Shown: one piece after another, positions 1 to 64,000 of the stretch
Numbering within the stretch: position 1 is the stretch's first letter
How the letters are laid out: every line of letters starts with the position of its first letter
Origin: an uncultured Opitutales bacterium
GTDB lineage: Bacteria > Verrucomicrobiota > Verrucomicrobiia > Opitutales > JABDGR01
Direction: 5' to 3'
NCBI GenBank assembly: GCA_964561455.1
Contig: CAZLPS010000009.1
Location: 13,380-77,379 of the forward strand
Length of the DNA stretch: 64,000 bases
The notes under the pieces: model-generated
The model's database searches: none
What the model was told of the DNA's origin: nothing
Seen by the model: only the letters and a program-made list of their open reading frames with translations
Position numbers and translations under genes: made by a program

Positions 1-46
1 ATCTCCGGTCTTCTTCCCATTTCTCGCCATCCCTATCTCCCTCCCT

Positions 47-1582
47 ATGAAAGTACAGTCATTTAAGTCCCTCATGTTCATTGGCGTATGCGTTTGGGGC
101 ACCACCGGTGCCGTGGCGTTTTGGGCAGGTAAATCCATGGGCAGCCACGCCGCGTCCACCGCCGCCAAAAGCAAGGTCGCCACCGGCAAAGGCATGTTGA
201 ACTTCGTCTCCGGCAGCGCCTCGACCAAGGATCCAGGCGCCCCGGTGGACTCCGATTTGCTCGCCATGAAGGGCCGCTTGGACCCCGCTGATGTCGCCCG
301 CTGGGCCGCCAGCCTTAGCCCCGGTCAATACGCCGACGAAATGGCCAAACTCCAGGGTCAGCCCGCTGGCTCCAAGCGCGACGCAATGCTTACCGCCCTC
401 TACGGTGTATGGGCCAAGACCAATCCCCAGGAATTTCTTCAGAACAGCAGCAAGATGACAAATCCAACCGCCCGGGCCGCCGCCACCACCGAAGCCCTCG
501 CTTCGTGGGGTCAGAAGGATGCGTTGAGCGCCCTCAGCTGGCTCAAGTCAAACCCCGGCATCACCGCCGCGCAGGATGATCAGGAGCGCTTGTCCATCCT
601 CAAAGGATTCGCCGCAGGCAACCCCACCGACGCCTTTGCTTATGTGAATGCTCTGGCCGATACGGACCCCTTGAAATCTTCAGCAATTAATGCCCTCATT
701 GCCGGTATGGCCCAAACCGGTGACTTCGACAAAATGCTGCCCATGTTGGACACTTTGCCGCCCACCATGCAGAACGCGGCCTACGCCCAATTCCTCGCCC
801 AATGGGCCTCCGATTCCCCGTCCGATGCCGCAAAATGGATTTCCGGCCTTGATCCCGCCACTTACCAACGCCAGATGGGCCAATATTCCCAGACCCTCCT
901 GGCCAGTTGGGCATCGAGCGATCCCTTGGCCGCCGCACAATGGGCCGCCCAGCAGGATGCCTCCAATCTCGCGAACGGTGTCAATACCGGCCGTGGTGGC
1001 CGCGGCGGCCCCGGCGGCGCAGGTGGTCCCGGCGGCGGTGGTCGTGGGGGCAATCTTCTCGCCACCACCATCAGCGACTGGGTTTCCGCAGGTGGCGTGG
1101 ATGACGCCGGCCAATATTTGAATAATCTGCCCGCCTCCCCATCCAAAGATTCGGCAACTGCCACCTTTGTCCGCAGCGTCATGACCGATGACCCCAACTC
1201 TGCCATGACTTGGGCCAAAACTATTACTGACCCCAATCAGCAGATTGCCTCCATGGACACCGTGGCCCGCACTTGGAACGCCCAAGACCCCAATGGATTC
1301 AGCCAGTATCTTTCAACTTTGGATCCCGCCATAGCTTCCCAATTGCAAACCGCCGCCCAACAAGCCGGTGGCCGTGGTTTTGGTCTCGCCGGCGCAGGCG
1401 GCCCGGGCGGCCCAGGCGGCCCAGGCGGTGGCCTCGTTGGCGGCGGTGCTACTGGTGGCGGTCGCGCGGCTCGGGCGCAAGCCACGGGTGCCGGCTCGGT
1501 CATTACTTCCACGGGCGCTGGTCGACGCGGTGGTGGTACCGGCGGTCGCCGTGGCGGCGGTGGTGGTGGTGGCGGCGGTTAA
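47..1582 (+). CDS. Membrane-anchored helical-repeat protein with Gly/Arg-rich low-complexity segments (paralog 1 of 4)
   Basis: The N-terminal hydrophobic helix is FIGVCVWGTTGAVAFWAG. Repeated A-x-x-W-x(n)-DP motifs are present, such as ALSWLKSNPG, AAKWISGLDP and AMTWAKTITDPNQQ. There is an internal GRGGRGGPGGAGGPGGGGRGG run and a C-terminal GGRRGGGGGGGGG tail. The protein is collinear with the ORF at 1716-3305. Confidence 0.7.
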   Translation: MKVQSFKSLMFIGVCVWGTTGAVAFWAGKSMGSHAASTAAKSKVATGKGMLNFVSGSASTKDPGAPVDSDLLAMKGRLDPADVARWAASLSPGQYADEMAKLQGQPAGSKRDAMLTALYGVWAKTNPQEFLQNSSKMTNPTARAAATTEALASWGQKDALSALSWLKSNPGITAAQDDQERLSILKGFAAGNPTDAFAYVNALADTDPLKSSAINALIAGMAQTGDFDKMLPMLDTLPPTMQNAAYAQFLAQWASDSPSDAAKWISGLDPATYQRQMGQYSQTLLASWASSDPLAAAQWAAQQDASNLANGVNTGRGGRGGPGGAGGPGGGGRGGNLLATTISDWVSAGGVDDAGQYLNNLPASPSKDSATATFVRSVMTDDPNSAMTWAKTITDPNQQIASMDTVARTWNAQDPNGFSQYLSTLDPAIASQLQTAAQQAGGRGFGLAGAGGPGGPGGPGGGLVGGGATGGGRAARAQATGAGSVITSTGAGRRGGGTGGRRGGGGGGGGG

Positions 1583-1715
1583 TCCTCCCAGCGCTTTTCG
1601 CGCCTCAGTTCTTCTCATGCCTTCCGAGAAACTTGGATGGCATTTGTTTTGGTGCCCGCTTGACCGTCAAATGGAACTTGCGAACGATTTACCGGTTTAT
1701 TACTATCGAGCATCC

Positions 1716-3305
1716 ATGAAATTTCCTTCGCTTAAGACTTTGCTGTTTATTGGCCTGTATGCGGCGGTCGGCGCAGCCGGTTATTGGTTGGGTAATTCCC
1801 GCGCCGCGTCGTCGGCCCCAACTCCGGCCAAATCCCGCGCCCCTGCTGGCGCCGCCGCCAACACTCATGGCCGCCTCCCCGGCACCGTCACCCTTGATCG
1901 CGGTGACGTGGACAAATTTTTGCAGGCCAAAGGCAAGCCCGATGCTGCCGCCCTTGCCGAGTGGGCCAAAAACTTGTCCCCGGATGAATGCGCCGCCTAT
2001 CTCGCCTCCATCCAAAAAATGCCCCCGGGCCAGCAGCGCGACGCCGTATTAAACGCTATCATCGGCTCTTGGGCCGCCCAGGACCCCAAAGGCTTCCTCG
2101 CCGACGCCAAGGACATCTCCGGCCCCCGCATGAAGGAACAGGGCACCGACGCCGCCCTCAAGGCCTGGGCCGCCCAAAATCCCACCGACGCTTTGCAATG
2201 GATTAAGGATAATCCCGGCTCCGCCCCGACCGCCGCCGTGCAAGCGCGCTATCTCGCCGCCTTCGCCGGCTACGCCACCACCGATCCCCAGGGCGCCTTC
2301 GCCGCCGCCAATGCCCTGTCGGGCACCACTCTCATGGATCAACGACTCAAAAATCAAGCCATTCAGGCCGTCATGTCCGGCTTTGCCGACCAGGGTAAAT
2401 TTACCGACGCCACCGCCCTCATCGCCCAAATGCCCGATGGCGCCCAAAAAAATCAAGCGCTCGCCAGCATCGCCAGCAGTTGGGGCTCTGCCAATCCCGC
2501 TGACGCCACCGCCTGGGTCGCTTCCATGACCGACCCCCAGCAGCGCTCCTCCCTCGGCGGCCAAATCGCCGCCCAATGGGCCGCCACCGACCCCGCCGCC
2601 GCCGCCAATTGGGCCGCTCAGATGGACTCCCAAGCCGCCGCTGATGCCCAGAATAATGGCGCCGCCACACCCAGCAGCTATATGCTCGCTGACGCCATGC
2701 GCACCTGGGCCAGTTATGACCTCGACGCCACCGGCGACTTCCTCAACCAATTGCCCGCCTCGCCCGACAAAGACGGCGCCGTCGCCACCTTCGCCCTCAC
2801 CGCCGCCCAGGACGATCCCGCCAGCGCCATGAACTGGGTTAACACCATTGGCGACCCCGGCATGCAGCAGCGCCTCGCGATGGTCACCGCCCTCCAATGG
2901 CAGCAATCCGACCCGGCCGGCTACAGCACCTTCATCAGCAACACCACGCTCCTCAGCGATCAGCAAAAGCAAATGCTCGCCACTCTTCAGCCCATGATCG
3001 CGAATGCCCAAGCCGGCGGCCGCGGCGGGTTTGGTGGCGGCTTTGGCGGTGGCGGAGGTAACGGCGGCGGCGCGAACCCCGGCGGCATCCCCGCCCGCAT
3101 GCAAGACATGGTCATTAACGGTGGCGGCGCCGCTGGCGCATTTCTTTCCGGTGGCGGCTTCGGTGGACTCCTCGCCCCCGCTCCCGCCGCGGCCTCTGGC
3201 TCAGCCATGGCCCCCGCCAACACCGGCCGCGCCGCCGCGCCCAACATCATCACCAGCCTCCGCCAGGGCCGCCGCAACGGCGGCACCGGCGCCAACGGCG
3301 GCTAA
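1716..3305 (+). CDS. Membrane-anchored helical-repeat protein with Gly-rich tail (paralog 2 of 4)
   Basis: The internal ATG at 1716 (MKFPSLKTLLFIGLYAAVGAAGYW) is in frame with track ORF 1368-3305 and mirrors the N-terminus of the 47-1582 protein. It shows the same motifs (ALQWIKDNPG, AMNWVNTIGDPGMQQ) and a GGRGGFGGGFGGGGGNGGG tail. Confidence 0.7.
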   Translation: MKFPSLKTLLFIGLYAAVGAAGYWLGNSRAASSAPTPAKSRAPAGAAANTHGRLPGTVTLDRGDVDKFLQAKGKPDAAALAEWAKNLSPDECAAYLASIQKMPPGQQRDAVLNAIIGSWAAQDPKGFLADAKDISGPRMKEQGTDAALKAWAAQNPTDALQWIKDNPGSAPTAAVQARYLAAFAGYATTDPQGAFAAANALSGTTLMDQRLKNQAIQAVMSGFADQGKFTDATALIAQMPDGAQKNQALASIASSWGSANPADATAWVASMTDPQQRSSLGGQIAAQWAATDPAAAANWAAQMDSQAAADAQNNGAATPSSYMLADAMRTWASYDLDATGDFLNQLPASPDKDGAVATFALTAAQDDPASAMNWVNTIGDPGMQQRLAMVTALQWQQSDPAGYSTFISNTTLLSDQQKQMLATLQPMIANAQAGGRGGFGGGFGGGGGNGGGANPGGIPARMQDMVINGGGAAGAFLSGGGFGGLLAPAPAAASGSAMAPANTGRAAAPNIITSLRQGRRNGGTGANGG

Positions 3306-3347
3306 GAACTTTTTCCGGCAGGGCATTTATGCAAAACCTGCTTTGCG

Positions 3348-3554
3348 CTATTTAAAATACCACTTGCCGTCGATCTTGATGAATGTCCTTGGCCGGGTTA
3401 CTGATTCTGGCGGGAGGGGTTGGACGCCTGGGCCAACATCGTTGTCGCCGGGATACACTATGGTAAATTGGAAAGTGGCTTCGTCCCCGGCGGCGTTGTA
3501 AACCGGTGTTTGGTTTTCGAGGTCCTCCCAAGCGCGTACTTGTGCCTCGGCCAT
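3348..3554 (-). CDS. Hypothetical protein; possibly the C-terminal half of a gene split by an in-frame TGA
   Basis: This 68-aa ORF ends in FIKIDGKWYFK. It is in the same reading frame as 3579-3920, separated by one TGA plus 7 sense codons. Confidence 0.45.
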   Translation of the reverse strand: MAEAQVRAWEDLENQTPVYNAAGDEATFQFTIVYPGDNDVGPGVQPLPPESVTRPRTFIKIDGKWYFK

Positions 3555-3578
3555 TTCGCTATGTACGCCATCTCGGGC

Positions 3579-3920
3579 TCAAATCTCTTGCACTTGTTGA
3601 TAACTTCTTAACATTTCTGGATCTATTTTCTGGGGTTGTGTGTAAGTTCTATAGAAGTCCGCCAACGCACCAATTCGATAACAATTTGCAATATCAACGA
3701 TCGTGGTTTTCAAATCGGATTGCGGGTCAACTTTGACGGTCGGATCGGCGGCCGCGGCCGGCTGTACGGTACTATGCGGCACAGGCGCAGGCCCAACCTT
3801 CGGCAACTCTATTTGCTTAGGCGCTACATTTCCCGTTGGCCGCTTAACCGTGGCTAAATCTGAGGTCGGAACCGCCTCACTCCGCTCCAACCACCAAATC
3901 ACCCGACACACCACAGCCAC
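3579..3920 (-). CDS. Hypothetical protein; possibly the N-terminal half of a gene split by an in-frame TGA
   Basis: This 113-aa ORF has a hydrophobic N-terminus and a Pro/Ala-rich linker, then TTIVDIANCYRIGALADFYRTYTQ. It ends at a TGA in frame with the next ORF. Confidence 0.45.
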   Translation of the reverse strand: MAVVCRVIWWLERSEAVPTSDLATVKRPTGNVAPKQIELPKVGPAPVPHSTVQPAAAADPTVKVDPQSDLKTTIVDIANCYRIGALADFYRTYTQPQKIDPEMLRSYQQVQEI

Positions 3921-4010
3921 CCCAACGAAAACCTTAATGAAGTCCTTACGCCTTATACCCCCGCTTCTACACCCCTTTCCCTTTGCGACGCAAGCCCACC
4001 CGCATCACCT

Positions 4011-4116
4011 GAATTCCCAAATTCCACCCTCATGCCCCCATGCCCGTAAAGCCACCAACCACCAAGCACCAAGTCACCAAGCACTAAAACACCTCCCGAT
4101 CCCAAATTCCAAATTT
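4011..4116. repeat. Heptamer-periodic degenerate repeat tract (CACCAAG and CCAAATT flavours)
   Basis: The tract reads in 7-nt phase: gaattcc caaattc caccctc ... caccaac caccaag caccaag tcaccaa ... ccaaatt ccaaatt. It lies directly upstream of tRNA-Pro. Confidence 0.6.
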
Positions 4117-4187
4117 AAAGGCCCCCATCTTCCATGCTCGACATCCCCCGGCACTTCCTGAATAGTCACCCCTTGGCCACACGGCCT

Positions 4188-4264
4188 CGGGGCGTAGCGA
4201 AGTCTGGTATCGCGCTTGGTTTGGGACCAAGAGGCCGCCGGTTCGAATCCGGCCGCCCCGACCA
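4188..4264 (+). tRNA. tRNA-Pro (anticodon TGG)
   Basis: A cloverleaf can be drawn by hand. The acceptor is CGGGGCG/CGCCCCG, the anticodon stem is CTTGG/CCAAG with loop TTTGGGA, the T-arm is GCCGG TTCGAAT CCGGC, and the CCA end is encoded. Confidence 0.9.
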
Positions 4265-4493
4265 TTTCGGCAATCTGCCCGCATCGCGACCCATAGATTG
4301 TATCCGCGTCGCTTCCTTTCAAAGATTGCGTTTGCCGACGCCATTCCCGGCGTTTGTCTCGTGCATGAGCGGCAATACTCGAAACTGCACTGTGCTGCAA
4401 CGGTTGCGGGGGCGCGGCCTTGGGCAAGGCCATGGCATGCGTTCTTTTGAATCTCCTGGAGTTTATCCGCCGCAGGCGCAGCCCATCCGGATC

Positions 4494-6722
4494 CTACAGC
4501 AACTCGCCCTGAACCGGTTGCCCGCTGGCCGTTGGCGCCAGATAGGCCGCATATCTTTCCATCCAATCCTCCAACTTTTCCAAATAATATCCCGGATCGT
4601 ACGGTGCCTTCTCCGGATCGAATTCGGCCATCGGCCGGGCTCGTTGCCAGTCGGGGGCATTATTCTTGGCTCCGGGCGCAATGTAGTAGGTCACCGATTC
4701 GCCCTGGCGCGGCACCGGGTTGGTTCTCAACGCGACTTCGAGCGCGGCCCGGCGGGGCTTCGTGGCGCTTTCGATTTCCACCGCAAGTTTGTAGGCCTCC
4801 GGACTCAGGCTGAGGAATTCCGTCTTCGCCAGGCGGCGGACGTCCACCTTCCTCTCCTGCAGGCCCGTGCGGAACTTTTTCAACAATTCCTCCGGGCTGG
4901 GGCCGCCGGCCCCGAGCAGGTGGTGGAGGAGAGCTTCGGTGAGCTCGCGCAGGAAGGGTTCCAACCCGCGGGAGCGCAACGCGGAACCGCGCACTTTGAC
5001 CTCGCCTTCATCCAGCAACGCGTAGTTCTTCGCCTTGTAACAGAACATGCCGTCGTACTTGCCGTCGAATTCCAGGTCAATGCCGGCCGGGAGAACACCG
5101 GAGACAAGGTTCAAAAGCTTTTCGGGTTCGTCGAAAAATTCCGGGGCGTGGAGGTAGAGCCCATCCGTGTCGGCCTCCAGGACTTTGCCGCCGTGTTTTT
5201 CGAATTCGTTGATGAGGGCCTGGAGGAGGTCGCGACCGCGGGACGTGACTTCGGCCGCCAGTTCGCTGTCGCCGAAGCGGGCGCCTTCAAATCCGAGGTA
5301 ACCATAGAAGGAATTGATGATGATTTTGAAACCAACCTGACGCGCGGCGAACTCACGACGTAACTCGGCGGTGGCGGCGTCGCGGGCCAGATTCTTGTAG
5401 GCGAGGCGCTCAGTGCGTAATTCGCGCAAGAGGGGAATAAAGGCTCCCAGGGAATCGCCCACGGGATTGCGTCCGATGAGCAGGAGGAGGCTGGGGTAGA
5501 GCGAAGCGACGTCAAAGTGCAGGACTTTCTTATAAACGCCGGCGGCGAATCCACGGGTGTAGCCACCTTCAAAGGGTCGCGCCGGCGGGGGTGTGGGCAG
5601 CGCGCGGTGAGCGTGAAAATATTTTTCGAGAAGCAGGATTTCCGCCTTGAACGCGGAGCCGCGCAGGCAGGCATCCTGCAAGGTCATGGGGAACGTTTTG
5701 GCTTGGGCGATGTAGCCGGGCAGCAGGAGGTCGGCGAGGGCGCGGGTTTCGCGCAGGTCGTCCGTAAGATAGGCGCGGAAGCGTGGGCGGTCATGGGCAA
5801 AAGTTTCCTGGATGGCGGCGGGGGCGAGGTAGGTGCGGGTGTCTTCGTCCTTGGTCAGGCCGAGATGCTGGGCGACGGCTTTGAGTCCGTACGAGGGCAA
5901 TTCACGCGCCGCGAGATCGTAAAGCTGGACCATTAGATAGGTATCGAAAACAGTGCGACCGGGGAGATCGTAACGCGGAAAATCCAGTTGGCGTTCGGCG
6001 ACGCGCAGGCGGCTGGGACGGAAAGTCGCCTCCTGGCCGAAGCGGCCCCAGGCGCAGGGAACTTTATGCCGACGGCAGCGCGTGCGCAAATAATCCAAAT
6101 CAAATTTGAAAATATTGTGGCCCTCAATGACATCGGGGTCTTCCTCCGCGAGCGCGCGGTTGAATTCCTCCAAGAGGGCTTTTTCTGCGTCATGGGTTTG
6201 GGCCTTTAATTCAAGCAACCGTGGGCCTTTGGCCGTCCCAATCCCAATCGCGAGGATGCGGTCACCCGCACGGCTGGCGTCGGAGAAGCCACCGGGAACG
6301 GAGCAGGCCGTTTCGATGTCCACCTGCACTCGGCGAAGGCGGGGGAAGGTGAGCCCCGCAAACATGCGGGCATTACGTTGCAGAAAAAACTGACTCTCCA
6401 GGCCGCGCAGGGTTTCGGAATCCGCATTGCGGGGACGGACTTCAAGCCAGTTGCGATAAGCGGCGACATCCGCGAAGTGGGCAAGGTGGGTGAGTTGGCC
6501 CTCCCCTGCCAGACGTTCGACTTGGGCCAGCGCGGGGTCCGGCGAAGTGATTTCATTGACCCAGGCAAACGGGTGAAATTGAGTCTGCGTGACCACCCGC
6601 GGCCCGTCGCCCTCGGCGGTGGCGAGCCACGCCATGCCATCACTGGCGATCCAGACTCCGCAGAGCGGCGGCTGGGCGGATTCCCATTCTGCGCGAGGAT
6701 TGAAAGGGGGGGCGGAAGCCAT
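4494..6722 (-). CDS. polB: Family B DNA polymerase (Pol II-like)
   Basis: Exonuclease motifs are VDIET and NIFKFDLDYL. Polymerase motifs are DVASLYPS, KIIINSFYGYLG, LEADTDGLYL and KAKNYALL. Confidence 0.9.
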   Translation of the reverse strand: MASAPPFNPRAEWESAQPPLCGVWIASDGMAWLATAEGDGPRVVTQTQFHPFAWVNEITSPDPALAQVERLAGEGQLTHLAHFADVAAYRNWLEVRPRNADSETLRGLESQFFLQRNARMFAGLTFPRLRRVQVDIETACSVPGGFSDASRAGDRILAIGIGTAKGPRLLELKAQTHDAEKALLEEFNRALAEEDPDVIEGHNIFKFDLDYLRTRCRRHKVPCAWGRFGQEATFRPSRLRVAERQLDFPRYDLPGRTVFDTYLMVQLYDLAARELPSYGLKAVAQHLGLTKDEDTRTYLAPAAIQETFAHDRPRFRAYLTDDLRETRALADLLLPGYIAQAKTFPMTLQDACLRGSAFKAEILLLEKYFHAHRALPTPPPARPFEGGYTRGFAAGVYKKVLHFDVASLYPSLLLLIGRNPVGDSLGAFIPLLRELRTERLAYKNLARDAATAELRREFAARQVGFKIIINSFYGYLGFEGARFGDSELAAEVTSRGRDLLQALINEFEKHGGKVLEADTDGLYLHAPEFFDEPEKLLNLVSGVLPAGIDLEFDGKYDGMFCYKAKNYALLDEGEVKVRGSALRSRGLEPFLRELTEALLHHLLGAGGPSPEELLKKFRTGLQERKVDVRRLAKTEFLSLSPEAYKLAVEIESATKPRRAALEVALRTNPVPRQGESVTYYIAPGAKNNAPDWQRARPMAEFDPEKAPYDPGYYLEKLEDWMERYAAYLAPTASGQPVQGELL

Positions 6723-6835
6723 GAGCGGAGAGCGGGGAGAAAGTAGGCAGGAATTAGCACACCGGAAAACGTTCCACGCTCAATGTTTAACGCTTAACGC
6801 TCAAGGGCAAGCAGTTGTTGTCTCCGCGCGACCAT

Positions 6836-7297
6836 TCATTTCAACCGCTTCCATCCACTATTCGCTCCACCGATTTGCAGGACACCGTACAATACCGCCG
6901 GGAGCAAAATGGCACTCAGCCCGTCCAGTGTTGGCCGGTGCGCGATGACGCCCAGCAAGAATACGGCCACGGCGGCACCGGCAGAACCAAAAAATGCCCA
7001 TTTTTTCCACCGGAAAATAAAAATGACGCAAACAATGTCCGTCAGCGCAAGGAGTTGAATGGCCGGAGAATACCATGGCGGAGCTGGCGCCGTGCCGCCG
7101 AGGGCTCCCAGAATCGGAGACGAACTGACAGTGCTGGAACTGTTTTCCGTAAGAAGACTCAGCGTCTCCAGCAAAATCATTAGAATCATCCAAGTGACCA
7201 AACAGCCATGGCGCTTGGGTGGGTTCGCTGAAGCTGGACCCGGCATCGGCGACGGGGTGCCGGGCGGGGGCGGGTTGAGAAGGGGCGGGATGTTCAT
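6836..7297 (-). CDS. Hypothetical multi-pass membrane protein with Pro-rich N-terminus
   Basis: This 153-aa ORF has several hydrophobic helices. No recognisable motif was found. Confidence 0.5.
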   Translation of the reverse strand: MNIPPLLNPPPPGTPSPMPGPASANPPKRHGCLVTWMILMILLETLSLLTENSSSTVSSSPILGALGGTAPAPPWYSPAIQLLALTDIVCVIFIFRWKKWAFFGSAGAAVAVFLLGVIAHRPTLDGLSAILLPAVLYGVLQIGGANSGWKRLK

Positions 7298-7545
7298 GGC
7301 GGCGGATCAGGTGGCAGGGTGAAGGTCAATGGAAACGGTAGCTTCAAGCAACGCTTAATGTTTTGCGCTTATCGCCCAACCGTCGGCTTGAGTCGTCCGT
7401 GGTCTCCTCCCAATTGAACCCGGCGCAGCGCCGGCGGTTGCGGTCAAAAAGTGACGGGGGTGGTGATAATCAGGAAAAGTACTCCCACCGCCGTGTTCTC
7501 CGCGCATATTATGGTAAAAAACTTTGCGGTGGGAATTCAAAGCAA

Positions 7546-7577
7546 CAGGGGCGCGCCCCTTGCGAAGCGCGCCCCTG
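7546..7577 (-). terminator. Candidate intrinsic terminator downstream of hsp20
   Basis: An 11-bp GC-rich stem (caggggcgcgc / gcgcgcccctg) closes a 10-nt loop. On the minus strand it is followed by ttgctttgaatt, about 35 nt after the hsp20 stop. Confidence 0.45.
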
Positions 7578-7610
7578 GATTCCAATCCTCGGTTCTCCAA
7601 ACCGAAATCT

Positions 7611-8030
7611 TTATCGCACTTCAATCGTGCGCAATTTGGCTTCCGGGGTCTTCGGGAACGTCAGCGTCAGGACGCCGTTTTCATAGGCGGCCTTGACATT
7701 GGCGGAGTCAACGCCCGATGGAACGGTGAAGCTGCGGCTGAATTCCTCGGTGGATTCGCTTTCGGCGGTTTTCACCGCGCGTTTGGCGGAGACGCTGAGG
7801 ACCGAGTTTTCAAACTCGACCTTGATATCTTCCTTTTTCACACCGGGCAGTTCGACTTTGGCTTCATAATGCTCGGCCGTCTCAGACAGATTCACTTTGG
7901 GTGAACTCGTCCAAGCAGCGCTTTCGGTGGTGCCACAGGCATCGCCGCAGCGGTTGGCTGTCGGGAACAAGGCCCCGAGGAACCGATCGAAATCGGTCGA
8001 GGCCGGATAGTCATATCGTATAAGTCTCAT
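7611..8030 (-). CDS. Hsp20/alpha-crystallin family small heat-shock protein
   Basis: The alpha-crystallin domain is present: YEAKVELPGVKKEDIKVEFENSVLSVSAKR ... FSRSFTVPSGVDSANVKAAYENGVLTLTFPK. An AAGGAG RBS sits about 12 nt upstream of the ATG. Confidence 0.9.
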   Translation of the reverse strand: MRLIRYDYPASTDFDRFLGALFPTANRCGDACGTTESAAWTSSPKVNLSETAEHYEAKVELPGVKKEDIKVEFENSVLSVSAKRAVKTAESESTEEFSRSFTVPSGVDSANVKAAYENGVLTLTFPKTPEAKLRTIEVR

Positions 8031-8161
8031 GTTGGTTCATCTCCTTTAGGTTGACTGGTGAATGGTTTTCCACCTTCCAATCATCAGGAAACATGCCAAG
8101 CTTCGCTATATTCATAACCTATTGCGCAGTAACGTAATATCGAAAAATTGACCTTTCGTAT

Positions 8162-8227
8162 ATGCGCCAATATGGCGCATTTAATCGAGCTTTCGGGCTG
8201 CGGACTGAATGCGCCATATTGACGCAT
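8162..8227. promoter_or_regulatory. Two copies of a 19-bp inverted repeat (candidate operator) upstream of hsp20
   Basis: ATGCGCCA-ata-TGGCGCAT (8162-8180) has perfect 8-bp arms. ATGCGCCA-tat-TGACGCAT (8209-8227) has one arm mismatch. The centres are 47 bp apart, 130-200 bp upstream of the hsp20 start. Confidence 0.4.
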
Positions 8228-8269
8228 AAAGCCCGGCCAATACTCCCATCGCTTACGAGAGTACTAATT

Positions 8270-8584
8270 CTATTTTGCCTTTAATTCCACCAGCGTCGCG
8301 CCCCAACCGCCCGTCGTCTCATTGCCCAAGCGGTACGACACCACGTGCGGCGAACGTTTCAGCCGGGCGTGGACCAACTCCCGCAGCGTGCCAGTTCCCT
8401 TGCCATGGACAATTCGAATTTCTCGCCAGCCGCGCGCGTGACTTTCCTCAACAAAGGCGTCCACGGCATCCCCGGTTTCCCGCGGGTGGAAGGTGTGTAG
8501 ATCGAGCGTGCCCTCGATTGGCAGGTGATGCGGTTTTCGATCGTCAGCGTGCATGCTGACAAGAATAACCGGTAGAATACCCAA
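8270..8584 (-). CDS. Smr domain-containing protein
   Basis: The sequence LDLHTFHPRETGDAVDAFVEESHARGWREIRIVHGKGTGTLRELV matches the Smr (LDLHG ... HGKGtG) pattern. The start could instead be the internal Met at 8554. Confidence 0.8.
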   Translation of the reverse strand: MGILPVILVSMHADDRKPHHLPIEGTLDLHTFHPRETGDAVDAFVEESHARGWREIRIVHGKGTGTLRELVHARLKRSPHVVSYRLGNETTGGWGATLVELKAK

Positions 8585-8614
8585 ACGCCAAGTGGCAAAG
8601 CCGGAATCGGCAAA

Positions 8615-9994
8615 TTACGCCACGCGCTCGACCACGAGTACTGGCGGGGTCGGGCGCTTGGGGGCGAGGCGGTAGGCCGAGCGCAGGTACTCCAGCGCCG
8701 CCTCGAGCTTGGACTCGTCGTTGTAATGAATCATCATCAGCGGTTCGCCTTGCTTGACCTGGGTGCCGACTTTCTTGATTTCCGAAACTCCGACCGCGGG
8801 ATCGGGCTTGCCCTTCTTCGTGGCTGCGAGCACTTGCACGCCCCGGGCAATCATGCCGGCGTTGATCGTGTGGACGTAGCCGCGCTTGGGGGCGGGAAGC
8901 TTGCGAATATATTTGGCTGGCGTGAATTTGGAGGGATCGTCAATGAAGGCGGTGTTGCCTCCCTGCGCGGCGACCATTTCCTTGAACTTGGCAAGCGCCG
9001 ACCCGTCGGCGAGACGGTTTTCAACCGTCTGCTTGGCGGATAGCGTGGACCCGGCGACGCCCGCGAGGCGGACGATTTCCATGCCCATCTTGAGCACAAG
9101 TTCCTTCAAATCCTCGGGGCCTTCGCCTTTGAGAAGCTTGATGGCTTCCGCGACTTCAAGCGCCGTGCCAACGGTGTCGCCTAGCGGCTGGTTCATGTCG
9201 GTGACAAGGGCCACGCAGCGGCGTTTCATGCCGCGGGCGACGCGGGTGATGGAGCGCGCCAGTTGTTTGGCCTGTTCCAAATCCTTGATGAAGGAGCCAT
9301 TGCCCCATTTGACGTCAACCGCGAGGCCTTCGGCGCCTTCCGCGAGTTTCTTGGAAAGCACGCTGGCGGTGATAAGCTGGAGGCTCGGAATGGTGCCGGT
9401 TTGCTCGCGGAGTTTGTAAAGAGTGGAGTCTACGGTCGCGATGTCCGGGTTGGGCGCGTAAATGGCGCAACCGACTTTCAAAAGCTGCTCGACGAATTGT
9501 TTGATGGGCAGGTCGGCGCGGAAGCCGGGAATGGCTTCGAGCTTCTCCACTGCGGTGATGACAAAATCTTCGTCCACGCCGTTGACACAGGGCATGACCA
9601 CGCCGCAGGCGGCCGCCAGCGGAGGCAGCACGAGCGCAGTCTTGTCACCCACACCACCCGTTGAATATTTGGCGATCTTGGGGCGGGAAATGCGGGCCAG
9701 ATCCACGACTTCTCCAGAGAGCATCATCTCCTCGGCGAGGGTCGCCGTTTCCTGGGCGGACATGCCCTTGAAGTAAATGGCCATGGCCAGCGCGGATAGC
9801 TGGTAGTCCGGCAGTTCCTCGTCGAGGATGGAATCCACGATGAAACGAATCTCGTCATCAGAAAATTCACCGCCGTCGCGCTTCTTCTCGATGAGATAAG
9901 AAAACGACGGTTTGATGAACTTGCGGTTACCGGACCCCGAAGAGGAATTGAAATCGGAACTCATGGGTGGAGCAGGATGGCGGGGGTAGAACAC
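8615..9994 (-). CDS. deoA: Thymidine / pyrimidine-nucleoside phosphorylase
   Basis: The N-terminal glycosyltransferase helical domain reads IEKKRDGGEFSDDEIRFIV ... QLSALAMAIYFKGMSAQETATLA. The STGGVGDKT phosphate-binding motif and a C-terminal PYNP domain are present. The start may be the Met at 9964. Confidence 0.85.
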   Translation of the reverse strand: MFYPRHPAPPMSSDFNSSSGSGNRKFIKPSFSYLIEKKRDGGEFSDDEIRFIVDSILDEELPDYQLSALAMAIYFKGMSAQETATLAEEMMLSGEVVDLARISRPKIAKYSTGGVGDKTALVLPPLAAACGVVMPCVNGVDEDFVITAVEKLEAIPGFRADLPIKQFVEQLLKVGCAIYAPNPDIATVDSTLYKLREQTGTIPSLQLITASVLSKKLAEGAEGLAVDVKWGNGSFIKDLEQAKQLARSITRVARGMKRRCVALVTDMNQPLGDTVGTALEVAEAIKLLKGEGPEDLKELVLKMGMEIVRLAGVAGSTLSAKQTVENRLADGSALAKFKEMVAAQGGNTAFIDDPSKFTPAKYIRKLPAPKRGYVHTINAGMIARGVQVLAATKKGKPDPAVGVSEIKKVGTQVKQGEPLMMIHYNDESKLEAALEYLRSAYRLAPKRPTPPVLVVERVA

Positions 9995-10117
9995 GGCAGA
10001 CGCCGGGGACTATGCCCGTAAACCTTTACGGGTTAGCGCATTAGGCAACGGGTTGTCAAACCTATAATTTGGGCGGGGCTATCAGGTGCCGAAATTAGCT
10101 GGAAGCGGGGAGGTTAA

Positions 10118-10155
10118 GTTTACGGTTTACGGTTTGCGGTTTACCGTTTTACGGG
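10118..10155. repeat. Heptamer array, GTTTACG flavour
   Basis: The array reads gtttacg gtttacg gtttgcg gtttacc gttttacgggg. A related palindrome, cccgtaaa-cc-tttacggg, lies at 10013-10030. Confidence 0.6.
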
Positions 10156-10195
10156 GAGTCGAGAACTCTTGGGTTGGGGACTTCGCAGCCTATGG

Positions 10196-10223
10196 TTGAC
10201 GAACACGGGGGGACGGTTAGAGT
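10196..10223 (+). promoter_or_regulatory. Candidate sigma70-type promoter giving a near-leaderless antitoxin transcript
   Basis: TTGACG (10196-10201) is followed by a 16-nt spacer and TAGAGT (10218-10223). The ATG at 10230 lies only 6 nt after the -10 element. Confidence 0.35.
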
Positions 10224-10229
10224 ATCACG

Positions 10230-10514
10230 ATGACAACGTTGACCGCAACGAAGGCCCGCAGCCGCCTTTCCTACTGGTTGAAACGCGCGGCTGCCGGCGA
10301 TAACATTGGCATCGCATGTGGCACCGGGGTCATCGCATTGCGGCCTTTGAACGAAATAGGCCGCGGCAGGGATTATGCACAAAACGAATATGGTGTGACC
10401 GCCCGCGAATTGGCGGATTTTGCCCGGCGGGTCAAAGCGGAGGCGGCTCGTGAACGGAGCGCAGGGCGGATGAAACGTTACCTGGGCGATTTTCATGCCG
10501 CCATTAGCGATTGA
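10230..10514 (+). CDS. Phd/YefM-type type II antitoxin
   Basis: The N-terminus TATKARSRLSYWLKRAAAGDNIGI fits the Phd/YefM pattern. The gene overlaps the start of a RelE/ParE-like ORF by 20 nt. Confidence 0.65.
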   Translation: MTTLTATKARSRLSYWLKRAAAGDNIGIACGTGVIALRPLNEIGRGRDYAQNEYGVTARELADFARRVKAEAARERSAGRMKRYLGDFHAAISD

Positions 10515-10778
10515 TTTCTCTCCCCGCTTCCGGGCTTCCGCCAGAGCATTGTCGCCGACTCAACAGCAAGAAGTGGCGGTGGTCGTGGCGTGTCTCAAGG
10601 AAGTTTTTGGCAGCCGCACAGGCACAGCGGGCTGGGAATCCGTCGCTTGGGTGGTTCGGCGTTTGAGTGTCGGGTAGGGCGGGATTTGCGGGAAGTTTTC
10701 GAGCTATCGGGAGGCAGCGCGAATTTGATTCTGGTCGGCAGCCACAACGATGTTCGCCGTTATATCAAAAATCGCTGA
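10495..10778 (+). pseudogene. RelE/ParE-family toxin gene interrupted by a frameshift
   Basis: The N-terminal part (IDFSPRFRASARALSPTQQQEVAVVVACLKEVF) is in the frame of 10495. The C-terminal part (PHRHSGLGIRRLGGSAFECRVGRDLREVFELSGGSANLILVGSHNDVRRYIKNR) is in the frame of 10590. The frames switch at or near the T5 run at 10604-10608. Confidence 0.65.
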
Positions 10779-10902
10779 GGTATTTCATCGCGCTGCACCT
10801 GATGGTGGGCTGTCTCGTCGCAACGGAATACGAATTCAACCAGGCATTTCAGGTTGCCCCGCGTGGATTGACAACGGGGGCGGCTTGGTATGCGATTACG
10901 TG

Positions 10903-12180
10903 ATGCGTAATCCGGCTTCCCGTTTGCTGCGGTGCGCGGCATGTTTCTTGGGTGCCCTGGTACTCGCGGGCTGCACCAAGACCGTGAAGGAGGTGGTTGC
11001 GATCAAGCTCGGGCCGGTTACAGTGCAATTGCTGCAGGCGGAGCCTGACGGCGGTTCGGCCCAAGAGGGGACGGCGCTAGTGGCCTATGCGGGAAGTCAT
11101 GCCTTTGCCTATTTGCCCGGCGATGAATGGCTCGTAGTGGACTCAGGCTGGTATGAACAGGTCAAAGCCGGCGATTTGGTGGTGTTCGCGCAGGACCTCG
11201 TGTTTGTCAACGGCCGACGCCAGATGCCGCAGGTCAGGCCCGCGAAATATGTCAACTTCATGGATAACGGCGGCAGCGAGGAACTGGGGCCAGTCACCTT
11301 CAAACCCGCCGGCGGAAATCATCGGACCAATTCGCTGGTGAGTTTTGCGAAGGCGTCAAGTGCGCTTTATTCTAATGGTCTGCAAGCAGTCGAAATCCGG
11401 GACGGCCATCTCTATGTATACGGCCTGAATTTTGGCCCGTTTGGCGATGCCGACCATGCGACAATTACCCCGGATTCCGTGGCGGTTAATGGAAAGGCCA
11501 GGACGCCGCAGCCGGAGGTGGCTCCCGCCAATCCCGCCGACAATGATCTGAGTGTGGGGCCAATTAAGGTAAAATTTCTCGAGGCCGTAAAGTCCTTTGG
11601 AGGCGGCAGTGGGGGAGGGGGATCATCCCAATACTGGACTACCGATTTGAAAGACCATGTTTTTGGCTATGAAGTCACCAGCGCGGGCGGCAGTGATCTT
11701 TTTGTGGACTCCTGGTGGTACGGCCCGGTCATTGCAACTGATGAAATTGTTTTCGGCCGGAACCTGGTATTTGTCAACGGGGTCCGGCGGGCGCCGGGGC
11801 AAGTGCCGGCGGCATTTACAAACTTTATTGTCCAACCGGGTATTTCCCCCCTGGGAAGAGGGTCGTCCAGCCTGATTACCTTTAGTAACGTTAGTGGCAT
11901 CGGCAGCGGCAGCAGCGGATTTGATCCGGCCACGGGCAGTTTTAATCCCACAACAGGAGCCTCGGCACAGGCCGGATTCCTGTCGGTTCGAATCAATGGC
12001 GGCTTCATCTACGATTATGGACTGAACTTTGGACCCTTCGGCGTAACCGACAAAGCCGAGGTTTCGCCGGAAGGCGTCGCGGTCAACGGCATCCAGCGGT
12101 CACCGCAGCCAGAGCCGCCGTCGGGTGCGGGTGGGGTAGTTGGTGCCACCGGATCCGCCACATCTTCCGCCAAGCCTTGA
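10903..12180 (+). CDS. Lipoprotein with an internal two-fold duplication
   Basis: The ATG at 10903 gives MRNPASRLLRCAACFLGALVLAGC, a signal peptide with a lipobox. Two collinear halves follow: WYEQVKAGDLVVFAQDLVFVNGRR ... LYVYGLNFGPFGDADHATITPDSVAVNGKARTPQPE, and WYGPVIATDEIVFGRNLVFVNGVRR ... IYDYGLNFGPFGVTDKAEVSPEGVAVNGIQRSPQPE. Confidence 0.7.
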   Translation: MRNPASRLLRCAACFLGALVLAGCTKTVKEVVAIKLGPVTVQLLQAEPDGGSAQEGTALVAYAGSHAFAYLPGDEWLVVDSGWYEQVKAGDLVVFAQDLVFVNGRRQMPQVRPAKYVNFMDNGGSEELGPVTFKPAGGNHRTNSLVSFAKASSALYSNGLQAVEIRDGHLYVYGLNFGPFGDADHATITPDSVAVNGKARTPQPEVAPANPADNDLSVGPIKVKFLEAVKSFGGGSGGGGSSQYWTTDLKDHVFGYEVTSAGGSDLFVDSWWYGPVIATDEIVFGRNLVFVNGVRRAPGQVPAAFTNFIVQPGISPLGRGSSSLITFSNVSGIGSGSSGFDPATGSFNPTTGASAQAGFLSVRINGGFIYDYGLNFGPFGVTDKAEVSPEGVAVNGIQRSPQPEPPSGAGGVVGATGSATSSAKP

Positions 12181-12261
12181 TTTTCGATCCGGGAAGATGC
12201 TTCGGCCTTGGAGTATAAGTGAAGGCGAGATACGGAGAAAGGGCGCAGCAAGTCTGCGCCC

Positions 12262-13068
12262 CTACCTCCGCCACGGAAACTTGGACGCCCCGGTCAAATC
12301 CGTTTCCTCACCTTTGGCAAAGACGCGCACCGATGACCAGATCAGAAGGCCAGTCAAAACGCTGAGGAAAATGATGCCGGTCCACGGATTGAAGAACATG
12401 TGGTCGCGGCCGAGCAGCGCGCCGCGCAGCAAATCCACCACGTAGGCCATAGGGTCGAGATGGGCAACCTTCTGCATCCAAACGGGCGCGGGTCCCAGGG
12501 GATACAACGCGCCCGACAGGAAATACATCGGAATGATGATGGTATTTATGACGATGGGAAATACCGTGGTCGAAGTGAAGCGACAGGCAAGGGCAACCCC
12601 CAACGCGGAAAAGACTACGGACGCCATGACCAGCGCGAGCAACGCCAAAACGATCTCGATTACGCCGAGATGCAGGCCGACCAGGGGCGTGAGAAAAAGC
12701 AGTACAATGCCCTGGATGAAGGCCTGGATGGCTCCGGCCGCAACTTTGCCGAAAGCAATCGCCGGACGGGAAACCGGCGCCACCAGGACCGCCTTGAAGA
12801 ACCCAATTTGCCGGTCGAAGACAATCGTGATGCCCGCAAAAGTGGCCGCATAGAGCAGCGCGAGGGAAATGATTCCCGGGAAAATAAAACTGCGGTAGGT
12901 GCCCGACGCCGGCAGCCGCCCCATGCTCGCCCCCAATCCGGAACCGAGCACAAACAAATACAGGAGCGGTTGAATCAATCCTGGAATCAACCGCATCGGT
13001 TCCTGGAAAAACCGTTTCATGTCCAACGCAATGATGGCGGATATTCCCTTCATGGCTTGCCTCCCCAT
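12262..13068 (-). CDS. ABC-2 type transporter permease
   Basis: This 268-aa protein has about six TM helices. It overlaps the stop of the upstream ABC ATPase, the typical ABC-2 arrangement. Confidence 0.8.
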   Translation of the reverse strand: MGRQAMKGISAIIALDMKRFFQEPMRLIPGLIQPLLYLFVLGSGLGASMGRLPASGTYRSFIFPGIISLALLYAATFAGITIVFDRQIGFFKAVLVAPVSRPAIAFGKVAAGAIQAFIQGIVLLFLTPLVGLHLGVIEIVLALLALVMASVVFSALGVALACRFTSTTVFPIVINTIIIPMYFLSGALYPLGPAPVWMQKVAHLDPMAYVVDLLRGALLGRDHMFFNPWTGIIFLSVLTGLLIWSSVRVFAKGEETDLTGASKFPWRR

Positions 13069-14030
13069 TTGTTGCCGCCCGCAGGCGCTTTGGCGGTTTC
13101 ATCGGCCAGCGCACGACCCGTCAGCTTGAGAAAAACATCCTCGAGGCTCGGGGCGCTGATTTCAACGCGCTCCACCGCCACCGGGAGTTCCCGCAATATG
13201 ACTGGTACAATGGCGGCCGGATCCTTGTGCTCAAACATAATAGGTTGGACCCCCGGGGCGGGCTGGTAGCCGCGTTGCACGAGCCAGTCGCGCGCTTGGG
13301 CATTGTCGGCAGTTTGCAAGTGAATGACGCCGCCACCAAGCTGCGACTTGAGATTGCGCGGGGTGTCCAGGGCCACGATTCGGCCGTCCGACATCATGCC
13401 GATGCGGTCGGCGACTTCAGCCTCCTCCATATAGTGCGTGGCGAAAACGATGGTGCGGCCGGATTGGGTCAGCCCACGCACTTGCTTCCAAAAACTGCGC
13501 CGCGCTTCGACGTCCAAGCCAAGGGTGGCCTCGTCCAGAAAGAGCACGCGGGGGTCGGTCACCAGTGAGCGGGCGAGTTCGACGCGGCGACGCTGGCCGC
13601 CGGAAAGCTTTTGCGCCTGGCGGTCGGCCACGTCGGTCAGCTGCAATTGCTCGAGCAATTCATCAGTGCGTTTACGCACGGCCGCCTTGTCGAGGCCGTA
13701 CAACTGGCCCATGAGGCGGAGATTGTCGCGCACGGACAGGGTGCGCTCGATGGCCGGCTCCTGAAAGACGATGCCGATGTCGCGCCGGGTGGCGTCCCGC
13801 TCGACGACGACATCGCGGCCCAGCACGCGGGCGGTACCGGTGGTGGGCGTGCGCAGCGTGCAAAGAATCGAGAAAAGGGAGGTCTTGCCGGCGCCGTTGG
13901 GACCAAGGAGCGCAAACATCTCACCGGTACCCACAGTCAAATCAATGCCCCGCAAAGCTTCGACCTTGCCGTAATTCTTCGTGAGGCCGGAAACCTCGAC
14001 AGCGGGGGCTGGTGAAACGGGCGGAATCAT
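13050..14030 (-). CDS. ABC transporter ATP-binding protein
   Basis: Walker A is GPNGAGKTS, the signature is LSGGQRRR, and Walker B is VLFLDEAT. The start is taken at the internal Met (MIPPVSPAPAVEVSGL) at 14030. Confidence 0.9.
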   Translation of the reverse strand: MIPPVSPAPAVEVSGLTKNYGKVEALRGIDLTVGTGEMFALLGPNGAGKTSLFSILCTLRTPTTGTARVLGRDVVVERDATRRDIGIVFQEPAIERTLSVRDNLRLMGQLYGLDKAAVRKRTDELLEQLQLTDVADRQAQKLSGGQRRRVELARSLVTDPRVLFLDEATLGLDVEARRSFWKQVRGLTQSGRTIVFATHYMEEAEVADRIGMMSDGRIVALDTPRNLKSQLGGGVIHLQTADNAQARDWLVQRGYQPAPGVQPIMFEHKDPAAIVPVILRELPVAVERVEISAPSLEDVFLKLTGRALADETAKAPAGGNKWGGKP

Positions 14031-14034
14031 TTTG

Positions 14035-14106
14035 GAAACACAGAGAACACGGAGAAAGTTCCTAAAGTGCAAGCGGTAAAAATCCCCGCCGTGTCCTCCG
14101 TGCTTA
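14035..14106. repeat. Inverted pair of CACGGAG-flavour heptamer repeats
   Basis: The arms gaaacacagagaacacggagaaag and ccgccgtgtcctccgtgctt lie between the ABC ATPase start and the MFS stop. The same flavour recurs at 53643-53750 and near 7486-7505. Confidence 0.5.
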
Positions 14107-14123
14107 ATCTTCCAAACCAAAGA

Positions 14124-15365
14124 CTACTCCGGCAACGGCTTCCCCTTGGTTTCCGGTGCGAACCAGATGACCACCATGCCGAGGAGGTAGATCAAAGAAA
14201 TGACTTCGCCAGCTTGGGCGTAGTCGCCCTGAAAGTATTTCATCAGCGCACCCATTTGCAACGCACCGCCTGCGGCCAGCACTCGGCCGGCGTTGTAGCA
14301 CAGCCCTTGAGCGGTCGCCCGGGCGCGGGTGGGGAAGAGCTCCGGCAAGTACAGTGGGATCAGCCCATAAAATGATGCCGTGAGGCCGCCGACGAGAAAC
14401 GTGTAACTCAGAAAGACCGCGCCGTAATGATTCTCAAAACTGAAAAATGCCAGACAAGTGCCCAGCGAGCTGGCGCACAAGAGAAAATAGGCCCACCGCC
14501 GCCCGCAGATTTCCGCCAGCCACGCGCCAAAGACGCAGCCAACCATCGCGCCAAGAGCTGACCAGAATTGGGTCCAGGCCTTCGCAGTTTGAACTGCCCC
14601 CTTGGTCAGGCTGTCCGCCCACGACGGCAGCCATTGCACAAGTCCCCACGTCACGAGCAGCGTGATGCCACAGAGCATGGTGGCGACGACGGTTCGCCGC
14701 CACAGTGTGGCCGAGAATATTTCCCGCAGCGGCTGCGCCGGGGCGCCTGCGGTCGCATGTTGCCAGGAGGGAGATTCCGGCACGCAGAGGCGTATGAAGA
14801 AAGTCAGCAACGCGGGTGCCGCGCCGACCAGGGCAACCCACCGCCAGGAGGTTATCGTGACGGAAGCCGTCAACCCTACTAGCGAACTTAGCAGGAAACC
14901 CGCGTTGCCCGCGGCGCCGATGACGCCGGCGAGGACGGGGCGGCTCGCGCCCGTCCAGATTTCCATGACGAGCGCGACGCCGAGCGCCCATTCCCCGCCC
15001 ATGCCCAGCGCGGCGATGAAGCGCAGCGCGCCGAGTTGCGCCGGGGTCTGCACAAAATAAACGAGCCCCGTGCACAGGGAGTAGGTCAGGATGCTTGCGC
15101 TCAACGATTTGACGCGTCCGATGCGGTCGCCCAGCCAGCCAAACACCACGCCACCCGCCGCCGCGCCGAGCAGAAATAGCGCCGTGATGATGCCCATCCA
15201 GTGGCCCACGAAAATTTCATCCGGCATGCTGCCTTGCATTTGCTGCAGCGCCGGGCGGGCGATGAGTGGAAAAATCCCCATCTCCAAGCCATCAAACATC
15301 CAGCCCAGAATCGCAGCCAGAAGTACCAGTTGGCGCTGGCGGGCGGTAATAGGCGGGTAGGGCAT
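14124..15365 (-). CDS. MFS transporter
   Basis: This 413-aa protein has about 12 TM helices. The motif GWLGDRIGRVK sits between TM2 and TM3, matching MFS motif A. Confidence 0.85.
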   Translation of the reverse strand: MPYPPITARQRQLVLLAAILGWMFDGLEMGIFPLIARPALQQMQGSMPDEIFVGHWMGIITALFLLGAAAGGVVFGWLGDRIGRVKSLSASILTYSLCTGLVYFVQTPAQLGALRFIAALGMGGEWALGVALVMEIWTGASRPVLAGVIGAAGNAGFLLSSLVGLTASVTITSWRWVALVGAAPALLTFFIRLCVPESPSWQHATAGAPAQPLREIFSATLWRRTVVATMLCGITLLVTWGLVQWLPSWADSLTKGAVQTAKAWTQFWSALGAMVGCVFGAWLAEICGRRWAYFLLCASSLGTCLAFFSFENHYGAVFLSYTFLVGGLTASFYGLIPLYLPELFPTRARATAQGLCYNAGRVLAAGGALQMGALMKYFQGDYAQAGEVISLIYLLGMVVIWFAPETKGKPLPE

Positions 15366-15372
15366 GGACGGG

Positions 15373-16629
15373 TTATTTCAATTCCACCGTGGCGGTGGCC
15401 GGGTGGGCATAGCCCTGCCAGCAGGCTTCCAGAAATTTTGCATCCGGCAGGCCGTCTTGGACTATGAAGCGGTAGCGCATTTGAAAAGGTTTGTCCTTGG
15501 CAATCGTAAACGGCCCGCTGATGACTGCTGCATACATAAAGAATGGTTGGTCGGGATTCATCCGCACCGGTTGGGGTGCGCGATAGTTGGAAGGATGGTC
15601 GAGTACCGCGATGCCCGCGGGGGCATCATCAATTTTTCCGCCCATAAAAAACCAGCGCGCGGGCTTGGCATCCGCCTGCGCGCGGTCGGCAATGCCTTCG
15701 GAGGTCAGGATTGTCAGGTTGGATTTGTCGAGCCACTGGATGTGCCCGCGAACGCCCAAGCCGCCATAGCGGTACTGCAGCAAGATGAGCGGATCATCCG
15801 TGGCGGTGGTCTGAGTCACGTCGAGGTCGAATATTCGTGCCGGTACGCCCCCGGCGCCATACAGCGTCACCGCCCAGCTTTCGTTGAGGGCCGCGATGGG
15901 AGGAGTGGCCGTGCGGTCAATGTAACGGTGGCGCGATTGAAAGCCCCCGTTCACAGTGCCGTTCCAGGAATTGTCGAGTCCCGCAAATTCCACGGTGCCG
16001 CCATTGGGGAGATGCGGGTTCCAGAAATCGGGGGTGCGCCCTTGGAATTGGGTGTCCGTCCACGCCGTCCAGATGCCATGGTCATGCGGATGATCCACGG
16101 GATAGGTGTCCGACATTTGCACGCCTTGCGGGGTGAATAGGGGATACAGAAAAGCGCCGCGCAAAATCTTGTCCGCAATGCCGTCGCGCGGCGGTTTGGC
16201 CAAATCCATCTGATAATATAAGGCTGGTTTGCCTTCGACCGTCAAGGCGAGGCGGCCGTCTTCGTGGACGACCTGAACGGTGTTCTCTGTGGGGCTTGGC
16301 GCCAGCGGCGCCGTGGTAAACACCAGCGTTTCGCCGGCTTTCTGCATGGCCACGAAGAAAACCGCGCGGTTGCCCGGTTCGATTTGCAGGGGAACCAGAT
16401 TGTTGCCGGCGTCGCGCAGGTAGCCGACTGGCATAGCAGAATTGGGCAGGCTAAAACGAATGACTTGCGCCGCGCGATCCACATCCGCCGCGCCCAACGT
16501 CACGATGAACTGCCGGGCCGCTGGCGCATGGCCCCGGTCTGCCGCCGCCGGTTCGGTGGCGTGCGGGGTGGCGCAGCCCGCCACCAGCAGGCAGCAACCC
16601 CACCATCCGGCATGCAGCGCGGCTTTCAT
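15373..16629 (-). CDS. PmoA-like / DUF6807 family lipoprotein
   Basis: The signal peptide with lipobox is LLVAGCATP. The His-rich core VDHPHDHGIWTAWTDTQFQGRTPDFWN resembles the PF14100 family. The family assignment is from memory, not a search. Confidence 0.55.
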   Translation of the reverse strand: MKAALHAGWWGCCLLVAGCATPHATEPAAADRGHAPAARQFIVTLGAADVDRAAQVIRFSLPNSAMPVGYLRDAGNNLVPLQIEPGNRAVFFVAMQKAGETLVFTTAPLAPSPTENTVQVVHEDGRLALTVEGKPALYYQMDLAKPPRDGIADKILRGAFLYPLFTPQGVQMSDTYPVDHPHDHGIWTAWTDTQFQGRTPDFWNPHLPNGGTVEFAGLDNSWNGTVNGGFQSRHRYIDRTATPPIAALNESWAVTLYGAGGVPARIFDLDVTQTTATDDPLILLQYRYGGLGVRGHIQWLDKSNLTILTSEGIADRAQADAKPARWFFMGGKIDDAPAGIAVLDHPSNYRAPQPVRMNPDQPFFMYAAVISGPFTIAKDKPFQMRYRFIVQDGLPDAKFLEACWQGYAHPATATVELK

Positions 16630-17310
16630 TCAGGCGTGCTTCTTCTTGTAGCGCAGCACCCGGGCTGGCGGCAAATTCCAGAAAATATACTTCGTCGAAT
16701 CGAAATCAAACGGCTCGGAGCCGTTAATTTTGCGCTTGTATGTATGGTAGGTAAATTGCACCCAGCAGCCGCCCGGTTTGAGTACCTCGTGGATCTTCCG
16801 GGTCACCAATTCCTCCAAAGCGCGGGGAAAGGACCGCAACGGCAGACTCGATACCACCGCGCCAGCGTGGCGCACGCCTGTCTGCTCGAACAAGATTTCA
16901 TCCATCTGCCCAGCGTCCCCCTCCACCACGCGAATCGCGGGAAAACGCTGCCGCAGCAGCGCTGCCAGGCGGGGGGACTTTTCAATGGCCAACAGCCGGT
17001 CCGGCGGCAATCCCCGTTTCAACAAGGCCTCCGTTACCGGTCCGGAGCCGGGCCCGAGTTCAATGACGAACTCACCCGGGTCGGCTGGGAGCCAATGGGC
17101 CATGGCGCGCGAAAGGCCTTGGGAACTGGGCACAACGGCGCCCATTTGCTTGGGCTTGCGCAAGCACTCTTGGATGAAAAGTGCCACGCCGCCAGGTTTT
17201 CCGGAGTTGGGTTGGGTCACAGGGTGCGGGGTAAACGCCGATAAAAGCGGTCTCCCGTCCCAAGCGCAAGCCTGCGCCGGTGACGATTTGACGAATTTCG
17301 GTCCCGTCAC
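16630..17310 (-). CDS. Class I SAM-dependent methyltransferase (phospholipid N-methyltransferase-like)
   Basis: The sequence FIQECLRKPKQMGAVVPSSQGLSRAM is followed by SAM motif I, VIELGPGSGPVTEALL. The start is uncertain. Confidence 0.7.
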   Translation of the reverse strand: MTGPKFVKSSPAQACAWDGRPLLSAFTPHPVTQPNSGKPGGVALFIQECLRKPKQMGAVVPSSQGLSRAMAHWLPADPGEFVIELGPGSGPVTEALLKRGLPPDRLLAIEKSPRLAALLRQRFPAIRVVEGDAGQMDEILFEQTGVRHAGAVVSSLPLRSFPRALEELVTRKIHEVLKPGGCWVQFTYHTYKRKINGSEPFDFDSTKYIFWNLPPARVLRYKKKHA

Positions 17311-17383
17311 CCCAAAGAAATTAGTTCGCCAAACGGGTTAAAAACTGCGTGACTGGCCGTCCTTTTAGCCATCCGCTCCGTTA

Positions 17384-18976
17384 ATGATGGCAAATCCACC
17401 TCTTGCCATGACTTCCCCTATTTCATATCATCGGAAATATTTTGCGGTCCTGGCCGCGTTGCTCGCGGCTGGCGTTTTTGCGAGCCCCGCTCACCTCGGA
17501 GCGGCAGACGCCCCGGCCGCATCCGCCGCTTCCCCCGCCCAACCGGCCGACGGCGTCGAGAAATCCGTCGTCAAGATTTTCGCCACGATGCGCTATCCCG
17601 ACGTTTTTAAGCCCTGGACGAAGGGCGCGCCGCGGGAAATCTCCGGTAGTGGCGTCATCATTGACGGCAATCGCGTTCTCACCAACGCCCACATGGTGCT
17701 GTATGCGAGCCAGATTCAACTGCAAGCCAATGGCTCGGGCGAAAAAGTTTCCGCCACCGTGATCGCGGTTGCGCCGGGCATTGACCTGGCCTTGCTCAAG
17801 GTGGATGACCCGACGTTTTTTGACAATCATCCCCCGTTAGCGCGCGCCTCCAAACTGCCCGACAACAAGGACTCGGTGTTGGTTTACGGCTATCCCACTG
17901 GCGGCAACAACCTCTCCATCACCAAGGGCATTGTTTCGCGCATTGAATTCACCAATTACAATGGCTTTACGGCGGGCCTGCGCATCCAAGTGGACGCACC
18001 CATCAACCCCGGCAATAGCGGCGGCCCGGCCGTCGCCAACAACCAGATGATTGGTCTGGCCTTCAGCCGCCTCGGCGGCGCGGACAATATCGGGTACATC
18101 ATCCCCAACGAGGAAATTGACCTGTTTTTGAACAGCAGTGCCAGCGGCGATTACAAAGGCAAGCCCGGCATGTATGACGATTTGCAGACCCTGGAGAATC
18201 CCGCTCTGCGTCCCTACCTGAAAATTGACAAAAACGTCCATGGCATCATCCTGAACCAGCCCTTCAGCAAGGACCCGGACTACCCGCTGAAGAAATGGGA
18301 CATTGTTACCAAAATTGGCGACACCCCCGTGGATGACGAAGGCATGATTACCGTGGGCAGCGACTTGCGCCTGGCGTTTGAATATTATGTTCAGAAAATC
18401 GCCAAGGACGGCAAGGTGCCGCTGACCGTCGTGCGCGACGGCAAGGAACTGGCGGTACAAGTGCCGGTCTCGCCCGAGCACCCGGCGCTGATTCCCGGCC
18501 TCAACGGCAAAAATCCCTCGTATTACATTTTTGGCCCCATGGTGTTTTCCGCCGCCACCGAGGAATTTATGGACAGTCTTGGCAGCTCCGGCACGATGAG
18601 CTATTTGAGCTATATCGGCAGCCCGCTGGTCACTCGCCGTGGCGATCAACCGGCCTTCCCGGGCGAACAACTGGTGGTTATTGCCTCGCCCTTCTTTTCG
18701 CACAAGTTGGACCTCGGCTATGAGAAGCAGCCGGTCGCCTGGGTCGTGAAGAGCGTCAATGGCGTGACGATCAAAAACTTGGCTCACCTGGTCCAAGTCC
18801 TCAATGACTCGAAGGACGAATATCTGAAATTTGAATTCGCCGGCACCGGCCTCGAAACTTTCGTCTTCCCGCGCCAGGCCATGAAAGACTCGACGGACGA
18901 AATTCTTACCGACAACGATATCCGCTCCCAAGCTTCGCCGGACGTCCTCGCCACCCTGAATAAAACGGCAAAGTGA
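17384..18976 (+). CDS. Deg/HtrA-type S1C serine protease, copy 1
   Basis: The catalytic triad context is TNAHMV, DLALLKV and GNSGGPA. A signal-like N-terminus and a C-terminal PDZ-like region are present. Confidence 0.85.
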   Translation: MMANPPLAMTSPISYHRKYFAVLAALLAAGVFASPAHLGAADAPAASAASPAQPADGVEKSVVKIFATMRYPDVFKPWTKGAPREISGSGVIIDGNRVLTNAHMVLYASQIQLQANGSGEKVSATVIAVAPGIDLALLKVDDPTFFDNHPPLARASKLPDNKDSVLVYGYPTGGNNLSITKGIVSRIEFTNYNGFTAGLRIQVDAPINPGNSGGPAVANNQMIGLAFSRLGGADNIGYIIPNEEIDLFLNSSASGDYKGKPGMYDDLQTLENPALRPYLKIDKNVHGIILNQPFSKDPDYPLKKWDIVTKIGDTPVDDEGMITVGSDLRLAFEYYVQKIAKDGKVPLTVVRDGKELAVQVPVSPEHPALIPGLNGKNPSYYIFGPMVFSAATEEFMDSLGSSGTMSYLSYIGSPLVTRRGDQPAFPGEQLVVIASPFFSHKLDLGYEKQPVAWVVKSVNGVTIKNLAHLVQVLNDSKDEYLKFEFAGTGLETFVFPRQAMKDSTDEILTDNDIRSQASPDVLATLNKTAK

Positions 18977-19009
18977 CCTGGGCCCGGCTCTTTCACTCCC
19001 CGCCCGCAT

Positions 19010-20632
19010 ATGCAAGCCCTCCTCCGAAATCTTCATGGCTCACCCGGGTCGCACAGGTTGGGCTGGCTGGCCGGAGCCTTGTTTTGCGGGAACCTCCTTC
19101 AAGCGGCAACGCCACCGGCCGACGACGCAAACCCCACCGTCCCGTCCGCCACCTCGACCGCCACCGTGCCTGCGGCCGCTGCCTCGAGCGCCGTGGAAAA
19201 CTCAGTGGTGAAAATTTTCTCCACTGTTCGCAACCCCGATTTTGGGCGGCCTTGGACCAAAGCCACGCCAACGCAAATCAGCGGCAGCGGGGTGGTCATT
19301 GATGGCAAACGTATTCTGACCAATGCCCATGTGGTGCACTATGCCAGCCAAATTCAAGTGCAGGCGGCCCATTCGGGCGAAAAGGTTTCGGCGAAGGTTG
19401 AGATCCTGGCCACTGGCATTGACCTCGCCATTCTGACCCTGGATGACCCGGCCTTCTTTGACACCCATCCGCCGCTCCCGCGGGCGACCAAGATTCCCGA
19501 CCCCAAGGATTCCGTTATCGTTTACGGCTTTCCGACGGGCGGGACCAGCTTGTCCGTCACCAAGGGCATTATTTCCCGCATCGAATTTGCCAGCTACAAC
19601 GAAGGCGTCGCCGGTTTGCGCATTCAAATTGACGCCGCCATCAATCCGGGCAACAGCGGCGGGCCTGCCGTGGTCAATGACCAGATGGTCGGCCTGGCCT
19701 TCAGCAAGCTCAGCGCGGCGGATAACATCGGCTACATCATTCCCGGTGAGGAAATTGAACTGTTTCTCAAGGACATCGCTGACGGGCATTACGACGGCAA
19801 ATGGGCCATGTACGACGAAACCCAAAAGCTGGAAAACAGCGCCATGCGCCAATACCTCAAGCTTGGCCCGGCCCAGCATGGCGTCATGGTCGCCGGCCCC
19901 TTCAACGACAATCCCGACTATCCGCTTAAGAAATGGGACGTGATATCCAAGATAGGGGACCGGCCCATTGATGACGAGGGCATGATCAACCTTGGCAACG
20001 ATGTCCGGGTTAGCTACCGGTTCTTTGTGCAAAAAATTGCCCAGGACGCCAAAGTGCCCCTGACCATTATCCGCGACGGCAAGGAACAAAACATCCAACT
20101 GCCGGTGGGGAAATTCCGCCCCATGCTCATTCCTTTCCTTGGCGACAACTATCCTTCCTATTACGTCTTCGGCCCAATGGTATTTACCAAGGCCACGCAG
20201 GAATTTGTCGGCCGTCTGGGCGCAACGTCCGCGCAGAACGCGCTCAACTTCCAAACTTTGCTCAGCACCATTGGCAGCCCGCTGGCGTTGCGTCGGGGCG
20301 ACAAACCGGCATTCGCCGGTGAGGAACTGGTCGTCGTCACCGCGCCGTTCTTCCCGCACAAGCTCGATGTCGGTTACATCCAGAGCCCGGTTTCGTGGGT
20401 GGTGAAGAGCGTGAACGGTATCGCAATCAAGAATCTGGCGCACCTCGTGCAGGTGCTGAATGATTCCAAGGACGAGTATCTGCGATTTGAATTTGCGGGC
20501 CGGGACGTCGAGCTGTTCATTTTCCCGCGCCAGGCCATGAAAGATTCGACTGAGGGCGTTCTGACCGACAATGACATCCGCGCCCAGGGTTCGGCGGACG
20601 TGTTGCCGACGGCGGCCAAAGCCGCCAATTAA
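19010..20632 (+). CDS. Deg/HtrA-type S1C serine protease, copy 2 (tandem paralog)
   Basis: The triad context is TNAHVV, DLAILTL and GNSGGPA. The protein is collinear with copy 1 over the full length, for example the shared LAHLVQVLNDSKDEYL(K/R)FEFAG ... FPRQAMKDST. Confidence 0.85.
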   Translation: MQALLRNLHGSPGSHRLGWLAGALFCGNLLQAATPPADDANPTVPSATSTATVPAAAASSAVENSVVKIFSTVRNPDFGRPWTKATPTQISGSGVVIDGKRILTNAHVVHYASQIQVQAAHSGEKVSAKVEILATGIDLAILTLDDPAFFDTHPPLPRATKIPDPKDSVIVYGFPTGGTSLSVTKGIISRIEFASYNEGVAGLRIQIDAAINPGNSGGPAVVNDQMVGLAFSKLSAADNIGYIIPGEEIELFLKDIADGHYDGKWAMYDETQKLENSAMRQYLKLGPAQHGVMVAGPFNDNPDYPLKKWDVISKIGDRPIDDEGMINLGNDVRVSYRFFVQKIAQDAKVPLTIIRDGKEQNIQLPVGKFRPMLIPFLGDNYPSYYVFGPMVFTKATQEFVGRLGATSAQNALNFQTLLSTIGSPLALRRGDKPAFAGEELVVVTAPFFPHKLDVGYIQSPVSWVVKSVNGIAIKNLAHLVQVLNDSKDEYLRFEFAGRDVELFIFPRQAMKDSTEGVLTDNDIRAQGSADVLPTAAKAAN

Positions 20633-20656
20633 GCTGCGTCCGCCCATATTCGTGGC

Positions 20657-21433
20657 ATGAGCACCGACCCAACCAGGCGATTCAGCACCCGCGTCGCCGA
20701 TTATGTCCGGTTTCGCCCGCGCTACCCTGCGGCGGTGATTGACTTGCTGCGGTCGGAAATGGGCTTGCAGCCCACCCATGTCATTGTGGATGTCGGTTCG
20801 GGCACGGGTTTTTTGAGCGAACTCTTTCTCGACCAGGGGTACCGCGTGTTCGGAGTCGAACCCAATGCGGAAATGCGCGCGGCGGGCGAACAGTTGCTGG
20901 CTGCCCGGCCCGACTTCACCAGTGTAGCTGGCACCGCGGAGGCGACCACCCTCGATCCGCAAACAGCGGACTTCGTCGTGGCTGGCCAGGCCTTCCACTG
21001 GTTTAAGCCGGCGGAGGCGCGGCGGGAGTTTCAACGCCTGCTCCGGCCATCCGGCTGGGTGGTGCTAGTCTGGAACGACCGCAAGGACCATGCCTCCGGA
21101 GTCTATGGAGCCTACGAGCAAATCATTCTCGATTTCCGCACGGATGCCGCTGCGGATAAGCGAATGCTTTTTTCCAAAGATTCGGCGGAACTCGCCGCTT
21201 TCTTTGCGCCCCAGCCGGTTATTCACCGTGTCGTCCCGGGCGTCACCCAGGAATTCGATTTTTCCGGTCTCCTTGGCCGGATGCTGTCGTCGTCTTACGC
21301 ACCGCAACCCGGGCATCCCCGGCATGAGCCGATGGTCGCGGCGCTGCGACGCTTGTTCGACGAGCATCAGCAGGATGGCAAGGTGCGCTTTGAGCATGTG
21401 ACGGAAATTTATTTCGGCCGGTTGGGAAACTGA
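20657..21433 (+). CDS. Class I SAM-dependent methyltransferase (Methyltransf_11-like)
   Basis: Motif I is VIVDVGSGTGFLSELF. The sequence VAGQAFHWF is characteristic of this group. Confidence 0.8.
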   Translation: MSTDPTRRFSTRVADYVRFRPRYPAAVIDLLRSEMGLQPTHVIVDVGSGTGFLSELFLDQGYRVFGVEPNAEMRAAGEQLLAARPDFTSVAGTAEATTLDPQTADFVVAGQAFHWFKPAEARREFQRLLRPSGWVVLVWNDRKDHASGVYGAYEQIILDFRTDAAADKRMLFSKDSAELAAFFAPQPVIHRVVPGVTQEFDFSGLLGRMLSSSYAPQPGHPRHEPMVAALRRLFDEHQQDGKVRFEHVTEIYFGRLGN

Positions 21434-21492
21434 CGATGCCCGCCATGTCGAAAACCCATTGCATTGCCAATTTGGTACAATCGCCAGCGCAT

Positions 21493-22322
21493 TCATTCAA
21501 TCGCGGCGCCATTCCCGTTTAAATTGCCCACTGGCCACGCCCTCGCCAGATCCAACCCCATCTTCTCCCGCGCGAACTCCACCAAATCCGCCGGCGGCGG
21601 TGCCATAAACTCTCCCAGCCCTTCCTCCAGAAATCGTAGTCGGCTGGCATGCAGCGCCTGGCGCCGCATGGGGAGCGCGGCCGCGTGCCGCGCGGTCCAC
21701 CCTTGCTTGGCAAATTCGAGATACAGCGTTTCGTCCGGCCCATATAGCTTGTCACCCACAATCGCATGTCCGAGGTGCGCGGCATGCACGCGGATTTGAT
21801 GCGTCCGACCGGTCAACGGAAATACGCGGGCCAGCGTTAATCCACGCGTTGCGATGATCGGCTCAAACCGGGTCTGCGCGGATTCCGCCCCGGGTTCCCC
21901 GGCTAATGCCACCCGCCGCTTGACCGCGATCGCATTGCCGGCATCGCGCACAAGCGGCGCTTCCACCACCTTTTCTTCGTGCAATTCATCATTCAAAAAG
22001 GCCAGGTACGTTTTTTCCACCCGCCGGTTTTGCATGGCCATCTGGTATCGCCGTGCCGCCAGCGGATGGAGCGCCACCACCACCACGCCGCTGGTTTCCC
22101 GGTCCAGCCGCGTGACAATGTGCAATGTGCCGCGTGCAGATGCTCGCGTAATGCTCCAACCAGGGAGGACCAGGGCCCGTTCTTCGACGGATGGCAGACC
22201 ACCCACCCGGGTTTATTCAGCACCACGACATCGTCATCCTGGTGCAAAATCCAGCGCGGCAATTCCACCGGGTCAATCAGTGGCGCCTGATCTCCGGCGG
22301 TTGTCGAGTCGGTGGTATTCAC
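21493..22322 (-). pseudogene. RluA-family pseudouridine synthase with a frameshift
   Basis: The N-terminal part (ILHQDDDVVVLNKPGWVVCHPSKNGPWSSLVGALREHL) is in the frame of track ORF 21993-22511. The catalytic part (LHIVTRLDRETSGVVVV ... KTYLAFL ... GRTHQIRVH) is in the frame of 21493-22206. The switch is near 22130-22150. A GTG at 22322 sits 5 nt after the upstream stop. Confidence 0.7.
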
Positions 22323-22327
22323 CGGAA

Positions 22328-22672
22328 TCAGTTGGTCACCGGCGGCAGCGAGGCCGGGGCAGGAGCGGTTTTGGACACCATGAGGATGGTTTTCTTTTCC
22401 GGACGAAAGAGAATCCACAGGAGCAGGCCGGCCGGCCAGAAAGCCACCGCCACCAGCATCGCCGCCGCCCAGCCGGGCTTGCCCCGCGCCTTGGCGTCTC
22501 GCCATGCCCACGCAATTGAGCCGCAGAAGATGCAGGTGATCAGCAAAAAGAACGCCGTGCCAAAGAAAAGCCCGAGAGTGTGGAAGACCAGTGTCGCCGC
22601 CAGACCCACGATGACCACGGAGCCGCCGAAAAAGGCGAGCGCCGCCAGCGCGAAAATAACCATCATGCCCAT
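22328..22672 (-). CDS. Small membrane protein
   Basis: This 114-aa protein has about three or four hydrophobic helices. It sits immediately upstream of the rluA-like gene. Confidence 0.55.
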   Translation of the reverse strand: MGMMVIFALAALAFFGGSVVIVGLAATLVFHTLGLFFGTAFFLLITCIFCGSIAWAWRDAKARGKPGWAAAMLVAVAFWPAGLLLWILFRPEKKTILMVSKTAPAPASLPPVTN

Positions 22673-22918
22673 GTCCTCAGGCTAGGCGGGGTCGGTTAAG
22701 TGTCAAAGGCAATCCGAGTTGGCAGCCACAGCTGGGCGTCGCGGGTGGAGTAGCAACGATCCCGCAAATGCGGGACCGCCCTTCCGGATCTACCATACTT
22801 CTGAAGGCGGCCTGAAGCTCCGCGCTCCGATATTGCTCGGGCAATTTGTTGGCATTTTGCCCAATTTCCTTGGCAAACAGCCTCGTGGAGCCTTAATAGA
22901 ACCATCACTTGCGTCTCC

Positions 22919-23149
22919 ATGGATGAGATTGATTCAATATTTGCCCGCAACGAGAATGTCGTAATCGCTGAAAATGCGCCGGCAGGGTTTCGACCATCGG
23001 CATCGGCATGGGTGATTTCCCGGCGGGTGGTTGAGGATGAATTTCAAGCCCATGCCGTGGGTTTCCCCGTTAATTCAGTTCTTTTCCTGATCGAATTCGC
23101 AGATGGCAGTGCCGCGGAAATGCCAGCGGCATTTTTGCGGCATCGCTGA
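22919..23149 (+). CDS. Small hypothetical protein (tandem paralog A)
   Basis: This 76-aa ORF aligns with the next ORF: VVIAENAPAGFRPSASAWV ... SVLFLIEFADGSAAEMPAAFL against VRITGDAQAKFHPREPGSI ... TVLFLVEFGSGFTIEIPEVFL. Confidence 0.5.
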   Translation: MDEIDSIFARNENVVIAENAPAGFRPSASAWVISRRVVEDEFQAHAVGFPVNSVLFLIEFADGSAAEMPAAFLRHR

Positions 23150-23204
23150 CAAGCTTGGTCGCCGGATTTCGTTTAACACCTGGAGTAACTCCATCTTTCG
23201 CGTC

Positions 23205-23444
23205 ATGTCTGACAAAGACCTTAAATTTAACTATGGTGATGCGGTTCGGATCACCGGCGACGCCCAGGCAAAATTCCATCCCCGGGAACCGGGATCGATT
23301 TGTGGATACCGTACAATTGAAACCGAGGACCAGGCATTGACATCCGGGTTCTCCATCCAGACCGTGCTTTTTTTGGTTGAATTTGGCAGCGGGTTCACAA
23401 TTGAGATTCCGGAGGTATTTCTCGAGCGATTGGGCAACGAATGA
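23205..23444 (+). CDS. Small hypothetical protein (tandem paralog B)
   Basis: The internal ATG at 23205 (MSDKDLKFNYGDAVRITG...) gives a 79-aa protein collinear with 22919-23149. Confidence 0.55.
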   Translation: MSDKDLKFNYGDAVRITGDAQAKFHPREPGSICGYRTIETEDQALTSGFSIQTVLFLVEFGSGFTIEIPEVFLERLGNE

Positions 23445-23486
23445 ATCCAATTCGATTTTCGTCGTAGCGCCGGCTTAAGCACCGCG

Positions 23487-24827
23487 CTACTTACTTGAAT
23501 CCTTCCGCAACTGTTCCAGCACGTCGAAGAAATCGGGGAAGGTTTTTCCGCAGCATTCGGGGTTTTCGATTTGGAGCCAGGGTTTGCCTGTTCCCAGGAG
23601 GTCGTGGGAGCCAAGAATGCCGAAGCTCATCGCCACGCGGTGATCCTCGTAGGTTTCGATGCTCAGCAGTTTTTTCACCTTCACCGCCTTGGCGGCGAGG
23701 ACTTTCAGCTTTTTAAGATTGGGCGTGATCGCCAATCCATCCTCAAATTCCTCGACGCCCTGGCCGAGCTTTTTCAACTCGGTCGCCATGGCGCGGATGC
23801 GGTCGGTTTCCTGTTTGCGCGTATGCGCGATGCCGAAGATGCGCGTCGGCCCATCCAATAGCGGCGCAATCGCGGCCAGCGTGAGGAACGTGTCCGAGAA
23901 AGGATTGAAATTCTGTGTCACGCCATGCCGGGTTGACCCGGCGGAGATCTCTGTGTGGTAAGCTTTCTTTGCGACGTGAAGTCCGACGGCCTGGGCCACC
24001 GTCAGGAAACCGATGTCGCCCTGCAGGTCAGTATTTTCGCCGAGGCCCATGATTTGGTAGCCCGGTGCCGCGCCGGGAGCCGCGAGCGGGAGCGCCACGA
24101 AATAGCTCGCCGCGGTGGCGTCCGGCTCGACGTGGTAGAACTCGTTGAATCCCGGGGCATCTATGTCCGGCACGAAACCCCGATTGAAGCGCGGGATCAT
24201 CTTGGCCGTCATCAGGACGAAGGGTTCGGAGACCAATTGCCCCATGCGGTGCAGCTCGAGATGCCCTTTGGCCCACGCTGCCGCAATCATCATGGCCGAC
24301 AATATTTGCGAGGAGGCCGAGGCATCCACCTCCACCCCGCCGCCCGGCAGCCCGTGAGTGCGCAAAATAAAAGGATAGTGGTCCGGCTGCCCTTTGAATT
24401 CGATGTCGGCACCGAGCCGCCGGAGGGCGTCGAGCAGGCCTTTCATCGGGCGGCGGTTCATGGCTTCGTCGCCTGTCAGCGTAAATTCCCCGCGTTTCTT
24501 CAAACACAACACTGCCGGCAGAAAGCGCGCCGCCGTGCCCGCGTTGCCGACGTCAAGGGACGCCTTCGCCTCGGGGATCATGCCCCCGTGGCCTTCGATG
24601 CGGATCGTCTTCGCCTTCGTGCTCGTCGCAATTTTAAATCCCAGCGACCGCAGGGCCTTGACCATGATTTCCGTGTCGCGGGAAAAAAGGGCGCCGCGCA
24701 ACGTCACCGGGTCGCGGCACAGCGCCGCCAAAATCAGCGCGCGATTTGTAATGCTCTTGGATCCGGGTAACTCCACCGAGCCACGGACCGGTTGGGTGAA
24801 GGGCGTGATGGGAAGGGGGTCTTTCAC
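23487..24827 (-). CDS. aroA: 3-phosphoshikimate 1-carboxyvinyltransferase (EPSP synthase)
   Basis: The N-terminal motif LPGSKSITNRALILAAL is present. The length (446 aa) and overall pattern fit EPSP synthase. Confidence 0.92.
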   Translation of the reverse strand: MKDPLPITPFTQPVRGSVELPGSKSITNRALILAALCRDPVTLRGALFSRDTEIMVKALRSLGFKIATSTKAKTIRIEGHGGMIPEAKASLDVGNAGTAARFLPAVLCLKKRGEFTLTGDEAMNRRPMKGLLDALRRLGADIEFKGQPDHYPFILRTHGLPGGGVEVDASASSQILSAMMIAAAWAKGHLELHRMGQLVSEPFVLMTAKMIPRFNRGFVPDIDAPGFNEFYHVEPDATAASYFVALPLAAPGAAPGYQIMGLGENTDLQGDIGFLTVAQAVGLHVAKKAYHTEISAGSTRHGVTQNFNPFSDTFLTLAAIAPLLDGPTRIFGIAHTRKQETDRIRAMATELKKLGQGVEEFEDGLAITPNLKKLKVLAAKAVKVKKLLSIETYEDHRVAMSFGILGSHDLLGTGKPWLQIENPECCGKTFPDFFDVLEQLRKDSSK

Positions 24828-24830
24828 AAC

Positions 24831-25056
24831 TGAAGAGGGAAGGGTAAAGGGTGAAGAGTGAAACGCGTAATTTTGAATTATGAATTACGAATTTTGAAAT
24901 CCGGAACGGACTGAGGGGCGGTAGGGACGAAAGATGAGGTTTGAAACAAATAAGTCGGAAATTTCAGAAGTAAAATTTAGATTGAGATGGCTTCATCCTT
25001 CATCCCTCATCCTTCATCCTTTCGCTCTCATCCCTTGTCTCCCAGCGGTCTCAGCT
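24831..25056. repeat. Heptamer arrays flanking the aroA-tyrA intergenic region
   Basis: The purine-rich left array reads tgaagag ggaaggg taaaggg tgaagag tgaaacg, followed by cgtaatt ttgaatt atgaatt acgaatt ttgaaat. The pyrimidine-rich right array reads cttcatc cttcatc cctcatc cttcatc ctttcgc tctcatc and runs into the tyrA stop. Confidence 0.6.
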
Positions 25057-25891
25057 TTACGCGGTAGTCGCGGCCGCGTTCGAGGATGTGCTGGAGGGCG
25101 AACGGTTGGGCGTTGTGCAGCGCGGCCCGCAGATGGTCCAGTTCCTTTTGAAAACCATCCAGGGCGCGGGAAATTTCCTCCCGATTCTCGATGGCAATGG
25201 CTTTCCAGAGGGTCGGGTCGCCCGCCGCCACCCGGGTGGTGTCGCGCAAACCTGGTCCGGCAAATTGAATCCACTTGGGGTTGCGCGTGCCGAGGTAGGC
25301 GCAAAACGCCGAAGCCAGCAAATGGGGGAGGTGGCTGAGATGGGCAACAATCTCATCGTGTTCCTCGGGCGTGGTCTCCGCCACTTCCATGCCGAGCGCC
25401 TTCCAAAAGCGCGTCGCCCGGTCCACGTCCTTTGCCGGCGTATCCACCAGCGGGGTGACAAAACAGGCCCGGCCGTGAAACAGCGCGGCGTCCGCGTGCT
25501 CAAGGCCGCCCTTTTCCGAGCCGGCCATCGGGTGCGAACCCACGAAACCGATCTTCTTGGGTAGCGCCGCGCGCCCGTGGCGGCAAATCAGGCTTTTGGT
25601 GGAGCCGACATCGGTCACTAGCGTGCCGGGTTTGAGTTTTTTCGCGATTTGCTCGAGCAAGGGCACAATCGTGTCCACCGGCGTGCACACGACGACCAAG
25701 TCGGCCTTCGCCACGGCCTTGCCGGCATCGGCAAAGACTTCATCACACCAGGTTTTGCCTTCGCACTTCGCCCGCGTTTCTGCCCGGCGCGACCATGCGG
25801 CGGTGCGTTCGCACAAGCCGAGCTGCTTCGCGGCTTTCAGCAGCGAAGCACCCAGGAGTCCAGGGCCGAGGATGGTGATTTGCTTGAACAT
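25028..25891 (-). CDS. tyrA: Prephenate/arogenate dehydrogenase
   Basis: The N-terminal Rossmann motif is ITILGPGLLGASLL. The sequences GSHPMAGSE and HDEIVAHLSHLPHLLA are typical of the family. Confidence 0.88.
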   Translation of the reverse strand: MFKQITILGPGLLGASLLKAAKQLGLCERTAAWSRRAETRAKCEGKTWCDEVFADAGKAVAKADLVVVCTPVDTIVPLLEQIAKKLKPGTLVTDVGSTKSLICRHGRAALPKKIGFVGSHPMAGSEKGGLEHADAALFHGRACFVTPLVDTPAKDVDRATRFWKALGMEVAETTPEEHDEIVAHLSHLPHLLASAFCAYLGTRNPKWIQFAGPGLRDTTRVAAGDPTLWKAIAIENREEISRALDGFQKELDHLRAALHNAQPFALQHILERGRDYRVKLRPLGDKG

Positions 25892-25894
25892 GGG

Positions 25895-26464
25895 TTAACT
25901 GCCCGGTTTCGCAACCGGCAGCGCGGCCAGCGCCGGCGGCAACTTGTCGGCTTCGTAAGTCGGAAAACTCATCTCCAACAGGGACACATGGGGTACGGCG
26001 AAATGCGCCTGACCCTCGCTGCGGTCCACGAGCACCAGCACGGCAGCCGTGACGGCACCCGCGCCGGCAATGAGGTCGAGGCATTCTTGCACGCGCCCGC
26101 CGCGGGTGATGACATCTTCGACCACCAGCACGCGCTCACCGGGGGCAAACTTGAAATTGCGGCGCAGCGCGAGCTTGTCATTCACCTTTTCGGCAAAGAC
26201 AAAGCGCTTGTTCGTCTGCCGGGCGATTTCCTGCCCGAGGACCAATCCGCCCATCGCTGGCGCAAGGACCGTGGCAAAGTCGCGCGCGGTGAATTTCGCC
26301 AGCAGCATCTGGCAAAGGCGCGTCACCGCTTCCATGTTCTGGCACACCTGCGCGCACTGGAAATAATGCCCGCTGTGCAGCCCAGAGCGGAGGACGAAAT
26401 GCCCCTCGAGCAGCGCGCCGGTCTTCTTGAAAATGCTCAACACCTCATTGGCGGATGAATCCAT
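25895..26464 (-). CDS. pyrE: Orotate phosphoribosyltransferase
   Basis: The sequence FVLRSGLHSGHYF is present, with the PRPP-binding motif VLVVEDVITRGG. Confidence 0.88.
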   Translation of the reverse strand: MDSSANEVLSIFKKTGALLEGHFVLRSGLHSGHYFQCAQVCQNMEAVTRLCQMLLAKFTARDFATVLAPAMGGLVLGQEIARQTNKRFVFAEKVNDKLALRRNFKFAPGERVLVVEDVITRGGRVQECLDLIAGAGAVTAAVLVLVDRSEGQAHFAVPHVSLLEMSFPTYEADKLPPALAALPVAKPGS

Positions 26465-26495
26465 GGGAAAACCGTAAGGGATTGAGGTTCAAAGG

Positions 26496-26678
26496 CAAGA
26501 AGGTTGCAGCGAGAAGCGAGAAGTTAGGAGCTAGAATCTAGAAGCCAAACCCAAACAATTCTGGCTTGAGCTGAAATATTCCGCTCCCTGCTCCCCGCTC
26601 CCTGCTCCCCGCTCCCCGCTTCTAGCTTCTAACTCCTAGCTTCTAACTCCTAGCTTCCCCCCGCTTCATTCTTGACCC
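26496..26678. repeat. Inverted pair of heptamer arrays (TAGAAGC/GCTTCTA and GCTCCCC flavours)
   Basis: The left array reads caagaag gttgcag cgagaag cgagaag ttaggag ctagaat ctagaag. The right array reads ccgctcc ctgctcc ccgctcc ctgctcc ccgctcc ccgcttc tagcttc taactcc tagcttc taactcc tagcttc. The reverse complement of the left matches the right. Confidence 0.7.
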
Positions 26679-26716
26679 CACCGCCTCTTTCCGGCAATTT
26701 CTTCCCTTTCCGTCAG

Positions 26717-26792
<76 letters not shown>

Positions 26793-27040
26793 CCTTTAAG
26801 TCATTGTTTTTCAATGGAAAGCACCACGTTGGCCTGATTGGCGCTCGAAGGCTGAATATATTTCTTGGGCACTACTTGGCCACTTGTGGGGTCCTAAAAG
26901 TTACAGCTGCAAATTTAGTCTGCCGGGTACGGATACTGGAAGGATAAAGGTTGAGGGATGAAAGATGAATACGGACTTCCTGGTTTTACCATTCCGTTCG
27001 CTTTTGCGCTGCGGGCACTACACCCCATATCTCCTTTACA

Positions 27041-28861
27041 GTGCTGGGTGTAACCTTGGGACAGCTGATTTCAGCATGTCCGATGAACTTCGCTGTCCAC
27101 TTCCATCCCAGCAAGTTGCCCGGTCATTTTCTGACAGTGCCGCCGCCCGCAACCTTGGAGGCAAGACTTCGACGGCACCCTTTGCTTCCCGGTCGCGCGT
27201 GGCTGGCGTTGCTGTTGGCGATAATCATGGGCCTCGCGTCGGGCCCGCGCGCTGAGGCGCAGACGATGGTATGGTTGGGCTATAATCCCTCTTGGGCGAC
27301 TTACAGCAATTGGTCCCCGGATGCGGTTCCGAATTCAACAGCGGCCGAAGCGCTGATCGACAGTAGTAAATCTCTATCAGGCCCAACTTATGGGGATAGC
27401 GCCACTTTGGCGATTAACATCGTTTTGAACAATCTGACCTTCGATTCCCTGAATGCGTATACAAATACCGCCCCCCTCAATTTTGTGCTAACCAGCATTC
27501 CGCCCTATAACACGTTGACCTTTGCCGGCAGTTCTCCGTCGTTGACCATGACTGCGGCGTACAACGGCACTGCCACGATTAATTCCCCGATCATTCTGGG
27601 CAGTTCACTCCTCATCTCGAACAATGGCACGAGCGCCGGGCCACAACTCATCCTGGAAGACACGGTTGATCTTGCGGGCAATAACGTGACCTTTTCCGGC
27701 ACGAGCAACACGTCGGTTTCCGGCAGTATCACGGATTCTGTTGGTGCAGGCAACCTCACCCTAAGCTCGGGCGTGCTCATTCTCAACGGCGTCAATACTT
27801 ACACCGGATTGACCACGGTGAGTGCGGGCACGCTCTTGCTCAGCGGCGCGGGCACGCTGGGCGCTGCCACCGCCGCCCTGACAGTAAACGGCGGCAACTT
27901 GGACCTCGGCGGCACCACGCCGAATAATATCGGCACGGTTACGATTAGTGGCGGGAACATTCAAAACGGCACGCTGACCAGCACCGCCGACTACGCCGGG
28001 CAAAGCGGCACGGTGAGTGCGATTCTGGGTGGGACGGTTGGGCTGAATAAGACGGCCGGCGGCACGCTGATCTTGAGTGGCGCCAATACCTACACGGGGG
28101 CCACAAGCGTGTCGGCGGGCACGCTGGAATTGAATGGGCCCAATGGCGCCCCAAGTGTCAGTAACACCAACACACTGACCATCAACAATGGCGGCACGCT
28201 TCTGACTGACACCAGCGGGCAGCTCAATGCGGGAGTCAAGCTGGTGCTCAACGGTGGCACCTGGGCCACCAATGCGCTAAACTCCACCAGTGCCTCGGCC
28301 CAAGCCGCCTTCACCGCCAACCTGAACACGCTGACCCTGACTGCCACGTCGAACCTCACCCTCGGGAACGGCAGCGGCAGCGCCACCAACACCATCAACT
28401 TCGCGGCCAGCCAATCGGTGAGCTGGACTCCCGGACAGATACTCTATATCAACCATTGGACAGGAGAAGCCTCGAACGACGCGATTGCCGGCGGCGGCGG
28501 CCAGGACGAAATTATCTTCGGCAACTCGCCGGCCGGCCTGAGCGGCGGGCAGCTGGGCGAAATCATCTTTGTCAACCCGCAGGACGCAGCCAACGGGATG
28601 ACGGGCGCCAGCGGCAACTTCTCAGCCGTTATCCTGCCCACGGGTGAAGTAGTGCCCTATGTCGTCGCGCCGGAGCCGGGCACGGTGCCGGCGGGCGCGG
28701 CCCTGGCGGCCCTGGCCCTCCTGCGCGAATGGCGCCGACGCAAGAGTGCACAATGGCTAATGGAAGCTGGAAGTTGGAATCGGGAATTGGGGAGTTGGAA
28801 TTTGGGAGTCAGGATACAGGAGGGTAACAAACCCATCATTGCATTGGCGACGATGGCGTAG
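27041..28861 (+). CDS. PEP-CTERM-anchored protein with autotransporter-associated beta-strand repeats
   Basis: The signal peptide is LALLLAIIMGLASGPRAEAQ. Repeated units such as GAGTLLLSGAGTLG, GGTLILSGANTYTGATSVSAGTLEL and LTLS.GVL.LNG.NTYTG are present. The C-terminus, APEPGTVPAGAALAALALLREWRRRK, is a PEP-CTERM sorting signal. The start may be 27083, and the last roughly 38 codons run through a heptamer array. Confidence 0.75.
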   Translation: MLGVTLGQLISACPMNFAVHFHPSKLPGHFLTVPPPATLEARLRRHPLLPGRAWLALLLAIIMGLASGPRAEAQTMVWLGYNPSWATYSNWSPDAVPNSTAAEALIDSSKSLSGPTYGDSATLAINIVLNNLTFDSLNAYTNTAPLNFVLTSIPPYNTLTFAGSSPSLTMTAAYNGTATINSPIILGSSLLISNNGTSAGPQLILEDTVDLAGNNVTFSGTSNTSVSGSITDSVGAGNLTLSSGVLILNGVNTYTGLTTVSAGTLLLSGAGTLGAATAALTVNGGNLDLGGTTPNNIGTVTISGGNIQNGTLTSTADYAGQSGTVSAILGGTVGLNKTAGGTLILSGANTYTGATSVSAGTLELNGPNGAPSVSNTNTLTINNGGTLLTDTSGQLNAGVKLVLNGGTWATNALNSTSASAQAAFTANLNTLTLTATSNLTLGNGSGSATNTINFAASQSVSWTPGQILYINHWTGEASNDAIAGGGGQDEIIFGNSPAGLSGGQLGEIIFVNPQDAANGMTGASGNFSAVILPTGEVVPYVVAPEPGTVPAGAALAALALLREWRRRKSAQWLMEAGSWNRELGSWNLGVRIQEGNKPIIALATMA

Positions 28862-29186
28862 TGTGAATGCGCAATCGGAAAGGCGTTGAAGCAACCGGGC
28901 GTCGGAAGTTAGAAGTTAGGAGCTGGAAGTTGGAATAGGGGAGACTGGGGAATGCCGGACGGGGTCTGGATGCCGGATGGGGTCCGGCTGTTCAAGTTAA
29001 CCTGAAGTGGGACTATGAGCTGAACGATGGCCAGTTAAAGCGTCGCGACGCGACGCGCTGTTCTGGTGCCGGCTTGGTTCCGTGGATTGAAATCCACGGT
29101 TATTTTCGGCCCTCGCTACGCGAGGCGTTGTCGTCCGGGACGGAAGTTTTTTTCCTGTCTACGGTCTCCCCGCTCCCTGCTTCTAC
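28761..29186. repeat. Three GGAAGTT/GCTCCCT-flavour heptamer arrays
   Basis: Array 28761-28823 reads tggaagc tggaagt tggaatc gggaatt ggggagt tggaatt tgggagt. Array 28903-28960 reads cggaagt tagaagt taggagc tggaagt tggaata ggggaga, in direct orientation. The complementary array at 29164-29186 reads tctcccc gctccct gcttcta. Confidence 0.6.
29080..29107 (+). terminator. Candidate intrinsic terminator
   Basis: A perfect 8-bp stem (ccgtggat-tgaa-atccacgg) is followed by ttattttc. Confidence 0.4.
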
Positions 29187-29965
29187 GCGGTTACAGCAGG
29201 TTTATTTTCGACCCGCGACCGGTAAACGACGTCCACGACATTGCGGATGAATTGCTCATCGGTGATGCCTTCGGTGGCTTCGGCAGGGAAGGTGACTTTG
29301 GCGCGGAAGTGGCCAGCCAGTTCCGCGAAGAGTTCCACGCGGGAGACGGCATCGAAGGTGTCGCGCCGCAGAACAGCCTGGAGGGCAATGGCGGCTTCGC
29401 CGGGCGCGACGAGTTGGCGCAGGCGGGCGGCAAGGTGCGGGTAGGCGCGCAACGAATTGAATTTCCCAGCGAGCAGTTGGTCAAGATTGGGTTCCGCCAG
29501 TTCGGGTTGGTGAATGACCAGGGTGTTGCCGGCGATGTCGCCCAAGCGCTGGCATTTGGGCGTGAACCAGCAGACCAGCCCGCCCAGGAAATAGAACAGC
29601 GGCAGCCCGTCCACGGCCCGCAGCAGATTACGCAGGACGATTTGGCTGAAGTGCAGCCGCAGGCCCTCGGCATCCACCACCCGCAACCGGTAGAGCCGCT
29701 TGCCAACGGTCTGCCCGCGCCAATACCATTCGCAGGCAATGCCGTAGCCGATGCTGATGACAAAAAAGCCCAACACCTGCAGCGCAGTCGAAAGGTTGTC
29801 GCTGAAAATGCTCAGCAACCGCAAGACAAGGGTGAGGACATAGAGAATCGCGTAGACGCAAACCGCATCCAGCATCCAGGCCAGAAAACGGGTAACCGGC
29901 CCCGCAATCTCCTGCGAGAAGACAATGCCTTCCGGCGTGCGAATTTGCAGCGTCGAAGTAGTCAT
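29183..29965 (-). CDS. RDD family membrane protein (last gene of cluster)
   Basis: The sequences WYWRGQTVGKRLYRLRVVDAEG and AVDGLP..Y fit the RDD domain pattern. It has three TM helices. Its start overlaps the upstream stop by 4 nt. Confidence 0.8.
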   Translation of the reverse strand: MTTSTLQIRTPEGIVFSQEIAGPVTRFLAWMLDAVCVYAILYVLTLVLRLLSIFSDNLSTALQVLGFFVISIGYGIACEWYWRGQTVGKRLYRLRVVDAEGLRLHFSQIVLRNLLRAVDGLPLFYFLGGLVCWFTPKCQRLGDIAGNTLVIHQPELAEPNLDQLLAGKFNSLRAYPHLAARLRQLVAPGEAAIALQAVLRRDTFDAVSRVELFAELAGHFRAKVTFPAEATEGITDEQFIRNVVDVVYRSRVENKPAVTA

Positions 29966-30978
29966 GGCGACGGCGCGGTGGCGGCGGCTTTGGGCGTGCG
30001 GCCGGATTTGGCGAGAAAGAAGATGAGCAGGGCGAGCTCGACCACGCCAAAGGCAATCTTCACCGCGTACGGGATGACCGGCTCGTGGTACTGCGACAAA
30101 AACGACTCCACAAACCCGGCCCAGGTCAGCAGCAGGCCGACGCCAAAAATCAGGGTCACGAGGCTGCGCGAAACCTCGCGCAAGCGGGCCCGGAGGGGAA
30201 TGCGCCGACCCCAGCCAATGAGCGCTCCGGCCAGCACCAGACCGGCCTGGCCAGCAATCAAGATGGCGGGGATTTCAATGACCCCGTGCGGCAGCAGCCA
30301 GCCAAAGAGAAACAGCGCCTGCCCGGCGTGGAGATAATCGGCGGCCACCGCGCCGAGCGTAACCCCGTTGTAGAAAAGCAATACGATGGTGCCGAATCCA
30401 TAAGTCATCCCGAGGGCCATGGTATTTATGGAAATCCGCGTATTGTGGGTCATCAATTCGGCGGAGAACGTCGCCTTGTGCCCGGCCAGCTTGTCATCCT
30501 GCGCATTTTCCTCGTCGGCCACGCGTTTGGCCGGGTCCTGCTGGAGGTGCTCGAAGGGCATCAGGACAGCCTTGGACGAAGGATCGAGCAGGATGGCCAG
30601 GCCCCCAAAGGCACAACCGGCCAGGGTGATGCCGAGCGACAACCAAAAGGCCCGCACATGCTTCCGAAACGTCCGTGGCAGTTCCTGCGTAAACCATTGC
30701 TTCAGGGAAAAGCGCTGTTGACGCTGGCGGGTCTCGTGGATTTCGCCGTAGGCCCGCGCCACCAGGTTTTCAAGGTAGCGGCGGGTCTGCGGCTCGGAGG
30801 AGAAGGTGGTGATTTTCGCGAGGTCAGCGGCGGTGCGCTCATACAGTTCGTGGAAATGCCGGAGCTGCGCCAGGGACAGTTTCCGGCCCGGGTCCGCCTC
30901 CAACCGGTCGAGCAGGTTTTCCAGCTCGGTCCAGCAGGTGCGTTCGGTCGCGAGAAATCTTTCGAGGTCAATAATCAC
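29962..30978 (-). CDS. SpoIIM-like (DUF95) integral membrane protein
   Basis: An N-terminal cytoplasmic helical region is followed by about six TM helices. The sequences HNTRISINTMALGMTYGFGT and LLPHGVIEIPAILIAGQAG are typical of stage II sporulation protein M-like proteins. Confidence 0.7.
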   Translation of the reverse strand: MIIDLERFLATERTCWTELENLLDRLEADPGRKLSLAQLRHFHELYERTAADLAKITTFSSEPQTRRYLENLVARAYGEIHETRQRQQRFSLKQWFTQELPRTFRKHVRAFWLSLGITLAGCAFGGLAILLDPSSKAVLMPFEHLQQDPAKRVADEENAQDDKLAGHKATFSAELMTHNTRISINTMALGMTYGFGTIVLLFYNGVTLGAVAADYLHAGQALFLFGWLLPHGVIEIPAILIAGQAGLVLAGALIGWGRRIPLRARLREVSRSLVTLIFGVGLLLTWAGFVESFLSQYHEPVIPYAVKIAFGVVELALLIFFLAKSGRTPKAAATAPSP

Positions 30979-32315
30979 AGCAATTGCCTTTGTTTGACGC
31001 GGAGATATTGCGAAATGAGGTCGGCACTAAACCGCTCGTCCCCGAGTAAATTGAACTGCACGCCGCGCCGCTGGAGCACCTTGCCCAATTCCCGCAAATT
31101 TTGCCAGAAGAGATGCCCGCCCAGCCGCTCATACAAGTCGTCCGTGGTCTGCGCATCCGGGCGGGAAAACAGCGGGGCCACGCCCGGCGGTTGCAGCATG
31201 TTCACCAGCACGAGATGCTGGCGGCGGATTAAATCCACGTTCTTGACGAAACTGGCGGACAATTCGGGATTGTCGAGCGCAGTCAGAAAAATCAGCAGGG
31301 TGCGGCGGCGCAGGCGCAGGCGGATGTAGGTGCAAACTTCATCGTAATCCGGCGACACAATTTGGGGCTGGACGGTGTAGAGCACGTCGCGGCAGGCATT
31401 GTAATGCGCCTGGCCGTTTTTTGCCCGCACGAACGAATTGACCTTGTCGCTAAAGACCAGCAAGCCAAACAGGTCGCCTTGCTGCTCCGCCGCCAACCCC
31501 AGCGCCAACGCCGCAGTCAAATAGAGTTCCAGGCTTGGCGCGGGTTGCGCATCACCCGGGCGCTGGACGGGCCGGGCCGAGAGGCGGGAGACGTCGAGCA
31601 CGACATAGACTTCCTGAGTGCGTTCGATTTGAAAAACCTTGGTGATGGGCCGACCCCGCTTGGCCGTCGTCTTCCAATGGATGTCGTCCATGCTGTCGCC
31701 GGAGACGTATTCGCGGAGTTTTTCAAACTCATGGCCCTTGCCGATTTGGCGCTGCGCGTGGGTCCCGAAGGTCCCACGGTGTAGAAACAGTGCCGCCATC
31801 TTCTTGCGTTCGGCAACCAAATTGGGATAGACCCGGATTTCCGCTTTCGCGGGCAGCGCGCGGCGGGCATTCCAAAAGCCCAGCGGCGAACTCGCTTCCA
31901 GGTAAACCTTGTCGAGTTGATACCGTCCCCGCCGACGGGGAATTATGGGCCACGCGACCTGGGACCAGACTGACGCGGCACCGAGGGCCACGGTAAGATC
32001 TTCCTGGGACGATTCGATTTCGCGGGGCAGCGCCAGCCCAAGGCGCAACTGCCGCGCCTGTTGCGAATCGTTGCGCACGCGCAATTCCAATTTTGCATCC
32101 CGGTCCTTGGACATCCGTGCAATCGCGGGGAGTTCGACCCCCAAACCATGCAAATTGCGCCGCGCGGCGAAGCCATCAACGGCCACGACAATCCCGAGTG
32201 CCGCCACCGCGAGTAGGGCGGTGCCCGCGGCCGCCGGCCCGGTGGCGCCCAGCAGCGCAAAGGGCAGCACGATCAGCGCCACCCAGAGGAGCAATCGGTT
32301 CCGGGGGACAATCAT
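30975..32315 (-). CDS. DUF58 domain protein (MoxR partner, degenerate vWA-like)
   Basis: Two N-terminal TM helices are present. The signature EFEKLREYVSGDSMDDIHWKTTAKRGRPITKVF is the hallmark DUF58 motif. It overlaps both neighbours by 4 nt. Confidence 0.8.
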   Translation of the reverse strand: MIVPRNRLLLWVALIVLPFALLGATGPAAAGTALLAVAALGIVVAVDGFAARRNLHGLGVELPAIARMSKDRDAKLELRVRNDSQQARQLRLGLALPREIESSQEDLTVALGAASVWSQVAWPIIPRRRGRYQLDKVYLEASSPLGFWNARRALPAKAEIRVYPNLVAERKKMAALFLHRGTFGTHAQRQIGKGHEFEKLREYVSGDSMDDIHWKTTAKRGRPITKVFQIERTQEVYVVLDVSRLSARPVQRPGDAQPAPSLELYLTAALALGLAAEQQGDLFGLLVFSDKVNSFVRAKNGQAHYNACRDVLYTVQPQIVSPDYDEVCTYIRLRLRRRTLLIFLTALDNPELSASFVKNVDLIRRQHLVLVNMLQPPGVAPLFSRPDAQTTDDLYERLGGHLFWQNLRELGKVLQRRGVQFNLLGDERFSADLISQYLRVKQRQLL

Positions 32316-33271
32316 CGCGGCACGGCAATTTGTTGCAGAATTTGGTGAATGACCTCGACCATGCCCAGACCTTCAATTTCAAATTCGGGGCGGAGGATGA
32401 GGCGGTGCTCCAACACGGGAACCGCCATCACCTTGATGTCGTCGGGCGTCACAAAGTCGCGCCCCGAAATGGCGGCGTAGGCGCGCGCCCCCATGATGAG
32501 CGATTGCGTGGCGCGGGGGCCGGCGCCGACCAACACGCTTTCATGCGCCCGGGTGGCCCGCACGAGGTCCACCAAGTAGGCCAGCAATTCGTCCCGCAAC
32601 GTGATCGTGCCCAGGAGAGTGCGCAGTTCGACCAGTTCTTCACGGGTGACCACCTGCTTGACCTCGCCTTGGGCCAGCACCGCTTCCGGCGCGTCCCTGG
32701 TCATGGTCCGTTGCGCAAGCGTCAATTCGTCGGCCCGGTCCGGTGCCCCCATGGTGATTTTGAGCATGAAGCGGTCCTTCTGGGCCTCCGGCAGTGGGTA
32801 GGTGCCTTCGTACTCGATGGGGTTCTGCGTGGCAAAGACGGTGAAGTCCGGGGGAAGCGTATAGGTGTCGCGGTCAATGGTCACCGTGCGCTCCTGCATG
32901 GCCTGAAGCAGCGCGGACTGGGTTTTGGCCGGGGCGCGGTTGATTTCGTCAGCCAGCAGGAACGACGTGAACACGGGCCCCTTGGCGACACTGAACTCAT
33001 TGCGCTGCAAATTATAGATGCTTGTGCCGGTGATGTCGGCGGGCATCAAGTCAGGTGTGAACTGGATGCGGGCGAAGTCGCAGCCCAGCACTTTGCCCAG
33101 GGTGCGCACGAGCAGTGTTTTGGCCACGCCGGGGACGCCCTCGATGAGGGCGTGATTGCCGGTGAAGATGACAATGAGCGCCTTTTCGATGACGTCATGC
33201 TGGCCAATGATGACCTTGGCGGTTTCATGGCGGGCTTGGGCGAGAACTTCCTTGAGTCGTTCGGTATTCAT
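32312..33271 (-). CDS. MoxR-family AAA+ ATPase
   Basis: The internal Met at 33271 gives MNTERLKEVLAQARHETAKVIIGQHDVIEKALIVIFTGNHALIEGVPGVAKT (Walker A). Walker B is LLADEINRAPAKTQSALLQAMQE. The rest is the usual MoxR pattern. Confidence 0.9.
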   Translation of the reverse strand: MNTERLKEVLAQARHETAKVIIGQHDVIEKALIVIFTGNHALIEGVPGVAKTLLVRTLGKVLGCDFARIQFTPDLMPADITGTSIYNLQRNEFSVAKGPVFTSFLLADEINRAPAKTQSALLQAMQERTVTIDRDTYTLPPDFTVFATQNPIEYEGTYPLPEAQKDRFMLKITMGAPDRADELTLAQRTMTRDAPEAVLAQGEVKQVVTREELVELRTLLGTITLRDELLAYLVDLVRATRAHESVLVGAGPRATQSLIMGARAYAAISGRDFVTPDDIKVMAVPVLEHRLILRPEFEIEGLGMVEVIHQILQQIAVPR

Positions 33272-34581
33272 GAGGGGAGAATCGGAGGTTGGGCGGCGGG
33301 TGGCGCCGCGGAGAAGGTGGGTTTCGAAAGTATTTCCGCCATGCGCCGGTAGGCGGCCACGGCGTTGCGTTTGCGGGCGGGGAGCGCTTTTTCCGCATCC
33401 ATCACGGCTTGGACCTCCGCCAATTTTGGCCCGGGCCGCGCCGCCGCAGGCGATTTCCGCCACTCTTCGAAACAGGCATTGAGAATGTTTGCATCGGTAA
33501 CATTGCGCCGGAGCAGATTGACGAATCCGGCGGCGGCATCTTTGCCCGCGACAAAACCCGCCATTTTTTCCTCCGGCGGCGGGGGCACGAGGCTCGGTGA
33601 ATTTTTCCAAATGAACAATCCGGCGAGTAATACCAGCCCGGCGGCCAGCCCGGCGAGATGGTATTGGCGTACCAGCAGGGCAATGCCCGGCGTTTCCGCC
33701 ACCCCAAGGTGGGCTTCATCAAAAACCACCTGGCGACCGGACCCAACCAGCCAGGCGAGAAAATCCGCATGCCGGTCTCCGCGCAATGCCTCATTGCTCA
33801 GCAGATATGAATCCGACACCAGCACGACGGAACCCGGCCCAAACATCCGCTCGATGACCACGGGATCGGAATCGCGCTGGTAAATCACGTTCCACGCCTG
33901 GTCCAGTTTCGTAAAGATCAAACCACTGTGCCATTGCAGCGACGGTGGGAGGGGGAGGGGGGACGCCTTGTGCACCGGCACCGGAGAGATGACGCTGTCC
34001 AGTACGTCCAGCGGATTGGAATCTATGGTCACCCCCCATTTTTCGAGCAAATTGACATCGGGATTCTCCTCCGTGGTTTTACCGGGATCAGATTTTCCCG
34101 GGGCGGGCTTCTTCTTGGGCGTCGCGGAATCCGCCGGGGGCGATTTTTTTCCGTCGGGCTTGTCCGCCAGCGGCGTTTTGTCGGCCGTTTTATCCTTCAC
34201 GTCGCCCAGCATATTGGCCATGGCGGAATATTTATAGGTGATTACGAGGCGCCCGCCGCGGGCAAGAAAACCATTCACTTCGGAATATAGGCTCGGCGAG
34301 ATTTCGTCCATTTCCGACGAGTCGGCCGCGAGATGAAGGTAAACCGTATGGGGCTCGGCGGGTAGTCGGTCGTCCACGCTATAGTCGCGCAGCAGCGTCA
34401 AATTCGGCATTCGCTCCAAGCTCTCATAAAAGGCCATGGTGCCGAGGGGGTCGGTGCGCAATGAGGAATAGGGCGGGTAATCCACGCCGCTCTCCAGCCG
34501 CATTTGCATGAGCCAGAACAGGCCGGCGGCAAACGCCAGCCCGCCCGCCACCAGCGCCATAATCAGGACCCGTTTGCTCAC
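33268..34581 (-). CDS. DUF4350-like membrane-anchored protein
   Basis: An N-terminal TM helix is followed by YSSLRTDPLGTMAFYESLERMP, typical of DUF4350. A second TM helix lies near the C-terminal third. The gene sits between DUF4129 and MoxR as in known clusters. The family call is from memory. Confidence 0.6.
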   Translation of the reverse strand: MSKRVLIMALVAGGLAFAAGLFWLMQMRLESGVDYPPYSSLRTDPLGTMAFYESLERMPNLTLLRDYSVDDRLPAEPHTVYLHLAADSSEMDEISPSLYSEVNGFLARGGRLVITYKYSAMANMLGDVKDKTADKTPLADKPDGKKSPPADSATPKKKPAPGKSDPGKTTEENPDVNLLEKWGVTIDSNPLDVLDSVISPVPVHKASPLPLPPSLQWHSGLIFTKLDQAWNVIYQRDSDPVVIERMFGPGSVVLVSDSYLLSNEALRGDRHADFLAWLVGSGRQVVFDEAHLGVAETPGIALLVRQYHLAGLAAGLVLLAGLFIWKNSPSLVPPPPEEKMAGFVAGKDAAAGFVNLLRRNVTDANILNACFEEWRKSPAAARPGPKLAEVQAVMDAEKALPARKRNAVAAYRRMAEILSKPTFSAAPPAAQPPILPS

Positions 34582-36383
34582 GGCGTACCTTTCAGTTTGT
34601 TCATTTGCTCGGCAATCCGCCCGACTTGGTCGGCATTGGCCGGATGCAGCCCGTACCAGACGCGCTCGAACATCAGCACCATTTCCGCAAAGGTTGGTGG
34701 CAGTTGCGGAAAGGCGTGCCCGCGGCGGTTCAATTCGCGTTCATAATCCCGGTTGGATTTGAATTTGGCCAGACTTACGAGGTGGCGGCCCGCCAGGTGG
34801 GCCAGCCCGGCGAGATAAAAGGCCCGCAGCGCCAGCCGATATTCCCCGCGCGCCAGCATTTCATTGGCCAGCTTCGTCCAGCCGTCCTCGGGCAATTGCT
34901 CCGCCCCGACGTTCTCATCGCTCAAGTCGGGGAGCGCCGGGGCCATCGGGACGGCCGGCGTCGGGGCGCCCGCCCGCTGCCGGTTTTTCCAGGCGCGATA
35001 GAGGAAGATGCCGAGCACCGCCACGACCACGCCGATCAAGATGAAAATCAGGGTTTGCGAAAAAGTCATGCCGAGCAGGAAGGAGGAGGAACTGTCCGTC
35101 GAATTGCGCTGCGCGGGGTCACTCGACGGAAACAATTTCTCCCACAGATCCCTTAGCCAGGTGCCAATCTTATTGATCCAATGCAGCAACGTCCGCCGAA
35201 CTTCGGCGAAGAACCGGCCGATGACGCCCAAATCCTTGTCGTCGTCCAATTTCTCCGCTTGGGGATTGCGCCAGGCGTACTTGTCCTGGTTGATGACCTC
35301 GCTGATGTTTTGGTCCAGTTGCCGCGCATTCGGTTCGCCAGGGATTGCCGCCGGCTTCGGGGTGGAGGCCGTGGTGTCCGGGGGGGACGCCGCCGGTGCC
35401 GCGCCCGGCGCAACCTCCGCCGCCGCCACCTGCCCGCCGAGGAGACAAATGCCCGCCAACAGTATAACCGCCGCCGCCCTTGCTTCCACCGACCAACGCT
35501 TCAACCGGACCTTTAGATCGTCGCCGGAATCGAGGGATTCGGCATAAAAGCACCGCAACGTGTAGTAAACTTTCACCAGGGGATCAACGCTGAGATAGGC
35601 CAGCCCAATCATGGCGGCAAAAAACGTCGAATTCATCAAGCCGCGTATTCCAATCCGCGTATAGGCGGATTCAATCCCGAGAAACGTTTTACCCATCTGC
35701 GGCAGCAAAATGCAAAAGATATACCAGTTGAACAGGACGACGAAGGCGAACCCCAGCAAGGTAACCAACACCCGCAAGTTTTGCTTCCGCCACAAACCGG
35801 CAAATTTCCCGGCCTGCTTCACCACGGCGCCCAGGGATGGCGGTTCCCCGTTTCCGACCACGGTGATGTTTTGAAAGAAGGCAATGGCGGGGGAAAAAAG
35901 CGCCAACGCGAAGGCCACCATTCCGGGCACAAGGATAAATCCCAGCACCGGCACCGTAAACAACATGCCGAGGAAAAAACTCCCGATCGCCTGCATCGCC
36001 ATCACCGGCGCCACACCCAGCAGCAGGCTGAACGGTTGCAATGTGGATTGGGTCAAAAAAATGCGCCACCCGCGGCGCCAGTCCAGGGTGGGTGGTGGTT
36101 CCGCCGCGACCGCGGCCCGGATATGACGCGTGAACCCCGTCTGCCAGAATTTCATCCATAAAAACAGCAGGGTCAGCGCCAGCGAGGCCTCCGCCACGTG
36201 GTTGCGGGCAAACGCGCTGCGGCTCATGTCCGCCCAGAAGTAGAGAAACCCCAATACCATGGGCAGCGACCCCAAATAATAGCTGGCCCATGCTTGGATC
36301 GGCGCGCCGCGCAGCACGTGCGTCGCTTCCTCAACGAGGTCCAGCGCCCGGGGGGCGGTCTCCTTGCGTGCGGAAGATTTCAT
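34578..36383 (-). CDS. Polytopic membrane protein with C-terminal DUF4129 domain
   Basis: It has about 8-10 TM helices and a Pro/Ala-rich linker. The C-terminal sequence is ARGEYRLALRAFYLAGLAHLA ... SNRDYERELNRRG ... FERVWYG, a DUF4129-like pattern. Confidence 0.65.
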   Translation of the reverse strand: MKSSARKETAPRALDLVEEATHVLRGAPIQAWASYYLGSLPMVLGFLYFWADMSRSAFARNHVAEASLALTLLFLWMKFWQTGFTRHIRAAVAAEPPPTLDWRRGWRIFLTQSTLQPFSLLLGVAPVMAMQAIGSFFLGMLFTVPVLGFILVPGMVAFALALFSPAIAFFQNITVVGNGEPPSLGAVVKQAGKFAGLWRKQNLRVLVTLLGFAFVVLFNWYIFCILLPQMGKTFLGIESAYTRIGIRGLMNSTFFAAMIGLAYLSVDPLVKVYYTLRCFYAESLDSGDDLKVRLKRWSVEARAAAVILLAGICLLGGQVAAAEVAPGAAPAASPPDTTASTPKPAAIPGEPNARQLDQNISEVINQDKYAWRNPQAEKLDDDKDLGVIGRFFAEVRRTLLHWINKIGTWLRDLWEKLFPSSDPAQRNSTDSSSSFLLGMTFSQTLIFILIGVVVAVLGIFLYRAWKNRQRAGAPTPAVPMAPALPDLSDENVGAEQLPEDGWTKLANEMLARGEYRLALRAFYLAGLAHLAGRHLVSLAKFKSNRDYERELNRRGHAFPQLPPTFAEMVLMFERVWYGLHPANADQVGRIAEQMNKLKGTP

Positions 36384-36715
36384 GGGTTTTCTTCGTCCTT
36401 GGCCTGGCTGGAGTGCCAGGCGGTGCTGTCATGAAACGATGTGGGGATCGTGAGCAGCGCGGTGCCCAGCAGATAAAAAAAGAACCAGGCCATCAAGAAA
36501 CCCGCACCCAGGGCCGCCACCCGCCCCAGGCTGGCCAGGGACCGTTTGCGGCGCGGCGCGGCGCGTTTAATCTTTATGAGGCAGGACGCGCAGATCACCT
36601 TGTCGTCGTGCTCGGTGATGCACTCGCGGCAATAGAATTGGCCACAGGACGGGCACCGGGCGACCGCTTCCCGTTCGCCATGGTTCAGGCAGCGTTGGTG
36701 GACAAGGCTGGGCAT
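36380..36715 (-). CDS. B-box-type zinc-ribbon protein with C-terminal TM anchor
   Basis: The cysteine and histidine pattern is CLNHGEREAVARCPSCGQFYCRECITEHDDKVICASC, followed by one TM helix. It overlaps the downstream gene by 4 nt. Confidence 0.6.
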   Translation of the reverse strand: MPSLVHQRCLNHGEREAVARCPSCGQFYCRECITEHDDKVICASCLIKIKRAAPRRKRSLASLGRVAALGAGFLMAWFFFYLLGTALLTIPTSFHDSTAWHSSQAKDEENP

Positions 36716-36723
36716 CGGCTAGT

Positions 36724-37305
36724 TCAAGGATTGAGCGGAGGTGGGGCCGCCGGCGGGACGGACGGCAGATGGAGGGGAGCCGCCTGATAAAGCTCCGGCA
36801 ATTTCTCGGCGATTTCCCCGGGCACGAGTTCCCCCTGGGCGGCGGCGATGAGCGGCCGCAATTTCGCCATGGCCTTGCGCGCGCGCCGGATCGTGTTTAA
36901 CGACGGCAGTTCCTCGATTTGTACCGCCGTCCGCAAGTAGGTGGTGACAGTTGTTCCCAAGTAAAGGTTGAATCCCAGCATCAGGCCTATCATCAGCGCG
37001 ATAAATCCGCAGAAAATGTTGGCGAAGGTGTCATCCGCAAAAACGGCCACGGCCAGAAAGAACAGCAGTGGCAGGCAGGCCAAGATGTTCCGGACCAGCC
37101 CGCGCCAATTCTTCTTAACGATAATTGCCTGAATGTCACTGTAGTAAAAACGCTTGTATTCCTCCGCTACGCCGCTGACATCAATACACAGCATATGGTC
37201 CGGGCCCAGCCACAAACTGGAATATCCGGCCGACACCGAAAACAAGCCTCCGCCCACCAGGCGGCGGTGGGCGCGGGTCAGCCGGGTATATTGCGAGTCA
37301 GACAT
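36724..37305 (-). CDS. Hypothetical two-TM membrane protein (possible bacterial PH-like N-terminal region)
   Basis: This 193-aa protein contains LWLGPDHMLCIDVSGVAEEYKRFYYSDIQAIIV, followed by two TM helices. It overlaps the upstream gene by 8 nt. Confidence 0.5.
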   Translation of the reverse strand: MSDSQYTRLTRAHRRLVGGGLFSVSAGYSSLWLGPDHMLCIDVSGVAEEYKRFYYSDIQAIIVKKNWRGLVRNILACLPLLFFLAVAVFADDTFANIFCGFIALMIGLMLGFNLYLGTTVTTYLRTAVQIEELPSLNTIRRARKAMAKLRPLIAAAQGELVPGEIAEKLPELYQAAPLHLPSVPPAAPPPLNP

Positions 37306-37888
37306 TGCTGGAATGGTTGTTCACCAGGGTGAAAATGAGCAGCACCCAACCGGCAATTTGCAGCAGGGCCATGATGATCGCGAAAACAAAACGAATCCGC
37401 GTGCGATGGATGATGCTGCGCGGCGAGTTCCAATGGCGGATCGCAATGAACAACGCCACTGGCGCACTGAATACGGTCAACGGCCAGCAAAGCAATGGCC
37501 AAAAGGCGAGGCCGAGGGCCAGACTGTCATACAGCATCCGGCGGTTTTCGAGGCTCTTGATCTTCCCTTTCTTTTTGCCCACTTCCAGGCAGGCCGGGCA
37601 ATAGTGGGCCCCCAGTAATTCGCAATCGCACAGTGCGCACATGAACCGGCCGCAACCGTCACAGGGCCGCACGGCCTTTTTGGCCGGGTGATAAAAGCAG
37701 GTCGCCTCGCCGTCCACCACGACCAGGTCACCGCTGCGCCCCGCCGCCACCCGCCGGAACAGCGCGGGATATACTTCCACCTGCAATGGCGTTTGGCAAT
37801 TGGGGCAGGGGAGCAATTCCGGCTGATTGAGCGAGCCGCCGTCCAGGGGCGCCTGGCACTTGGGACATTTCACGGGGGCCGGGCTCAT
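37298..37888 (-). CDS. Double zinc-ribbon / B-box membrane protein
   Basis: The first ribbon is CPKCQAPL ... CPNCQTPL. The second is CFYHPAKKAVRPCDGCGRFMCALCDCELLGAHYCPAC. Several C-terminal TM helices follow. Confidence 0.6.
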   Translation of the reverse strand: MSPAPVKCPKCQAPLDGGSLNQPELLPCPNCQTPLQVEVYPALFRRVAAGRSGDLVVVDGEATCFYHPAKKAVRPCDGCGRFMCALCDCELLGAHYCPACLEVGKKKGKIKSLENRRMLYDSLALGLAFWPLLCWPLTVFSAPVALFIAIRHWNSPRSIIHRTRIRFVFAIIMALLQIAGWVLLIFTLVNNHSSNV

Positions 37889-37900
37889 GGGTGCACGCGA

Positions 37901-38533
37901 TTATTTATAGATCACGCGGGTATCGCACATACGATCGTGCAATCCGCGCTTTTCGGCGTCAAATCCAACCATGATATACCCGATGCAGAGAATCATTGCG
38001 CTCACGATCTTGCTGGCCCAGCGACCCAACGCCCGCAGGTACGAGACGGGTCCGCCGTCGGCAGTGACGACTTTGATCCGGCACGCCATCTTGCCGAGGG
38101 TGGCGCCATACTTTCCGATGAAAAAGACTTCATAGGCGATTCCAATCACCAGCCCGAGCACGCCAGCAGTGATTTTCTGGCCCGCCGACTCACTCGCCAT
38201 GCTTTCCTGGGTCTGGATGGCACTCAGGCCAAGCGCCAGCCGAAAAAGGATCGAGAATATATTCATTACGATTGCATCCAAAAACCAGGCCAGAATGCGT
38301 ATCCAAAACCCAGCGTAACGAAACGCCAGGGGATCAATGCGCGCGCCCTCGGCCAGCTTCTGCATGAAAATAGGTTTGCAACCGGCGCAGACGTAACTGT
38401 CGCCATGTTTGATCATCTCATCGGCGGCAAAGAGTTTGCCGCATTCCACGCATACTCGCGTCGCGCCACCGCCCGCTGTTCCTAACGGCGGCGGAACGGG
38501 GTTTGGCTCGGGATTCGAATTCCAGTCGCTCAT
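37901..38533 (-). CDS. Zinc-ribbon + RDD family membrane protein (paralog B)
   Basis: The N-terminus is CVECGKLFAADEMIKHGDSYVCAGCKPIFMQKLAEG. The RDD body contains RYAGFWIRILAWFLD and GATLGKMACRIKVV. It is collinear with 38670-39314. Confidence 0.8.
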   Translation of the reverse strand: MSDWNSNPEPNPVPPPLGTAGGGATRVCVECGKLFAADEMIKHGDSYVCAGCKPIFMQKLAEGARIDPLAFRYAGFWIRILAWFLDAIVMNIFSILFRLALGLSAIQTQESMASESAGQKITAGVLGLVIGIAYEVFFIGKYGATLGKMACRIKVVTADGGPVSYLRALGRWASKIVSAMILCIGYIMVGFDAEKRGLHDRMCDTRVIYK

Positions 38534-38564
38534 GGGGGTTCCTGGGTTGGGGGTTCGACCTTCT

Positions 38565-38593
38565 TTTAGCTAATAAATAACGATTGACTGCAA
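38565..38593 (-). promoter_or_regulatory. Candidate promoter of RDD paralog B
   Basis: The minus strand reads TTGCAG-17 nt-GCTAAA. The same architecture occurs at the same distance from the start codon upstream of paralog A. Confidence 0.35.
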
Positions 38594-38669
38594 GCTTAAT
38601 CAATACCCCCCATGGAAAATCAGCCCATTCCGGCAATTTATCCGGGCCGGGTGTCCGGGGCCCGGGGGG

Positions 38670-39314
38670 CTATTTGTAAATCACGCGGGTGTTGCACAAG
38701 AAATCCTGCGCCGCCCGCTTTTCCTTGTCAAACGCCGCGGGGAGAAAGGCCGCCAGTTCCAGATAAATGTTGGCCCGGGCAATGTTCTTGCAAAACGCAC
38801 GGCTCAATGCGCGCCGGTACGACACGCTTTCGTTTTGGCCCGTTACCACCCGGATCTTGCACGCCATTTTGCCCAAAGTGGCGCCATATTTGCCAATCAT
38901 CAGGGTCTCATAGACGGTCATGATGATCGTCCGGGCCACCAACACCCAAATAGACGCCATGAAAAAAACGCTCGGCAATACATTAGCTGACGGCCGGGAG
39001 GCGGTGGCCAAAAGCACCAGCACCAGTACCACGCCGATGGGAATGCCGACAACGATTCCGTCCACCAGTAGCGCTCCAAATCGCACCCAAAATCCGGCAT
39101 AACGCATTTCCGCCGGGTCAATCCGCGCGCCTTCCGCCAGCTTTTGCATGAAAATCGGTTTGCAACTGGCGCAAACGTATGCCTCCCCGTGCTTGATCAT
39201 TTCTTCCACGGCAAATACCTGGCCGCATTCAACGCACGCGTGCGTCGCGCTTCCCGCTGGCCCCATGGGCGGCGGTACAGAACTTTGTCCAGGGTTTGCC
39301 TGCCAATCACTCAT
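38670..39314 (-). CDS. Zinc-ribbon + RDD family membrane protein (paralog A, first gene of cluster)
   Basis: The N-terminus is CVECGQVFAVEEMIKHGEAYVCASCKPIFMQKLAEG. The RDD body contains RYAGFWVRFGALLVD and GATLGKMACKIRVV. Confidence 0.8.
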   Translation of the reverse strand: MSDWQANPGQSSVPPPMGPAGSATHACVECGQVFAVEEMIKHGEAYVCASCKPIFMQKLAEGARIDPAEMRYAGFWVRFGALLVDGIVVGIPIGVVLVLVLLATASRPSANVLPSVFFMASIWVLVARTIIMTVYETLMIGKYGATLGKMACKIRVVTGQNESVSYRRALSRAFCKNIARANIYLELAAFLPAAFDKEKRAAQDFLCNTRVIYK

Positions 39315-39344
39315 GAGCGGGCCGGGTTGGTTTTCGCCTTCCCT

Positions 39345-39373
39345 TTAGCCCATAATTGCGGTGTCGCCGCAAG
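39345..39373 (-). promoter_or_regulatory. Candidate promoter of RDD paralog A and the cluster
   Basis: The minus strand reads TTGCGG-17 nt-GCTAAA, positionally conserved with 38565-38593. Confidence 0.35.
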
Positions 39374-39633
39374 CCTAATCACCTGAAGATTCCGATGGCA
39401 CGCCCGCAAGGCAGATCCGGCCCCCTTGGCCGTGGTAATATCACTAGGTTTAAAACTGCAAGTAGCCATGCGACTTTTTTAACGCCAACTTTACCGGGAA
39501 ATCCCCCAGGAACCCGCCGCGGCACATAACTTGTCCGCCACCGGGCGGAATTCGCCGGCATGAAATCCCGGTTCAGCGCGCGCAAACGATTGACCAACTG
39601 CCTGTCGTGTGAAAAGTTGGACCTCTACCGGAA

Positions 39634-40821
39634 ATGCAAAACATCATTGTCACCGAGCCCTACGTGCCTGTGCCGCCCAAGCATGGCAACTTTTGGCCCG
39701 CCCTGTGCGGTCGCATTTTGCCGTGGTTCTTGCGGAAATCCTATGGCGTTGTGCAGTTCGATCTCCGGAACCTCGAGCGCCTGCGGGAATCCCTGCGCGC
39801 CGGTCATGGCATTGTCCTCATGCCCAATCATTGCCGGGACGAGGACGGCTTTGTGGTCGGCCAAATCTCCGTAAAACTCCGTTCCTGGTTTTACTACATG
39901 TCCAGCTGGCATGTGTTCAAGATGGGTTGGCTCCAAGGGTTCATGCTGCCGCGCATCGGCCTTTACAGCGTCAATCGCGAAGGCGCGGATCGTTCCTCGG
40001 TGAAAACGTCGGTGGACATCCTCGCCCATGCGCGCCGGCCGATCGTCATCTTCCCGGAAGGCTATTTGGGGCGCAGCAACGACCGGCTGAATGCGATGAT
40101 GGACGGCCCCGCCCTTATTGCGCGCGCGGCCGCCAGGAAGCGCGCCCAAATCAACCCGACGGGAAAAATTGTCGTGCATCCCATCGCCCTGCGCTATCAC
40201 GTGCTCGGTCCCCTCGCACCGGGCGTCGCGGGCGTTTTGACGGAAATTGAACAACGCCTTGCGCTGCCTCAGGGCGCGAAACTCCCCTTGCGGGAGCGGG
40301 TGGATAAAATTGGCGAAGCACTGCAAGCCAAACGGGAAATCGAACACCTCGGCCAGGCCCAAACCGGTCCGCTCGCGCCTCGCCTCGCCCACCTTATCCA
40401 GGTGCTTCTCCAACCGCTCGAAGATGAATGGATTGGGGCGCGCTATCACAGCGAGCCCGTGCAGTCGCGGGTGCGCCGCCTCCGCGTGGCCATTGTTCCT
40501 GGTTTGGTGAAAAAAGATCTCCCCGAGGCCGAGGTCAAACGCCGCTGGAAGCACCTGGCCGACATTTATCTTGCCCAGCAATTGGACGCCTATCCGCCAG
40601 ATTACCTGGCCGGCGATCCTCCTCCCGAGCGCCTGCTCGAGACCATCGAGCGCTACCAGGAGGATTTGACCGACAAATTGCAACCTTATGTCCCGCTTGC
40701 CGTAACTATTACGATCGGTGAAGCCATCGAAGTCAACGCCGGCAGAGCGCCCCATGGGGCGGACGACCCGTTGTTGCAAGCCGTGGAGGAACAATTGCGG
40801 TCCATGCTGGGGCTGAAATAG
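39634..40821 (+). CDS. Lysophospholipid (PlsC-family) acyltransferase-like protein
   Basis: The HX4D motif occurs in PNHCRDEDGF and the FPEG block in VIFPEGYLGR. The long antisense ORF 39625-40794 has no motif and is rejected. Confidence 0.8.
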   Translation: MQNIIVTEPYVPVPPKHGNFWPALCGRILPWFLRKSYGVVQFDLRNLERLRESLRAGHGIVLMPNHCRDEDGFVVGQISVKLRSWFYYMSSWHVFKMGWLQGFMLPRIGLYSVNREGADRSSVKTSVDILAHARRPIVIFPEGYLGRSNDRLNAMMDGPALIARAAARKRAQINPTGKIVVHPIALRYHVLGPLAPGVAGVLTEIEQRLALPQGAKLPLRERVDKIGEALQAKREIEHLGQAQTGPLAPRLAHLIQVLLQPLEDEWIGARYHSEPVQSRVRRLRVAIVPGLVKKDLPEAEVKRRWKHLADIYLAQQLDAYPPDYLAGDPPPERLLETIERYQEDLTDKLQPYVPLAVTITIGEAIEVNAGRAPHGADDPLLQAVEEQLRSMLGLK

Positions 40822-40941
40822 TTTACGGTTTGCGGTTTACCGTTTACAGTTGGGACATTAAGGCATCAATTCTGACCCCGAACTACCTTTAGCTTGCATC
40901 GTTTTGCGAACCGAAAACTGTAAACCGTAAACTGCTCCCTT
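40822..40941. repeat. Inverted pair of GTTTACG-flavour heptamer arrays between convergent genes
   Basis: The left array reads gtttacg gtttgcg gtttacc gtttaca. The right array reads cgaaccg aaaactg taaaccg taaactg and is the reverse complement of the same flavour. Confidence 0.65.
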
Positions 40942-40945
40942 CCTA

Positions 40946-41851
40946 TTACCCTCCCAACGGCAGCGCACTTGGCACCGCCCGCGCACCATTCCTGGCTGGC
41001 GCCCGGCCCACTGGCCGGCGCTGGGAAAAGGTGTCGCCCAATTTCAATTTTAGTGCTTCATCGGCCGTTTTTCCGGCCACATCCAATCGTTGGAATTGGA
41101 TGATATTATTCTCGGAGTTTTGCAAAACGAACAGGTAACCCTGATAGTGGAACGGCGCCAGACCCGGGGTGATGCTCGCGACCGATTCAGGGATGGCTGC
41201 GCCTGAATAATCCTGCCGACCGACCGCATCCAAATCCACCGCAAACGTTTGGACGCCGATTACTTTATAACGCCCGGCCGGCCCGGGCTGCTGCCCAATC
41301 AGGACCAGGGTTCCCTTGAGACCCTTGAAATTTAACTTGGTTTCCCGGTTAATCAAAATCACTTTGGGTGACCGCAGTCCCGGCCCGCGGGGGTTCGGCG
41401 CTGCCGCCACCACCGCCTCAAGGGTGATTTTTATCGCAATATCGGATTCCGTGGTGGCCAGGGCATCCCTGGGTTGGTCGGCCGCGGGTTTCCAGCCCCG
41501 CACATACTCGCGGTCGGCCACAGTAAGGGATTGCACATCTAGACTGTAGGCCTTCCCATCCGCGCGCTTGACCACGACTTCGCCGTTTTTGACCAAGACC
41601 ACCTCGGCCGGATAAGTCTGGCCACCGGCCTCCGTAAACGCGTGCATCTCCGGCTGGCTGGCCGCAACCAGCAAAAGGGCGCCGCCCAAGGCCACGCTAC
41701 GCCGCACCCACGCCGGCCAGTTTGGCGCGCCTGCGGAAAAAACAGGAAAAAAGCCGGGCTTGAGCAAAACCTGGCGATTTGGGGTGGGGTGGTGCATGAC
41801 CTGTGGCTCGGAATCAGCGATTAACGGCTCAAAAAAGCCGCCCCGGCGCAA
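40946..41851 (-). CDS. Hypothetical secreted protein with SHD1-like segment
   Basis: A signal-like segment (ALGGALLLVAASQPEMHA) is present. The sequence EVVLVKNGEVVVKRADGKAYSLDVQSLTVADREYVRGW resembles the SLA1-homology SHD1 pattern. Confidence 0.5.
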   Translation of the reverse strand: MRRGGFFEPLIADSEPQVMHHPTPNRQVLLKPGFFPVFSAGAPNWPAWVRRSVALGGALLLVAASQPEMHAFTEAGGQTYPAEVVLVKNGEVVVKRADGKAYSLDVQSLTVADREYVRGWKPAADQPRDALATTESDIAIKITLEAVVAAAPNPRGPGLRSPKVILINRETKLNFKGLKGTLVLIGQQPGPAGRYKVIGVQTFAVDLDAVGRQDYSGAAIPESVASITPGLAPFHYQGYLFVLQNSENNIIQFQRLDVAGKTADEALKLKLGDTFSQRRPVGRAPARNGARAVPSALPLGG

Positions 41852-41959
41852 AATTCGCAGTTCACAGTCGAACCGATATGGGTATTATCGACCTTATCTG
41901 CGCCCCATTAAAGCTTTTTTTGGAACGATTATCATTGCCTGTCTGACCAACTTTTTGCC

Positions 41960-43102
41960 GTGAATCTGCTGCACCGCTACATCTTTAAGGAAATCGTCGC
42001 CGCCACGGCGATGGCGGTTGGCCTGTTCGTCTTTGTGCTCGTGCTCGGCAACGTCATGCGCGAAGTGCTCGACCGCCTGGCCAGCGGCCAGATAGACTTG
42101 CCGATGTTCGGCTACTTGCTGGTCAATTACATCCCCGGCGTAATTCCCTACGCCCTGCCGCTGGGCCTGCTTACCGCCGTGCTCCTGGTCGTGGGCCGGA
42201 TGTGCGCCCAGCGCGAATTCACCGCCATGCGCGCCGCTGGCTTGAGCCTGTGGTCCCTCGCGGCCCCGATTATGCTCGTCGCCTGTTTGGGCACGTTGCT
42301 CTGCCTGTTCATCAATATTGACTATGCGCCAGCGGCCGACCATGCGGTCAAAGTCGCCTTGGCCAACCTGGTGCGCCAGGACCCGTCACGCCTTTTCATT
42401 CCCGGCAGTTATGTGCGCGAATTCAAGGGCTACATCATTCGTTCGGGCGGGCGCGAAGGGCCCAAGCTTCTCGACATTTGGATTTGGAAGGTGGACGACC
42501 AGGGTCGGGCCGTGGCCAGAGTCCATGGCTCCCGCGGCCACTTGGACTATAATTCAGCCAGCGATGTCCTCACCCTCATCCTGGAGGACGGCGCCGAAGA
42601 AAGTTACAATCCCACCGACCCCGATTACCTGGCCAGTGTCAAAAATGCCGGCCCCCAATTCAAAGGCGGCGGTTATCCCTTGAACATGGGTGACCTGATT
42701 CCGTTTTCCGCGGGCTTCACCAAACTCTCCCTGTTGACGGTGGATGAACTCTTGCGGCGCCGCGATGAAAAACCGCCCAATTTAGCCAATCCGAAGCCTG
42801 CGGAAACCGCCGTCTGGCGCATGGAAGTGCAAATGCAAATCCAGCGCGACTTCGCCGGGGCGTTCTCCGTCCTGGCCCTGGCCTTGCTCGGCCTGCCGCT
42901 GTCCCTGCGGGTCGGCCGGGCGGAGAATTTTGTCAATCTCGCCCTCGCTCTCGGTTTGGCGCTGATCTATTATTTCCTGCTCTTTTCGATCAATCTCCTC
43001 CACAAACATCCGGAACTTCGCCCGGATTTGCTGCTCTGGGCGCCGAATTTCATCTTTGAGGCCCTGGGCATTTGGCTGCTCTACCGGGCGGCAAAAAGGT
43101 GA
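41960..43102 (+). CDS. LptF/LptG-family LPS export permease
   Basis: The N-terminus MNLLHRYIFKEIVAATAMAVGLFVFVLVL fits the family. The topology is three TM helices, a periplasmic domain, then three TM helices, typical of YjgP/YjgQ. Confidence 0.85.
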   Translation: MNLLHRYIFKEIVAATAMAVGLFVFVLVLGNVMREVLDRLASGQIDLPMFGYLLVNYIPGVIPYALPLGLLTAVLLVVGRMCAQREFTAMRAAGLSLWSLAAPIMLVACLGTLLCLFINIDYAPAADHAVKVALANLVRQDPSRLFIPGSYVREFKGYIIRSGGREGPKLLDIWIWKVDDQGRAVARVHGSRGHLDYNSASDVLTLILEDGAEESYNPTDPDYLASVKNAGPQFKGGGYPLNMGDLIPFSAGFTKLSLLTVDELLRRRDEKPPNLANPKPAETAVWRMEVQMQIQRDFAGAFSVLALALLGLPLSLRVGRAENFVNLALALGLALIYYFLLFSINLLHKHPELRPDLLLWAPNFIFEALGIWLLYRAAKR

Positions 43103-43108
43103 TGGATA

Positions 43109-43260
43109 AGTTTCGCGTTTCGGGTTTTGCGTTTCAGGTTGGTCCACCAATTCAGCGCCCGGGTCGGCGGCAAGTGTTCCGCCCGCGACGCTCAGCGCGC
43201 CCGGGTTGGTTTCATTTCGGCAAACTCGAAACTCAAAACCCAAAACTCGAAACCAAAACT
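43109..43260. repeat. Inverted pair of TTTCGNG-flavour heptamer arrays between convergent genes
   Basis: The left array reads agtttcg cgtttcg ggttttg cgtttca ggtt. The right array reads aaactcg aaactca aaaccca aaactcg aaaccaa aact. About 80 nt of GC-rich loop lies between them. Confidence 0.65.
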
Positions 43261-43629
43261 TTACTTGCTCCACGTCTTCGTCACCGCGCCGTCCTTGAAC
43301 TCGACTGACGTGGCCTGATCCACGTGGGTGGACGTGTCCGATGAATACAGAAATATGAAGCCGGAGGCTTTGTTCGAGTTTTCCGTATAATCCCATTCCC
43401 AGACTTCCAGGCCGGACCCAAGGTCCGTCCGCTTGGACGGCACCCCCAGCAGATCAATGACACTCTCTTTGGTCGTGCCGGGCTTTACCTGGGCCAATTG
43501 CTCAGTCGTGATTTTCTTGCCGGTCACCCGGTTCGATGAGCTGTTCGTGATAATGCAGCCGGCGAGACTTACGCCCAGCAGCCCGATGGCGAGAACCCGA
43601 ATGGTGTAACGGCGAACGAAGTTTTTCAT
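43261..43629 (-). CDS. BamE/SmpA-OmlA-like lipoprotein
   Basis: The internal Met at 43629 gives MKNFVRRYTIRVLAIGLLGVSLAGC, a lipobox signal peptide. The sequence ITTEQLAQVKPGTTKESVIDLLGVPS is SmpA/OmlA-like. Confidence 0.65.
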   Translation of the reverse strand: MKNFVRRYTIRVLAIGLLGVSLAGCIITNSSSNRVTGKKITTEQLAQVKPGTTKESVIDLLGVPSKRTDLGSGLEVWEWDYTENSNKASGFIFLYSSDTSTHVDQATSVEFKDGAVTKTWSK

Positions 43630-43851
43630 GAGGTGGGAAATGCAGATTGTGGAATTTTGACACCAGTACCAGGAACCTATTCCACGCCCATTGAACCGGC
43701 CCCATTTCACCAAGGCAATCCTAACTTATGGCGATCAATTTTTGTCCGGTGCGCTACAGAAATTGCCAGCACCCGGTCATTGCAATCAGGAGCCCCGTCA
43801 GGGGCGAAAGAAAAGCGCACCCTTTACAATTCCACGCCGCATGGGAGAAAC

Positions 43852-45678
43852 TCATTTCTCTGCTCCCACAGCGCCCTTCAACTTTTGCCGCAATGCGGCG
43901 CGTTGGACTTCGCTGAGATTTGCGGTTTGGGCGGCGGACGCTGCGGCGGTGGGGTTGTTCGCTGACCAGGTGGTGAGGACCGTTTCAATTTGCGCGGCGC
44001 GCAAGTCGGCGTTGGCGATGGTGTTGGCCCAGGTAAAGGCGGCGACGGGGTCCTTGGCCGCTTGCGCAGAGACCATTTCTTTGACGGCAGCGTCGCGCAG
44101 GTCGCCGGGCATGAGAGTATTGATCCAGAGGGAAAGAGCTTGGGGGTCTTCTTGGACCCACGTTGCGGCCATGGACTCAGTGGCAGTGACTTGTGCCGGT
44201 CCGGCGGGAATTTCGTCGAGCAATGAAACGGCCTGGTCGGGACTTCTTTGAATATCGGCCACGACCAAATTCGTCATGGCGTCGTCGTGGACGGTTCCCG
44301 CTGGCAAACTCTGCACAAAGGCCAGCGCGGCGGGAAAATCCTTTCGGGCCAACCCGTCCGTCAAAATCGGCGCGGCGGCGGCGAATAAGTTGGGGTCCCC
44401 CGCGCTTTGCAGGTAGGCCGTCGCGGCAGCCGGATCCTCGCCCGCCCATTGGGTGATGATGTTCGTAACGGTGTCATTGCGCGAAACCCCATTGGTCTCG
44501 GTCAAAGTCACCGCCCAGGCCAGGGCGCCTTTGGGATCAGATTCGCCCCAGCGGTCGGCGATTTCGTTGATTGCGATTGGCAGGGCTCGTGGGTCGGCGA
44601 CTTTATCCAGCAACGCGATGGCGGCAGCCGGATTGGCGTCGCCGAACATCGAAAAGATGGCGGGAATACTCGCCAGGTAACTGGGGCCGGAAACCGATTG
44701 GTTGAGCCATTCGAGCGCTTGCGTCGAGCCCGCCACTGTGACAACCCCGTCCTGATCCTGGGTCCAAGCAGCGAATATATTCATGAGGATTAGTCTTCGT
44801 TCGTTGGCATTGCCGACTTTGTTCACGTAGTCGGCAGCCAGCTTTGGATTTGAAGTCGCCAGCCCAACAAGGATTTCGTCCAAAATTCCGGAATCAGGCG
44901 GGGACAAGGACGTCGCCCAATCCAGGGCCGCTTGCGGTTCGGCGCCGGGCGGATAAGGAGGATTGGAAAAAACGTCCCTCCATCGTAGAGCCACTAAATT
45001 CAGTGCCTCTTCGCGCGCCGCGCTTGGGGGAATGCATGTAACCAGCGCAGCCGCCCCGGCTGGGTCCGTTTCAGCAATGCGCTCCAAGGCAAACCCCACA
45101 ACATCTCTCAGTTCCAGCAGATCTCCGCCGGATAGTTTTCCCAACAGCAGCAAGGCGTCCTTCGGATGATCTTGCGATAATTCTTCGAGGGCTGAGCCCA
45201 TGATCTCCTTGCGCTTGGCGAAATCGGTCAAGTCGGCGCTCAGAGTCCAGGCCAGGAGGGGATTCTGCGGCGCCAGAAACTGGAGCAACCGAAACTTGAT
45301 ATCATCCCGCTCCGCGCTCGCGGCCCAACCGCCAAGCAGCTTGAAGAGCGTGCCCAAATCCTGCGGTCGGACGTGGAAGAACACCTCATCCAAATCCTCT
45401 TCCTGTTGTTCCTGGTTGCCGGTGTAATCGTCATGGGCCATGGCCGTCAACCGTTCCAGGGCCTCCTGGATGGTGAGATATTTTCTGCGGGGGAGAAATT
45501 CCTCCGTGGCGTTTTCCGCGGTGGTGAGCGCCGGGAACATGCTCTGCCGCAATGCCGCCGGGACTTCGCCAGCCCATTGGGCCACCGGCCCCGGCGCCCG
45601 GCCCAACAGATAAGCGCCTCCCATCGCGGCCCCCAGGAGGCCGACGCGAAGGATGACCATGCGGCGTGGCAATTTCAA
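43852..45678 (-). CDS. Membrane-anchored helical-repeat protein (paralog 3 of 4)
   Basis: An N-terminal TM helix is followed by repeated motifs (ALDWATSLSPPD, ALAWAVTLTETN, AFTWANTIANADLRAAQIETVLTTW). The family is the same as 47-3305, but there is no Gly-rich tail. Confidence 0.7.
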   Translation of the reverse strand: MKLPRRMVILRVGLLGAAMGGAYLLGRAPGPVAQWAGEVPAALRQSMFPALTTAENATEEFLPRRKYLTIQEALERLTAMAHDDYTGNQEQQEEDLDEVFFHVRPQDLGTLFKLLGGWAASAERDDIKFRLLQFLAPQNPLLAWTLSADLTDFAKRKEIMGSALEELSQDHPKDALLLLGKLSGGDLLELRDVVGFALERIAETDPAGAAALVTCIPPSAAREEALNLVALRWRDVFSNPPYPPGAEPQAALDWATSLSPPDSGILDEILVGLATSNPKLAADYVNKVGNANERRLILMNIFAAWTQDQDGVVTVAGSTQALEWLNQSVSGPSYLASIPAIFSMFGDANPAAAIALLDKVADPRALPIAINEIADRWGESDPKGALAWAVTLTETNGVSRNDTVTNIITQWAGEDPAAATAYLQSAGDPNLFAAAAPILTDGLARKDFPAALAFVQSLPAGTVHDDAMTNLVVADIQRSPDQAVSLLDEIPAGPAQVTATESMAATWVQEDPQALSLWINTLMPGDLRDAAVKEMVSAQAAKDPVAAFTWANTIANADLRAAQIETVLTTWSANNPTAAASAAQTANLSEVQRAALRQKLKGAVGAEK

Positions 45679-45714
45679 AAAATAAAGAATGACGGCCGGG
45701 AATGAAAATTCAGG

Positions 45715-47649
45715 CTACGGCGCCAGGTTGTATTGCCGGGCGCTTTTCGCATTCAACGCCGTCAGGAGTTTATCCCTCGTGCTGGCGCGGACCTTCGGGT
45801 CGCTGATGGTCATGGCCCAGTACAGCGCGTCCTCGACGTCGGTCGGAGCCTGGTGCTGAATCACCTGCAAGAGCAGGGCGTCGCGCTGGCTGCCGTTGGG
45901 CAGGGTCGTCAATTGCATGGTGAGCTGCACCAACTCCACCTGCGCTGCTTTGGTTTGGGGATCGCTGATACTGTTGGCCAACTCGAGGGCGGAATTTGGG
46001 TTGGAGGCGGATTGCGCGCTGATCAACTGCACCGTGGCGGCGTCCCGCAGGTCTCCCGCCGGCTGGTTGGCCAGCCAGCCGGCCAGGGCTTTGGGATTCT
46101 GCTGCGCCCAGGCGGCGGCAAACGTGTTGGTGGCCTCAATTTGCGCCGGACCGGCGGGTATTTGGGAAATAATTCCGGCCGCCGCCGCCGGGTCGTTCAT
46201 GCTTTCCGTGATGACCAGTCCGTTCAACGTGGCGTCACGTTTGGGGTCCGCCGGCAAATTGAGCGCATAATTCCAGGCGGTGGAAAAATCAAATTGGGCA
46301 ATTTGATATAAGGCGCTCGACAGCGCCATATCCTTGTTCGAGCCGTCGGGAAGGTTTTGGACGAACTCCAATGCCGCCTTGGGACTGTCAGCAACCAGGT
46401 AGTTGGCAATGTTGGACGCGGCGGCCAGGAAAAGCGACTGATCCGGCAGGTTTTGCACGTACGCCGCGGCGGCCGCCGGCTCGTTGCTCCACCACCGCGA
46501 GAGAATTAACGCCGCGGCCGAATCCCCGGCAGCCCGATCGGCATCGGGCAGCGATTGGGCCCAGGCAATTCCGGCTTCCCTTCCGCCGGTCCAATCGCTC
46601 GCTATTCCATTGATCATTTGCGCGCGCAAATCGAGCCCGGTGACCTTTTCCAACAAGGCGGGCGCATCCTCCATCCCGCTCACATGTCTGAAAATGTCTT
46701 GCACGGCATGGTCATAGGTCGTTCCGGTGGCGACCTCGTTAAGCCAATCCAAAGCCATCGGCGCTGCGGTCTTTCTTATCTCCCACGGCGTCATATTCGA
46801 GTTGTCGCCGAGGTCATCGCCCCAATGGGCGGTGACGTACTCAATCGTCTCATTGCGGGCTTTTACATCCTGAATGTTTTCCACAAAGGATGCCGCCAAT
46901 TGGGGAACCTTGGGCACGGCATCTTTGATGGCGTCCGTGAGAATGGACGGGTTCTCCGGCAATAGGGCACTGGCAAAACGCAGGGCATCCTCGTAATCTG
47001 AGCTTAGGGCGACCCCGCGCAGCGCCCCGCTCCGTGCCTCTCCCGGGGGCAGGGCGAGCGCGGCCGCAGCGACTTCGGAAAAATGTTCAGGCTGGGAAGC
47101 CCAAACCTGGTAAACCCGGCAATAGGGGCCTGCCGCCCCAAGGTCAGGCGGGAGTTTGTCCAATTCCGCGAATGCGAGGGCGAGGTCTTTTTCCGCCAGG
47201 GCCTCGAGGGCATTGTTGAATTGTTCGGTGCGTTGATCGGGGTCGGAAATTTTGCCGGAAAGAGCCAGGGCCGCCGCGGGGTCTACCGCCCGAAGTTTCT
47301 TAAACAAGCTTTCAAAAATATGGCGATAATCCTTCTCTTCGCCCAAGAGCGAGCAAACTTGTTCAATCAGGAATGGCAAATCAAGGGGATTAACTCGCTC
47401 AACAATATGATCGAGGCCCATGGGGTATTTACCCTGCAGGAACAATTGCAATTCCTGCAAAGCTTGCGCGCGGGTCAGGACTGCGGGCTCCTGCTTTGCC
47501 AACGCGGCTTTGTGTATGGCTTGTTCCCTGGCGGCCGCCTGGGTTTCCTCTTTTTCAATCCGCTGCGACACCCCGGCCATATAGGCCATGGCGACTGCGG
47601 CGAGGACAAAAGCCGTGCGAACGATCAACCTGGGGATGCGGGCTTTCAT
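45715..47649 (-). CDS. Membrane-anchored helical-repeat protein (paralog 4 of 4)
   Basis: An N-terminal TM helix is followed by motifs such as ALDWLNEVATG, GIAWAQSLPDAD and ALYWAMTISDPKVRAS. It is collinear with 43852-45678. Confidence 0.7.
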   Translation of the reverse strand: MKARIPRLIVRTAFVLAAVAMAYMAGVSQRIEKEETQAAAREQAIHKAALAKQEPAVLTRAQALQELQLFLQGKYPMGLDHIVERVNPLDLPFLIEQVCSLLGEEKDYRHIFESLFKKLRAVDPAAALALSGKISDPDQRTEQFNNALEALAEKDLALAFAELDKLPPDLGAAGPYCRVYQVWASQPEHFSEVAAAALALPPGEARSGALRGVALSSDYEDALRFASALLPENPSILTDAIKDAVPKVPQLAASFVENIQDVKARNETIEYVTAHWGDDLGDNSNMTPWEIRKTAAPMALDWLNEVATGTTYDHAVQDIFRHVSGMEDAPALLEKVTGLDLRAQMINGIASDWTGGREAGIAWAQSLPDADRAAGDSAAALILSRWWSNEPAAAAAYVQNLPDQSLFLAAASNIANYLVADSPKAALEFVQNLPDGSNKDMALSSALYQIAQFDFSTAWNYALNLPADPKRDATLNGLVITESMNDPAAAAGIISQIPAGPAQIEATNTFAAAWAQQNPKALAGWLANQPAGDLRDAATVQLISAQSASNPNSALELANSISDPQTKAAQVELVQLTMQLTTLPNGSQRDALLLQVIQHQAPTDVEDALYWAMTISDPKVRASTRDKLLTALNAKSARQYNLAP

Positions 47650-47695
47650 CAGGGGATATCATTGCAAGGCTGGGAAAGGCAGGCAAGACGGAATT

Positions 47696-47773
47696 GACTT
47701 GGTGCCCTGGCGCTTGGTGCTTGGGCTTATTCGCCCACGGTGTTATTTCGTTATTGTAACCGCAAACCGTCAC
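47696..47773. repeat. Heptamer tract (CTTGGTG flavour, complement of the 4051-4090 tract; plus GTAAACC flavour)
   Basis: The first tract reads cttggtg ccctggc gcttggt gcttggg. The second reads gtaaccg caaaccg tcacctt. Confidence 0.5.
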
Positions 47774-47787
47774 CTTCTCCCCATCTC

Positions 47788-49668
47788 TTACTCCCCGCGC
47801 GAACTCGTCATTTTCCAGTCCGTGTCATACAACACTGGCGATACAAAACCCGGATATGAAATGCCCGGCAGTCGCAACTTTAAGCTGCGCATGTGGGCCG
47901 CAGTTTCATTGGCCAATTGCGCCCGGAACAACGTCAGGTCGAGATTGGCGGGGTTGAAGCCGGGATGGCGCTGGCTCAAGATGGCGTCGGCCGCTTTGTC
48001 GCCGGGATAGAAGGCGTGAAATTCCAAAATGGTCTGCGTGTCGTACATTCCACCGTCGTTCGGGTCGCTGCCGGCCAAGGTGGCCCCGCGGTCGGCCGTG
48101 GCGGGCGCGCCGATGAGAAAATTCCGCCAGTGCGGATGGCCCCACAGGTTGTTCCCCCGGCGCGCAAGCACCACCATCGCCAGAATTTGGAACTGCAGAT
48201 TTCCCGCCTTGGCGCCTTCGGCGGTCGGTTGGCCTTTGGCGTCCAGTCCCCAGTCGAGGAAACTTTGCGCCAGTTCGGCGTCGGCGGCATAGCCTTCGGC
48301 GTCGAATCCCGGCAAGCCTTCGATTGCGGCGAGCGCGAGGAGGTGACTTAATCCATTGCCGGCGGTGGTGCGGCGGCCATAGGTCGCTTTGGCAATAACG
48401 CGGCGCATGGTGTCAAGCTGGTCGGGCGTCATCCATTTGCCGGCAAAGTCCAGCGCCAGGCCGAGGTCGAGATGCGCTGCCACTTCATCCACGCCTTTCC
48501 AGCCGGTCGCGGAAAACCCCGCCAGCGACGGCGTAAAGGCGAATTCGTTTGCCGACGTGGCCAGAATCTCCGTCAGGTGCGGCTCAAGCGCCTGGTAATA
48601 ATTGCAAATCGCCGTGGCCGCCTGCCGGCCGTGGTCGGCATCGTCCGCGAGCAGGCAAAACAGCGCCATGGAGACGAGGCTGTTGGTCGGGTAGTTGACG
48701 TTCGCGGAATAGATGCCCTCGCTCTTGACGTCGGCGGCGTAGTCGGCCGCGCCGCCGTTGACGAGTTTTTGAAAATACTGCCCGTCGGCCGTCCCCGGAT
48801 TCCACCAGGTGTTTTTGAACATGGCCTCCATCTCGGCCATGGACATCTGCATGACAATGCTTTCCTTGATGCGCGCCTGTACGTTGGGCAAATCGTCCGG
48901 ACTGAACAACAACCGCGGATAAACGCCGGGCGCCGGAACCTTGGTGCCCAGCAGCTTTTGCTCGAAACCGCTCAAATTGTAGGCCGAACGCGGGACGGTC
49001 GGCGGCTTGGGCGGCGCCACCGGGGCCGGCAGTTGACCAAGGTATTTTTGTGCGACTTTTGCACTGGCATATTCTTCCGGCATGTCGAACGCGGACACCA
49101 CGTTGTCGTGCAGGTTTAATTCATGCGTGGTAAACGAAAAATCCTCCTTGTGCCCGGCGCAATACAAACCGCTATCGTCATGGAAAAAAGTCAGCCCCAA
49201 GGCGGAACTGGCGTCGGCGAAATTCACATACGTCTTACCCTTCACCTGTATCGTGCGCACAGTCGCCGGCCAGGTTTGGGCCGGTCGGGGAGTGGCATAG
49301 ACCCATCGTTCCCGCAAATAGTCGGGCGCGGCTGCAGCAGGGGTGACGGCCGTCAGGCCCAGGCTGGCCGCAAAGGAGCCGGGGACGTAAACCTCGCCGT
49401 TTTGCAGGACCGGGAATGCATGCAGAGGATCCTCGTCATCCAGCGCCACCCGATAGCCGAGGATGTAGCCATAGCGGCTGCCGGTAAACACCGCAAACTG
49501 ATCCCTGATTTTGTCCACCCCCGCGGGCCAGCCCGTGCGGGTGTACGCCCAGCCGCTATTCTGCCGCAACAGCGCCGGAACGCCGCCCGTCACGGTTTGG
49601 GCCATGCTGGGCAGGGACAAACCATAACCCAGGGCCAAAACGGCCAGTTTCCCACGAATAGAGCGCAT
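47788..49668 (-). CDS. Secreted hypothetical protein; possible heparinase II/III-like polysaccharide lyase
   Basis: The Met at 49668 gives MRSIRGKLAVLALGYGLSLPSMAQT, a signal peptide. The sequence YPRLLFSPDDLPNVQARIKES and an alpha-helical middle region are reminiscent of heparinase II/III N-terminal domains. This is weak pattern recognition only. Confidence 0.5.
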   Translation of the reverse strand: MRSIRGKLAVLALGYGLSLPSMAQTVTGGVPALLRQNSGWAYTRTGWPAGVDKIRDQFAVFTGSRYGYILGYRVALDDEDPLHAFPVLQNGEVYVPGSFAASLGLTAVTPAAAAPDYLRERWVYATPRPAQTWPATVRTIQVKGKTYVNFADASSALGLTFFHDDSGLYCAGHKEDFSFTTHELNLHDNVVSAFDMPEEYASAKVAQKYLGQLPAPVAPPKPPTVPRSAYNLSGFEQKLLGTKVPAPGVYPRLLFSPDDLPNVQARIKESIVMQMSMAEMEAMFKNTWWNPGTADGQYFQKLVNGGAADYAADVKSEGIYSANVNYPTNSLVSMALFCLLADDADHGRQAATAICNYYQALEPHLTEILATSANEFAFTPSLAGFSATGWKGVDEVAAHLDLGLALDFAGKWMTPDQLDTMRRVIAKATYGRRTTAGNGLSHLLALAAIEGLPGFDAEGYAADAELAQSFLDWGLDAKGQPTAEGAKAGNLQFQILAMVVLARRGNNLWGHPHWRNFLIGAPATADRGATLAGSDPNDGGMYDTQTILEFHAFYPGDKAADAILSQRHPGFNPANLDLTLFRAQLANETAAHMRSLKLRLPGISYPGFVSPVLYDTDWKMTSSRGE

Positions 49669-49846
49669 AATGGTCATGCCTGGGAAAATAATGACTCGCT
49701 GCGGCGTGACAATCCCCAATCCCGGTTATGCGCCCGGCGATATATTGCGCTTGGCAAAATTTGTCCCGGCAACTAATTTGCTTCCCGGGCATCCGCAACT
49801 CCGCTCCCAGCCAATCTTTCCCCACCTTTTTCGTAAAAACCACCCG

Positions 49847-51145
49847 ATGGGTCACCGCATCTTAATTTTGGACGACGACGTGGACTTTAACAGTCTGCTC
49901 ACCGACATCTTCAGCCAGGCAGGTTACGATGTGACGCCGGAACTCGATCCGCAGAAGGCGCTCTCCCTCATTCGGGAATTCCAATTTGACCTTGTCGTGA
50001 CCGACCAGCGCATGCCGGGCATCAGTGGCAAGGACTTTTTGCGCGAGTTGAAAAAGGTGCAGCCCCGCACGCCCATTATCATGGTTTCCGGCTTCCTCGA
50101 CAACGAGACCATCCGCGAGCTCATTCGCGAAGGGGTCGGCGGCGTCTTTCTCAAGCCCCTCAATGTCTTTTCGCTGCTCAAGCGCACCGCCAAATTACTG
50201 GAGCAGAGCAATGGCGGCCTGCCCCGCCCGGGCGAGCCCGAATCCGAAGCCGTTGGCCAGCCGGAGTTTCACCATACCCTGCCGTTTGCCTTTTCCTCGT
50301 TTCCCTGCCGCGACGCCAAATCCGGGGAATTCGCCAACAAACTTTACGCCCTGCGGAATTTTAAAAGCTACCTGACGCTCTCCGGGCCCCGCGGCGCCCA
50401 TTTTGCCGCCGTGTGCAGGGATTTTGAGGCCCTCCGCGAAAAGCCGGACGAACGCTTTCTCTTTTTGACCAACACCATGGTCGAGGCCGCCACCTTGTTG
50501 CGTCTGTTGCGGGAAAACGAGGAGCGCGAACGGGTGACCCTCTGTTTCCTTGAAGCCGATACCCTCGACCTCGAGCGCCAGCGCCTGCTGCCGCAGATCG
50601 CGCGCAAAAGCGGCCCGTTTGCGGGCCTCAAACTGATCACGCGGTTCATCTTCTGCCTGTCCGAGAGCCTCGACACCCTCTACGACAACGGCCTGATTGA
50701 TGAGAATTTGTACCTTCTTACCAGCTCGTCCGAATTGGTCGTGCCAGGTCTCGAGGACGTGCGCGACGACATCCCGCTGCTGGCGCAGCAAATTTTGGTG
50801 CGTGAAGCGGCGGCGCAACATTTGAGTCAGGTGCCCAAGTTGGACGTTTCGGCCAGGGCCTATTTGCGCGACCGCGCCTGGCCCGGCAATTACAACGAAT
50901 TACAGCAAGTCATCTTGGGCGCCTTGGGCCAGTCCCGCAAAGGCACGCTGACTCGCGACAGCCTCGAAAAATCCAGCCTCCCCGGCACCTCCCCTGCGGT
51001 TGAATTACGCGAGCATCTTGCCCGCCTGCGCGACGAATACGCCCAGGCGGCAAACATCTTGTGTGGGGGCAACCGCGCCGCCCTCGGCCAAACCCTCGGC
51101 GTTAGCGAGGCCGTTGCCGGGTTGCTGGCGGAACCGAAGGGGTAG
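49847..51145 (+). CDS. NtrC-like response regulator with a degenerate AAA+ domain
   Basis: The ATG at 49847 starts a REC domain: ILILDDDVDFNSLL ... DLVVTDQRMPGISG ... IIMVSG ... FLKP. The central region keeps GNYNELQQVI (compare GNVRELENVI), but the Walker A position reads LSGPRGAHFAAV. The C-terminal sequence GGNRAALGQTLGVSEAV is Fis-type HTH-like. Confidence 0.7.
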   Translation: MGHRILILDDDVDFNSLLTDIFSQAGYDVTPELDPQKALSLIREFQFDLVVTDQRMPGISGKDFLRELKKVQPRTPIIMVSGFLDNETIRELIREGVGGVFLKPLNVFSLLKRTAKLLEQSNGGLPRPGEPESEAVGQPEFHHTLPFAFSSFPCRDAKSGEFANKLYALRNFKSYLTLSGPRGAHFAAVCRDFEALREKPDERFLFLTNTMVEAATLLRLLRENEERERVTLCFLEADTLDLERQRLLPQIARKSGPFAGLKLITRFIFCLSESLDTLYDNGLIDENLYLLTSSSELVVPGLEDVRDDIPLLAQQILVREAAAQHLSQVPKLDVSARAYLRDRAWPGNYNELQQVILGALGQSRKGTLTRDSLEKSSLPGTSPAVELREHLARLRDEYAQAANILCGGNRAALGQTLGVSEAVAGLLAEPKG

Positions 51146-51524
51146 GGGCTTTGCTCGTTTTATTCACCGGCAATCCATCGGCCTGCGGGACATAATACAT
51201 CAGCAGCACCCAGCCGAGAAAAACCGGAAACAACCCCACGGTGACTACTGCCGCGCCGACGATGCCAATAACCACTCCCAGCCACACCGACAGCAGGTTC
51301 ATCACCACCAGGATGCATACCGGCAGCACCACCAGCAAAAACGACACCACATAGCCAATGGACGTGGTGCTGAACGTGAACCCGTCCTCCCCGCCATGCG
51401 CCAGGCCGCATTGGGGGCAGGTGCGATGCAATTGAAACCAGTTGCGCAACTGGCCGCGGGCATCGCAATTTGGGCAGTGCAGGAGCAGGCAGCGCTTGGC
51501 GATTTCTCCGCGGGGAACAATCAT
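51102..51524 (-). CDS. DUF983 family zinc-ribbon membrane protein
   Basis: The sequence CPNCDARGQLRNWFQLHRTCPQCGL is followed by two TM helices. The 3' end overlaps the convergent response-regulator gene by 44 nt. Confidence 0.65.
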   Translation of the reverse strand: MIVPRGEIAKRCLLLHCPNCDARGQLRNWFQLHRTCPQCGLAHGGEDGFTFSTTSIGYVVSFLLVVLPVCILVVMNLLSVWLGVVIGIVGAAVVTVGLFPVFLGWVLLMYYVPQADGLPVNKTSKAPTPSVPPATRQRPR

Positions 51525-51539
51525 GGCTTCTGGAATTCG

Positions 51540-52394
51540 CTACTGAAGGGGCACGAACTCCTGCTGGCCGTTGCCTTCGGTGACAATTACCCCGATCGGC
51601 TTCCCATTGGAATCATACACGATTTTGCCCGACTTCGTGGACGACATGGGCACGGAACTTGTCGAGGGTTGCGCGGGCGTCGGCGCGGTTGGCGCTGCCG
51701 GAGTCGGCGCGGGCGCCGGGCTCGTCACCACGATCGTGGGTGGCGGTGAAATCAACGTGGGCATAATGATTTGCTGTTGCGGGGGCACCACCACACATTC
51801 CCCCAATACCACGCCTTGCGGCGAGGTTTGATAGGCGATGAACGCGCCGGGCGGCACCCGCCGGGAAAGTACGACCTCGCCCGCCGGACCGTATGTGACC
51901 AACGCGACATTTTGCGGCAATGATTCAGCCACAAAATACCCAGGCGGCAGCGTCGAATAGATGGGAACGCCTGCTTGCACGGCATAGACCGGCGTATTCA
52001 CCGGCAAGCCCAGCATATTGGCCAGCTCGACGGTTGCAATGTCCCCAATGCCCCAGACCAGGGACGCCGCGAGCGGCCGAAGCAGCAAATCACGCAAGGT
52101 GTCCCGCGAATCAATAAACCGCGGGCCCGGCGCCGGGCGCACAAAGCGGAATTCCTCGCGATTCGGTCCCACCAGAAAGCGGGGGCCCGCATGCGGATCC
52201 TCGATGGAGACGCGGACATCCGGCCGGCCCATGGGCGGCCCGCCGCGGCCCATTTCCGGTCCCCGGTTTTGCGCCAGGGCCGTGGTCGGGAGCGTCATCG
52301 TGAACATCGCCAGGGCGAAGACGCCCACGGCGACGGCTTGGGAAGTGCGCCCGGGCAGGCCCAGGCAGGAGGAGGGGAGCAATTTCATAGTCAT
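51540..52394 (-). CDS. Hypothetical secreted protein with Pro/Thr/Ala-rich linker
   Basis: The signal-like N-terminus is AVAVGVFALAMFTMTLPTTALAQ. No recognisable domain was found. Confidence 0.5.
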   Translation of the reverse strand: MTMKLLPSSCLGLPGRTSQAVAVGVFALAMFTMTLPTTALAQNRGPEMGRGGPPMGRPDVRVSIEDPHAGPRFLVGPNREEFRFVRPAPGPRFIDSRDTLRDLLLRPLAASLVWGIGDIATVELANMLGLPVNTPVYAVQAGVPIYSTLPPGYFVAESLPQNVALVTYGPAGEVVLSRRVPPGAFIAYQTSPQGVVLGECVVVPPQQQIIMPTLISPPPTIVVTSPAPAPTPAAPTAPTPAQPSTSSVPMSSTKSGKIVYDSNGKPIGVIVTEGNGQQEFVPLQ

Positions 52395-52558
52395 GATGGG
52401 TTCACCGATTGGGACAGGGGGTCGGGCGCGCGAGTTCCGTCACGGGCGGCGCCGGAGCTTAAGTCATTTCAAACGAGCGTTTTAAAATAGATTATTTAAC
52501 GGTTAGTTTGCACAACTAAAGGTTGCGCTGCGAGGAAATTCCGCCAGCTTTCAACGGC

Positions 52559-53644
52559 ATGATCCTCCGCCGCCTCCATGCCCAAAACTTCCGCAACCTC
52601 GCCCTCGTCCGGCTGGAATTTCACGGCGGGCGGACATTTTTTGCCGGCCCCAATGGACAAGGAAAGACCAACGTGCTGGAAGCCGCCGGGTTGCTTGGCG
52701 CGCTGCGCTCGTTTCGCGGCGCGGAGCCGCGCGATTTAATTCAGCACGGCGCCACCGCGGCGCGCGTGTGGTGCGAACTGGAGCATGAGCGCGAGGGTGC
52801 AGTCGAAGTGGAGATTGGGATCCGGCCCAGGCAGCGCGAAGTGGCCATCAACGGCGGCAAGTGCGCGCGCCTCGCGGAATTTCTCGGTCGCTTTCCCGTG
52901 GTGGCGCTCTCCTCTCACGACTTGCAGTTGTTGCGCGGCGCGCCGCCGTTGCGGCGGCGCGCCCTGGATCTCGCGATTTCCTCCCTGGATGAAAGTTACT
53001 TCACGGCCCTGCGCCGCTATCTCGCCGCGCTGGATCAACGCAATGCCCTGTTGCGCGGTTCGCGATCTCCCGCCGTCGCGGAATTGGCCGCGTTTGAAGC
53101 CCAAATGGCGCCCGACGCCGAAACCCTCGTCTCCTTGCGCTCGGCGGCGTGTGCGGATTTGGGTGCGCATCTCACCACCGCCTACGATCGGCTGACGGGC
53201 GGGGCGCCGGAGTCGCCCGGGTTGGCGTACCTGCCCGATTCAACGGCGCAGGCCGTCGCAGATTGGCGCGCGTTATGGGAGGAATCCCGCCCGCGCGACA
53301 GGGTGATGCGCACCACCTTGCACGGGCCCCACCGGGATGATTTCGCCTTCAAACTGGAAAGCCGGGGCGCGAAGAGCTTCGGTTCCGAGGGCCAACAGCG
53401 TGGATTGGTGGTGTCATGGCGCCTCGCCCAAGCTGCGTGGCTGCGGGCCCGGACGGGCATTGCGCCCATTATTCTGGCCGATGACGTGCTCGGCGAGCTG
53501 GATCCCGCGCGCCGCGCTGGCTTCTGGCGCGCGGCGGCAGATGCCGCGCAAGTCCTCGCCTCGGGCACCACCGTCCCCGCAGGGAATGGGGCGGGATGGG
53601 AGGTGTGGAACGTAAACAAGGGGGAGTTTTCCCGCCAATTTTGA
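52559..53644 (+). CDS. recF: DNA replication and repair protein RecF
   Basis: The ATG at 52559 gives MILRRLHAQNFRNLALVRLEF ... FAGPNGQGKTNVLEA (Walker A). The sequence GPHRDDF, the signature-like GSEGQQRGLV and Walker B ILADDVLGELD are all present. Confidence 0.88.
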   Translation: MILRRLHAQNFRNLALVRLEFHGGRTFFAGPNGQGKTNVLEAAGLLGALRSFRGAEPRDLIQHGATAARVWCELEHEREGAVEVEIGIRPRQREVAINGGKCARLAEFLGRFPVVALSSHDLQLLRGAPPLRRRALDLAISSLDESYFTALRRYLAALDQRNALLRGSRSPAVAELAAFEAQMAPDAETLVSLRSAACADLGAHLTTAYDRLTGGAPESPGLAYLPDSTAQAVADWRALWEESRPRDRVMRTTLHGPHRDDFAFKLESRGAKSFGSEGQQRGLVVSWRLAQAAWLRARTGIAPIILADDVLGELDPARRAGFWRAAADAAQVLASGTTVPAGNGAGWEVWNVNKGEFSRQF

Positions 53645-53750
53645 AACAAGGAGGAGACGGAGAACGCGGAGAGGAAGAGTTTACAGTTTACGGTTTACCG
53701 TTTACAGTTTCCACCGTGTACTCGGTGTCCTCCGTGTTTCAAAACTTTTT
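53643..53750 (+). terminator. Composite nested heptamer-repeat hairpin followed by T7; candidate recF terminator
   Basis: The outer arms are gaaacaaggaggagacggagaacgcggag and caccgtgtactcggtgtcctccgtgtttc. They enclose tttacag tttacgg tttaccg tttacag. The sequence aaaacttttttt follows, directly before the ruvC ATG. Confidence 0.45.
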
Positions 53751-53752
53751 TT

Positions 53753-54349
53753 ATGTCCCGTTCCCGTCGTGCATTATGGACCGCCAAGGTGCTGGGCAAA
53801 TTGTCGCCCCGGCCGGGCGCAACCGACGACGAGCTGGCGGAAGCGCAATTTGGGCGGGTGGGGCAGCGGGCCTTTCTCGGCGTGGTGCTCGGGATTGACC
53901 CCAGTCTGCGCGGTACCGGCCTCGCCCTGGTGGAATTTTTGCCGGAGGGCGCGAAATTGCGGTACAGCCGCACCGTGACGATGCCCGCGACGGCGCCGTT
54001 CGCTTCCTGCCTCGCGGAAATCTTTCGGGCGGTGCAGGAGACCATGGCGCGCGGCCACGTGAAGCACGTCGCAATTGAAGAGACGATTTTTGTGCAAAAC
54101 CGCAAGGCGGTGCACATTCTCGGCGCGGCGCGCGGCGCGGCAATTGCCGCAGCCGCGGTCACCGGAGTCGGGGTTTTTGAATACGCGCCCCTCAGGATCA
54201 AACAGGCCGTGGTGGGCTTTGGCCGGGCCAGCAAACCGCAGGTTGGCGGAATGGTGATCCAGCACTTGCAATTAAAAACGGCGCTCCCCGCCGATGAATC
54301 CGATGCCGCCGCCACTGCGCTCTGTCATGCGTTTACGTGGCGGGGATGA
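53753..54349 (+). CDS. ruvC: Crossover junction endodeoxyribonuclease RuvC
   Basis: The sequences VLGIDPSLRGTGLALVE, VAIEETIF, YAPLRIKQAVVGFGRASKPQV and ADESDAAATALCHA match RuvC. The true start may be the GTG at 53882, which would remove an atypical roughly 43-aa N-terminal extension. Confidence 0.88.
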   Translation: MSRSRRALWTAKVLGKLSPRPGATDDELAEAQFGRVGQRAFLGVVLGIDPSLRGTGLALVEFLPEGAKLRYSRTVTMPATAPFASCLAEIFRAVQETMARGHVKHVAIEETIFVQNRKAVHILGAARGAAIAAAAVTGVGVFEYAPLRIKQAVVGFGRASKPQVGGMVIQHLQLKTALPADESDAAATALCHAFTWRG

Positions 54350-54682
54350 GGTGACATCGGGGTGGGCACGGGGTTGGGCGGAATACCATGGCTGGTGCCT
54401 GCGAAGCGGATGGCTTGGAGGAATTGCGCGAGGCCCGCGGGGCGGAATTACCTTGCCCGTCGGCGGCCCAACCGTGGAAGATTGCGCCATCTCCACCCGG
54501 GCCAGATCTTCCTCGCCCGCCTTACTGGAAGAATTGACAACTAACCCCGTTTTCGGGCCCGCCAAACCCGTTCACGGTTCTGACCTGCGCGCCCTGATCG
54601 AGCGCGCCTGGGTGCGGAAGGCGCCGTTGTACGGCACGCAACCGCAATCGTCGGCGGAGGCCGGTTGATTTTTTGCGGGGCT

Positions 54683-54819
54683 CACGCGAAGCCGCGAAGT
54701 GGCGAAGATTAAAATCGCCCACGAACCAACCCGAATGACCTTGGCCAATCAAGAACCCCAATTCATACGCTTTCGTGCTCAAAATCCTTCGCGTTTTCGC
54801 GCCTTCGCGTGCGCCCTCC
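54683..54819. repeat. Inverted pair of GCGAAG-flavour heptamer arrays
   Basis: The left array reads cacgcga agccgcg aagtggc gaagatt. The right array reads tccttcg cgttttc gcgcctt cgcgtgc. Confidence 0.55.
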
Positions 54820-54858
54820 GGTTCGGTGTCCGGGCCAGAATGATCAAAGCGTAAAAAG

Positions 54859-54891
54859 TGCTCGGGAAGGGACTTGAACCCATCTGCCACC
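54859..54891 (-). other. tRNA 3'-end-like fragment (candidate att remnant at an island boundary)
   Basis: The minus strand reads GGTGGCAG ATGGG TTCAAGT CCCTT CCCGAGC A. This is a T-arm with a canonical GTTCAAGTC loop (one stem mismatch) plus a 7-nt acceptor 3' strand and a discriminator base. No matching 5' acceptor strand (GCTCGGG) or D or anticodon arms lie upstream. Confidence 0.35.
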
Positions 54892-55148
54892 GCGAAGCTA
54901 AGTTGCTCATTAACGCGGACTTAGTTGATTGTGAATGGATTAGAACTGGAAGCAAGATACACCTAGTTGCAAGAAAGATAAACAAAATTCATTGATTCTG
55001 GCAACCTCTTGGCAACCTCTATTCGAAAATTGGAAACGCTCGAATTGGAATATCTAAATCAGTATAACAAGGGCTGGACGAGACCGGGGTAGGTATTCAA
55101 GCTAATCGAGCATGCAAGAGAAGTCTAATCGAGCACCTAGAAGCGGGG

Positions 55149-56438
55149 TTGCCCATTTTCTTCAAGAATGGGGTGCGCTTATCTGAGGGAGTGAAGTATA
55201 TAGTTCCCCAAATTACCGAACTAAGTAGCCTTATGCCAAACGACGCGACAACTCCAGCAACCGGGGAGCCGAAAATGACTGCGCCTCCCGCTCCGCAATG
55301 CCCTCCGGCAACGGAAATAGCTTTGGCTTTTCCAATTAACAAGAAGCGATTTGCTATCGCGTGCATTATTTTTGCCAATTTATTTGTTGCAGCTATGGCA
55401 GTTGCTATCGGCATGGGTGTATGGGGCGGAGAAGGATATTGGCATGATATTGTGCGTCGCGCATGGCACAGCATGCAAGAGTTTGGAGATGCCGCTGGAT
55501 TGCCGAGGACTGTCATGAGTATTTTTCTATACTTTGCCCTGAATATACTCCTCGTCCATTTGATTAGAGGGAGAAGTTCCGCGCGCGAAAAACTTTTAGA
55601 TACTTTTGTTGGGCTTATAACTTCCATTTCCTTTTTAGCCGTGGTATTCTTGGTCATTATTATTTTCATCGCTCCGTCTGAGATGTACAAAGAAAGCCGA
55701 ATAGAGAAAGCAACGCTATTGACCGAAAACTTACATACAAAGGCCGACCTATTAATTGTTACAAATGATAACGGAAATTTGACGGCTGAAAATAAAACCA
55801 TCAACGACAGGCTAAGCACCGTCGCATTAGCTTCCGGCATTAATCCGAATGGTGGTCTTAGTGAAAAGATAGATGTTTTTATTGCAGATTTTCAACAAAC
55901 AATAAAAGACCTCCAACAAAACAAGCAAGCCGTTCTCGGGCTACAGGATGAATTAAAAAAATCCGAGATTCCAATTGGCGCACAGTCAATTGCGGCAATA
56001 ACAGTAACTTGCGAAATATCGTATGTTTCAACGGAAGCAAAGAATGCAAATTATTCTCTTTTTACAGGATTGATGTGTTTCGGGCGAGGGGACATCGGGT
56101 TAATTATGGCCAAAGCCACGTCCATATCTTCCACAAGCGACGGCAAGGGCCATATAATTATAAGGGCTACTGGGGCTATGGCCGACGATGATAGTTTTTC
56201 AGGTAATCCGATTTCCAGCCTTGCGAGCAGCGAATACATTGAGATTATATTTGATAAGGCGATTTTGGCGGAGAATACCCCTATATTGGGCGGCCATATA
56301 ACATGGGTCGTAAATAAGGAGCATGTTTTCAGGTTCGATATCCCGGCGCAAGTCGCAAGCAAATCCGCGATTCCAGATGCTGTATTTGTTAAAATAAAAA
56401 ACCTGTCCGATGGGTTTAAATCATTAAATCAAAAGTAG
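55149..56438 (+). CDS. Orphan AT-rich membrane protein (three TM helices, coiled-coil-like linker, beta-rich C-terminal domain)
   Basis: This is the longest ORF in a visibly AT-richer segment. The TM helices are FAIACIIFANLFVAAMAVAIGMGVW, VMSIFLYFALNILLVHLI and LITSISFLAVVFLVIIIFIA. The likelier start is the ATG at 55275, which has GGGGAG 7 nt upstream. No family was recognised. Confidence 0.6.
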   Translation: MPIFFKNGVRLSEGVKYIVPQITELSSLMPNDATTPATGEPKMTAPPAPQCPPATEIALAFPINKKRFAIACIIFANLFVAAMAVAIGMGVWGGEGYWHDIVRRAWHSMQEFGDAAGLPRTVMSIFLYFALNILLVHLIRGRSSAREKLLDTFVGLITSISFLAVVFLVIIIFIAPSEMYKESRIEKATLLTENLHTKADLLIVTNDNGNLTAENKTINDRLSTVALASGINPNGGLSEKIDVFIADFQQTIKDLQQNKQAVLGLQDELKKSEIPIGAQSIAAITVTCEISYVSTEAKNANYSLFTGLMCFGRGDIGLIMAKATSISSTSDGKGHIIIRATGAMADDDSFSGNPISSLASSEYIEIIFDKAILAENTPILGGHITWVVNKEHVFRFDIPAQVASKSAIPDAVFVKIKNLSDGFKSLNQK

Positions 56439-57037
56439 GGCAACGCACCTAAAACACGCCAAAGAAAACAACAATTTCGCGGAATTTATTGAACTTTGCA
56501 AGAAAACCCATCCTCACGCCATCCAGCGGCACTTTCATGCCGTGGTTAATTTGTTACTGGCTCGTTATCGTTGGTCGCTTAACGGACATTGAAGTTTCCG
56601 GGCAAAATGCTTGAAATGGGACGACCGCCTCCGCCCCCTCCTTATGGGCTCGTACAGGATTGCCACAATGAACACAAGTAAACGGGGTCTTAAAATCCTT
56701 TCCTTTGTATTGGCTACGAATTTCGAGAGCATTGGCAATGCCGATACGTTCGCCTTGGTAGATAACTCCGCCCATAGATCTTATTTAACTCCTCGCCACC
56801 ATCGCGCCCTACCCACCCAGCTTGCCCGGAGCGCTCGCAACTGCGCTGGTACCTCACTGCCTGGCCAGATGCGTGACGGCCGGGCTCCGGGGGTGACTTG
56901 GCGGATCATTACCAGCGTAGCGGGTGGGACATAGCATTTTGGGAGTATCCCTATTGCGCGCAGTCCATTTTTACTTTGTCAGGTAGAGATATTTCTGGTA
57001 ACGGATTCACGACGAAAATGGATCAGGAACCCCCACG

Positions 57038-60000
57038 TTGAAATTTTTTGCCCCATCTGATGCTCGGATGTCGCCTGTTTTTTTGCCAGCGACAATGCGG
57101 TGCTTTGTGGTTTTTCTGGTTTTGCTGATGGGGATTGGTTTTCAAAATACTGGACGCGGCGCAACCTTTGACGGCAACGGGTTCCTGCAAATTCCCGACA
57201 GCACCGGTTCGCTGAGTTGGAATGGGACCAATAATGCGCTCACCGTTATGTGTTGGGTAAAACTTTCCTTCCCGTCCAACATTACCCTTACCAGCAGCGA
57301 CCGCATGGTAGTGATCGTGAATCGCCAGACCGGCAGCGCTACGAGCAATACGTATGCTTTTCTAATCCAGTTTAACGCTTCGACCGGGAACTTGGAATTT
57401 CAAACCCGGGGCAGTACTGCAACCTCGACGCCGCTTACCCTCGTCACTCGTCCTTTCCTGGATCGGTGGTATCATGTGGCCATTGTGCGGGCGGGAAATG
57501 TCATTCAGGCCTATGTAGACGGCGAGCCGGTTTCCCCGACAGTTGACGCATCATCATTGGGGAACCCCTCGAACACGGACGGTGTTTCGGTTGGCGGCTG
57601 GACCGGTAGCCGAAACCTAGTGGGCGAAGTGGAAGAAGTGCGCATTTTTCAAACTGCATTGAATCAAGGCGATATTCAGCAAGTCATGTTTGAGGATTTG
57701 GTTCCTTCCGATTGGCCGCCCCTCACCGGGTATTTCAAGTTTGGCCCGGCCACTGCTCAAAGCGATAGCCTAAAAAACTATGCCCTAGCTCCGGCGGCCG
57801 GGACCGATAGCGCATCCATTTCCGGTTCGGGAGTTACCTTCCCCCAAGTGGATCAGGCAGGCGAACAATCGCTCTTTGACTCCCACCGGAATGGCGGGCG
57901 CGACGCCGTCGCTCCTTTGTCGGGCGCTTTTACCTGGCAACACACTCTTTTTTCCCGCCCAACCAAAGGGGTGGGGTTTGATTTTACCATTGGCTATTCC
58001 AGCGCGCTTTCTTTCAACGATGCCAATCCATTCCTCGTCACTCCACTCGGCCATGGTTGGCGGCACAGCTTGGAGGCGCGTGTCATCCTGCCGGATTTAA
58101 TCCAGGGCTTTAGCACGCTCATTTTGAGCACGTGGGACGGCGATTTGATCGTTTGGGACCTGGATGAGACCAATCTAAATTCCACCAGCTATTTGGCGCG
58201 CGACGGCCAGTATCATGGGGAACTGCAATTCGAGGGCAGTAACCCCGGTGCCTCCAGCGCCATTCTGGACTGGATAACCCCCGATCGCCAGATTTACCGT
58301 TTTCACACTCCTTTTGCCGGCTCTCCAACCACGCTGCGCGGTCGATTGCTCAACATTGGAGATTATGCCGGAAACAAGATCACCATCAGCCGCTTTACCA
58401 CTGGAACCTTGTCCGGCGAAATTAACACCGTGACCGACTCGGCTGGCAGCACCTACCAATTCACCTACAATGCCAGCTCGCAATTGACCAAAATCGCCCT
58501 CAATGGCACATCCTGGGCATGGACTTTTACCTACGGCCTTTTCAATTCCGGCTCGCCAGCCGACAATCTGCTTACCAGCGTCGCGACCACTGGGCCGTCA
58601 TCCGTCTCGCCAGTGGCGACCACTTGGAGTTTTGACTACCAAGCGGAGAATAATGCCTGGTTGATCAAAACCATTCAAGATCCTCTCGGAGCGAGTAACA
58701 ACCGTCCGGCAAAACTCATCAACGTTACCTACGATACATATGGCCGGAAAACCACGGTTGACGACGCCCTCAATCGGCAAACAGCCTTTCAGTATAACCT
58801 GCCAGCGACCCGCCAGGTGACGACAACCGATGCGCGAGCCAATACCTGGATCACTACCTATGACCGCCGACTCAATGTCACCGCTGCCGCTGATCCCTAC
58901 GGCAACACCACTGCTTACGTTTATGATGGGGCCGGCAATCCTACTCAAATAACAGATCCCCTTGGGAACATCACGCATCACACCTATGACGCCCGGAGTA
59001 ATGTCTTGTCCACGACCGATGCTCTCAATTTCACGAACTTCGCCACCTATCCCGACAATTTGCCTGCCAATGCGCCTTTCCTGAATAGTCCCTTGACCAC
59101 CACCGACGCCACTAGTTGGGTGCAAACCTATGTTTACGATTCTGCAAATGGTAAACTCCTTCGACAGTTTGATGGCTTGGGCAATTTAGCCATTTACACC
59201 TACACGACCACCGGTTTGGTGCAAAACGTGACGGATGCCAATGGCAACGTAACCTCGTTTGCCTACTCTCCGGAGGGCTTTCTCGCTTCTCGGCTCGACC
59301 CGGGCCAATCTACGGCCGCGACTTTCACCCATACAGATTTCGGCTGGCTGGCCACGACCACCAACCCGCTGGGTGAAGTTACCCAGAGTTTTTACGATGT
59401 AAATGGCAACTCGGTGAGCGTGATTGATGCCCTGCAACGCAACCACGTCCGCGTCTTTGACCTCAACAGCAACCTCATCGAAGACGACGACTTCAAGAGC
59501 CAACGCACCACTTATACCTATGACGATGCCAATGAGCGAATAGGCATGGTCACTCGCGACGGGCAGCACTGGTCATACCAATACAGCCCCACGGGCAAAC
59601 TCGCTCAAACCACCGTGCCCTCCACTTCGCCAGACACGCCGGACATCATCAATACCTATGACAATGCCGACCGCCTCGTAAAAGTCGCGCAGACCACTAG
59701 TTCCACTGAATACAGTGTGCAAACCGTTTACGACGCCGCCGGCAATCCGACGACGACCATTGACCGAAACGGCCAGGAATGGGTTAAGACTTACGATGCC
59801 CTAAATCGGGTCCGCACGGAAAAAGATCCCCAGGGGAACCAAGTGACTCGAACTTACGACGCCAACGGGCGCATCGCCGATATCATCTCCCCCACGGGCA
59901 ACACCCAGCACCACCTTTACGATAACCGTGGCCGGTTGCACACCTGGCAGGATGGCGAGGGTGGCGTTTGGACCTATGCCTACGACGGCAACGGCAATAT

Positions 60001-62176
60001 CTTACTCATCACTGATGCGCTCAAAGGCAATTACACCATGACCTACGGGCCGCGCAACGAACGCCTTACCGAGACGAATCAGGACAACAAAACTTGGACG
60101 TACACGTATGACGCCCTCCTCCGTCCATATAATGAAACTGATCCGAATGGCCGCACGAATGCCAATACTTATAATTCGGGCGGCCAACTGATTTCGGTGG
60201 CATATTCCACCGGGCGCGCGGATGCCATTAGTTACGATGCGAACAACAATGTGCACATGCTGACGCGCACCGATTCCGGTGGGGCCACAACCGCCACTAC
60301 GCTGGAATATGACGCGATGGACCGCATCATCGGCAACTACTTAGACGCCCATTTCACGGCCGGATTTGAATATGACCCTTTGGGCCGGCGCAAAACGCTT
60401 AATTATCCTGACGGCAAGCCACTTTCGTATTCATATGACGCGCTTGGGCGCCTGACCAAACAAACCGACTGGGCCAACCGCCAGCTTAACTACTCCTACG
60501 ACAGTGCTGGCCGTCTCCAGACCCGCACCTATCCCAACGGCGTGAGCCAGATCAATGGTTATGACAACGCAGGCCGGTTGACTCTGCTACGCTATTCCTC
60601 CACTGCCTCCAACACAACGCTACTCGAATACGAATACACTTACGACCCCAATAACAACCTTTCTTCGTCGGATGAAGTGGGCACGCTCGATTGGACACCG
60701 CCCGCGCATCTGCCCAACGAAACCTCCGCCTTTACCGCTGCTGGCCGCCTCGTCACCCGCCAGGATGCGGCTGATACTTCAGGAAAGCACAATTGGTCTT
60801 ATTCCTACGACGACGCCGGGAACATGAACAACGCCACGCGCAATGACGGCGCGAAGTATCAGCTCACCTACGACGAGCAGAACCGTACCACCCGCATCCA
60901 GTGGACGCCTGGCCAGGCGGGGCTATCAGGTGCAGCCTCCGCCGCAGACATTACCAACCATTACGATGCCTTGGGTCGCCGCGTTTCACGCACCCTAAAT
61001 GGCACGGAAACGCGCTACGCGCTCGACCTCGGCGGCTCCATGGAGCGCGTCCTGTGCGACACGGATGCCACCGGGAAGATTACCGCTTGGTATGTCCATG
61101 GACCCGACCTGTGCTATAAAATTACCCTTGACGGAAACGATCAGGAAGTCCTCACGGACTACCATGCCGACACAGCGGGCAACGTCGTCATGCTCACCGG
61201 TGCCAACGCCACCATAGCGGAAAAATATGCCTTTACGCCCTATGGCCGCCTCCTCGGCGAACAAGCCACGAGCGGCACCCTCTCCGGCAACCCCTACCGC
61301 TTTGCGGGTTCACAAGGCGTCATAGAGGAACTCCCTGGCCTCTCCTTCATGCGCGCCCGCTACTACCTCGCTGAAGAGGGCGTGTTTTTAAGCACAGACC
61401 CGGTGAAACATGCCGGTCCTGAGTGGGGATCAAAAACGTATGTTTACACAAATGGGAACCCTGTTGGTTTTATTGACGCAGATGGAAATGGTCCCATTGA
61501 GGCAATACTTGGTGCTGCGGTTGGAATGGTCGCTGGTTTTACTTCGGAGGTGGTCAATCAAAGCATCAATAAGTTTTTAGAGCACCGTCAATTTGATTGG
61601 AATGAAGTTGTAACCTCAACTGCGGCTGATGGATTGGGCGGACTTGCCGGTGGACTTGCAGATGATCCTGCCGAAGGAGGAGCTGTCGCAGAAGATTACC
61701 GTGGTTATATTAGAGCAACTTCCAATGGCGAGGTATACACTTCGCAACAGTTTCTAGCCGACTCAATTAAGGGCGCTGCTACGGCTCAAATCCTAGATCA
61801 AATGTACAGTTCAAGTTTTGGAAACGTTCCCGGTGTTAAACCATCTACCATTAGCGGTGCGTTTCAAGGGGCACACTTTGTAGACACAGTTGCGCGAAAT
61901 TCTAGTGCCGCTCTTGAAGAAGTGATTCAAGCCACCACTGCATCACATCAAGCATCCTCCTTGAACTCATTTCAGTCTACGAAGGCTATCGCGCCTTCCG
62001 TCAATTCCGGGACTTCTAGCTCTGGCGGTGGGAGTTCTATCACCATCCCGAAGGGCGCAACGCTGTCGGGCATTGCCGCGCAGAATAACACTACCGTTTC
62101 AAATCTCCTTAAGCTCAATCCCCAGATCACGAATGCGAACAAAATCCAGGCTAATGCAAAGCTGAAAGTGAAATAA
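57038..62176 (+). CDS. LamG-domain RHS/YD-repeat protein with variable C-terminal tip ending in a LysM domain
   Basis: The N-terminal signal or anchor is VVFLVLLMGIGF. A LamG-like region runs FDGNGFLQIPD ... LTVMCWVKLS ... DRWYHVAIVRAGNVIQAYVDGEPV ... VEEVRIFQTAL. There are dozens of YD repeats, for example YVYDGAGNPTQITDPLGN and YAYDGNGNILLITDALKGN. The RHS core end reads YRFAGSQG ... FMRARYYLAEEGVFLSTDPV ... YVYTNGNPVGFIDADGNG. A 227-aa tip follows, ending in ITIPKGATLSGIAAQNNTTVSNLLKLNPQITNANKIQANAKLKV (LysM). Confidence 0.9.
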   Translation: MKFFAPSDARMSPVFLPATMRCFVVFLVLLMGIGFQNTGRGATFDGNGFLQIPDSTGSLSWNGTNNALTVMCWVKLSFPSNITLTSSDRMVVIVNRQTGSATSNTYAFLIQFNASTGNLEFQTRGSTATSTPLTLVTRPFLDRWYHVAIVRAGNVIQAYVDGEPVSPTVDASSLGNPSNTDGVSVGGWTGSRNLVGEVEEVRIFQTALNQGDIQQVMFEDLVPSDWPPLTGYFKFGPATAQSDSLKNYALAPAAGTDSASISGSGVTFPQVDQAGEQSLFDSHRNGGRDAVAPLSGAFTWQHTLFSRPTKGVGFDFTIGYSSALSFNDANPFLVTPLGHGWRHSLEARVILPDLIQGFSTLILSTWDGDLIVWDLDETNLNSTSYLARDGQYHGELQFEGSNPGASSAILDWITPDRQIYRFHTPFAGSPTTLRGRLLNIGDYAGNKITISRFTTGTLSGEINTVTDSAGSTYQFTYNASSQLTKIALNGTSWAWTFTYGLFNSGSPADNLLTSVATTGPSSVSPVATTWSFDYQAENNAWLIKTIQDPLGASNNRPAKLINVTYDTYGRKTTVDDALNRQTAFQYNLPATRQVTTTDARANTWITTYDRRLNVTAAADPYGNTTAYVYDGAGNPTQITDPLGNITHHTYDARSNVLSTTDALNFTNFATYPDNLPANAPFLNSPLTTTDATSWVQTYVYDSANGKLLRQFDGLGNLAIYTYTTTGLVQNVTDANGNVTSFAYSPEGFLASRLDPGQSTAATFTHTDFGWLATTTNPLGEVTQSFYDVNGNSVSVIDALQRNHVRVFDLNSNLIEDDDFKSQRTTYTYDDANERIGMVTRDGQHWSYQYSPTGKLAQTTVPSTSPDTPDIINTYDNADRLVKVAQTTSSTEYSVQTVYDAAGNPTTTIDRNGQEWVKTYDALNRVRTEKDPQGNQVTRTYDANGRIADIISPTGNTQHHLYDNRGRLHTWQDGEGGVWTYAYDGNGNILLITDALKGNYTMTYGPRNERLTETNQDNKTWTYTYDALLRPYNETDPNGRTNANTYNSGGQLISVAYSTGRADAISYDANNNVHMLTRTDSGGATTATTLEYDAMDRIIGNYLDAHFTAGFEYDPLGRRKTLNYPDGKPLSYSYDALGRLTKQTDWANRQLNYSYDSAGRLQTRTYPNGVSQINGYDNAGRLTLLRYSSTASNTTLLEYEYTYDPNNNLSSSDEVGTLDWTPPAHLPNETSAFTAAGRLVTRQDAADTSGKHNWSYSYDDAGNMNNATRNDGAKYQLTYDEQNRTTRIQWTPGQAGLSGAASAADITNHYDALGRRVSRTLNGTETRYALDLGGSMERVLCDTDATGKITAWYVHGPDLCYKITLDGNDQEVLTDYHADTAGNVVMLTGANATIAEKYAFTPYGRLLGEQATSGTLSGNPYRFAGSQGVIEELPGLSFMRARYYLAEEGVFLSTDPVKHAGPEWGSKTYVYTNGNPVGFIDADGNGPIEAILGAAVGMVAGFTSEVVNQSINKFLEHRQFDWNEVVTSTAADGLGGLAGGLADDPAEGGAVAEDYRGYIRATSNGEVYTSQQFLADSIKGAATAQILDQMYSSSFGNVPGVKPSTISGAFQGAHFVDTVARNSSAALEEVIQATTASHQASSLNSFQSTKAIAPSVNSGTSSSGGGSSITIPKGATLSGIAAQNNTTVSNLLKLNPQITNANKIQANAKLKVK

Positions 62177-62243
62177 CGCTTCCGTCACCTTAAATTCGAC
62201 TCCAATGACCCCGGCCAGTTCCATCAAGCAGCCCATTTACAGC

Positions 62244-64000
62244 ATGACAAAGTTCATGCTGCTGGGGCTGTTTGTGGCCAAGTCTGTCCATGCCCAAATT
62301 GCCCTGGATAACTCAATCCCGGTTGGCATCCAGACTGGCTCTTCCGAAACTCTGGCCTACACGGTGTCAGGTTCAGATACATTTTTGATCGTGGGAATAT
62401 CGGTTCAGGGAGGAGCCACCTGCACAGGCGTTTTCTACAGCGGAATTCCCATGACTCAAGCAGGAGCACCCGTTTTATATTCTGCCATTAACGAATACGA
62501 GTATACTTATATACTGCTTGGGCCTTCGTCGGGCACACATAATATTTTGGCTACTTTTAGCGGGTCTGCGGTCAATGCAATTACTGCTGCTTCCTACACG
62601 GGCGTCGCGGCTGTTGATACTACAAACATCACGTCGTCCACTTCCGCCAGAGACTGGTCAGGCACCATTACTACTGCGGTAGATGGCGAGTGGATTGTTG
62701 GATACGCCAGAGCGTCCGGGCCCATGACGGCAAGGGACAATACCATCATCAGGCAAGACCCAGTCAGTGAAAACATTATTGATTCAAACGGGGCGGTCTT
62801 TAGTTTGGGATCTAATTCTATTGGAGTACATCAAGGTTCAATTGATTTCATGTATATTGGGGCTGTAGCGCTCAAGCCGGGTGTCCAATCGGGTGGCCAA
62901 TCTGGGTGGAATTATGGGGATGGCCGGCACGGCTCCTATACGTTAACCACCAGCATGACCATCGAGCAGCTTTACCAAGCCGTGCGCCTTCCCACTGATC
63001 CGGCGCAGTACAACCCGTCAGATCCGGGCGCAGTTCCCAATTTTGCGAATTTCACCGTGGCCAACAATTCCACGCTCTCGGCGTCCGCTTGGAATGGCAC
63101 CGTCGGTGGTACAATCGTTTTTAAAACCCAATTTACGCTGCAAGTGGTGGCGGGGGCTTCGATTTCGGTCAATGGCCTTGGGTATGGCGGGGGAGCCACC
63201 TTTCAGGCAGGTGATGCACCACCGGGAAGTGGTGGCGGCGGAAGCGGGGGCGTGGTGGTAAAAAATGGCCGTTTCACGAATTATACCCCCGGCGGCGGAG
63301 GAGGTGGGTATGGATCACCGGGCGGCAACGGGATTTACGTGCTTTTTAACGGTGGACCTACCGGTGGCTGGGGTGGGAACGCTTATGGCAACGAAGTCTT
63401 GGATGCCTTACTCTTGGGTAGCGGTGGTGGCGGCGGGGCCAGTGGTGATCCTGTGTTGCGTCCGGAAGATGGCGGCAGTGGGGGTGGCGCCATAGCGCTA
63501 AGTGCCGCCCGAATTATCCTCAATGGTACAATCCAAGCCAATGGGGGTGGAGGTGGGTATACCTCCAATTCCCTCTTTCAATCTAATGGAGGTGCGGGCG
63601 GTGGAGGCGGGAGTGGCGGATCGGTGTTGATACGCACGAATTCTGCGGCTTTGGGTGTAAACAATCTTTCCGCCAGCGGTGGCGTCGGCGGGTATTTGGG
63701 TGGCACCGGCGGCGATGGCAGAATCAGAATCAATTTCTCCGCCAGCACTACTGGAACCACCTCGCCAGCAGCGTCCTTCTTTAACGACAACACCAACGAT
63801 GTGGATGGCGATGGTGTTCCAGACGCGGTCGAATGGGGGCCGGATTTGGATCATCCCAAGGACACCGATCATGATGGCATTCCCGATTTCATGGACTCCG
63901 ACAGCGACAATAACGGCATTCCGGATTCGGTGCAATTGGGCCCGGATGGCCTGGATCGCACCCAGGACACTGATGGCGATGGCATTCCGAATTATTGGGA
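62244..64000 (+). CDS. Large secreted glycine-rich protein with thrombospondin type-3-like calcium-binding repeats (3' end beyond window; absent from the ORF track)
   Basis: Hand translation shows an open frame from the ATG at 62205 or 62244 to the window end without a stop. The signal peptide is MTKFMLLGLFVAKSVHAQ. Gly-rich blocks include GGGGGGYGSPGGNG, SGGGGGASG, GGAGGGGGSGGSVLIR and GGVGGYLGGTGGDGRIRI. These are followed by DVDGDGVPDAVE, DTDHDGIPDFMD, DSDNNGIPDSVQ and DTDGDGIPNYW. Confidence 0.75.
   Translation, partial: MTKFMLLGLFVAKSVHAQIALDNSIPVGIQTGSSETLAYTVSGSDTFLIVGISVQGGATCTGVFYSGIPMTQAGAPVLYSAINEYEYTYILLGPSSGTHNILATFSGSAVNAITAASYTGVAAVDTTNITSSTSARDWSGTITTAVDGEWIVGYARASGPMTARDNTIIRQDPVSENIIDSNGAVFSLGSNSIGVHQGSIDFMYIGAVALKPGVQSGGQSGWNYGDGRHGSYTLTTSMTIEQLYQAVRLPTDPAQYNPSDPGAVPNFANFTVANNSTLSASAWNGTVGGTIVFKTQFTLQVVAGASISVNGLGYGGGATFQAGDAPPGSGGGGSGGVVVKNGRFTNYTPGGGGGGYGSPGGNGIYVLFNGGPTGGWGGNAYGNEVLDALLLGSGGGGGASGDPVLRPEDGGSGGGAIALSAARIILNGTIQANGGGGGYTSNSLFQSNGGAGGGGGSGGSVLIRTNSAALGVNNLSASGGVGGYLGGTGGDGRIRINFSASTTGTTSPAASFFNDNTNDVDGDGVPDAVEWGPDLDHPKDTDHDGIPDFMDSDSDNNGIPDSVQLGPDGLDRTQDTDGDGIPNYW

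What the first reader, a model, noticed from the sequence alone, without database searches (positions are those of the whole stretch)
26496..26678. Dispersed family of degenerate heptanucleotide-periodic repeat arrays in intergenic DNA
Many intergenic regions consist of 4-12 tandem, imperfect 7-nt units. Each array has a flavour, and flavours recur at distant loci. GTTTACG occurs at 10118, 40822, 40900 (rc) and 53680. CACGGAG occurs at 14035, 53643 and 7486. TAGAAGC/GCTCCCC occurs at 26496-26678 and 29164. GGAAGTT occurs at 28761 and 28903. GGATGAA/TTCATCC occurs at 24831, 25001 and 26935. CACCAAG occurs at 4051, with its complement at 47696. TTTCGCG occurs at 43109 and 43222. GCGAAG occurs at 54683 and 54785. 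This locus is the clearest. A purine-rich array (cgagaag cgagaag ttaggag ctagaat ctagaag) faces its complementary array (gcttcta gcttcta actccta gcttcta actccta gcttc) across a roughly 25-nt loop, preceded by five gctcccN units. They are not CRISPRs (no constant repeat with unique spacers), not REP/BIME-like single palindromes, and not coding. I do not recognise them as a described element class.
Basis: seen in the sequence. Interest (0 to 1): 0.6.

Follow-up and report, generated by a model that had tools for sequence, protein, structure and literature searches.

The report
Seven-base repeat hairpins between genes
The DNA between genes of this Opitutales (Verrucomicrobiota) bacterium holds many short arrays of imperfect 7-base tandem repeats, often in inverted pairs that fold into long hairpins; the pattern is real, but it is a kind of bacterial repeat already described in cyanobacteria, Xanthomonas, Geobacter and Beggiatoaceae, and its function is still unknown.

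Summary
The window has 16 period-7 arrays in 11.3 kb of non-coding DNA, against 0.1 expected from shuffles. There are none in 52.7 kb of coding DNA, and no other period that is not a multiple of 3 is enriched.

At the focal locus, a purine-rich array (26505-26549) and its complement (26618-26657) flank a 35-nt unique stretch and a GCTCCCY array. The whole block sits exactly between the back-to-back -35 boxes of hpt and tRNA-Phe. Related Opitutales genomes show a growth series at this site. The distance between the -35 boxes is 23 nt with no hairpin, then about 52 nt with one small GAGAAGC/GCTTCTC hairpin, then about 125 nt with mirrored arrays of another unit, then 174 nt in the window.

Other arrays span stop-to-stop or stop-to-start spacers. 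Some spacers are about 90% identical between genomes whose third codon positions are only about 60% identical.

The arrays are not an undescribed class. They match heptanucleotide simple-sequence repeats (STRR-like), including the inverted pairs next to stop codons reported in Xanthomonas. They most likely grow in place by 7-nt slippage on hairpin arms. Some are probably kept as structural hairpins, but that function is unproven. This is a new member of a known kind, of modest interest.

The parts
26505..26549 (+). Focal left arm: purine-rich heptamer array (CGAGAAG CGAGAAG TTAGGAG CTAGAAT CTAGAAG)
26550..26580 (.). Non-repetitive stretch between the left arm and the GCTCCCY array (top of the hairpin)
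26581..26620 (+). GCTCCCY array of 5-6 units with a 14-nt higher-order period. On the - strand it reads GGGGAGC x5 and matches the G-quadruplex motif.
26618..26657 (+). Focal right arm: GCTTCTA/ACTCCTA array, complementary to the left arm
26471..26498 (-). Inferred hpt promoter (TTGCCT-16-TACGGT, about 7 nt before the ATG). It is conserved in L031, L033, L002 and L006. Its -35 box abuts the left arm.
   Evidence: Read. The consensus scan did not flag it, so this is inference.
26672..26700 (+). Inferred tRNA-Phe promoter (TTGACC-17-CAATTT), conserved in relatives. Its -35 box abuts the right arm.
   Evidence: alignment A3; inference
26717..26792 (+). tRNA-Phe (GAA)
25895..26464 (-). Phosphoribosyltransferase gene (hpt-like), divergent from tRNA-Phe
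24829..24903 (-). Pyrimidine-rich arrays in mRNA sense (CTTCACY, then ATTCAAA) ending at the aroA GTG start. This is the 3' side of the PDH-aroA spacer hairpin.
24987..25028 (-). GGATGAA array in mRNA sense, starting at the prephenate dehydrogenase (PDH) stop codon. This is the 5' side of the PDH-aroA spacer hairpin.
40817..40855 (+). GTTTACG array starting at the TAG stop of the acyltransferase gene
40905..40936 (+). CGTAAAC array, inverted partner, 9 nt before the stop of the convergent gene
43107..43140 (+). GTTTCGS array starting 4 nt after the LptF/G stop codon
43217..43258 (+). CGAAACT array, inverted partner, ending 2 nt before the stop of the convergent BamE-like gene
28751..28805 (+). 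TGGAAGY/TGGAATY array directly after the hydrophobic-RRRK C-terminus of the PATR protein. The ORF reads on through it.
28895..28936 (+). TTRGAAG array in the same orientation as 28751-28805 (a direct pair, not inverted)
26940..26969 (+). AAGGATG-type array upstream of the PATR gene
10112..10154 (+). GTTTACG array upstream of a small + strand ORF. Positions 10125-10149 are identical to 40821-40845.
53645..53737 (+). Hairpin with outer arms of CACGGAG type (period about 9). Its top is a GTTTACN x5 heptamer array (53673-53717). It lies between recF-like and ruvC.
   Evidence: (z -5.9)
4045..4080 (+). CCACCAA array about 110 nt upstream of tRNA-Pro
6773..6807 (+). ACGCTYA array in a spacer between two - strand genes
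47698..47728 (+). Weak CTTGGTG array (complement of the 4045 unit)
54683..54810 (+). Inverted pair of period-8 repeats (CGCGAAGC / CTTCGCGT). Same architecture but not heptameric.

Best explanation
These are heptanucleotide simple-sequence-repeat arrays of the kind called STRR or heptameric SSR in other bacteria.

Origin: they arise in place. A 7-nt unit (or a 14- or 21-nt block) taken from the local sequence is duplicated by slipped-strand mispairing. This typically happens on the arms of a small pre-existing inverted repeat, and both arms lengthen. The small hairpin becomes a long imperfect one with a mismatch about every seventh position. Growth stops at functional boundaries such as stop codons, start codons and -35 boxes, so the arrays fill the free spacer exactly.

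Consequences: inside transcripts the pairs fold into stop-to-stop or stop-to-start stem-loops. At least some of these are maintained by selection, most likely as 3'-end or intercistronic RNA structures. The focal array pair lies between two back-to-back promoters and is probably not in either mature transcript. There it acts at most as a DNA spacer or cruciform, with a G4-capable stretch, that separates the hpt and tRNA-Phe promoters. It is a recent and dispensable gain.

Shown: the arrays, their period-7 excess, their placement, the comparative series, and the spacer conservation. Inferred: the slippage mechanism, the coupling between the two arms, and every functional role.
For: Identity and non-randomness:
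- 16 arrays against 0.1 expected, all non-coding, period 7 only.
- 14- and 21-nt higher-order periods, as expected from block duplication.

Growth in place at the focal site:
- The distance between the two -35 boxes is 23 nt with no hairpin in L002 and L006.
- It is about 52 nt in L033, with a single GCGAGAAGC...GCTTCTC hairpin that shares the window's unit.
- It is about 125 nt in L031, with mirrored CTGGAAG/CTTCCAG arrays (mirror-order permutation p = 0.0065).
- It is 174 nt in the window.

Local seeding of the unit:
- In L002, PDH and aroA overlap (AAGGCATGAAAG). In the window, L034, L001 and L006, a GGATGAA array starts at the PDH stop and its complement ends at the aroA start.
- GGATGAA arrays sit on stop/start junctions in unrelated viral contigs.

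A property of the lineage or process rather than of one sequence:
- Viral contigs picked by one unit carry up to 15 arrays of other units per 10 kb.
- About 140 kb from Pelagicoccus and Opitutaceae relatives has none.

Paired arms fold well:
- z-scores are -2.7 to -5.9 for spacers with paired arrays and about 0 for most other spacers.

Constraint on the spacers:
- Spacer 40822-40945 is 112/124 identical to L026, while third codon positions of the flanking genes are 0.59-0.63 identical.
- The PDH-aroA spacer is 174/193 identical to L034, against 0.63 at aroA third positions. Mismatches fall in 4 of 103 paired columns and 15 of 90 unpaired columns.
- At the same sites, the two arms stay complementary while the unit differs between genomes: GGATGAA, GGAAAGC and AATGMAA at PDH-aroA; AGAAGCT and CTGGAAG at tRNA-hpt.

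Literature parallel:
- The Xanthomonas arrays show the same features.
Against: - No slippage event was seen directly. Three independent assemblies of the same strain are identical across the arrays.
- Indels between the window and L026 are not all multiples of 7. The 5' arm differs by 23 nt and the 3' arm by 14 nt.
- For the window's own pairs, the order of unit variants is not significantly mirrored (p = 0.06-0.42). The arms may be complementary only because they share a unit.
- One pair is direct, not inverted (28751/28895).
- The 25-nt identity between arrays at 10125 and 40821 suggests copying between loci rather than purely local birth.
- The arrays are absent from some close relatives (L002, L003, L029, L030), so no role is essential.
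- No transcript data exist, and the promoters are inferred from conserved hexamers only.
- The paired-versus-unpaired substitution test used a structure predicted from the same two sequences.
Confidence: 0.6

Rival explanations
1. The arrays are purely neutral or selfish mutational debris. A lineage-specific bias of replication or repair towards 7-nt slippage fills any tolerated spacer, and the hairpins are a by-product with no role.
For: - The arrays abut functional boundaries exactly, as expected if only purifying selection limits their growth.
- They are absent from close relatives, which have compact spacers instead: L002 has overlapping genes, and L029 has spacers of 15-23 nt.
- They occur in every type of spacer, whether convergent, divergent or co-directional.
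- Units are very diverse within one contig, which argues against one sequence-specific partner.
Against: - Array-bearing spacers, including their non-repetitive middles, are about 90% identical between genomes whose third codon positions are about 60% identical.
- The arms stay complementary in each genome while the unit differs between genomes.
- Substitutions are depleted in predicted stems.
Confidence: 0.25
2. The arrays are miniature mobile fold-back elements (MITE-like). Their terminal inverted repeats are made of heptamer repeats, and they are spread by a transposase or by copy-paste between loci.
For: - A 25-nt identical stretch, with the same order of unit variants, is shared by the arrays at 10125-10149 and 40821-40845. 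There is a 32-nt, 94% match to 53678-53709.
- 29166-29187 repeats the GCTCCCY-GCTTCTA junction of the focal locus.
- Spacer 40822-40945 is more conserved than neutral sites between genomes.
- The same units occur in unrelated viral contigs.
Against: - The internal sequences are single-copy in the window and in all loci fetched.
- No shared flanks or target-site duplications were seen.
- Most units are specific to one locus and resemble the ancestral local sequence.
- Intermediate sizes at the same site fit gradual growth rather than insertion.
- No transposase was identified among the window proteins scanned.
Confidence: 0.08
3. The arrays are binding sites for a protein that reads one heptamer per domain. 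Candidates are a cold-shock-domain protein on single-stranded RNA or DNA, or a transcription regulator reading heptameric direct repeats. On this view they form a regulatory network.
For: - Literature proposals exist for other heptamer arrays: CspB binds heptamer repeats (discussed in PMC4679880), Geobacter arrays were annotated as putative global-regulator sites, and Nostoc heptamers affected recO promoter constructs (bioRxiv 10.1101/2022.06.06.494920).
- Two arrays lie just upstream of tRNA promoters, and one lies upstream of the inferred promoter at about 10195.
- One strand of most arrays is T/C-rich.
Against: - The units are too diverse for a single sequence-specific partner.
- At one site the unit changes between genomes while the architecture stays.
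- Many arrays lie at 3' ends between convergent genes.
Confidence: 0.07

Closest known systems
G-rich heptameric repeats of Xanthomonas (GGGAATC) and Nostoc PCC 7120 (GGGGAYT), Rehm et al. 2015 (PMC4692102)
   Same: - Tandem 7-nt units, mostly 4 or more copies.
- Almost exclusively intergenic.
- Frequent convergent inverted pairs on opposite strands (70-75 per Xanthomonas genome).
- A strong bias to lie at or over stop codons.
- Position and type (single or pair) kept between related species while length varies.
- The focal GGGGAGC x5 stretch on the - strand is G4-capable like theirs.
   Different: There, one G-rich unit dominates the genome and G-quadruplex formation is the proposed property. 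Here, almost every locus has its own unit, most units cannot form G4, and the units resemble the local ancestral sequence. The host phylum also differs (Verrucomicrobiota, order Opitutales).
STRR (short tandemly repeated repetitive) heptanucleotide sequences of heterocystous cyanobacteria. The Calothrix PCC 7601 case is cited in PMC4692102; the name and details are from my own knowledge of Mazel et al. 1990.
   Same: Tandem heptanucleotide arrays dispersed in intergenic DNA, with several different units in one genome and unknown function.
   Different: STRR families are defined by a few fixed units, each repeated at very many loci. Here only GTTTACG recurs within 64 kb. Inverted pairing is not a defining trait of STRR.
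Heptanucleotide long simple-sequence repeats in prokaryotic genomes (the 2007 survey summarised in PMC4679880 and PMC4692102)
   Same: Period 7 is the most over-represented unit length among 5-11-nt repeats. The repeats are intergenic. Polymerase slippage with a 7-nt preference was proposed as the cause.
   Different: That work is a statistical survey. As summarised in the papers read here, it mentions neither hairpin pairing and boundary-to-boundary placement nor Verrucomicrobiota among the repeat-rich genomes it lists.
Geobacter metallireducens multicopy elements of four or five tandem heptanucleotide repeats (PMC2700814)
   Same: Arrays of 4-5 heptamers. One class was drawn as palindromic pairs, in intergenic DNA, and interpreted as regulatory.
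   Different: Those are multicopy families with a fixed consensus (GGACCGG; MTYCTGA) found by BLAST. Some lie inside genes.
TAACTGA direct repeats of marine Beggiatoaceae, cyanobacteria and Bacteroidetes (PMC4679880)
   Same: Intergenic heptamer direct repeats, often directly next to start codons and mixed with other heptamer repeats in some genomes.
   Different: A single unit, 2-6 copies, essentially never inverted (one indirect repeat in 170 sets).
REP/BIME elements of Enterobacteria (works like; not a member)
   Same: Intergenic imperfect palindromes, often between convergent genes or within operons, that form RNA stem-loops. In E. coli these are known to stabilise upstream mRNA (my own knowledge).
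   Different: REPs are a conserved 20-40-nt palindromic unit spread by a RAYT transposase. Here there is no conserved unit, and the arms are tandem heptamers.

Membership tests
Heptanucleotide simple-sequence repeats (STRR-like / heptameric SSR) | Head-to-tail tandem iteration of a 7-nt unit, 3 or more copies, imperfect copies allowed | tested here: met
   TRF and the self-match scan give 16 arrays of 4-11 units
Heptanucleotide simple-sequence repeats (STRR-like / heptameric SSR) | Period 7 over-represented relative to chance and to neighbouring periods | tested here: met
   16 observed against 0.1 expected; periods 4, 5, 8, 10, 11 and 13 give 0-1
Heptanucleotide simple-sequence repeats (STRR-like / heptameric SSR) | Location in intergenic DNA | tested here: met
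   16 of 16 arrays lie in the 17.6% of the window that is non-coding; none in 52.7 kb of coding DNA
STRR families in the strict sense / Xanthomonas GGGAATC family | One or a few fixed units recurring at many loci of the genome | tested here: inconclusive
   Only GTTTACG recurs (3 loci plus an inverted partner) in 64 kb, and most units are specific to one locus. A whole genome would be needed to decide.
Xanthomonas-type heptamer arrays (PMC4692102) | Convergent inverted pairs close together on opposite strands | tested here: met
   Four heptamer pairs (24829/24987, 26505/26618, 40817/40905, 43107/43217), with fold z-scores of -1.8 to -5.0 depending on the span folded
Xanthomonas-type heptamer arrays (PMC4692102) | G-rich unit able to form a G-quadruplex | tested here: not met
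   Only the GGGGAGC x5 array (26581-26620, - strand) matches the G4 motif; the other arrays do not
REP/BIME | A conserved 20-40-nt imperfect palindrome repeated across the genome | tested here: not met
   Self-BLAST of the window finds no shared palindromic unit
CRISPR | A constant 24-48-nt repeat separated by unique spacers of similar length | tested here: not met
   Units are 7 nt and contiguous, with no spacers
MITE / fold-back transposable element | Multiple copies with conserved ends and internal sequence, flanked by target-site duplications | tested here: not met
   Internal sequences are single-copy in the window and in 55 loci. Target-site duplications could not be resolved at this divergence.
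Intrinsic (Rho-independent) terminator | Short G+C-rich stem-loop followed by a U-tract | tested here: not met
   The scan finds no terminator-like site in the array spacers, and the stems are followed by no T-run
Any Rfam family | Match at or above the gathering score | tested here: not met
   Only the two tRNAs reach the threshold. Sub-threshold hits are generic long hairpins (plant miRNA precursor models).

The most novel reading that the evidence does not exclude
The paired heptamer arrays may be a selectively maintained class of 'evolvable hairpins'. On this reading they are boundary-to-boundary stem-loops (stop-to-stop, stop-to-start, -35-to--35) whose arms grow, shrink and change unit in step by 7-nt slippage and copying across the arms. 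They would serve as bidirectional 3'-end structures, as devices that put an upstream stop codon and a downstream start codon at the base of one stem (translational coupling or insulation), and as promoter spacers. The same GGATGAA/TTCATCC junction hairpin recurs in unrelated bacterial and viral contigs. That would make it a general and so far unrecognised solution, not a lineage oddity.
Probability: 0.25. Interest if true: 0.6.

Novelty: new member of a known kind. Interest (0 to 1): 0.33.

Why it matters
Heptanucleotide repeats have been reported as the most over-represented longer simple repeat in bacterial genomes. Neither the reason for the 7-nt preference nor any function is established.

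This locus set extends the phenomenon to Opitutales, for which full-text searches of the held library found no report. It also adds comparative evidence I did not see in the papers read here:
- A growth series at one site, from no hairpin, to a single small hairpin, to long arrays on both arms.
- Units that can be traced to the ancestral local sequence, namely an SD-ATGA gene junction and a promoter-spacer hairpin.
- Arms that remain complementary while the unit changes between genomes.
- Spacers conserved at about 90% where synonymous sites are near saturation.

If the structural role is real, these hairpins would be a cheap and quickly evolving way to build RNA or DNA structure between genes. 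If it is not, they are a clean natural record of a lineage-specific slippage bias.

There is also a practical point. The arrays break short-read assemblies, since two JGI contigs end inside them.

Tried and rejected
- Rfam at gathering and permissive thresholds gave only tRNAs and generic hairpin noise.
- Consensus promoter and terminator scans found no canonical terminator in the array spacers. They also did not flag the promoters I infer from conservation.
- A metagenome-contig scan with LptF/G returned only 24-28% relatives and was useless for comparison. Closer relatives came instead from a protein homologue search, cluster members and contig look-ups.
- The MITE reading was rejected because the internal sequences are single-copy.
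- The mirror-order permutation test was meant to show that one arm is an inverted copy of the other. It is significant only in L031 and L033, not in the window's pairs, so I do not claim arm-to-arm copying for the window.
- Covariation between the window and L034 gave no double compensatory changes, only 4 pair-preserving single changes.
- Strain-level length polymorphism was not found: L017-L019 and L032 are identical to the window.
- Host or taxon assignment of the array-rich viral contigs failed. There was no similarity to the window, no informative Pfam hit and only weak phage hits.
- The primary papers I recalled for the 2007 repeat survey and for small dispersed repeats in Nostoc are not held. 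I cite them only through papers I could read or as my own knowledge.
- CsrA-sponge and Shine-Dalgarno-decoy readings of the GGA-rich arrays were considered, but I had no way to test them.
Full report

Yes. Tandem Repeats Finder reports period-7 arrays at 26508-26545, 26581-26620 and 26618-26657, with 14- and 21-nt higher-order periods. The repeat finder pairs 26496-26545 with 26625-26674 at 76% complementarity.

A self-match scan (at least 15 of 21 positions equal to the base 7 nt downstream) finds 16 arrays in the window. All 16 lie in the 11.3 kb I class as non-coding. There, 200 dinucleotide-preserving shuffles give a mean of 0.1 arrays and never more than 2. The 52.7 kb of coding DNA has none. 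Periods 4, 5, 8, 10, 11 and 13 give 0-1 arrays, and the signals at multiples of 3 are coding repeats. The lag-7 match fraction is 0.276 in non-coding DNA and 0.250 in coding DNA.

Some corrections are needed. The complementary arms are 65-79 nt apart, not about 25. The GCGAAG pair (54683/54785) has period 8. The CACGGAG sites are hairpin arms of period about 9.

**2. Where the window comes from**

The aroA product finds its nearest relatives in metagenome-assembled genomes labelled Opitutales or Verrucomicrobiae, at 72-86% amino-acid identity. Pelagicoccus and Opitutaceae are at about 47%. Exact-protein look-ups recover the same strain from further samples (L017-L019, L032). These are identical to the window across the arrays, and two short contigs end inside an array. 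Closer relatives (L031, L033, L034) have 91-94% identity at first codon positions but only 0.57-0.65 at third positions.

**3. Anatomy of the focal locus**

The arrays lie between a phosphoribosyltransferase gene (hpt-like) on the - strand, whose ATG is at 26464, and tRNA-Phe at 26717-26792 on the + strand.

Two hexamer pairs are conserved in the relatives. TTGCCT-16-TACGGT ends about 7 nt before the hpt ATG. TTGACC-17-CAATTT lies about 10 nt before the tRNA. I read these as the two promoters. This is inference, because the consensus scan did not flag them. The array block (26505-26657) fills the space between the two -35 boxes, and the base of the hairpin (CAAGAA/TTCTTG) overlaps both boxes.

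The strand folds far better than shuffles: z = -4.8 and -3.7 as RNA, and -3.0 as DNA. The GCTCCCY array reads GGGGAGC x5 on the - strand and fits the G-quadruplex motif.

**4. Comparative series at the focal site**

| Genome | Distance between the two -35 boxes | What is there |
|---|---|---|
| L002, L006 | 23 nt | No hairpin |
| L033 | about 52 nt | One small hairpin, GCGAGAAGC...GCTTCTC, whose arms carry the window's unit |
| L031 | about 125 nt | Two mirrored arrays of a different unit, CTGGAAG.../...CTTCCAG |
| Window | 174 nt | The focal array pair |

In L031 the two arms share a 17-nt exact mirror, and the order of unit variants is mirrored more than in unit permutations (p = 0.0065).

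The array pair is therefore a lineage-specific gain. It grew at one site from a small inverted repeat, and it is not essential.

**5. The other arrays**

They occupy every kind of spacer and abut functional boundaries.

*Convergent gene pairs.* At 40822-40945 and 43103-43260, one arm starts at or within 4 nt of one stop codon, and the other arm ends 2-9 nt from the other stop codon. L026 has the same units at both sites, with unit-level length differences. L028 has no arrays, but its spacers still fold stop-to-stop, weakly (z = -1.75 and -2.0). L029 has spacers of only 15-23 nt.

*The PDH-aroA spacer.* In L002 the two genes overlap (AAGGCATGAAAG). In the window, L034, L001 and L006, a GGATGAA array begins at the PDH stop, and TTCATCC-type arrays end at the aroA start. 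L033 has the same architecture with GGAAAGC/GCTTTCC (z = -4.5). L031 has a decayed AATGMAA/TTKCATT version. The unit GGATGAA is what a 7-nt duplication of the ancestral SD-ATGA junction would give. Such a duplication is also the simplest way to separate two overlapping genes without damaging either.

*Folding.* Spacers with paired arrays fold with z from -2.7 to -5.9. Most other spacers are near 0.

**6. Neutral or constrained?**

Third codon positions between the window and L026 or L034 are 0.59-0.63 identical. Yet spacer 40822-40945 is 112/124 identical to L026, including its non-repetitive middle. The PDH-aroA spacer is 174/193 identical to L034 with no indel. Its mismatches fall in 4 of 103 predicted paired columns and 15 of 90 unpaired columns (Fisher p = 0.003). 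All four changes in paired columns keep a standard pair. The caveat is that the structure was predicted from the same two sequences.

At the same sites, the arms remain complementary in each genome even though the unit differs between genomes. This argues either for selection on pairing or for a process that copies one arm from the other. It argues against simple decay.

By contrast, the focal tRNA-hpt arrays are not conserved in sequence, only in architecture, and several relatives lack arrays altogether.

**7. A property of the process, not of one sequence**

Two viral-contig scans, one per unit, found GTTTACG x2.5 in 9 contigs and a 25-nt GGATGAA/GGATGAG string in 12 contigs. That makes about 16 independent contigs, with G+C from 0.30 to 0.70. 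Many of them carry numerous arrays of other units, often in inverted pairs: 15 in 10 kb (L036), 13 in 6.2 kb (L042), 8 in L037 and L047, and 7 in L048. GGATGAA arrays in these contigs again sit on stop/start junctions. About 140 kb from Pelagicoccus and Opitutaceae relatives has no array.

Contigs chosen for one unit thus prove rich in many units. This fits a lineage-level tendency to make or keep 7-nt duplications. It does not fit a single mobile sequence.

**8. What it is, and the rivals**

*Best reading (0.6).* These are heptanucleotide simple-sequence repeats that grow in place by slippage of 7-nt units, or of 14- and 21-nt blocks, on the arms of small hairpins until they meet functional boundaries. 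Some are then kept as structural stem-loops in transcripts. The focal pair is a dispensable spacer or cruciform between two promoters.

*Rivals.*
- Pure mutational debris (0.25). The spacer conservation argues against it.
- A fold-back mobile element (0.08). It is supported only by the 25-nt identity between 10125-10149 and 40821-40845 and by a few short dispersed copies. Single-copy interiors and the growth series argue against it.
- Protein-binding arrays (0.07). The diversity of units, and the change of unit at a fixed site, argue against it.
- Canonical intrinsic terminators are excluded.

**9. Comparison with what is known**

The closest description is of the Xanthomonas GGGAATC and Nostoc GGGGAYT arrays. 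They are intergenic, with 70-75 convergent inverted pairs per Xanthomonas genome. They are biased to lie at or over stop codons, and their position is conserved between species while length varies (PMC4692102).

Related reports are:
- Three repetitive heptanucleotides in Calothrix (cited in PMC4692102).
- The general excess of heptanucleotide repeats in bacterial genomes, with a proposed polymerase-slippage cause (summarised in PMC4679880).
- Geobacter metallireducens arrays of four or five heptanucleotides, one class of them palindromic (PMC2700814).
- TAACTGA repeats (PMC4679880).
- Nostoc heptamers near promoters (bioRxiv 10.1101/2022.06.06.494920).

Full-text searches found no report for Verrucomicrobia or Opitutales.

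It is met by the literature, though not by Rfam.

**10. Verdict**

The interpretation as an undescribed class is not supported. This is a new member of a known kind, with useful comparative detail on origin and constraint. Interest is 0.33.

Noticed in passing
window 8031-8269: This spacer has no heptamer periodicity but folds exceptionally well (z = -7.35 on the - strand). It contains a near-perfect palindrome of about 30 bp (UAUGCGUCAAUAUGGCGCAUU.../...AAUGCGCCAUAUUGGCGCAUA) and a second hairpin at its 5' end. There is no Rfam match.
   Followed up: partly
window 10002-10065; L002 17647-17710: A 64-nt non-coding stretch just upstream of the pyrimidine-nucleoside-phosphorylase-like gene (8615-9994, - strand) is 97% identical to L002, although third codon positions between these genomes are about 60% identical. 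It may be a conserved leader or regulatory RNA. There is no Rfam match at E <= 1.
   Followed up: partly
window 4494-6722 (- strand): This gene encodes a family-B DNA polymerase (Pfam DNA_pol_B plus exonuclease domain). It is flanked on both sides by heptamer arrays (4045-4080 and 6773-6807). The link to a slippage bias is pure speculation, but it is worth testing across genomes.
   Followed up: no
window 54860-54900 and 55149-62176: The sequence GGGACTTGAACCC plus flanks looks like the 3' part of a tRNA gene, but ARAGORN calls no tRNA there. It is followed by a lower-G+C stretch (ORF 55149-56438, G+C about 0.43, no Pfam hit) and a 1712-aa RHS-repeat/LysM protein. This may be an integrated island at a tRNA remnant.
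   Followed up: partly
window 28700-28861: The PATR-repeat protein ends in a hydrophobic stretch plus RRRK, like a sorting signal. The ORF then runs on for about 35 codons through the heptamer array before the first stop. The array appears to have displaced the original stop codon.
   Followed up: no
window 26462-26476: The inferred hpt -10 box (TACGGT) ends about 7 nt before the ATG, so hpt may be transcribed as a leaderless or nearly leaderless mRNA. The same spacing is seen in L031, L033, L002 and L006.
   Followed up: partly
window 17882-18945 vs 19520-20601: Two tandem paralogous trypsin/PDZ (HtrA-like) genes lie on the + strand at 79-84% DNA identity. The long - strand ORF 19202-21034 is a shadow of the second copy.
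   Followed up: partly
window 38334-38395 vs 39118-39179: A 62-nt direct repeat at 89% identity lies inside or near two neighbouring ORFs. It is unexplained.
   Followed up: no
L036 380-1600 (IMGVR_UViG_3300045016_000207), also L040: In this viral contig, a run of five different heptamer arrays (GCCGTCA, CGGGGAC, GACCGAA, GGGYCAG, CAGTCCT) lies inside a 487-aa ORF. The ORF stays open across them. Four more arrays fill the 140-nt spacer before the next gene. The density is 15 arrays per 10 kb, far above the window's.
   Followed up: partly
L016 5846-5892 and 15439-15478 (Bifidobacteriaceae MAG): Two clear heptamer arrays (ACATTCA and ACGATTT units) occur in an unrelated actinobacterial locus that was fetched only as a distant aroA hit.
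   Followed up: no
L018 and L019 (JGI contigs), L032, L034: Short-read contigs of the same or close strains start or end inside heptamer arrays. The arrays therefore break assemblies and may be under-represented in genome bins.
   Followed up: no

What the first reader, a model, noticed from the sequence alone, without database searches (positions are those of the whole stretch)
57038..62176. LamG-RHS/YD shell protein with an unrecognised C-terminal payload that ends in LysM
This is a canonical polymorphic-toxin architecture: an N-terminal targeting region (here signal or anchor plus a LamG/concanavalin-like domain), a long YD-repeat shell, and the RHS core ending at the ...NPVGFIDADGNG demarcation, followed by a variable tip. 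DNA composition drops to AT-richer almost exactly at that demarcation (around 61.43-61.50 kb), the signature of tip replacement by recombination. The 227-aa tip matches no toxin domain I know. Unusually, it terminates in a LysM peptidoglycan-binding module. No PAAR, VgrG or other T6SS gene and no two-partner-secretion gene is visible nearby, so the delivery route is unclear and may be Sec-dependent release.
Basis: partly seen in the sequence, partly recalled or inferred. Interest (0 to 1): 0.65.

Follow-up and report, generated by a model that had tools for sequence, protein, structure and literature searches.

The report
RHS toxin-like protein, LysM-tagged payload
This is a large secreted "cocoon" (RHS) protein of a Verrucomicrobiota bacterium whose enclosed C-terminal cargo is built from a recently swapped-in module of unknown function followed by a conserved cell-wall-binding LysM tag; this three-part design is common in that bacterial group but has not been described.

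Summary
ORF 57038..62176 (likely start 57095) encodes a conserved Sec signal peptide, a LamG domain, a YD/RHS shell and an RHS core. Both autoprotease aspartates are present (D1454, D1480), and a 227-aa tip ends in LysM.

The interpretation needs revision in four respects.
1. The foreign, AT-rich block is internal (nt 61406-61954). Its GC3 is 0.32 against 0.64 for the gene. The linker and LysM (GC3 0.62) look like the shell, so LysM is a retained tag, not part of the swapped payload.
2. LysM-ended tips are common in this Verrucomicrobiota RHS clade: 25 of 70 non-redundant tips, joined to at least seven unrelated central modules. Other tips end in aromatic amphipathic "FFxxLFGG"-type or polybasic tails, which suggests interchangeable envelope-address tags.
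3. The central module belongs to a rare family of about eight members. It is acidic, Gly/Ala-rich and helical, and has no invariant catalytic-type residues. It matches no Pfam, NCBIfam or PDB entry and gave no confident fold.
4. No immunity-like gene follows. Instead a large TSP3-repeat surface protein lies directly downstream, here and in at least 23 of 36 related loci.

The best reading is a Sec-exported polymorphic RHS toxin with an envelope-directed payload. The activity is unknown. I rate it a new variant of a known kind.

The parts
57038..62176 (+). RHS/YD-repeat protein ORF, 1712 aa from the first TTG. The likely true start is ATG 57095 (1693 aa).
57095..57160 (+). Predicted Sec signal peptide MRCFVVFLVLLMGIGFQNTGRG. 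The mature end ATFDGN is conserved in homologues.
   Evidence: sequence, plus N-termini of 24 full-length homologues; no signal-peptide predictor was run
57173..57679 (+). LamG / concanavalin-like domain (Laminin_G_3), aa 46-214
   Evidence: E 4.3e-17
57902..58087 (+). Weak DUF6531-like region (aa 289-350) ahead of the shell
   Evidence: E 0.0016, below the Pfam cutoff
58088..61234 (+). YD/RHS-repeat shell, about aa 351-1399
   Evidence: 15 RHS_repeat stretches; 12 YD_repeat_2x; matches to solved Rhs shells
61235..61486 (+). RHS-associated core (aa 1400-1483). It carries the aspartyl-autoprotease pair D1454 (nt 61397-61399, 'STDP') and D1480 (nt 61475-61477, 'IDADG').
   Evidence: TIGR03696, 45.8 bits; alignment to 8h8a ('qqDp' and 'iDptg')
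61406..61954 (+). Compositionally foreign block (codons 1457-1639, GC3 0.317). It is the putative swapped-in cassette: the last ~28 aa of the core plus the central tip module.
61493..61954 (+). Central tip module 'tip-A' (aa 1486-1639). It is predicted helical, Gly/Ala-rich and acidic, and begins with a GxxxGxxxG helix (LGAAVGMVAG).
61955..62041 (+). Ser/Thr/Gly-rich spacer (aa 1640-1668)
   Evidence: sequence; (spacer composition across the clade: S 19%, T 13%, G 13.5%, A 11%)
62042..62173 (+). C-terminal LysM domain (aa 1669-1712), at the extreme C-terminus
   Evidence: 31.5 bits; PDB LysM proteins; pLDDT 67-80, beta-alpha-alpha-beta
62205..64000 (+). Conserved partner gene, which runs off the window (997 aa on contig L001). 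It encodes a signal peptide, a Gly-rich region, TSP3_bac repeats, a YD-like motif and Ig_3. No terminator-like site lies between it and the RHS stop.

Best explanation
This is a Sec-exported RHS polymorphic toxin of a Verrucomicrobiota bacterium.

Shown:
- It has a signal peptide, LamG, a YD shell, and an RHS core with both autoprotease aspartates.
- A 227-aa tip follows the cleavage motif.
- The central ~155-aa module, plus the last ~28 core residues, has foreign codon composition. The spacer and LysM have the composition of the rest of the gene.
- Across relatives the centre is hypervariable, while the core and LysM are conserved.

Inferred:
- The core cleaves after DADG(N), and the whole tip is held unfolded or loosely folded inside the shell.
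- The protein leaves the cell by a Sec-dependent route (T2SS-like or unknown), possibly helped or tethered by the co-transcribed TSP3-repeat surface protein.
- On release at a target cell, the C-terminal tag places the payload at the cell envelope. The tag is LysM here (peptidoglycan). Sister proteins carry an aromatic amphipathic helix or a polybasic tail (membrane).
- The helical Gly-zipper module then acts non-enzymatically on the envelope, most plausibly by perturbing the membrane as the Rhs payload Tse5-CT does.
- New central modules are acquired by recombination between the conserved core and the conserved spacer/LysM, that is, by double-crossover cassette exchange.
For: - Architecture and catalytic residues.
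- Conserved signal peptide.
- Internal foreign block: GC3 0.317 against 0.641, p 1e-18, with LysM shell-like. The central module also has lower GC3 than LysM in 13 of 15 other LysM loci.
- Mosaic conservation across 22 proteins: core 0.64, centre 0.22, LysM 0.50.
- LysM joins at least 7 unrelated central modules. The tip-A module occurs with LysM (window, P0121, P0124), with an aromatic amphipathic tail (P0002, P0012), or with a basic or coiled tail (P0123, P0122).
- Aromatic 'FFxxLFGG' tails occur at 24% of C-termini against 0.4% of internal windows.
- One clade member carries Peptidase_M23 as its tip (P0041), which points to the cell wall compartment.
- Tip-A has no invariant catalytic-type residues and starts with GxxxGxxxG. 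It is predicted all-helical.
- Precedent for an Rhs-encapsulated, non-enzymatic, membrane-depolarising payload: Tse5-CT (PMC9637101; PMC11630599).
- Tip lengths in the clade are narrowly 216-283 aa, consistent with a packaging limit.
Against: - No immunity-like gene lies next to the RHS gene, here or in the other tip-A loci.
- Tip-A in the window is acidic (pI 4.4). Its most hydrophobic 19-residue window scores only 1.45 on the Kyte-Doolittle scale, below the usual 1.6 for a membrane span.
- The window copy carries an 11-residue deletion and has lost the family's 'VRG' motif, so it may be inactive.
- The structure models are poor (pLDDT 46.6 and 66.1; four of the five models of the second run scored below 50). 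Foldseek found nothing significant.
- Toxicity, cleavage, encapsulation of LysM and secretion are all untested.
- A sister metagenome contig has a nonsense codon in the shell (W604*).
Confidence: 0.5

Rival explanations
1. The toxin is directed at eukaryotes, or at least at non-kin organisms, in the manner of Tc toxins. The RHS cocoon and the lectin/TSP3/Ig-rich partner bind the surface of a protist, alga, fungus or invertebrate. No immunity gene is needed because the producer is never a target. The C-terminal tags (amphipathic or polybasic tails, LysM) localise the payload in or on the target.
For: - No immunity gene lies next to any examined locus.
- Partner proteins carry eukaryote-type adhesion domains: TSP3_bac, Ig_3, Lectin_C, LamG.
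- By my recollection, Tc toxins also lack immunity genes.
- Also by my recollection, LysM binds chitin as well as peptidoglycan.
Against: - No TcA-like or TcB-like domains were detected.
- LysM has no obvious ligand inside a eukaryotic cell.
- A Peptidase_M23 tip in the same clade (P0041) points to bacterial cell wall.
- High polymorphism of the central module is more typical of inter-bacterial conflict.
Confidence: 0.15
2. This is not a toxin but a surface or periplasmic structural and adhesion system, teneurin-like. The RHS shell is a scaffold. The C-terminal spacer and tag (LysM, amphipathic helix or polybasic tail) anchor it to the producer's own peptidoglycan or membrane, and the translationally coupled TSP3 protein is its surface partner.
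For: - There is no immunity gene.
- Tight, conserved coupling to an adhesin-like partner is seen in at least 23 of 36 loci, often with an ATGA overlap.
- All the tags are envelope-binding devices.
- The central module lacks catalytic signatures.
Against: - Both autoprotease aspartates are conserved, unlike uncleaved teneurins (recalled from the literature).
- In solved Rhs proteins, residues after the core lie inside the shell (established knowledge).
- The central module is hypervariable and compositionally foreign. That is expected for a conflict system and not for an anchor.
Confidence: 0.2
3. The copy is decaying or inactive. The window's tip-A is a degenerate member and the gene is on its way to becoming a pseudogene, so no present function should be inferred from this copy.
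For: - The window copy has an 11-aa deletion and has lost the VRG motif relative to the family.
- A nonsense variant, W604*, occurs in an otherwise identical metagenome contig.
- The RHS gene's GC3 (0.64) is below that of host genes (0.72-0.78).
Against: - The 1712-codon frame is intact in the window.
- The catalytic residues, signal peptide and LysM are all intact.
- The single difference between the assemblies could be a sequencing error or a minority allele.
Confidence: 0.1

Closest known systems
Sec/T2SS-type RHS polymorphic toxins with N-terminal LamG or SH3 domains (Zhang et al. 2012, PMC3482391); WapA of Bacillus subtilis and Streptococcus suis (PMC12704120)
   Same: Both have a signal peptide, an adhesion domain, a YD shell, an RHS core with an autoprotease motif and a variable C-terminal region. 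Neither has T6SS genes nearby.
   Different: - Known examples have a cognate immunity gene directly downstream. None is present here.
- Where those proteins carry LysM, it is an N-terminal or internal adhesion and anchoring domain. Here it is the last domain, after the cleavage motif.
- The tip here has three parts: a variable module, a spacer and a conserved tag.
Tse5 (RhsP1) of Pseudomonas aeruginosa, an Rhs cocoon that encloses a non-enzymatic pore-forming C-terminal domain (PMC9637101; PMC10684867 as cited in PMC11630599)
   Same: The Rhs payload is ~150 aa and helical, with no enzymatic signature, and acts on the envelope. This is the working analogy for tip-A.
   Different: - Tse5 is delivered by the T6SS via PAAR and VgrG.
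- Tse5 has predicted transmembrane helices and a membrane immunity protein, Tsi5.
- Tip-A shows no sequence similarity to any PDB chain, is only borderline hydrophobic, and has no immunity gene or T6SS nearby.
Polymorphic toxins with a peptidoglycan-binding OmpA domain at the extreme C-terminus (Zhang et al. 2012, section 'Non-catalytic toxins')
   Same: A peptidoglycan-binding domain sits at the very C-terminus of a polymorphic-toxin scaffold.
   Different: - Those are PVC-delivered, and the OmpA domain itself was proposed as the toxin.
- Here LysM follows a separate variable module and behaves as a conserved, exchangeable tag.
- That paper explicitly contrasts LysM with OmpA, noting that LysM is not found at the extreme C-terminus.
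Tc toxins (TcB-TcC cocoon with TcA) and teneurins
   Same: Both have a YD/RHS cocoon. Tc toxins have no immunity gene and need a large partner protein. Teneurins place C-terminal domains outside the shell.
   Different: - No TcA, TcB or SpvB domains, beta-propeller or NHL plug were detected.
- The partner here is a TSP3/Ig surface protein, not a TcA.
- The catalytic aspartates are present, unlike in teneurins.

Membership tests
RHS / YD-repeat polymorphic toxin | Multiple YD/RHS repeats forming the shell | tested here: met
   Pfam RHS_repeat, 15 stretches, E 9e-65. TIGR01643, 12 stretches. Matches to solved Rhs shells 8h8a, 8cp6, 8qja and 7q97.
RHS / YD-repeat polymorphic toxin | RHS-associated core ending in a PxxxxDPxGL-type motif, with the two autoprotease aspartates | tested here: met
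   TIGR03696 matches aa 1400-1483 at 45.8 bits. The motif is P1475-VGFI-D1480-ADGN, with P replaced by A and L by N. D1454 and D1480 align with 'qqDp' and 'iDptg' of 8h8a. Cleavage itself was not tested.
RHS / YD-repeat polymorphic toxin | Variable C-terminal tip exchanged by recombination | tested here: met
   Related shells (37-53% identity) carry unrelated tips. A foreign GC3 block spans 61406-61954.
RHS / YD-repeat polymorphic toxin | Cognate immunity gene immediately downstream of the tip | tested here: not met
   The next gene starts 28-67 nt after the stop and encodes a 997-aa secreted protein. The other tip-A loci are the same. Mid-size downstream ORFs in relatives are spurious frames over toxin-antitoxin inserts and partner genes.
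RHS / YD-repeat polymorphic toxin | Recognisable toxin domain or demonstrated toxicity | tested here: inconclusive
   No Pfam, NCBIfam, PADLOC or PDB match. No confident fold. Toxicity cannot be tested with these tools.
T6SS-delivered Rhs effector | N-terminal PAAR or clade domain, or a nearby VgrG, Hcp or Tss gene | tested here: not met
   No such domain was found in the protein or in 30+ other genes of the window. A Sec signal peptide is present instead.
Tse5-like pore-forming Rhs payload | Hydrophobic transmembrane helices in the payload and a membrane immunity protein | tested here: not met
   The maximum 19-residue Kyte-Doolittle score is 1.45 in the window tip, and 1.3-2.1 across the family. 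No immunity gene is present. There is no sequence similarity to any PDB chain. The functional analogy is not excluded.
Tc toxin BC component | TcB-type N-terminal region (SpvB, beta-propeller) and an adjacent TcA gene | tested here: not met
   Pfam finds only LamG, DUF6531 (weak), RHS repeats and LysM. The partner has TSP3_bac and Ig_3 only.
LysM peptidoglycan-binding domain | Match to the Pfam LysM model above the gathering score, with a beta-alpha-alpha-beta fold | tested here: met
   PF01476 scores 28.1-31.5 bits against a cutoff of 20.9. The AF2 segment has pLDDT 67-80 with E-H-H-E topology. Binding was not tested.

The most novel reading that the evidence does not exclude
Verrucomicrobiota carry a distinct, undescribed two-gene RHS system. 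One gene encodes a Sec-exported LamG-RHS cocoon whose cargo is a swappable effector followed by a spacer and an interchangeable 'address tag'. The tag may be LysM for peptidoglycan, a MinD-like aromatic amphipathic helix, or a polybasic tail for membranes. The other gene, translationally coupled to the first, encodes a giant TSP3/lectin surface protein that serves as tether or delivery partner. The system works without a linked immunity gene. It would be a new T6SS-independent delivery mode for RHS payloads in diderm bacteria, with cassette exchange taking place between two conserved flanks.
Probability: 0.25. Interest if true: 0.8.

Novelty: new variant of a known kind. Interest (0 to 1): 0.55.

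Why it matters
How RHS toxins leave and enter cells is understood almost only for T6SS cargo and for insecticidal Tc toxins. Sec-dependent RHS proteins of diderm bacteria have no known delivery route.

This locus and its roughly 70 relatives give a defined, testable design: a variable module, a spacer and an envelope tag, together with a conserved partner gene. If the tags do address the payload to peptidoglycan or membrane, that would be a new principle for polymorphic toxins, in which the extreme C-terminus is usually the variable toxin itself. It would also explain how cassettes can be exchanged between two conserved flanks.

The absence of immunity genes raises two questions: what these proteins target, and how producers avoid self-harm.

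The central module family and its shared N-terminal Gly-zipper hairpin are absent from Pfam and could be added to toxin-domain catalogues.

Tried and rejected
Searches and models that gave nothing useful:
- A word-indexed search of 5.8 billion proteins with the tip found nothing. Neither did the 6-sequence profile. The second result is probably a cap artefact, because known members were not recovered either.
- Only the exhaustive phmmer run found relatives, six in all.
- The genome-contig scan with the single tip found nothing, and the alignment A1 was too variable to scan. The metagenome-contig scan with a 3-sequence tip alignment found nothing. A tblastn search of plasmids found nothing.
- Pfam, NCBIfam and PADLOC searches on the tip and on seven distant relatives gave nothing.
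- AF2 on the window tip gave pLDDT 46.6. AF2 on the better-behaved family member P0121 gave pLDDT 66.1, but the other four models scored 39-49.
- Foldseek against PDB and BFVD had best E-values of 0.46 and 0.29, so no match. The excess of membrane proteins among the non-significant hits is not evidence.

Ideas considered and rejected:
- Downstream 200-560-aa ORFs in related loci as immunity genes. They are Arg-rich frames running over minus-strand PIN-like toxin-antitoxin genes and over remnants of the partner gene's signal peptide.
- The 51-aa ORF in L003 as an immunity gene. It is not hydrophobic and not conserved.
- The upstream 401-aa membrane protein as immunity or partner. It has no homologue in 80 related loci.
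- Orphan tip cassettes or core remnants elsewhere in the window. None were found.
- Meaningful repeats flanking the foreign block. None were found.
Full report

Yes. The window holds an uninterrupted ORF at 57038..62176 on the + strand, 1712 aa. Pfam finds Laminin_G_3 at aa 46-214 (E 4.3e-17), 15 RHS-repeat stretches (E 9e-65), a weak DUF6531 match at 289-350, and LysM at 1669-1712. NCBIfam adds YD_repeat_2x and the RHS-associated core domain at aa 1400-1483. The string DADGNG is aa 1480-1485 (nt 61475-61492), and 227 residues follow it.

TTG 57038 is only the first possible start. A gene call on a nearly identical public metagenome contig begins at ATG 57095. That start gives MRCFVVFLVLLMGIGFQNTGRG followed by ATFDGN. 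Full-length homologues show the same layout: a hydrophobic leader, then 'ATF(P/S/T)GN' running straight into LamG. A cleaved Sec signal peptide is therefore the likely reading. No dedicated predictor was available.

**2. Is the RHS core competent?**

A phmmer search of PDB sequences aligns the end of the shell with the solved Rhs-family protein 8h8a. The window's 'ryylaeegvflstDpvkhagpewgsktyvytngnpvgfiDadg' pairs with 'aryydpklgrfiqqDpisiag...nhyqya-vnpiqwiDptg', and the 8h8a chain ends there. Both aspartates of the autoprotease, D1454 and D1480, are thus present. The demarcation motif is a variant, PxxxxDADGN, of the canonical PxxxxDPxGL. Cleavage itself remains an inference.

**3. The composition change is internal, not terminal.**

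Third-codon-position GC sharpens the picture. A two-breakpoint likelihood scan places a low-GC3 block at codons 1457-1639 (nt 61406-61954). GC3 is 0.317 inside and 0.684 outside, and the log-likelihood gain is 32.5 nats. The block has 58/183 GC3 codons against a gene-wide 0.641 (binomial p 1e-18). No other 183-codon window in the gene falls below 0.563.

The last 73 codons, the spacer plus LysM, have 45/73 = 0.616. That is indistinguishable from the shell (p 0.71) and different from the block (Fisher p 1.8e-5). The swapped-in segment therefore begins about 28 residues before the cleavage motif, just after 'STDPVK', and ends before the Ser/Thr/Gly spacer. LysM belongs compositionally to the resident gene.

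The same ordering, with the central module lower in GC3 than the linker plus LysM, holds in 13 of 15 other LysM-ended loci with DNA in hand. In those loci LysM is often intermediate between centre and shell.

**4. What is the central module?**

It matches nothing in Pfam, NCBIfam, PADLOC or PDB sequences. An exhaustive phmmer run over 1.84 billion cluster representatives found six proteins besides the window's own. Five are true relatives (P0121, P0002, P0122, P0123, P0124; 27-54% identity), all sitting directly after an RHS core. The sixth, P0125, is a repeat-protein false positive. Iterative profile searching among the tips collected here adds L039 and P0012 as full-length members. It also shows that the first ~70 residues are shared with tips in other RHS proteins, including one from a Cytophagales genome. 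That shared stretch is a GxxxGxxxG helix, a loop, a 'DW/NW' motif and a second Gly-rich helix. None of these relatives hits Pfam.

In the 8-sequence alignment the invariant positions are glycines. The 'VRG' and 'GSH' motifs are not invariant, and the window copy reads 'VPG' and lacks 11 residues present in the others.

The window module is acidic (pI 4.4). Its most hydrophobic 19-residue window, the first helix, scores 1.45 on the Kyte-Doolittle scale, below the usual 1.6 cutoff. Relatives reach 1.3-2.1.

AlphaFold2 with a 6-sequence alignment gave mean pLDDT 46.6; the model was all-helical and confident only for LysM. A second run on P0121 with 7 sequences gave a helical bundle at pLDDT 66.1, but the other four models scored 39-49. 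Foldseek against PDB and BFVD returned nothing significant. Two other libraries were unavailable.

The module is thus a rare, unannotated and probably non-enzymatic helical domain. Its activity is unknown.

**5. LysM-ended tips are common in this lineage, and LysM is one of several tags.**

Searching with the last 612 aa returned 435 RHS proteins. The closest shells (37-53% identity) are from Verrucomicrobiota metagenome-assembled genomes, mostly freshwater, with one from a Sedimentisphaerales genome.

Among 70 non-redundant tips of 200-320 aa from this clade:
- 25 end in LysM, always at the extreme C-terminus.
- At least 17 end in an aromatic amphipathic tail such as ...SIGNFFSSFFR, ...VGNFFSGLFGGRRP, ...NAWNWFTSLFR or ...SKAWGWLRGK. 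This pattern occurs in 0.4% of internal windows.
- 8 end in polybasic runs.

The aromatic tails resemble, from my memory of the literature, the C-terminal membrane-targeting helix of MinD (...KGFLKRLFGG). That comparison was not tested here.

A ~45-residue spacer rich in S, T, G and A precedes the tag.

LysM is joined to at least seven mutually unrelated central modules. Conversely, the tip-A module occurs with LysM of two subtypes (window and P0124; P0121), with aromatic tails (P0002, P0012), and with other tails (P0122, P0123, L039).

Across 22 LysM-ended proteins, mean pairwise identity is 0.64 for the core end, 0.22 for the centre and 0.50 for LysM. LysM identity correlates weakly with core identity (rho 0.22, p 8e-4) and not with the centre. 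Tip length is narrowly 216-283 aa in the clade, against 80-200 aa in more distant RHS proteins.

The third refutation condition is half met. Such tips are common in this lineage, but I found no paper that characterises them. Zhang et al. [quoted passage not shown] In WapA and in T6SS effectors, LysM is N-terminal or accompanies peptidoglycan hydrolases. The only paper in the library combining LysM, Verrucomicrobia and RHS repeats is that same survey.

**6. Genomic context.**

The rest of the window is housekeeping. It includes RecF, RuvC, a family B DNA polymerase, EPSP synthase, LptF/G, DegP-like proteases and a MoxR/DUF58 cluster. It has no T6SS, PAAR, VgrG or two-partner-secretion genes. 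GC falls from ~0.60-0.65 to ~0.40-0.55 at about 54.7 kb, just after ruvC.

No immunity-like ORF follows the RHS gene. The next gene starts 28 nt (ATG 62205) or 67 nt (ATG 62244) after the stop, and no terminator-like site lies between them. On the longer public contig it encodes a 997-aa protein with a signal peptide, a Gly-rich region, TSP3_bac repeats (E 1e-12), a YD-like motif and an Ig_3 domain. It is weakly similar to the myxobacterial surface proteins AgmC, MtsD and CglD.

A homologous large protein lies directly downstream of the RHS gene in at least 23 of 36 related Verrucomicrobiota loci with enough sequence, often with an ATGA start/stop overlap. The loci of P0002, P0014 and P0122 show the same arrangement.

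In several loci, small minus-strand PIN-like toxin-antitoxin genes are inserted between the two genes. There, a remnant of the partner's 'ALIPAL' signal peptide stays next to the RHS stop codon. The apparent 200-560-aa ORFs at those positions are spurious frames.

The upstream 401-aa membrane protein (55233-56438, GC3 0.42) has no homologue in any related locus. No orphan cassettes or core remnants occur in the window.

**7. How it most likely works.**

Shown: the domain order, the intact catalytic pair, the conserved signal peptide, the internal foreign block, the conserved tag, the missing immunity gene and the conserved partner.

Inferred:
1. The protein is exported by Sec and then leaves the cell by an unknown route.
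2. The core cleaves after DADG(N) and holds the 227-aa tip inside the shell.
3. On release at a target, LysM keeps the payload on peptidoglycan. Sister tags would keep it on membrane.
4. The helical Gly-zipper module then damages the envelope non-enzymatically.

Tse5-CT is the nearest experimentally studied analogue. It is a ~149-aa Rhs payload with no predicted enzymatic function that depolarises membranes. One tip-A family can carry either a peptidoglycan tag or a membrane tag. A clade member also carries a Peptidase_M23 tip (P0041). Both facts point to the periplasm or cell envelope as the site of action. The conserved spacer and LysM could also serve as a second homology arm for cassette exchange.

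I give this explanation 0.5. The weak hydrophobicity, the acidic charge, the lack of immunity and the degenerate features of the window copy all count against the specific membrane mechanism.

**8. Rivals.**

- An anti-eukaryote or non-kin toxin in the style of Tc toxins (0.15). This would explain the missing immunity gene and the lectin/TSP3/Ig partners.
- A non-toxic anchoring or adhesion scaffold (0.2). This fits the tags and the partner, but not the conserved protease residues or the hypervariable, foreign centre.
- A decaying copy (0.1). Supporting this are the deletion in tip-A and a TGG-to-TAG change (W604*) in the otherwise identical metagenome contig.

**9. Verdict.**

The protein is a member of the RHS polymorphic-toxin kind by shell, core, catalytic residues and variable tip. 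It fails the linked-immunity criterion, and no toxin activity can be assigned.

The new points are:
- the three-part tip with a conserved, exchangeable C-terminal envelope tag;
- the internal position of the recombined cassette;
- the rarity of the central module;
- the conserved TSP3 partner gene.

I rate it a new variant of a known kind, with interest 0.55.

Noticed in passing
window 58848 (codon 604 of the RHS ORF); L001 position 9843: A public metagenome contig (ENA ERZ27245402, k141_650915) is identical to the window over 14,995 bases except for one G-to-A change. That change turns TGG (W604) into TAG and splits the RHS gene into calls of 584 and 1056 aa. It could be a population variant, incipient pseudogenisation or an assembly error.
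   Followed up: partly
window 62205-64000 (+), continuing on L001 to 16193: The gene directly downstream encodes a 997-aa secreted TSP3-repeat, Ig and YD-like surface protein. A homologous large protein follows the RHS gene in at least 23 of 36 related Verrucomicrobiota loci, often with an ATGA overlap. This looks like a conserved two-gene cassette of unknown joint function.
   Followed up: partly
window 54700-57000, including ORF 55233-56438 (+): A low-GC island (GC 0.38-0.49) lies between ruvC and the RHS gene. It holds a 401-aa protein with about three N-terminal hydrophobic helices, a coiled region and a beta-rich C-terminus. The protein has no Pfam, NCBIfam or PADLOC hit and no homologue in 80 related loci.
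   Followed up: partly
related loci L004, L005, L012, L019, L026, L038, within about 0.1-1.5 kb after the RHS stop: Small minus-strand genes resembling PIN/VapC-type toxin-antitoxin modules are inserted between the RHS gene and its partner. A remnant of the partner's 'ALIPAL' signal-peptide coding sequence remains beside the RHS stop codon.
   Followed up: partly
tips of P0012, P0016, P0030, L015, L038, L051 and others (last ~16 aa): Many sister RHS tips end in an aromatic amphipathic motif (…NFFSGLFGG + basic, …NAWNWFTSLFR). From memory, this resembles the MinD/FtsA membrane-targeting helix. It occurs at 24% of C-termini against 0.4% of internal windows.
   Followed up: partly
window 43852-45678 and 45715-47649 (-): Two tandem paralogous proteins of ~610-645 aa (29% identity) have no Pfam or NCBIfam match. 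They are distantly similar to the ORF at 1368-3305.
   Followed up: no
window 29183-39314 (-): A cluster holds MoxR-type AAA_3 ATPase, DUF58, DUF4129, SpoIIM-like and three RDD-family membrane proteins. Two tandem DegP-like Trypsin_2/PDZ proteases lie at 17384-20632.
   Followed up: no
P0041 (relative of the shell, 54% identity over the core): One close relative carries a Peptidase_M23 (peptidoglycan endopeptidase) domain as its RHS tip. It is the only Pfam-recognisable enzymatic payload seen in the close clade.
   Followed up: no

Follow-up and report, generated by a model that had tools for sequence, protein, structure and literature searches.

The RHS gene and its surroundings

The window, meaning the whole stretch of 64,000 nucleotides that was analysed, comes from a soil Verrucomicrobium of the Opitutales (Verrucomicrobiota). 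Near its end lie an RHS/YD-repeat gene and, directly downstream, the 5' part of a gene for a giant secreted protein (Table 1). For the RHS protein the likelier start is the ATG at 57095, from which a signal peptide is read (MRCFVVFLVLLMGIGF...), and in the twin contig L002 the gene is called from the equivalent position. The signal peptide is followed by a LamG domain, a YD shell, an Rhs core and, at the C-terminus, a tip of 227 residues and 23 kDa. The shell was recognised by PF05593 (E 9e-65, 15 stretches) and TIGR01643 (E 7.9e-44), and the core holds both aspartates of the autoproteolytic site, in STDP and IDADGN, which line up in the alignment with the DP and DP(L)G of the solved Rhs cores 8qjd and 7pq5. 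Across the putative cleavage point the translation reads NPVGFIDADGN and then GPIEAILGAAVGMVAGFTSEVV. Relatives show DPDGN, DPTGE or DADGQ at this motif, the proline of DPxG being replaced by alanine in the window protein and in P0011.

Regarding delivery, the N-terminus consists of the signal peptide and LamG with no PAAR match, and T6SS domains were found neither in the scanned ORFs flanking the RHS gene nor in ten large ORFs scanned across the rest of the window. The window also showed no Rhs-core orphan fragments or extra tip cassettes, and neither a tRNA nor a flanking repeat, as might delimit an island, was found there. The GC content is 0.48 in the tip, versus 0.55 in the shell and 0.60 in the genome.

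The initial annotation had described a tip with two hydrophobic segments, a linker, a LysM domain and a stop codon behind the cleavage motif, and we confirmed the ORF and all these elements in place. P1486, whose codon begins at 61493, is the first tip residue, and the tip is built from a G/A-rich domain of about 143 residues, the S/T/G linker and LysM.

Table 1. Features of the RHS locus, in positions of the window
Feature	Position	Strand	Remarks
RHS/YD-repeat protein ORF	57038..62176	+	1712 aa counted from TTG at 57038; RHS_repeat E 9e-65
LamG (Laminin_G_3), N-terminal, aa 46-214	57173..57679	+	E 4.3e-17, 63 bits
Codon W604 (TGG)	58846..58848	+	TAG in public contig L002; sole difference in 14,995 nt
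Rhs-associated core (TIGR03696), aa 1400-1483	61235..61486	+	45.8 bits, cut-off 32.5
Cleavage-type motif NPVGFIDADGN, variant of PxxxxDPxGL	61457..61489	+	putative cleavage, alignment-based
Conserved tip domain, ~143 aa, 14.8 kDa, pI 4.3	61493..61921	+	helical predicted, low confidence; no known family
Segment 1, PIEAILGAAVGMVAGFTSEVV, G7xxxG11xxxG15	61493..61555	+	apolar post-cleavage helix, below TM grade
Segment 2, AADGLGGLAGGLADDP, small-residue helix 2 (STAAxGLGG), conserved	61622..61669	+	
S/T/G/A/N-rich low-complexity linker	~61922..62041	+	AF2 pLDDT ~27-30
C-terminal LysM	62042..62173	+	PF01476, E 1.7e-7, 31.5 bits vs cut-off 20.9
Intergenic gap	62177..62243	.	28 nt to ATG 62205 or 67 nt to ATG 62244
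Giant secreted protein, 5' part	62205..64000	+	signal peptide, Gly-rich region, TSP3_bac, one YD, Ig_3

A rare tip family in a polymorphic slot

The tip domain represents a new family that is very rare, with six members among 1.8 billion representatives. Only five relatives of the tip core were found, all of them RHS C-termini that follow DPDGN-type motifs, with some 143-160 conserved residues including both G/A segments. Searches of Pfam, NCBIfam, PADLOC and PHROGs with the tip and all six family members returned LysM only, sequence and profile searches of PDB chains with the tip gave LysM proteins or noise, and a word-indexed search nothing but LysM proteins. Pattern scans built from the family alignment found no relatives in GTDB genomes and JGI metagenomes, and tblastn gave no match in plasmids and phages. 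No enzyme family was matched by the tip and no hydrolase domain was detected in it; a single Glu is the only invariant charged residue across the family. LysM occurs in three of the six members, the helical domain being the conserved part, and an 11-residue segment (VPK[VI]S..G.NY) kept in the other five is missing from the window copy. Tip and shell identities run in step (0.51 vs 0.52; 0.36 vs 0.43), which argues against a recent swap of the tip in the manner of a classical cassette, and the conservation of the domain at 36-51% identity in step with the shell points to long-term purifying selection.

Two AF2 runs on the tip reached a pLDDT of 46.6 and 50.3, with LysM alone modelled confidently (76-83) in a beta-alpha-alpha-beta fold (E-H-H-E); its best PDB matches were the LysM domains of Ecp6, LytN and SafA. 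Foldseek against the PDB, the sole fold library used, gave no match below E 2.4 for the second model. The matches ranked highest, small membrane subunits that are helical and G/A-rich (complex I, TIM23), were dismissed because the model was poor and the matches were not significant.

The slot occupied by this tip is polymorphic in the RHS lineage. Thirty-eight relatives of the shell end, at 45-58% identity, bear tips that fall into at least 12 families with no BLASTP similarity to one another, and some modules are common to different tips: linker-LysM in five, polybasic or amphipathic tails in at least six and Peptidase_M23 in one, the sister tip P0023, which sits on a like shell type. The linker and LysM of the window tip share 45% identity across 103 residues with the sister tip P0040, and near-TM hairpins occur in some of the sister tips with a LysM tail (dG 0.8 in P0040). 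The helix 1-loop-helix 2 region gave a weak profile match to P0020, an otherwise different tip, and a first apolar helix is a positional trait of nearly all tips in the lineage, whatever their family (p=6e-9).

The segments had been likened to membrane-inserting glycine zippers in the initial annotation. That resemblance stands as regards the motif, which is real and conserved. GxxxG occurs six times in the tip versus 2.2 expected from shuffles (p~0.005-0.014), and although the lone GxxxGxxxG is not significant by itself (p~0.17), its G11 and G15 do not vary among the six family members, so that it is under constraint. Membrane insertion, in contrast, is weakly supported by the sequence. By simple scale sums, made with no dedicated predictor and giving +1.2 for the protein's own signal peptide, the best 19-mer has a Kyte-Doolittle value of 1.45 and a summed Hessa dG of +5.9 kcal/mol (family range +2.8 to +7.2), and by the same sums none of the six members has a hydrophobic segment of TM grade. 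Lys or Arg lies within the segment in some members, charged residues being present there in P0008, P0009 and P0011, and segment 2 contains Asp residues. The GRAVY of the domain is 0.04-0.25 over the six members, and its acidic pI of 4.3 is atypical of peptides that attack anionic bacterial membranes. The Pfam Gly-zipper families did not match the tip at E<=10. No homology to Tse5-CT appeared in the PDB chain searches, the toxin part of Tse5 being assumed to be in the deposited chains.

Immunity genes and the downstream partner

The usual means of recognising RHS and other polymorphic toxins, and of inferring what they target, is the toxin-immunity gene pair. The RHS stop is a TAA that ends at 62176, and the 28-67 nt behind it had been reported to hold no small immunity ORF. 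A six-frame scan of 62100-62320 for ORFs of at least 15 aa bears this out, as it returned only antisense or alternative-frame ORFs overlapping the two large genes; one 29-aa antisense ORF among them shows an SD-like match. No terminator or promoter match was found in the gap 62177-62243. A conserved small ORF downstream was likewise sought in about ten homologous and sister loci and found in none, so that the absence first noted for one gene is strengthened into a trait of the lineage. ORFs of 51, 39 and 67 aa between the RHS gene and the giant in L001, L090 and L089 were rejected as immunity genes because they are mutually unrelated, rich in P/R/S/H and without a counterpart in the window. 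For the three-TM protein of 401 aa encoded upstream (55233-56438), no relative was found among the comparable upstream ORFs of L086, L087 and L088. A PIN/Phd pair in L005 and a PIN gene in L087 were set aside as well, since they resemble unrelated insertions of toxin-antitoxin genes. The lack of a neighbouring immunity gene in the window and its relatives suggests a weapon or an anchor that is harmless to its maker. Polymorphic toxins without neighbouring immunity genes have been read as aimed at non-kin or at eukaryotes (PMC3482391).

What follows the RHS gene instead is the giant. Its candidate starts, ATG 62205 and ATG 62244, share one frame and a signal-peptide-like sequence (MTKFMLLGLFVAKSVHAQ); the full protein has 997 aa and ends at the equivalent of 65198 in L002. 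A secreted giant of TSP3/lectin type lies next to the RHS gene in every examinable locus of the lineage, often at a spacing of 0-33 nt or overlapping it. Across the lineage these giants contain TSP3_bac, Ig_3, Lectin_C, LamG, FGE-sulfatase and a single RHS repeat, and no TcA family domain was found in them. Judged by synteny, the RHS protein and the giant may be functionally linked.

Five of the seven sequences of the tip family carry one disrupting lesion, nonsense or frameshift: a TAG in L002, a TAA in L003 and in L004, and frameshifts in L005 and the P0008 contig. The window ORF, over 5.1 kb, and that of L001, over 4.3 kb, are intact. As the lesions are single and each is different, each is recent. 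Among the sister loci, L088 holds an orphan fragment and L087 a copy with an internal deletion. The lesion-free loci likewise lack immunity genes and likewise have the giant partner.

Possible roles of the tip

We propose, with a probability of about 0.4, that the tip is an envelope-directed cargo which acts from outside and needs no cognate immunity. Among the explanations offered in the initial annotation for the missing immunity gene, a payload that is not self-toxic or acts only from outside fits best; a cell-wall anchoring module is a live rival, and immunity may be encoded elsewhere. According to our proposal, the tip would be the cargo of a Sec-exported, LamG-headed RHS cocoon, occupying the toxin slot that is polymorphic in this distinct RHS lineage. 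The Rhs core would cleave itself after DADGN, and the first apolar small-residue helix would hold the cargo against the shell interior, much as the first 27 cargo residues are ordered inside the shell of Tse5 (PMC10684867). After release at the target, LysM would dock the cargo on exposed peptidoglycan (or chitin), and the acidic, non-enzymatic G/A-rich domain, predicted to be helical, would perturb the envelope, most likely at the membrane surface. The cargo would be caged while it crosses the producer periplasm, the producer wall lies beneath the outer membrane, and the LamG head together with the lectin-like partner would probably determine the targeting. Given caging, outer-membrane cover and targeting, no cognate immunity protein would be needed, which would explain the lack of one at every locus of the lineage. 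Full encapsulation is uncertain, since by our own estimate the 23-kDa tip would take up ~87% of a cavity of Tse5 size (32,000 A3).

Tse5 (RhsP1, PA2684, Pseudomonas aeruginosa), an Rhs cocoon with a pore-forming tip (PMC9637101), is a close parallel in its RHS shell, its Asp-protease cleavage site and its non-enzymatic helical cargo domain of ~15-16 kDa (in the window tip a predicted one). It differs in being delivered by the T6SS through a PAAR-like N-terminus, whereas a Sec signal peptide and LamG stand here, and its CT has predicted TM helices (PMC9637101), whereas the window tip has no TM-grade segment and no immunity gene. The two share no sequence similarity, and only here do a linker and LysM come after the cargo domain. 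LamG- or SH3-headed RHS toxins of Sec/T2SS type (Zhang et al. 2012) and WapA-type YD toxins resemble the window protein in their signal peptide, N-terminal carbohydrate-binding domain, RHS shell and variable C-terminal tip (PMC3482391), but both are defined by the cognate immunity gene directly downstream, absent from the window and some ten related loci. LysM is described as an accessory adhesion domain in such toxins and, unlike OmpA, is not reported at their extreme C-terminus (PMC3482391); in the window protein no domain comes after it, and it lies behind the cleavage site. LysM is also joined to an envelope-directed effector in Tae17, Tpe4 and Tpe18 of A. baumannii, which recalls the M23 domain of P0023, although those are enzymes secreted by the T6SS and the window tip has no detectable hydrolase domain.

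The live rival to this proposal, which we hold to be rather unlikely, takes the tip for a module of anchoring or adhesion that is not toxic. LysM would tether the cocoon to the wall, polybasic tails would tether the relatives to membranes, and tip, LamG head and giant would belong to one surface or adhesin complex. The role of the cocoon would then be structural, like that of teneurins and mosquito SGS proteins. Throughout the lineage the modules at the C-terminus are all envelope-binding by type (LysM, K-rich or amphipathic tails), immunity genes are absent throughout its loci, the neighbouring giants look adhesin-like, the tip co-diverges with the shell, and the tip is so large for the cavity that linker and LysM might sit outside. 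SGS1 and SGS4, YD shells with non-toxin C-termini, were also among the PDB matches to the core. Against this reading, at least 12 unrelated "warheads" on similar shells are a signature of conflict, the autoproteolysis motif is retained with both aspartates, only half of the family members have LysM while the helical domain is conserved, and one sister tip is an M23 peptidase. Teneurins and SGS proteins do have, behind a YD shell, a C-terminal region without obvious enzymatic character, but they are eukaryotic, and the present lineage keeps both catalytic aspartates and a polymorphic slot. In teneurins the cleavage site is degenerate.

More doubtful is the reading of the tip as a classical glycine-zipper pore-forming antibacterial toxin, akin to Tse5-CT, CdzC/D or EsxX-CT. 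Its two G/A-rich helices would enter the membrane as a hairpin, thereby depolarising target cells, while its immunity gene would be encoded elsewhere in the genome. The conserved GxxxGxxxG and the GxxxG enrichment agree with it, as do the near-TM hairpins of sister tips sharing the LysM tail, but the unfavourable dG values throughout the family, the charges in both segments and the restriction of PDB chain similarity to LysM proteins do not, and the first helix is a positional trait of the lineage rather than of this family. Cognate immunity partners are known for Tde1 and CdzC/CdzD too, and the immunity gene tsi5 adjoins tse5. Tse5-CT sets the precedent of a pore-forming Rhs tip, and Tsi5 is a two-TM membrane protein (PMC9637101), unlike the present loci, in none of which a small membrane-protein gene adjoins the RHS gene. 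As in the window tip, GxxxG recurs along one helix face where the delivered polypeptide begins in the Tde1 N-terminus, CdzC/CdzD and EsxX-CT (PMC10240207, PMC5380434, PMC12744356); glycine zippers drive membrane permeabilisation in Tde1 (PMC10240207) and EsxX, and an immunity protein is reported for EsxX (PMC5380434, PMC12744356). The window tip has no homology to them, is less hydrophobic and precedes no toxin domain that would need translocation.

Least probable is that the locus is a decaying remnant, with tip and RHS gene out of function in most carriers and the immunity gene lost earlier, its absence being mechanistically meaningless, for the five single lesions, the fragment and deletion at L088 and L087 and the 11-residue deletion in the window copy are countered by the intact ORFs of the window and L001, by lesions that are different and hence recent, by purifying selection on the domain, and by the same missing immunity gene and giant partner at loci with no visible lesion.

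The whole RHS lineage combines a polymorphic cargo slot, yet no immunity genes, with envelope-binding cargo ends and a lectin-like giant partner. If the cargos are toxic, a diderm bacterium would be using caged, outside-acting weapons without the cost of immunity, and several new non-enzymatic effector families would be added; if they are not, the bacterial RHS cocoon would be a structural or adhesive device like the teneurins. The TcB-TcC part of Tc (ABC) toxins is likewise an RHS cocoon whose cargo needs no immunity gene and whose gene stands beside a very large partner of receptor-binding type, although here the giant lacks TcA-type Pfam domains, a TcB-like beta-propeller is absent and the tip carries LysM. 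It is conceivable, if improbable, that the LamG-RHS gene and the TSP3/lectin giant together make up a two-component system for delivery, hitherto unrecognised, in Verrucomicrobia-like bacteria, whose logic may resemble that of Tc toxins in pairing a cocoon with a huge receptor-binding partner. Its cargos, a polymorphic and modular series without immunity, may consist of a variable warhead, a linker and then LysM, a polybasic tail or M23, and its targets may be organisms with an exposed wall (Gram-positives, fungi, protists). The producers may often switch the system off by single nonsense or frameshift mutations.

The RHS protein, its tip family and the modular C-terminal slot

The RHS protein probably starts at 57095, which gives it a signal peptide (MRCFVVFLVLLMGIGF...). 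In Pfam and NCBIfam scans it matches LamG (aa 46-214), RHS repeats in 15 stretches, and TIGR03696, the Rhs-associated core (aa 1400-1483; 45.8 bits, cut-off 32.5). The core ends in NPVGFIDADGN, and in an alignment to the solved Rhs cores 8qjd and 7pq5 an aspartate stands at both catalytic positions (..STDP.. and ..IDA..). Behind this cleavage motif comes the tip, the last 227 aa, whose LysM (aa 1669-1712) reached 31.5 bits (cut-off 20.9) in a scan of the tip alone. ORF translation and domain scans thus put the starting segment, the second G/A-rich segment, the linker, the LysM and the stop where the initial annotation had placed them. It is uncommon for LysM to be the final domain behind the cleavage site; in the account of Zhang et al. 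(PMC3482391) it serves as an accessory adhesion domain and does not occupy the extreme C-terminus. By architecture this is a polymorphic-toxin-type RHS protein; it lacks the adjacent immunity gene that defines such toxins, and it is not of the T6SS type.

The tip is a new and very rare cargo domain family. Without its LysM it has no match in Pfam, NCBIfam, PADLOC or the PDB, and phmmer, run exhaustively over 1.84 billion representative proteins, returned six proteins, one being the window's own. Each of the remaining five (E 7e-25 to 2e-6) is an RHS C-terminus that directly follows DPDGN, DPTGE or DADGQ. They share a domain of ~143-160 aa with a mean column identity of 58% and with conservation of the two G/A-rich segments: helix 1 has the consensus [GA]A[AVL]VG[GM]xxG with G11 and G15 invariant, and helix 2 the consensus STAAxGLGG. 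The sole invariant charged residue is a single Glu, and no catalytic constellation is apparent. A low-complexity S/T/G/N linker follows, and then one of two endings, a LysM (window protein, P0007 and P0011) or a basic or amphipathic tail (P0008, P0009 and P0010). The window tip lacks an 11-aa segment, VPK[VI]S..G.NY, that the other five keep (site ~61800-61840, tip aa ~106-109). Tip identity tracks shell identity (0.51 vs 0.52 between window and P0008, 0.36 vs 0.43 between window and P0009), so the tip travelled with its shell and was not recently swapped in.

A search seeded with the shell's final 306 aa gave 38 relatives at 39-59% identity, mostly 45-58%. Their tips belong to at least 12 families between which BLASTP shows no relationship. 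These families are built on one plan: a helical N-terminal part, often rich in G/A, leads through an S/T/G/N linker into a C-terminal module, which is a LysM in P0016, P0038, P0040, P0043 and P0046, a polybasic or amphipathic tail in P0013, P0017, P0033, P0036, P0028 and P0048, and a Peptidase_M23 in P0023. The linker and LysM of P0040 are 45% identical to those of the window over 103 aa; its N-terminal part is unrelated and includes a hydrophobic segment that is close to TM grade (Hessa +0.8). As predicted modules, LysM, polybasic tails and M23 alike point to the cell envelope.

Coordinates of the RHS gene, its tip, the downstream giant genes and the RHS lesions (sister, related shell with an unrelated tip)
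Feature	Sequence	Position	Strand	Detail
RHS ORF	window	57038-62176	+	1712 aa
Tip start	window	61493	+	begins with PIEAILGAAVGMVAGFTSEVV
Second G/A-rich segment	window	61622-61669	+	AADGLGGLAGGLADDP
S/T/G-rich linker	window	~61922-62041	+	
LysM	window	62042-62173	+	
RHS stop codon	window	ends 62176	+	
Giant	window	62205-64000 and beyond		L002 13200-16193
Giant	P0008 contig			1346 aa, 33 nt past RHS gene
Giant	L001 (P0009)	4698-8435		1245 aa, ~150 nt past RHS gene
Giant	L005 (P0011)	4437-8042		1202+ aa, LamG; after PIN/Phd pair (opposite strand) and 73-aa ORF
Giant	L086 (sister)	6042-10139		24 nt past RHS gene
Giant	L088 (sister)	3774-7376		0 nt past RHS gene
Giant	L090 (sister)	1495-6294		next after RHS gene
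Giant	L089 (sister)			next after RHS gene
Giant	P0038 contig (sister)			overlaps RHS gene
Giant	L087 (sister)	9309-11774		
PIN-domain genes	L005	2944-3578	-	
PIN-domain genes	L087	7343-7931	-	
W604 codon	window	58846-58848		TGG; amber TAG at L002 9841-9843
In-frame TAA	L003	116-118		RHS frame otherwise conserved
In-frame TAA	L004	711-713		RHS frame otherwise conserved
RHS frameshift	L005	~1598-1628		
RHS frameshift	P0008 contig	8001-8038		

The RHS-giant junction and the absence of an adjacent immunity gene

Wherever downstream DNA is available, the next sizeable gene codes for a giant secreted protein. In the window it may start at 62205 or 62244, in one frame, and its full length of 997 aa is seen in L002, a near-identical twin contig. 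The giants have bacterial TSP3 repeats, and most also a lone YD/RHS repeat; their lectin-like heads vary (a Gly-rich region, two FGE-sulfatase domains, LamG, or Ig/Lectin_C/cadherin). RHS gene and giant look like an operon, and synteny alone suggests a functional link between them. If the pair were a delivery system, the finding would gain in interest.

The initial annotation had noted that no immunity ORF adjoins the RHS gene, and this is borne out. A six-frame scan of the junction down to 15 aa turned up nothing but ORFs within the two big genes, antisense or in another frame. The gap itself contained no match to a terminator or promoter, and no conserved small downstream ORF was found at the homologous loci. 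Therefore, the missing adjacent immunity is a trait of this RHS lineage. Conservation of upstream ORFs between the compared loci was also not found, and the window holds no extra tip cassettes. ORFs of 51, 39 and 67 aa called in three of the gaps were rejected as immunity genes, being mutually unrelated, odd in composition and without a window counterpart. At two loci, L005 and L087, PIN-domain toxin-antitoxin-type genes lie on the opposite strand directly after the RHS tip and before the giant.

The best-supported reading, with a probability of about 0.4, makes the tip a cargo that a polymorphic RHS lineage directs at the cell envelope. Such a cargo would be caged during export, its LysM would dock it on exposed peptidoglycan or chitin, and it would act from outside and non-enzymatically; caged and acting from outside, it would make an immunity protein superfluous for a diderm producer. 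Immunity-less polymorphic toxins have been interpreted likewise by Zhang et al. (PMC3482391). It is possible, if rather doubtful, that the tip is instead a non-toxic anchoring or adhesive module.

Proposed membrane insertion and predicted structure of the tip

The tip had also been proposed to insert into membranes through glycine-zipper-like segments, and this finds weak support. GxxxG is moderately enriched (6 vs 2.2 in shuffles, p~0.005-0.014), and conservation, with G11 and G15 invariant, is the stronger argument; the single GxxxGxxxG alone is not significant against shuffles (p~0.17). However, no segment in any of the six family members is TM-grade by KD and Hessa sums. In the window, the best 19-mer has a KD of 1.45 and sums to +5.9 kcal/mol on the Hessa scale (family range +2.8 to +7.2), compared with +1.2 for the protein's own signal peptide. 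Segment 1 holds Lys or Arg in three members, and the domain, with a GRAVY of 0.04-0.25, has a pI of 4.3 in the window. That the tip is a true Tse5-like glycine-zipper pore former, with its immunity encoded elsewhere, thus seems improbable; the likeness to Tse5 is one of principle only, that of a non-enzymatic helical cargo.

Among 28 tips of the lineage, from many unrelated families, an apolar stretch nearly always lies within the first 28 residues past the cleavage motif (mean maximum KD over 11-mers 1.61, vs 0.63 in later windows; Mann-Whitney p=6e-9). Of the Tse5 cargo, only the first 27 residues are ordered inside the shell (PMC10684867). Because of both observations, segment 1 is explained at least as well by a lineage-wide shell-contacting or delivery helix as by a toxin-specific membrane anchor. 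In a profile comparison, the otherwise different tip P0020 matches helix 1, loop and helix 2 over ~47 columns at 53% identity (probability 40%), which suggests a shared module.

AF2 models from six-sequence alignments had a mean pLDDT of 46.6 for the full tip and 50.3 for the P0008 domain (pTM 0.46). LysM was confident (pLDDT 76-83), the first ~105 residues formed four helices at pLDDT 50-66, and the rest stayed below 50; Foldseek of the P0008 domain model against the PDB gave no match below E 2.4. By our own estimate the 23.1-kDa tip would take up ~28,000 A3 and nearly fill a Tse5-size cavity of 32,000 A3, so that linker and LysM may lie outside the shell, as in teneurins.

Disrupted copies and the host locus

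L002 (ENA ERZ27245402 k141_650915) matches window 49006-64000 and reaches 1483 nt beyond it. Since the sole mismatch in these 14,995 nt turns W604 of the RHS protein into an amber stop in L002, one population appears either to harbour intact and knocked-out alleles side by side or to have yielded them in separate samples. The RHS gene is broken in five of the seven tip-family sequences, by a single lesion each and all at different places; only the window and L001 look intact. The RHS copy of the sister locus L087 is internally deleted. The pattern looks like frequent, recent inactivation against long-term conservation of the gene, and it is very improbable that the locus is a decaying remnant.

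On the sister locus L088 (102-1478 and 2124-3773), an orphan shell end with a LysM tip fragment starts at the equivalent of RHS residue ~1171, with the giant directly 3', and upstream lies a 458-aa ORF that is integrase-like by eye alone. This arrangement hints at cassette mobility.

The thymidine phosphorylase of the window, a housekeeping protein, is 91-93% identical to those of Opitutales/Verrucomicrobiae MAGs. GC is ~0.60 over most of the window, ~0.55 in the RHS shell, 0.48 in the tip and 0.39-0.48 at 54.8-56.8 kb. This low-GC block (54800-56800) lies between ruvC and the RHS gene and holds an ORF (55233-56438, +) for a 401-aa protein with three N-terminal hydrophobic segments, transmembrane-looking by eye, for which Pfam and PADLOC gave no match and the other compared loci no relative. 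Elsewhere, the window carries a family-B DNA polymerase gene, two tandem trypsin-PDZ_3 (HtrA-like) protease genes and a gene for a PATR-repeat (autotransporter-type) protein, at 4494-6722 (-), 17384-20632 (+) and 27041-28861 (+).
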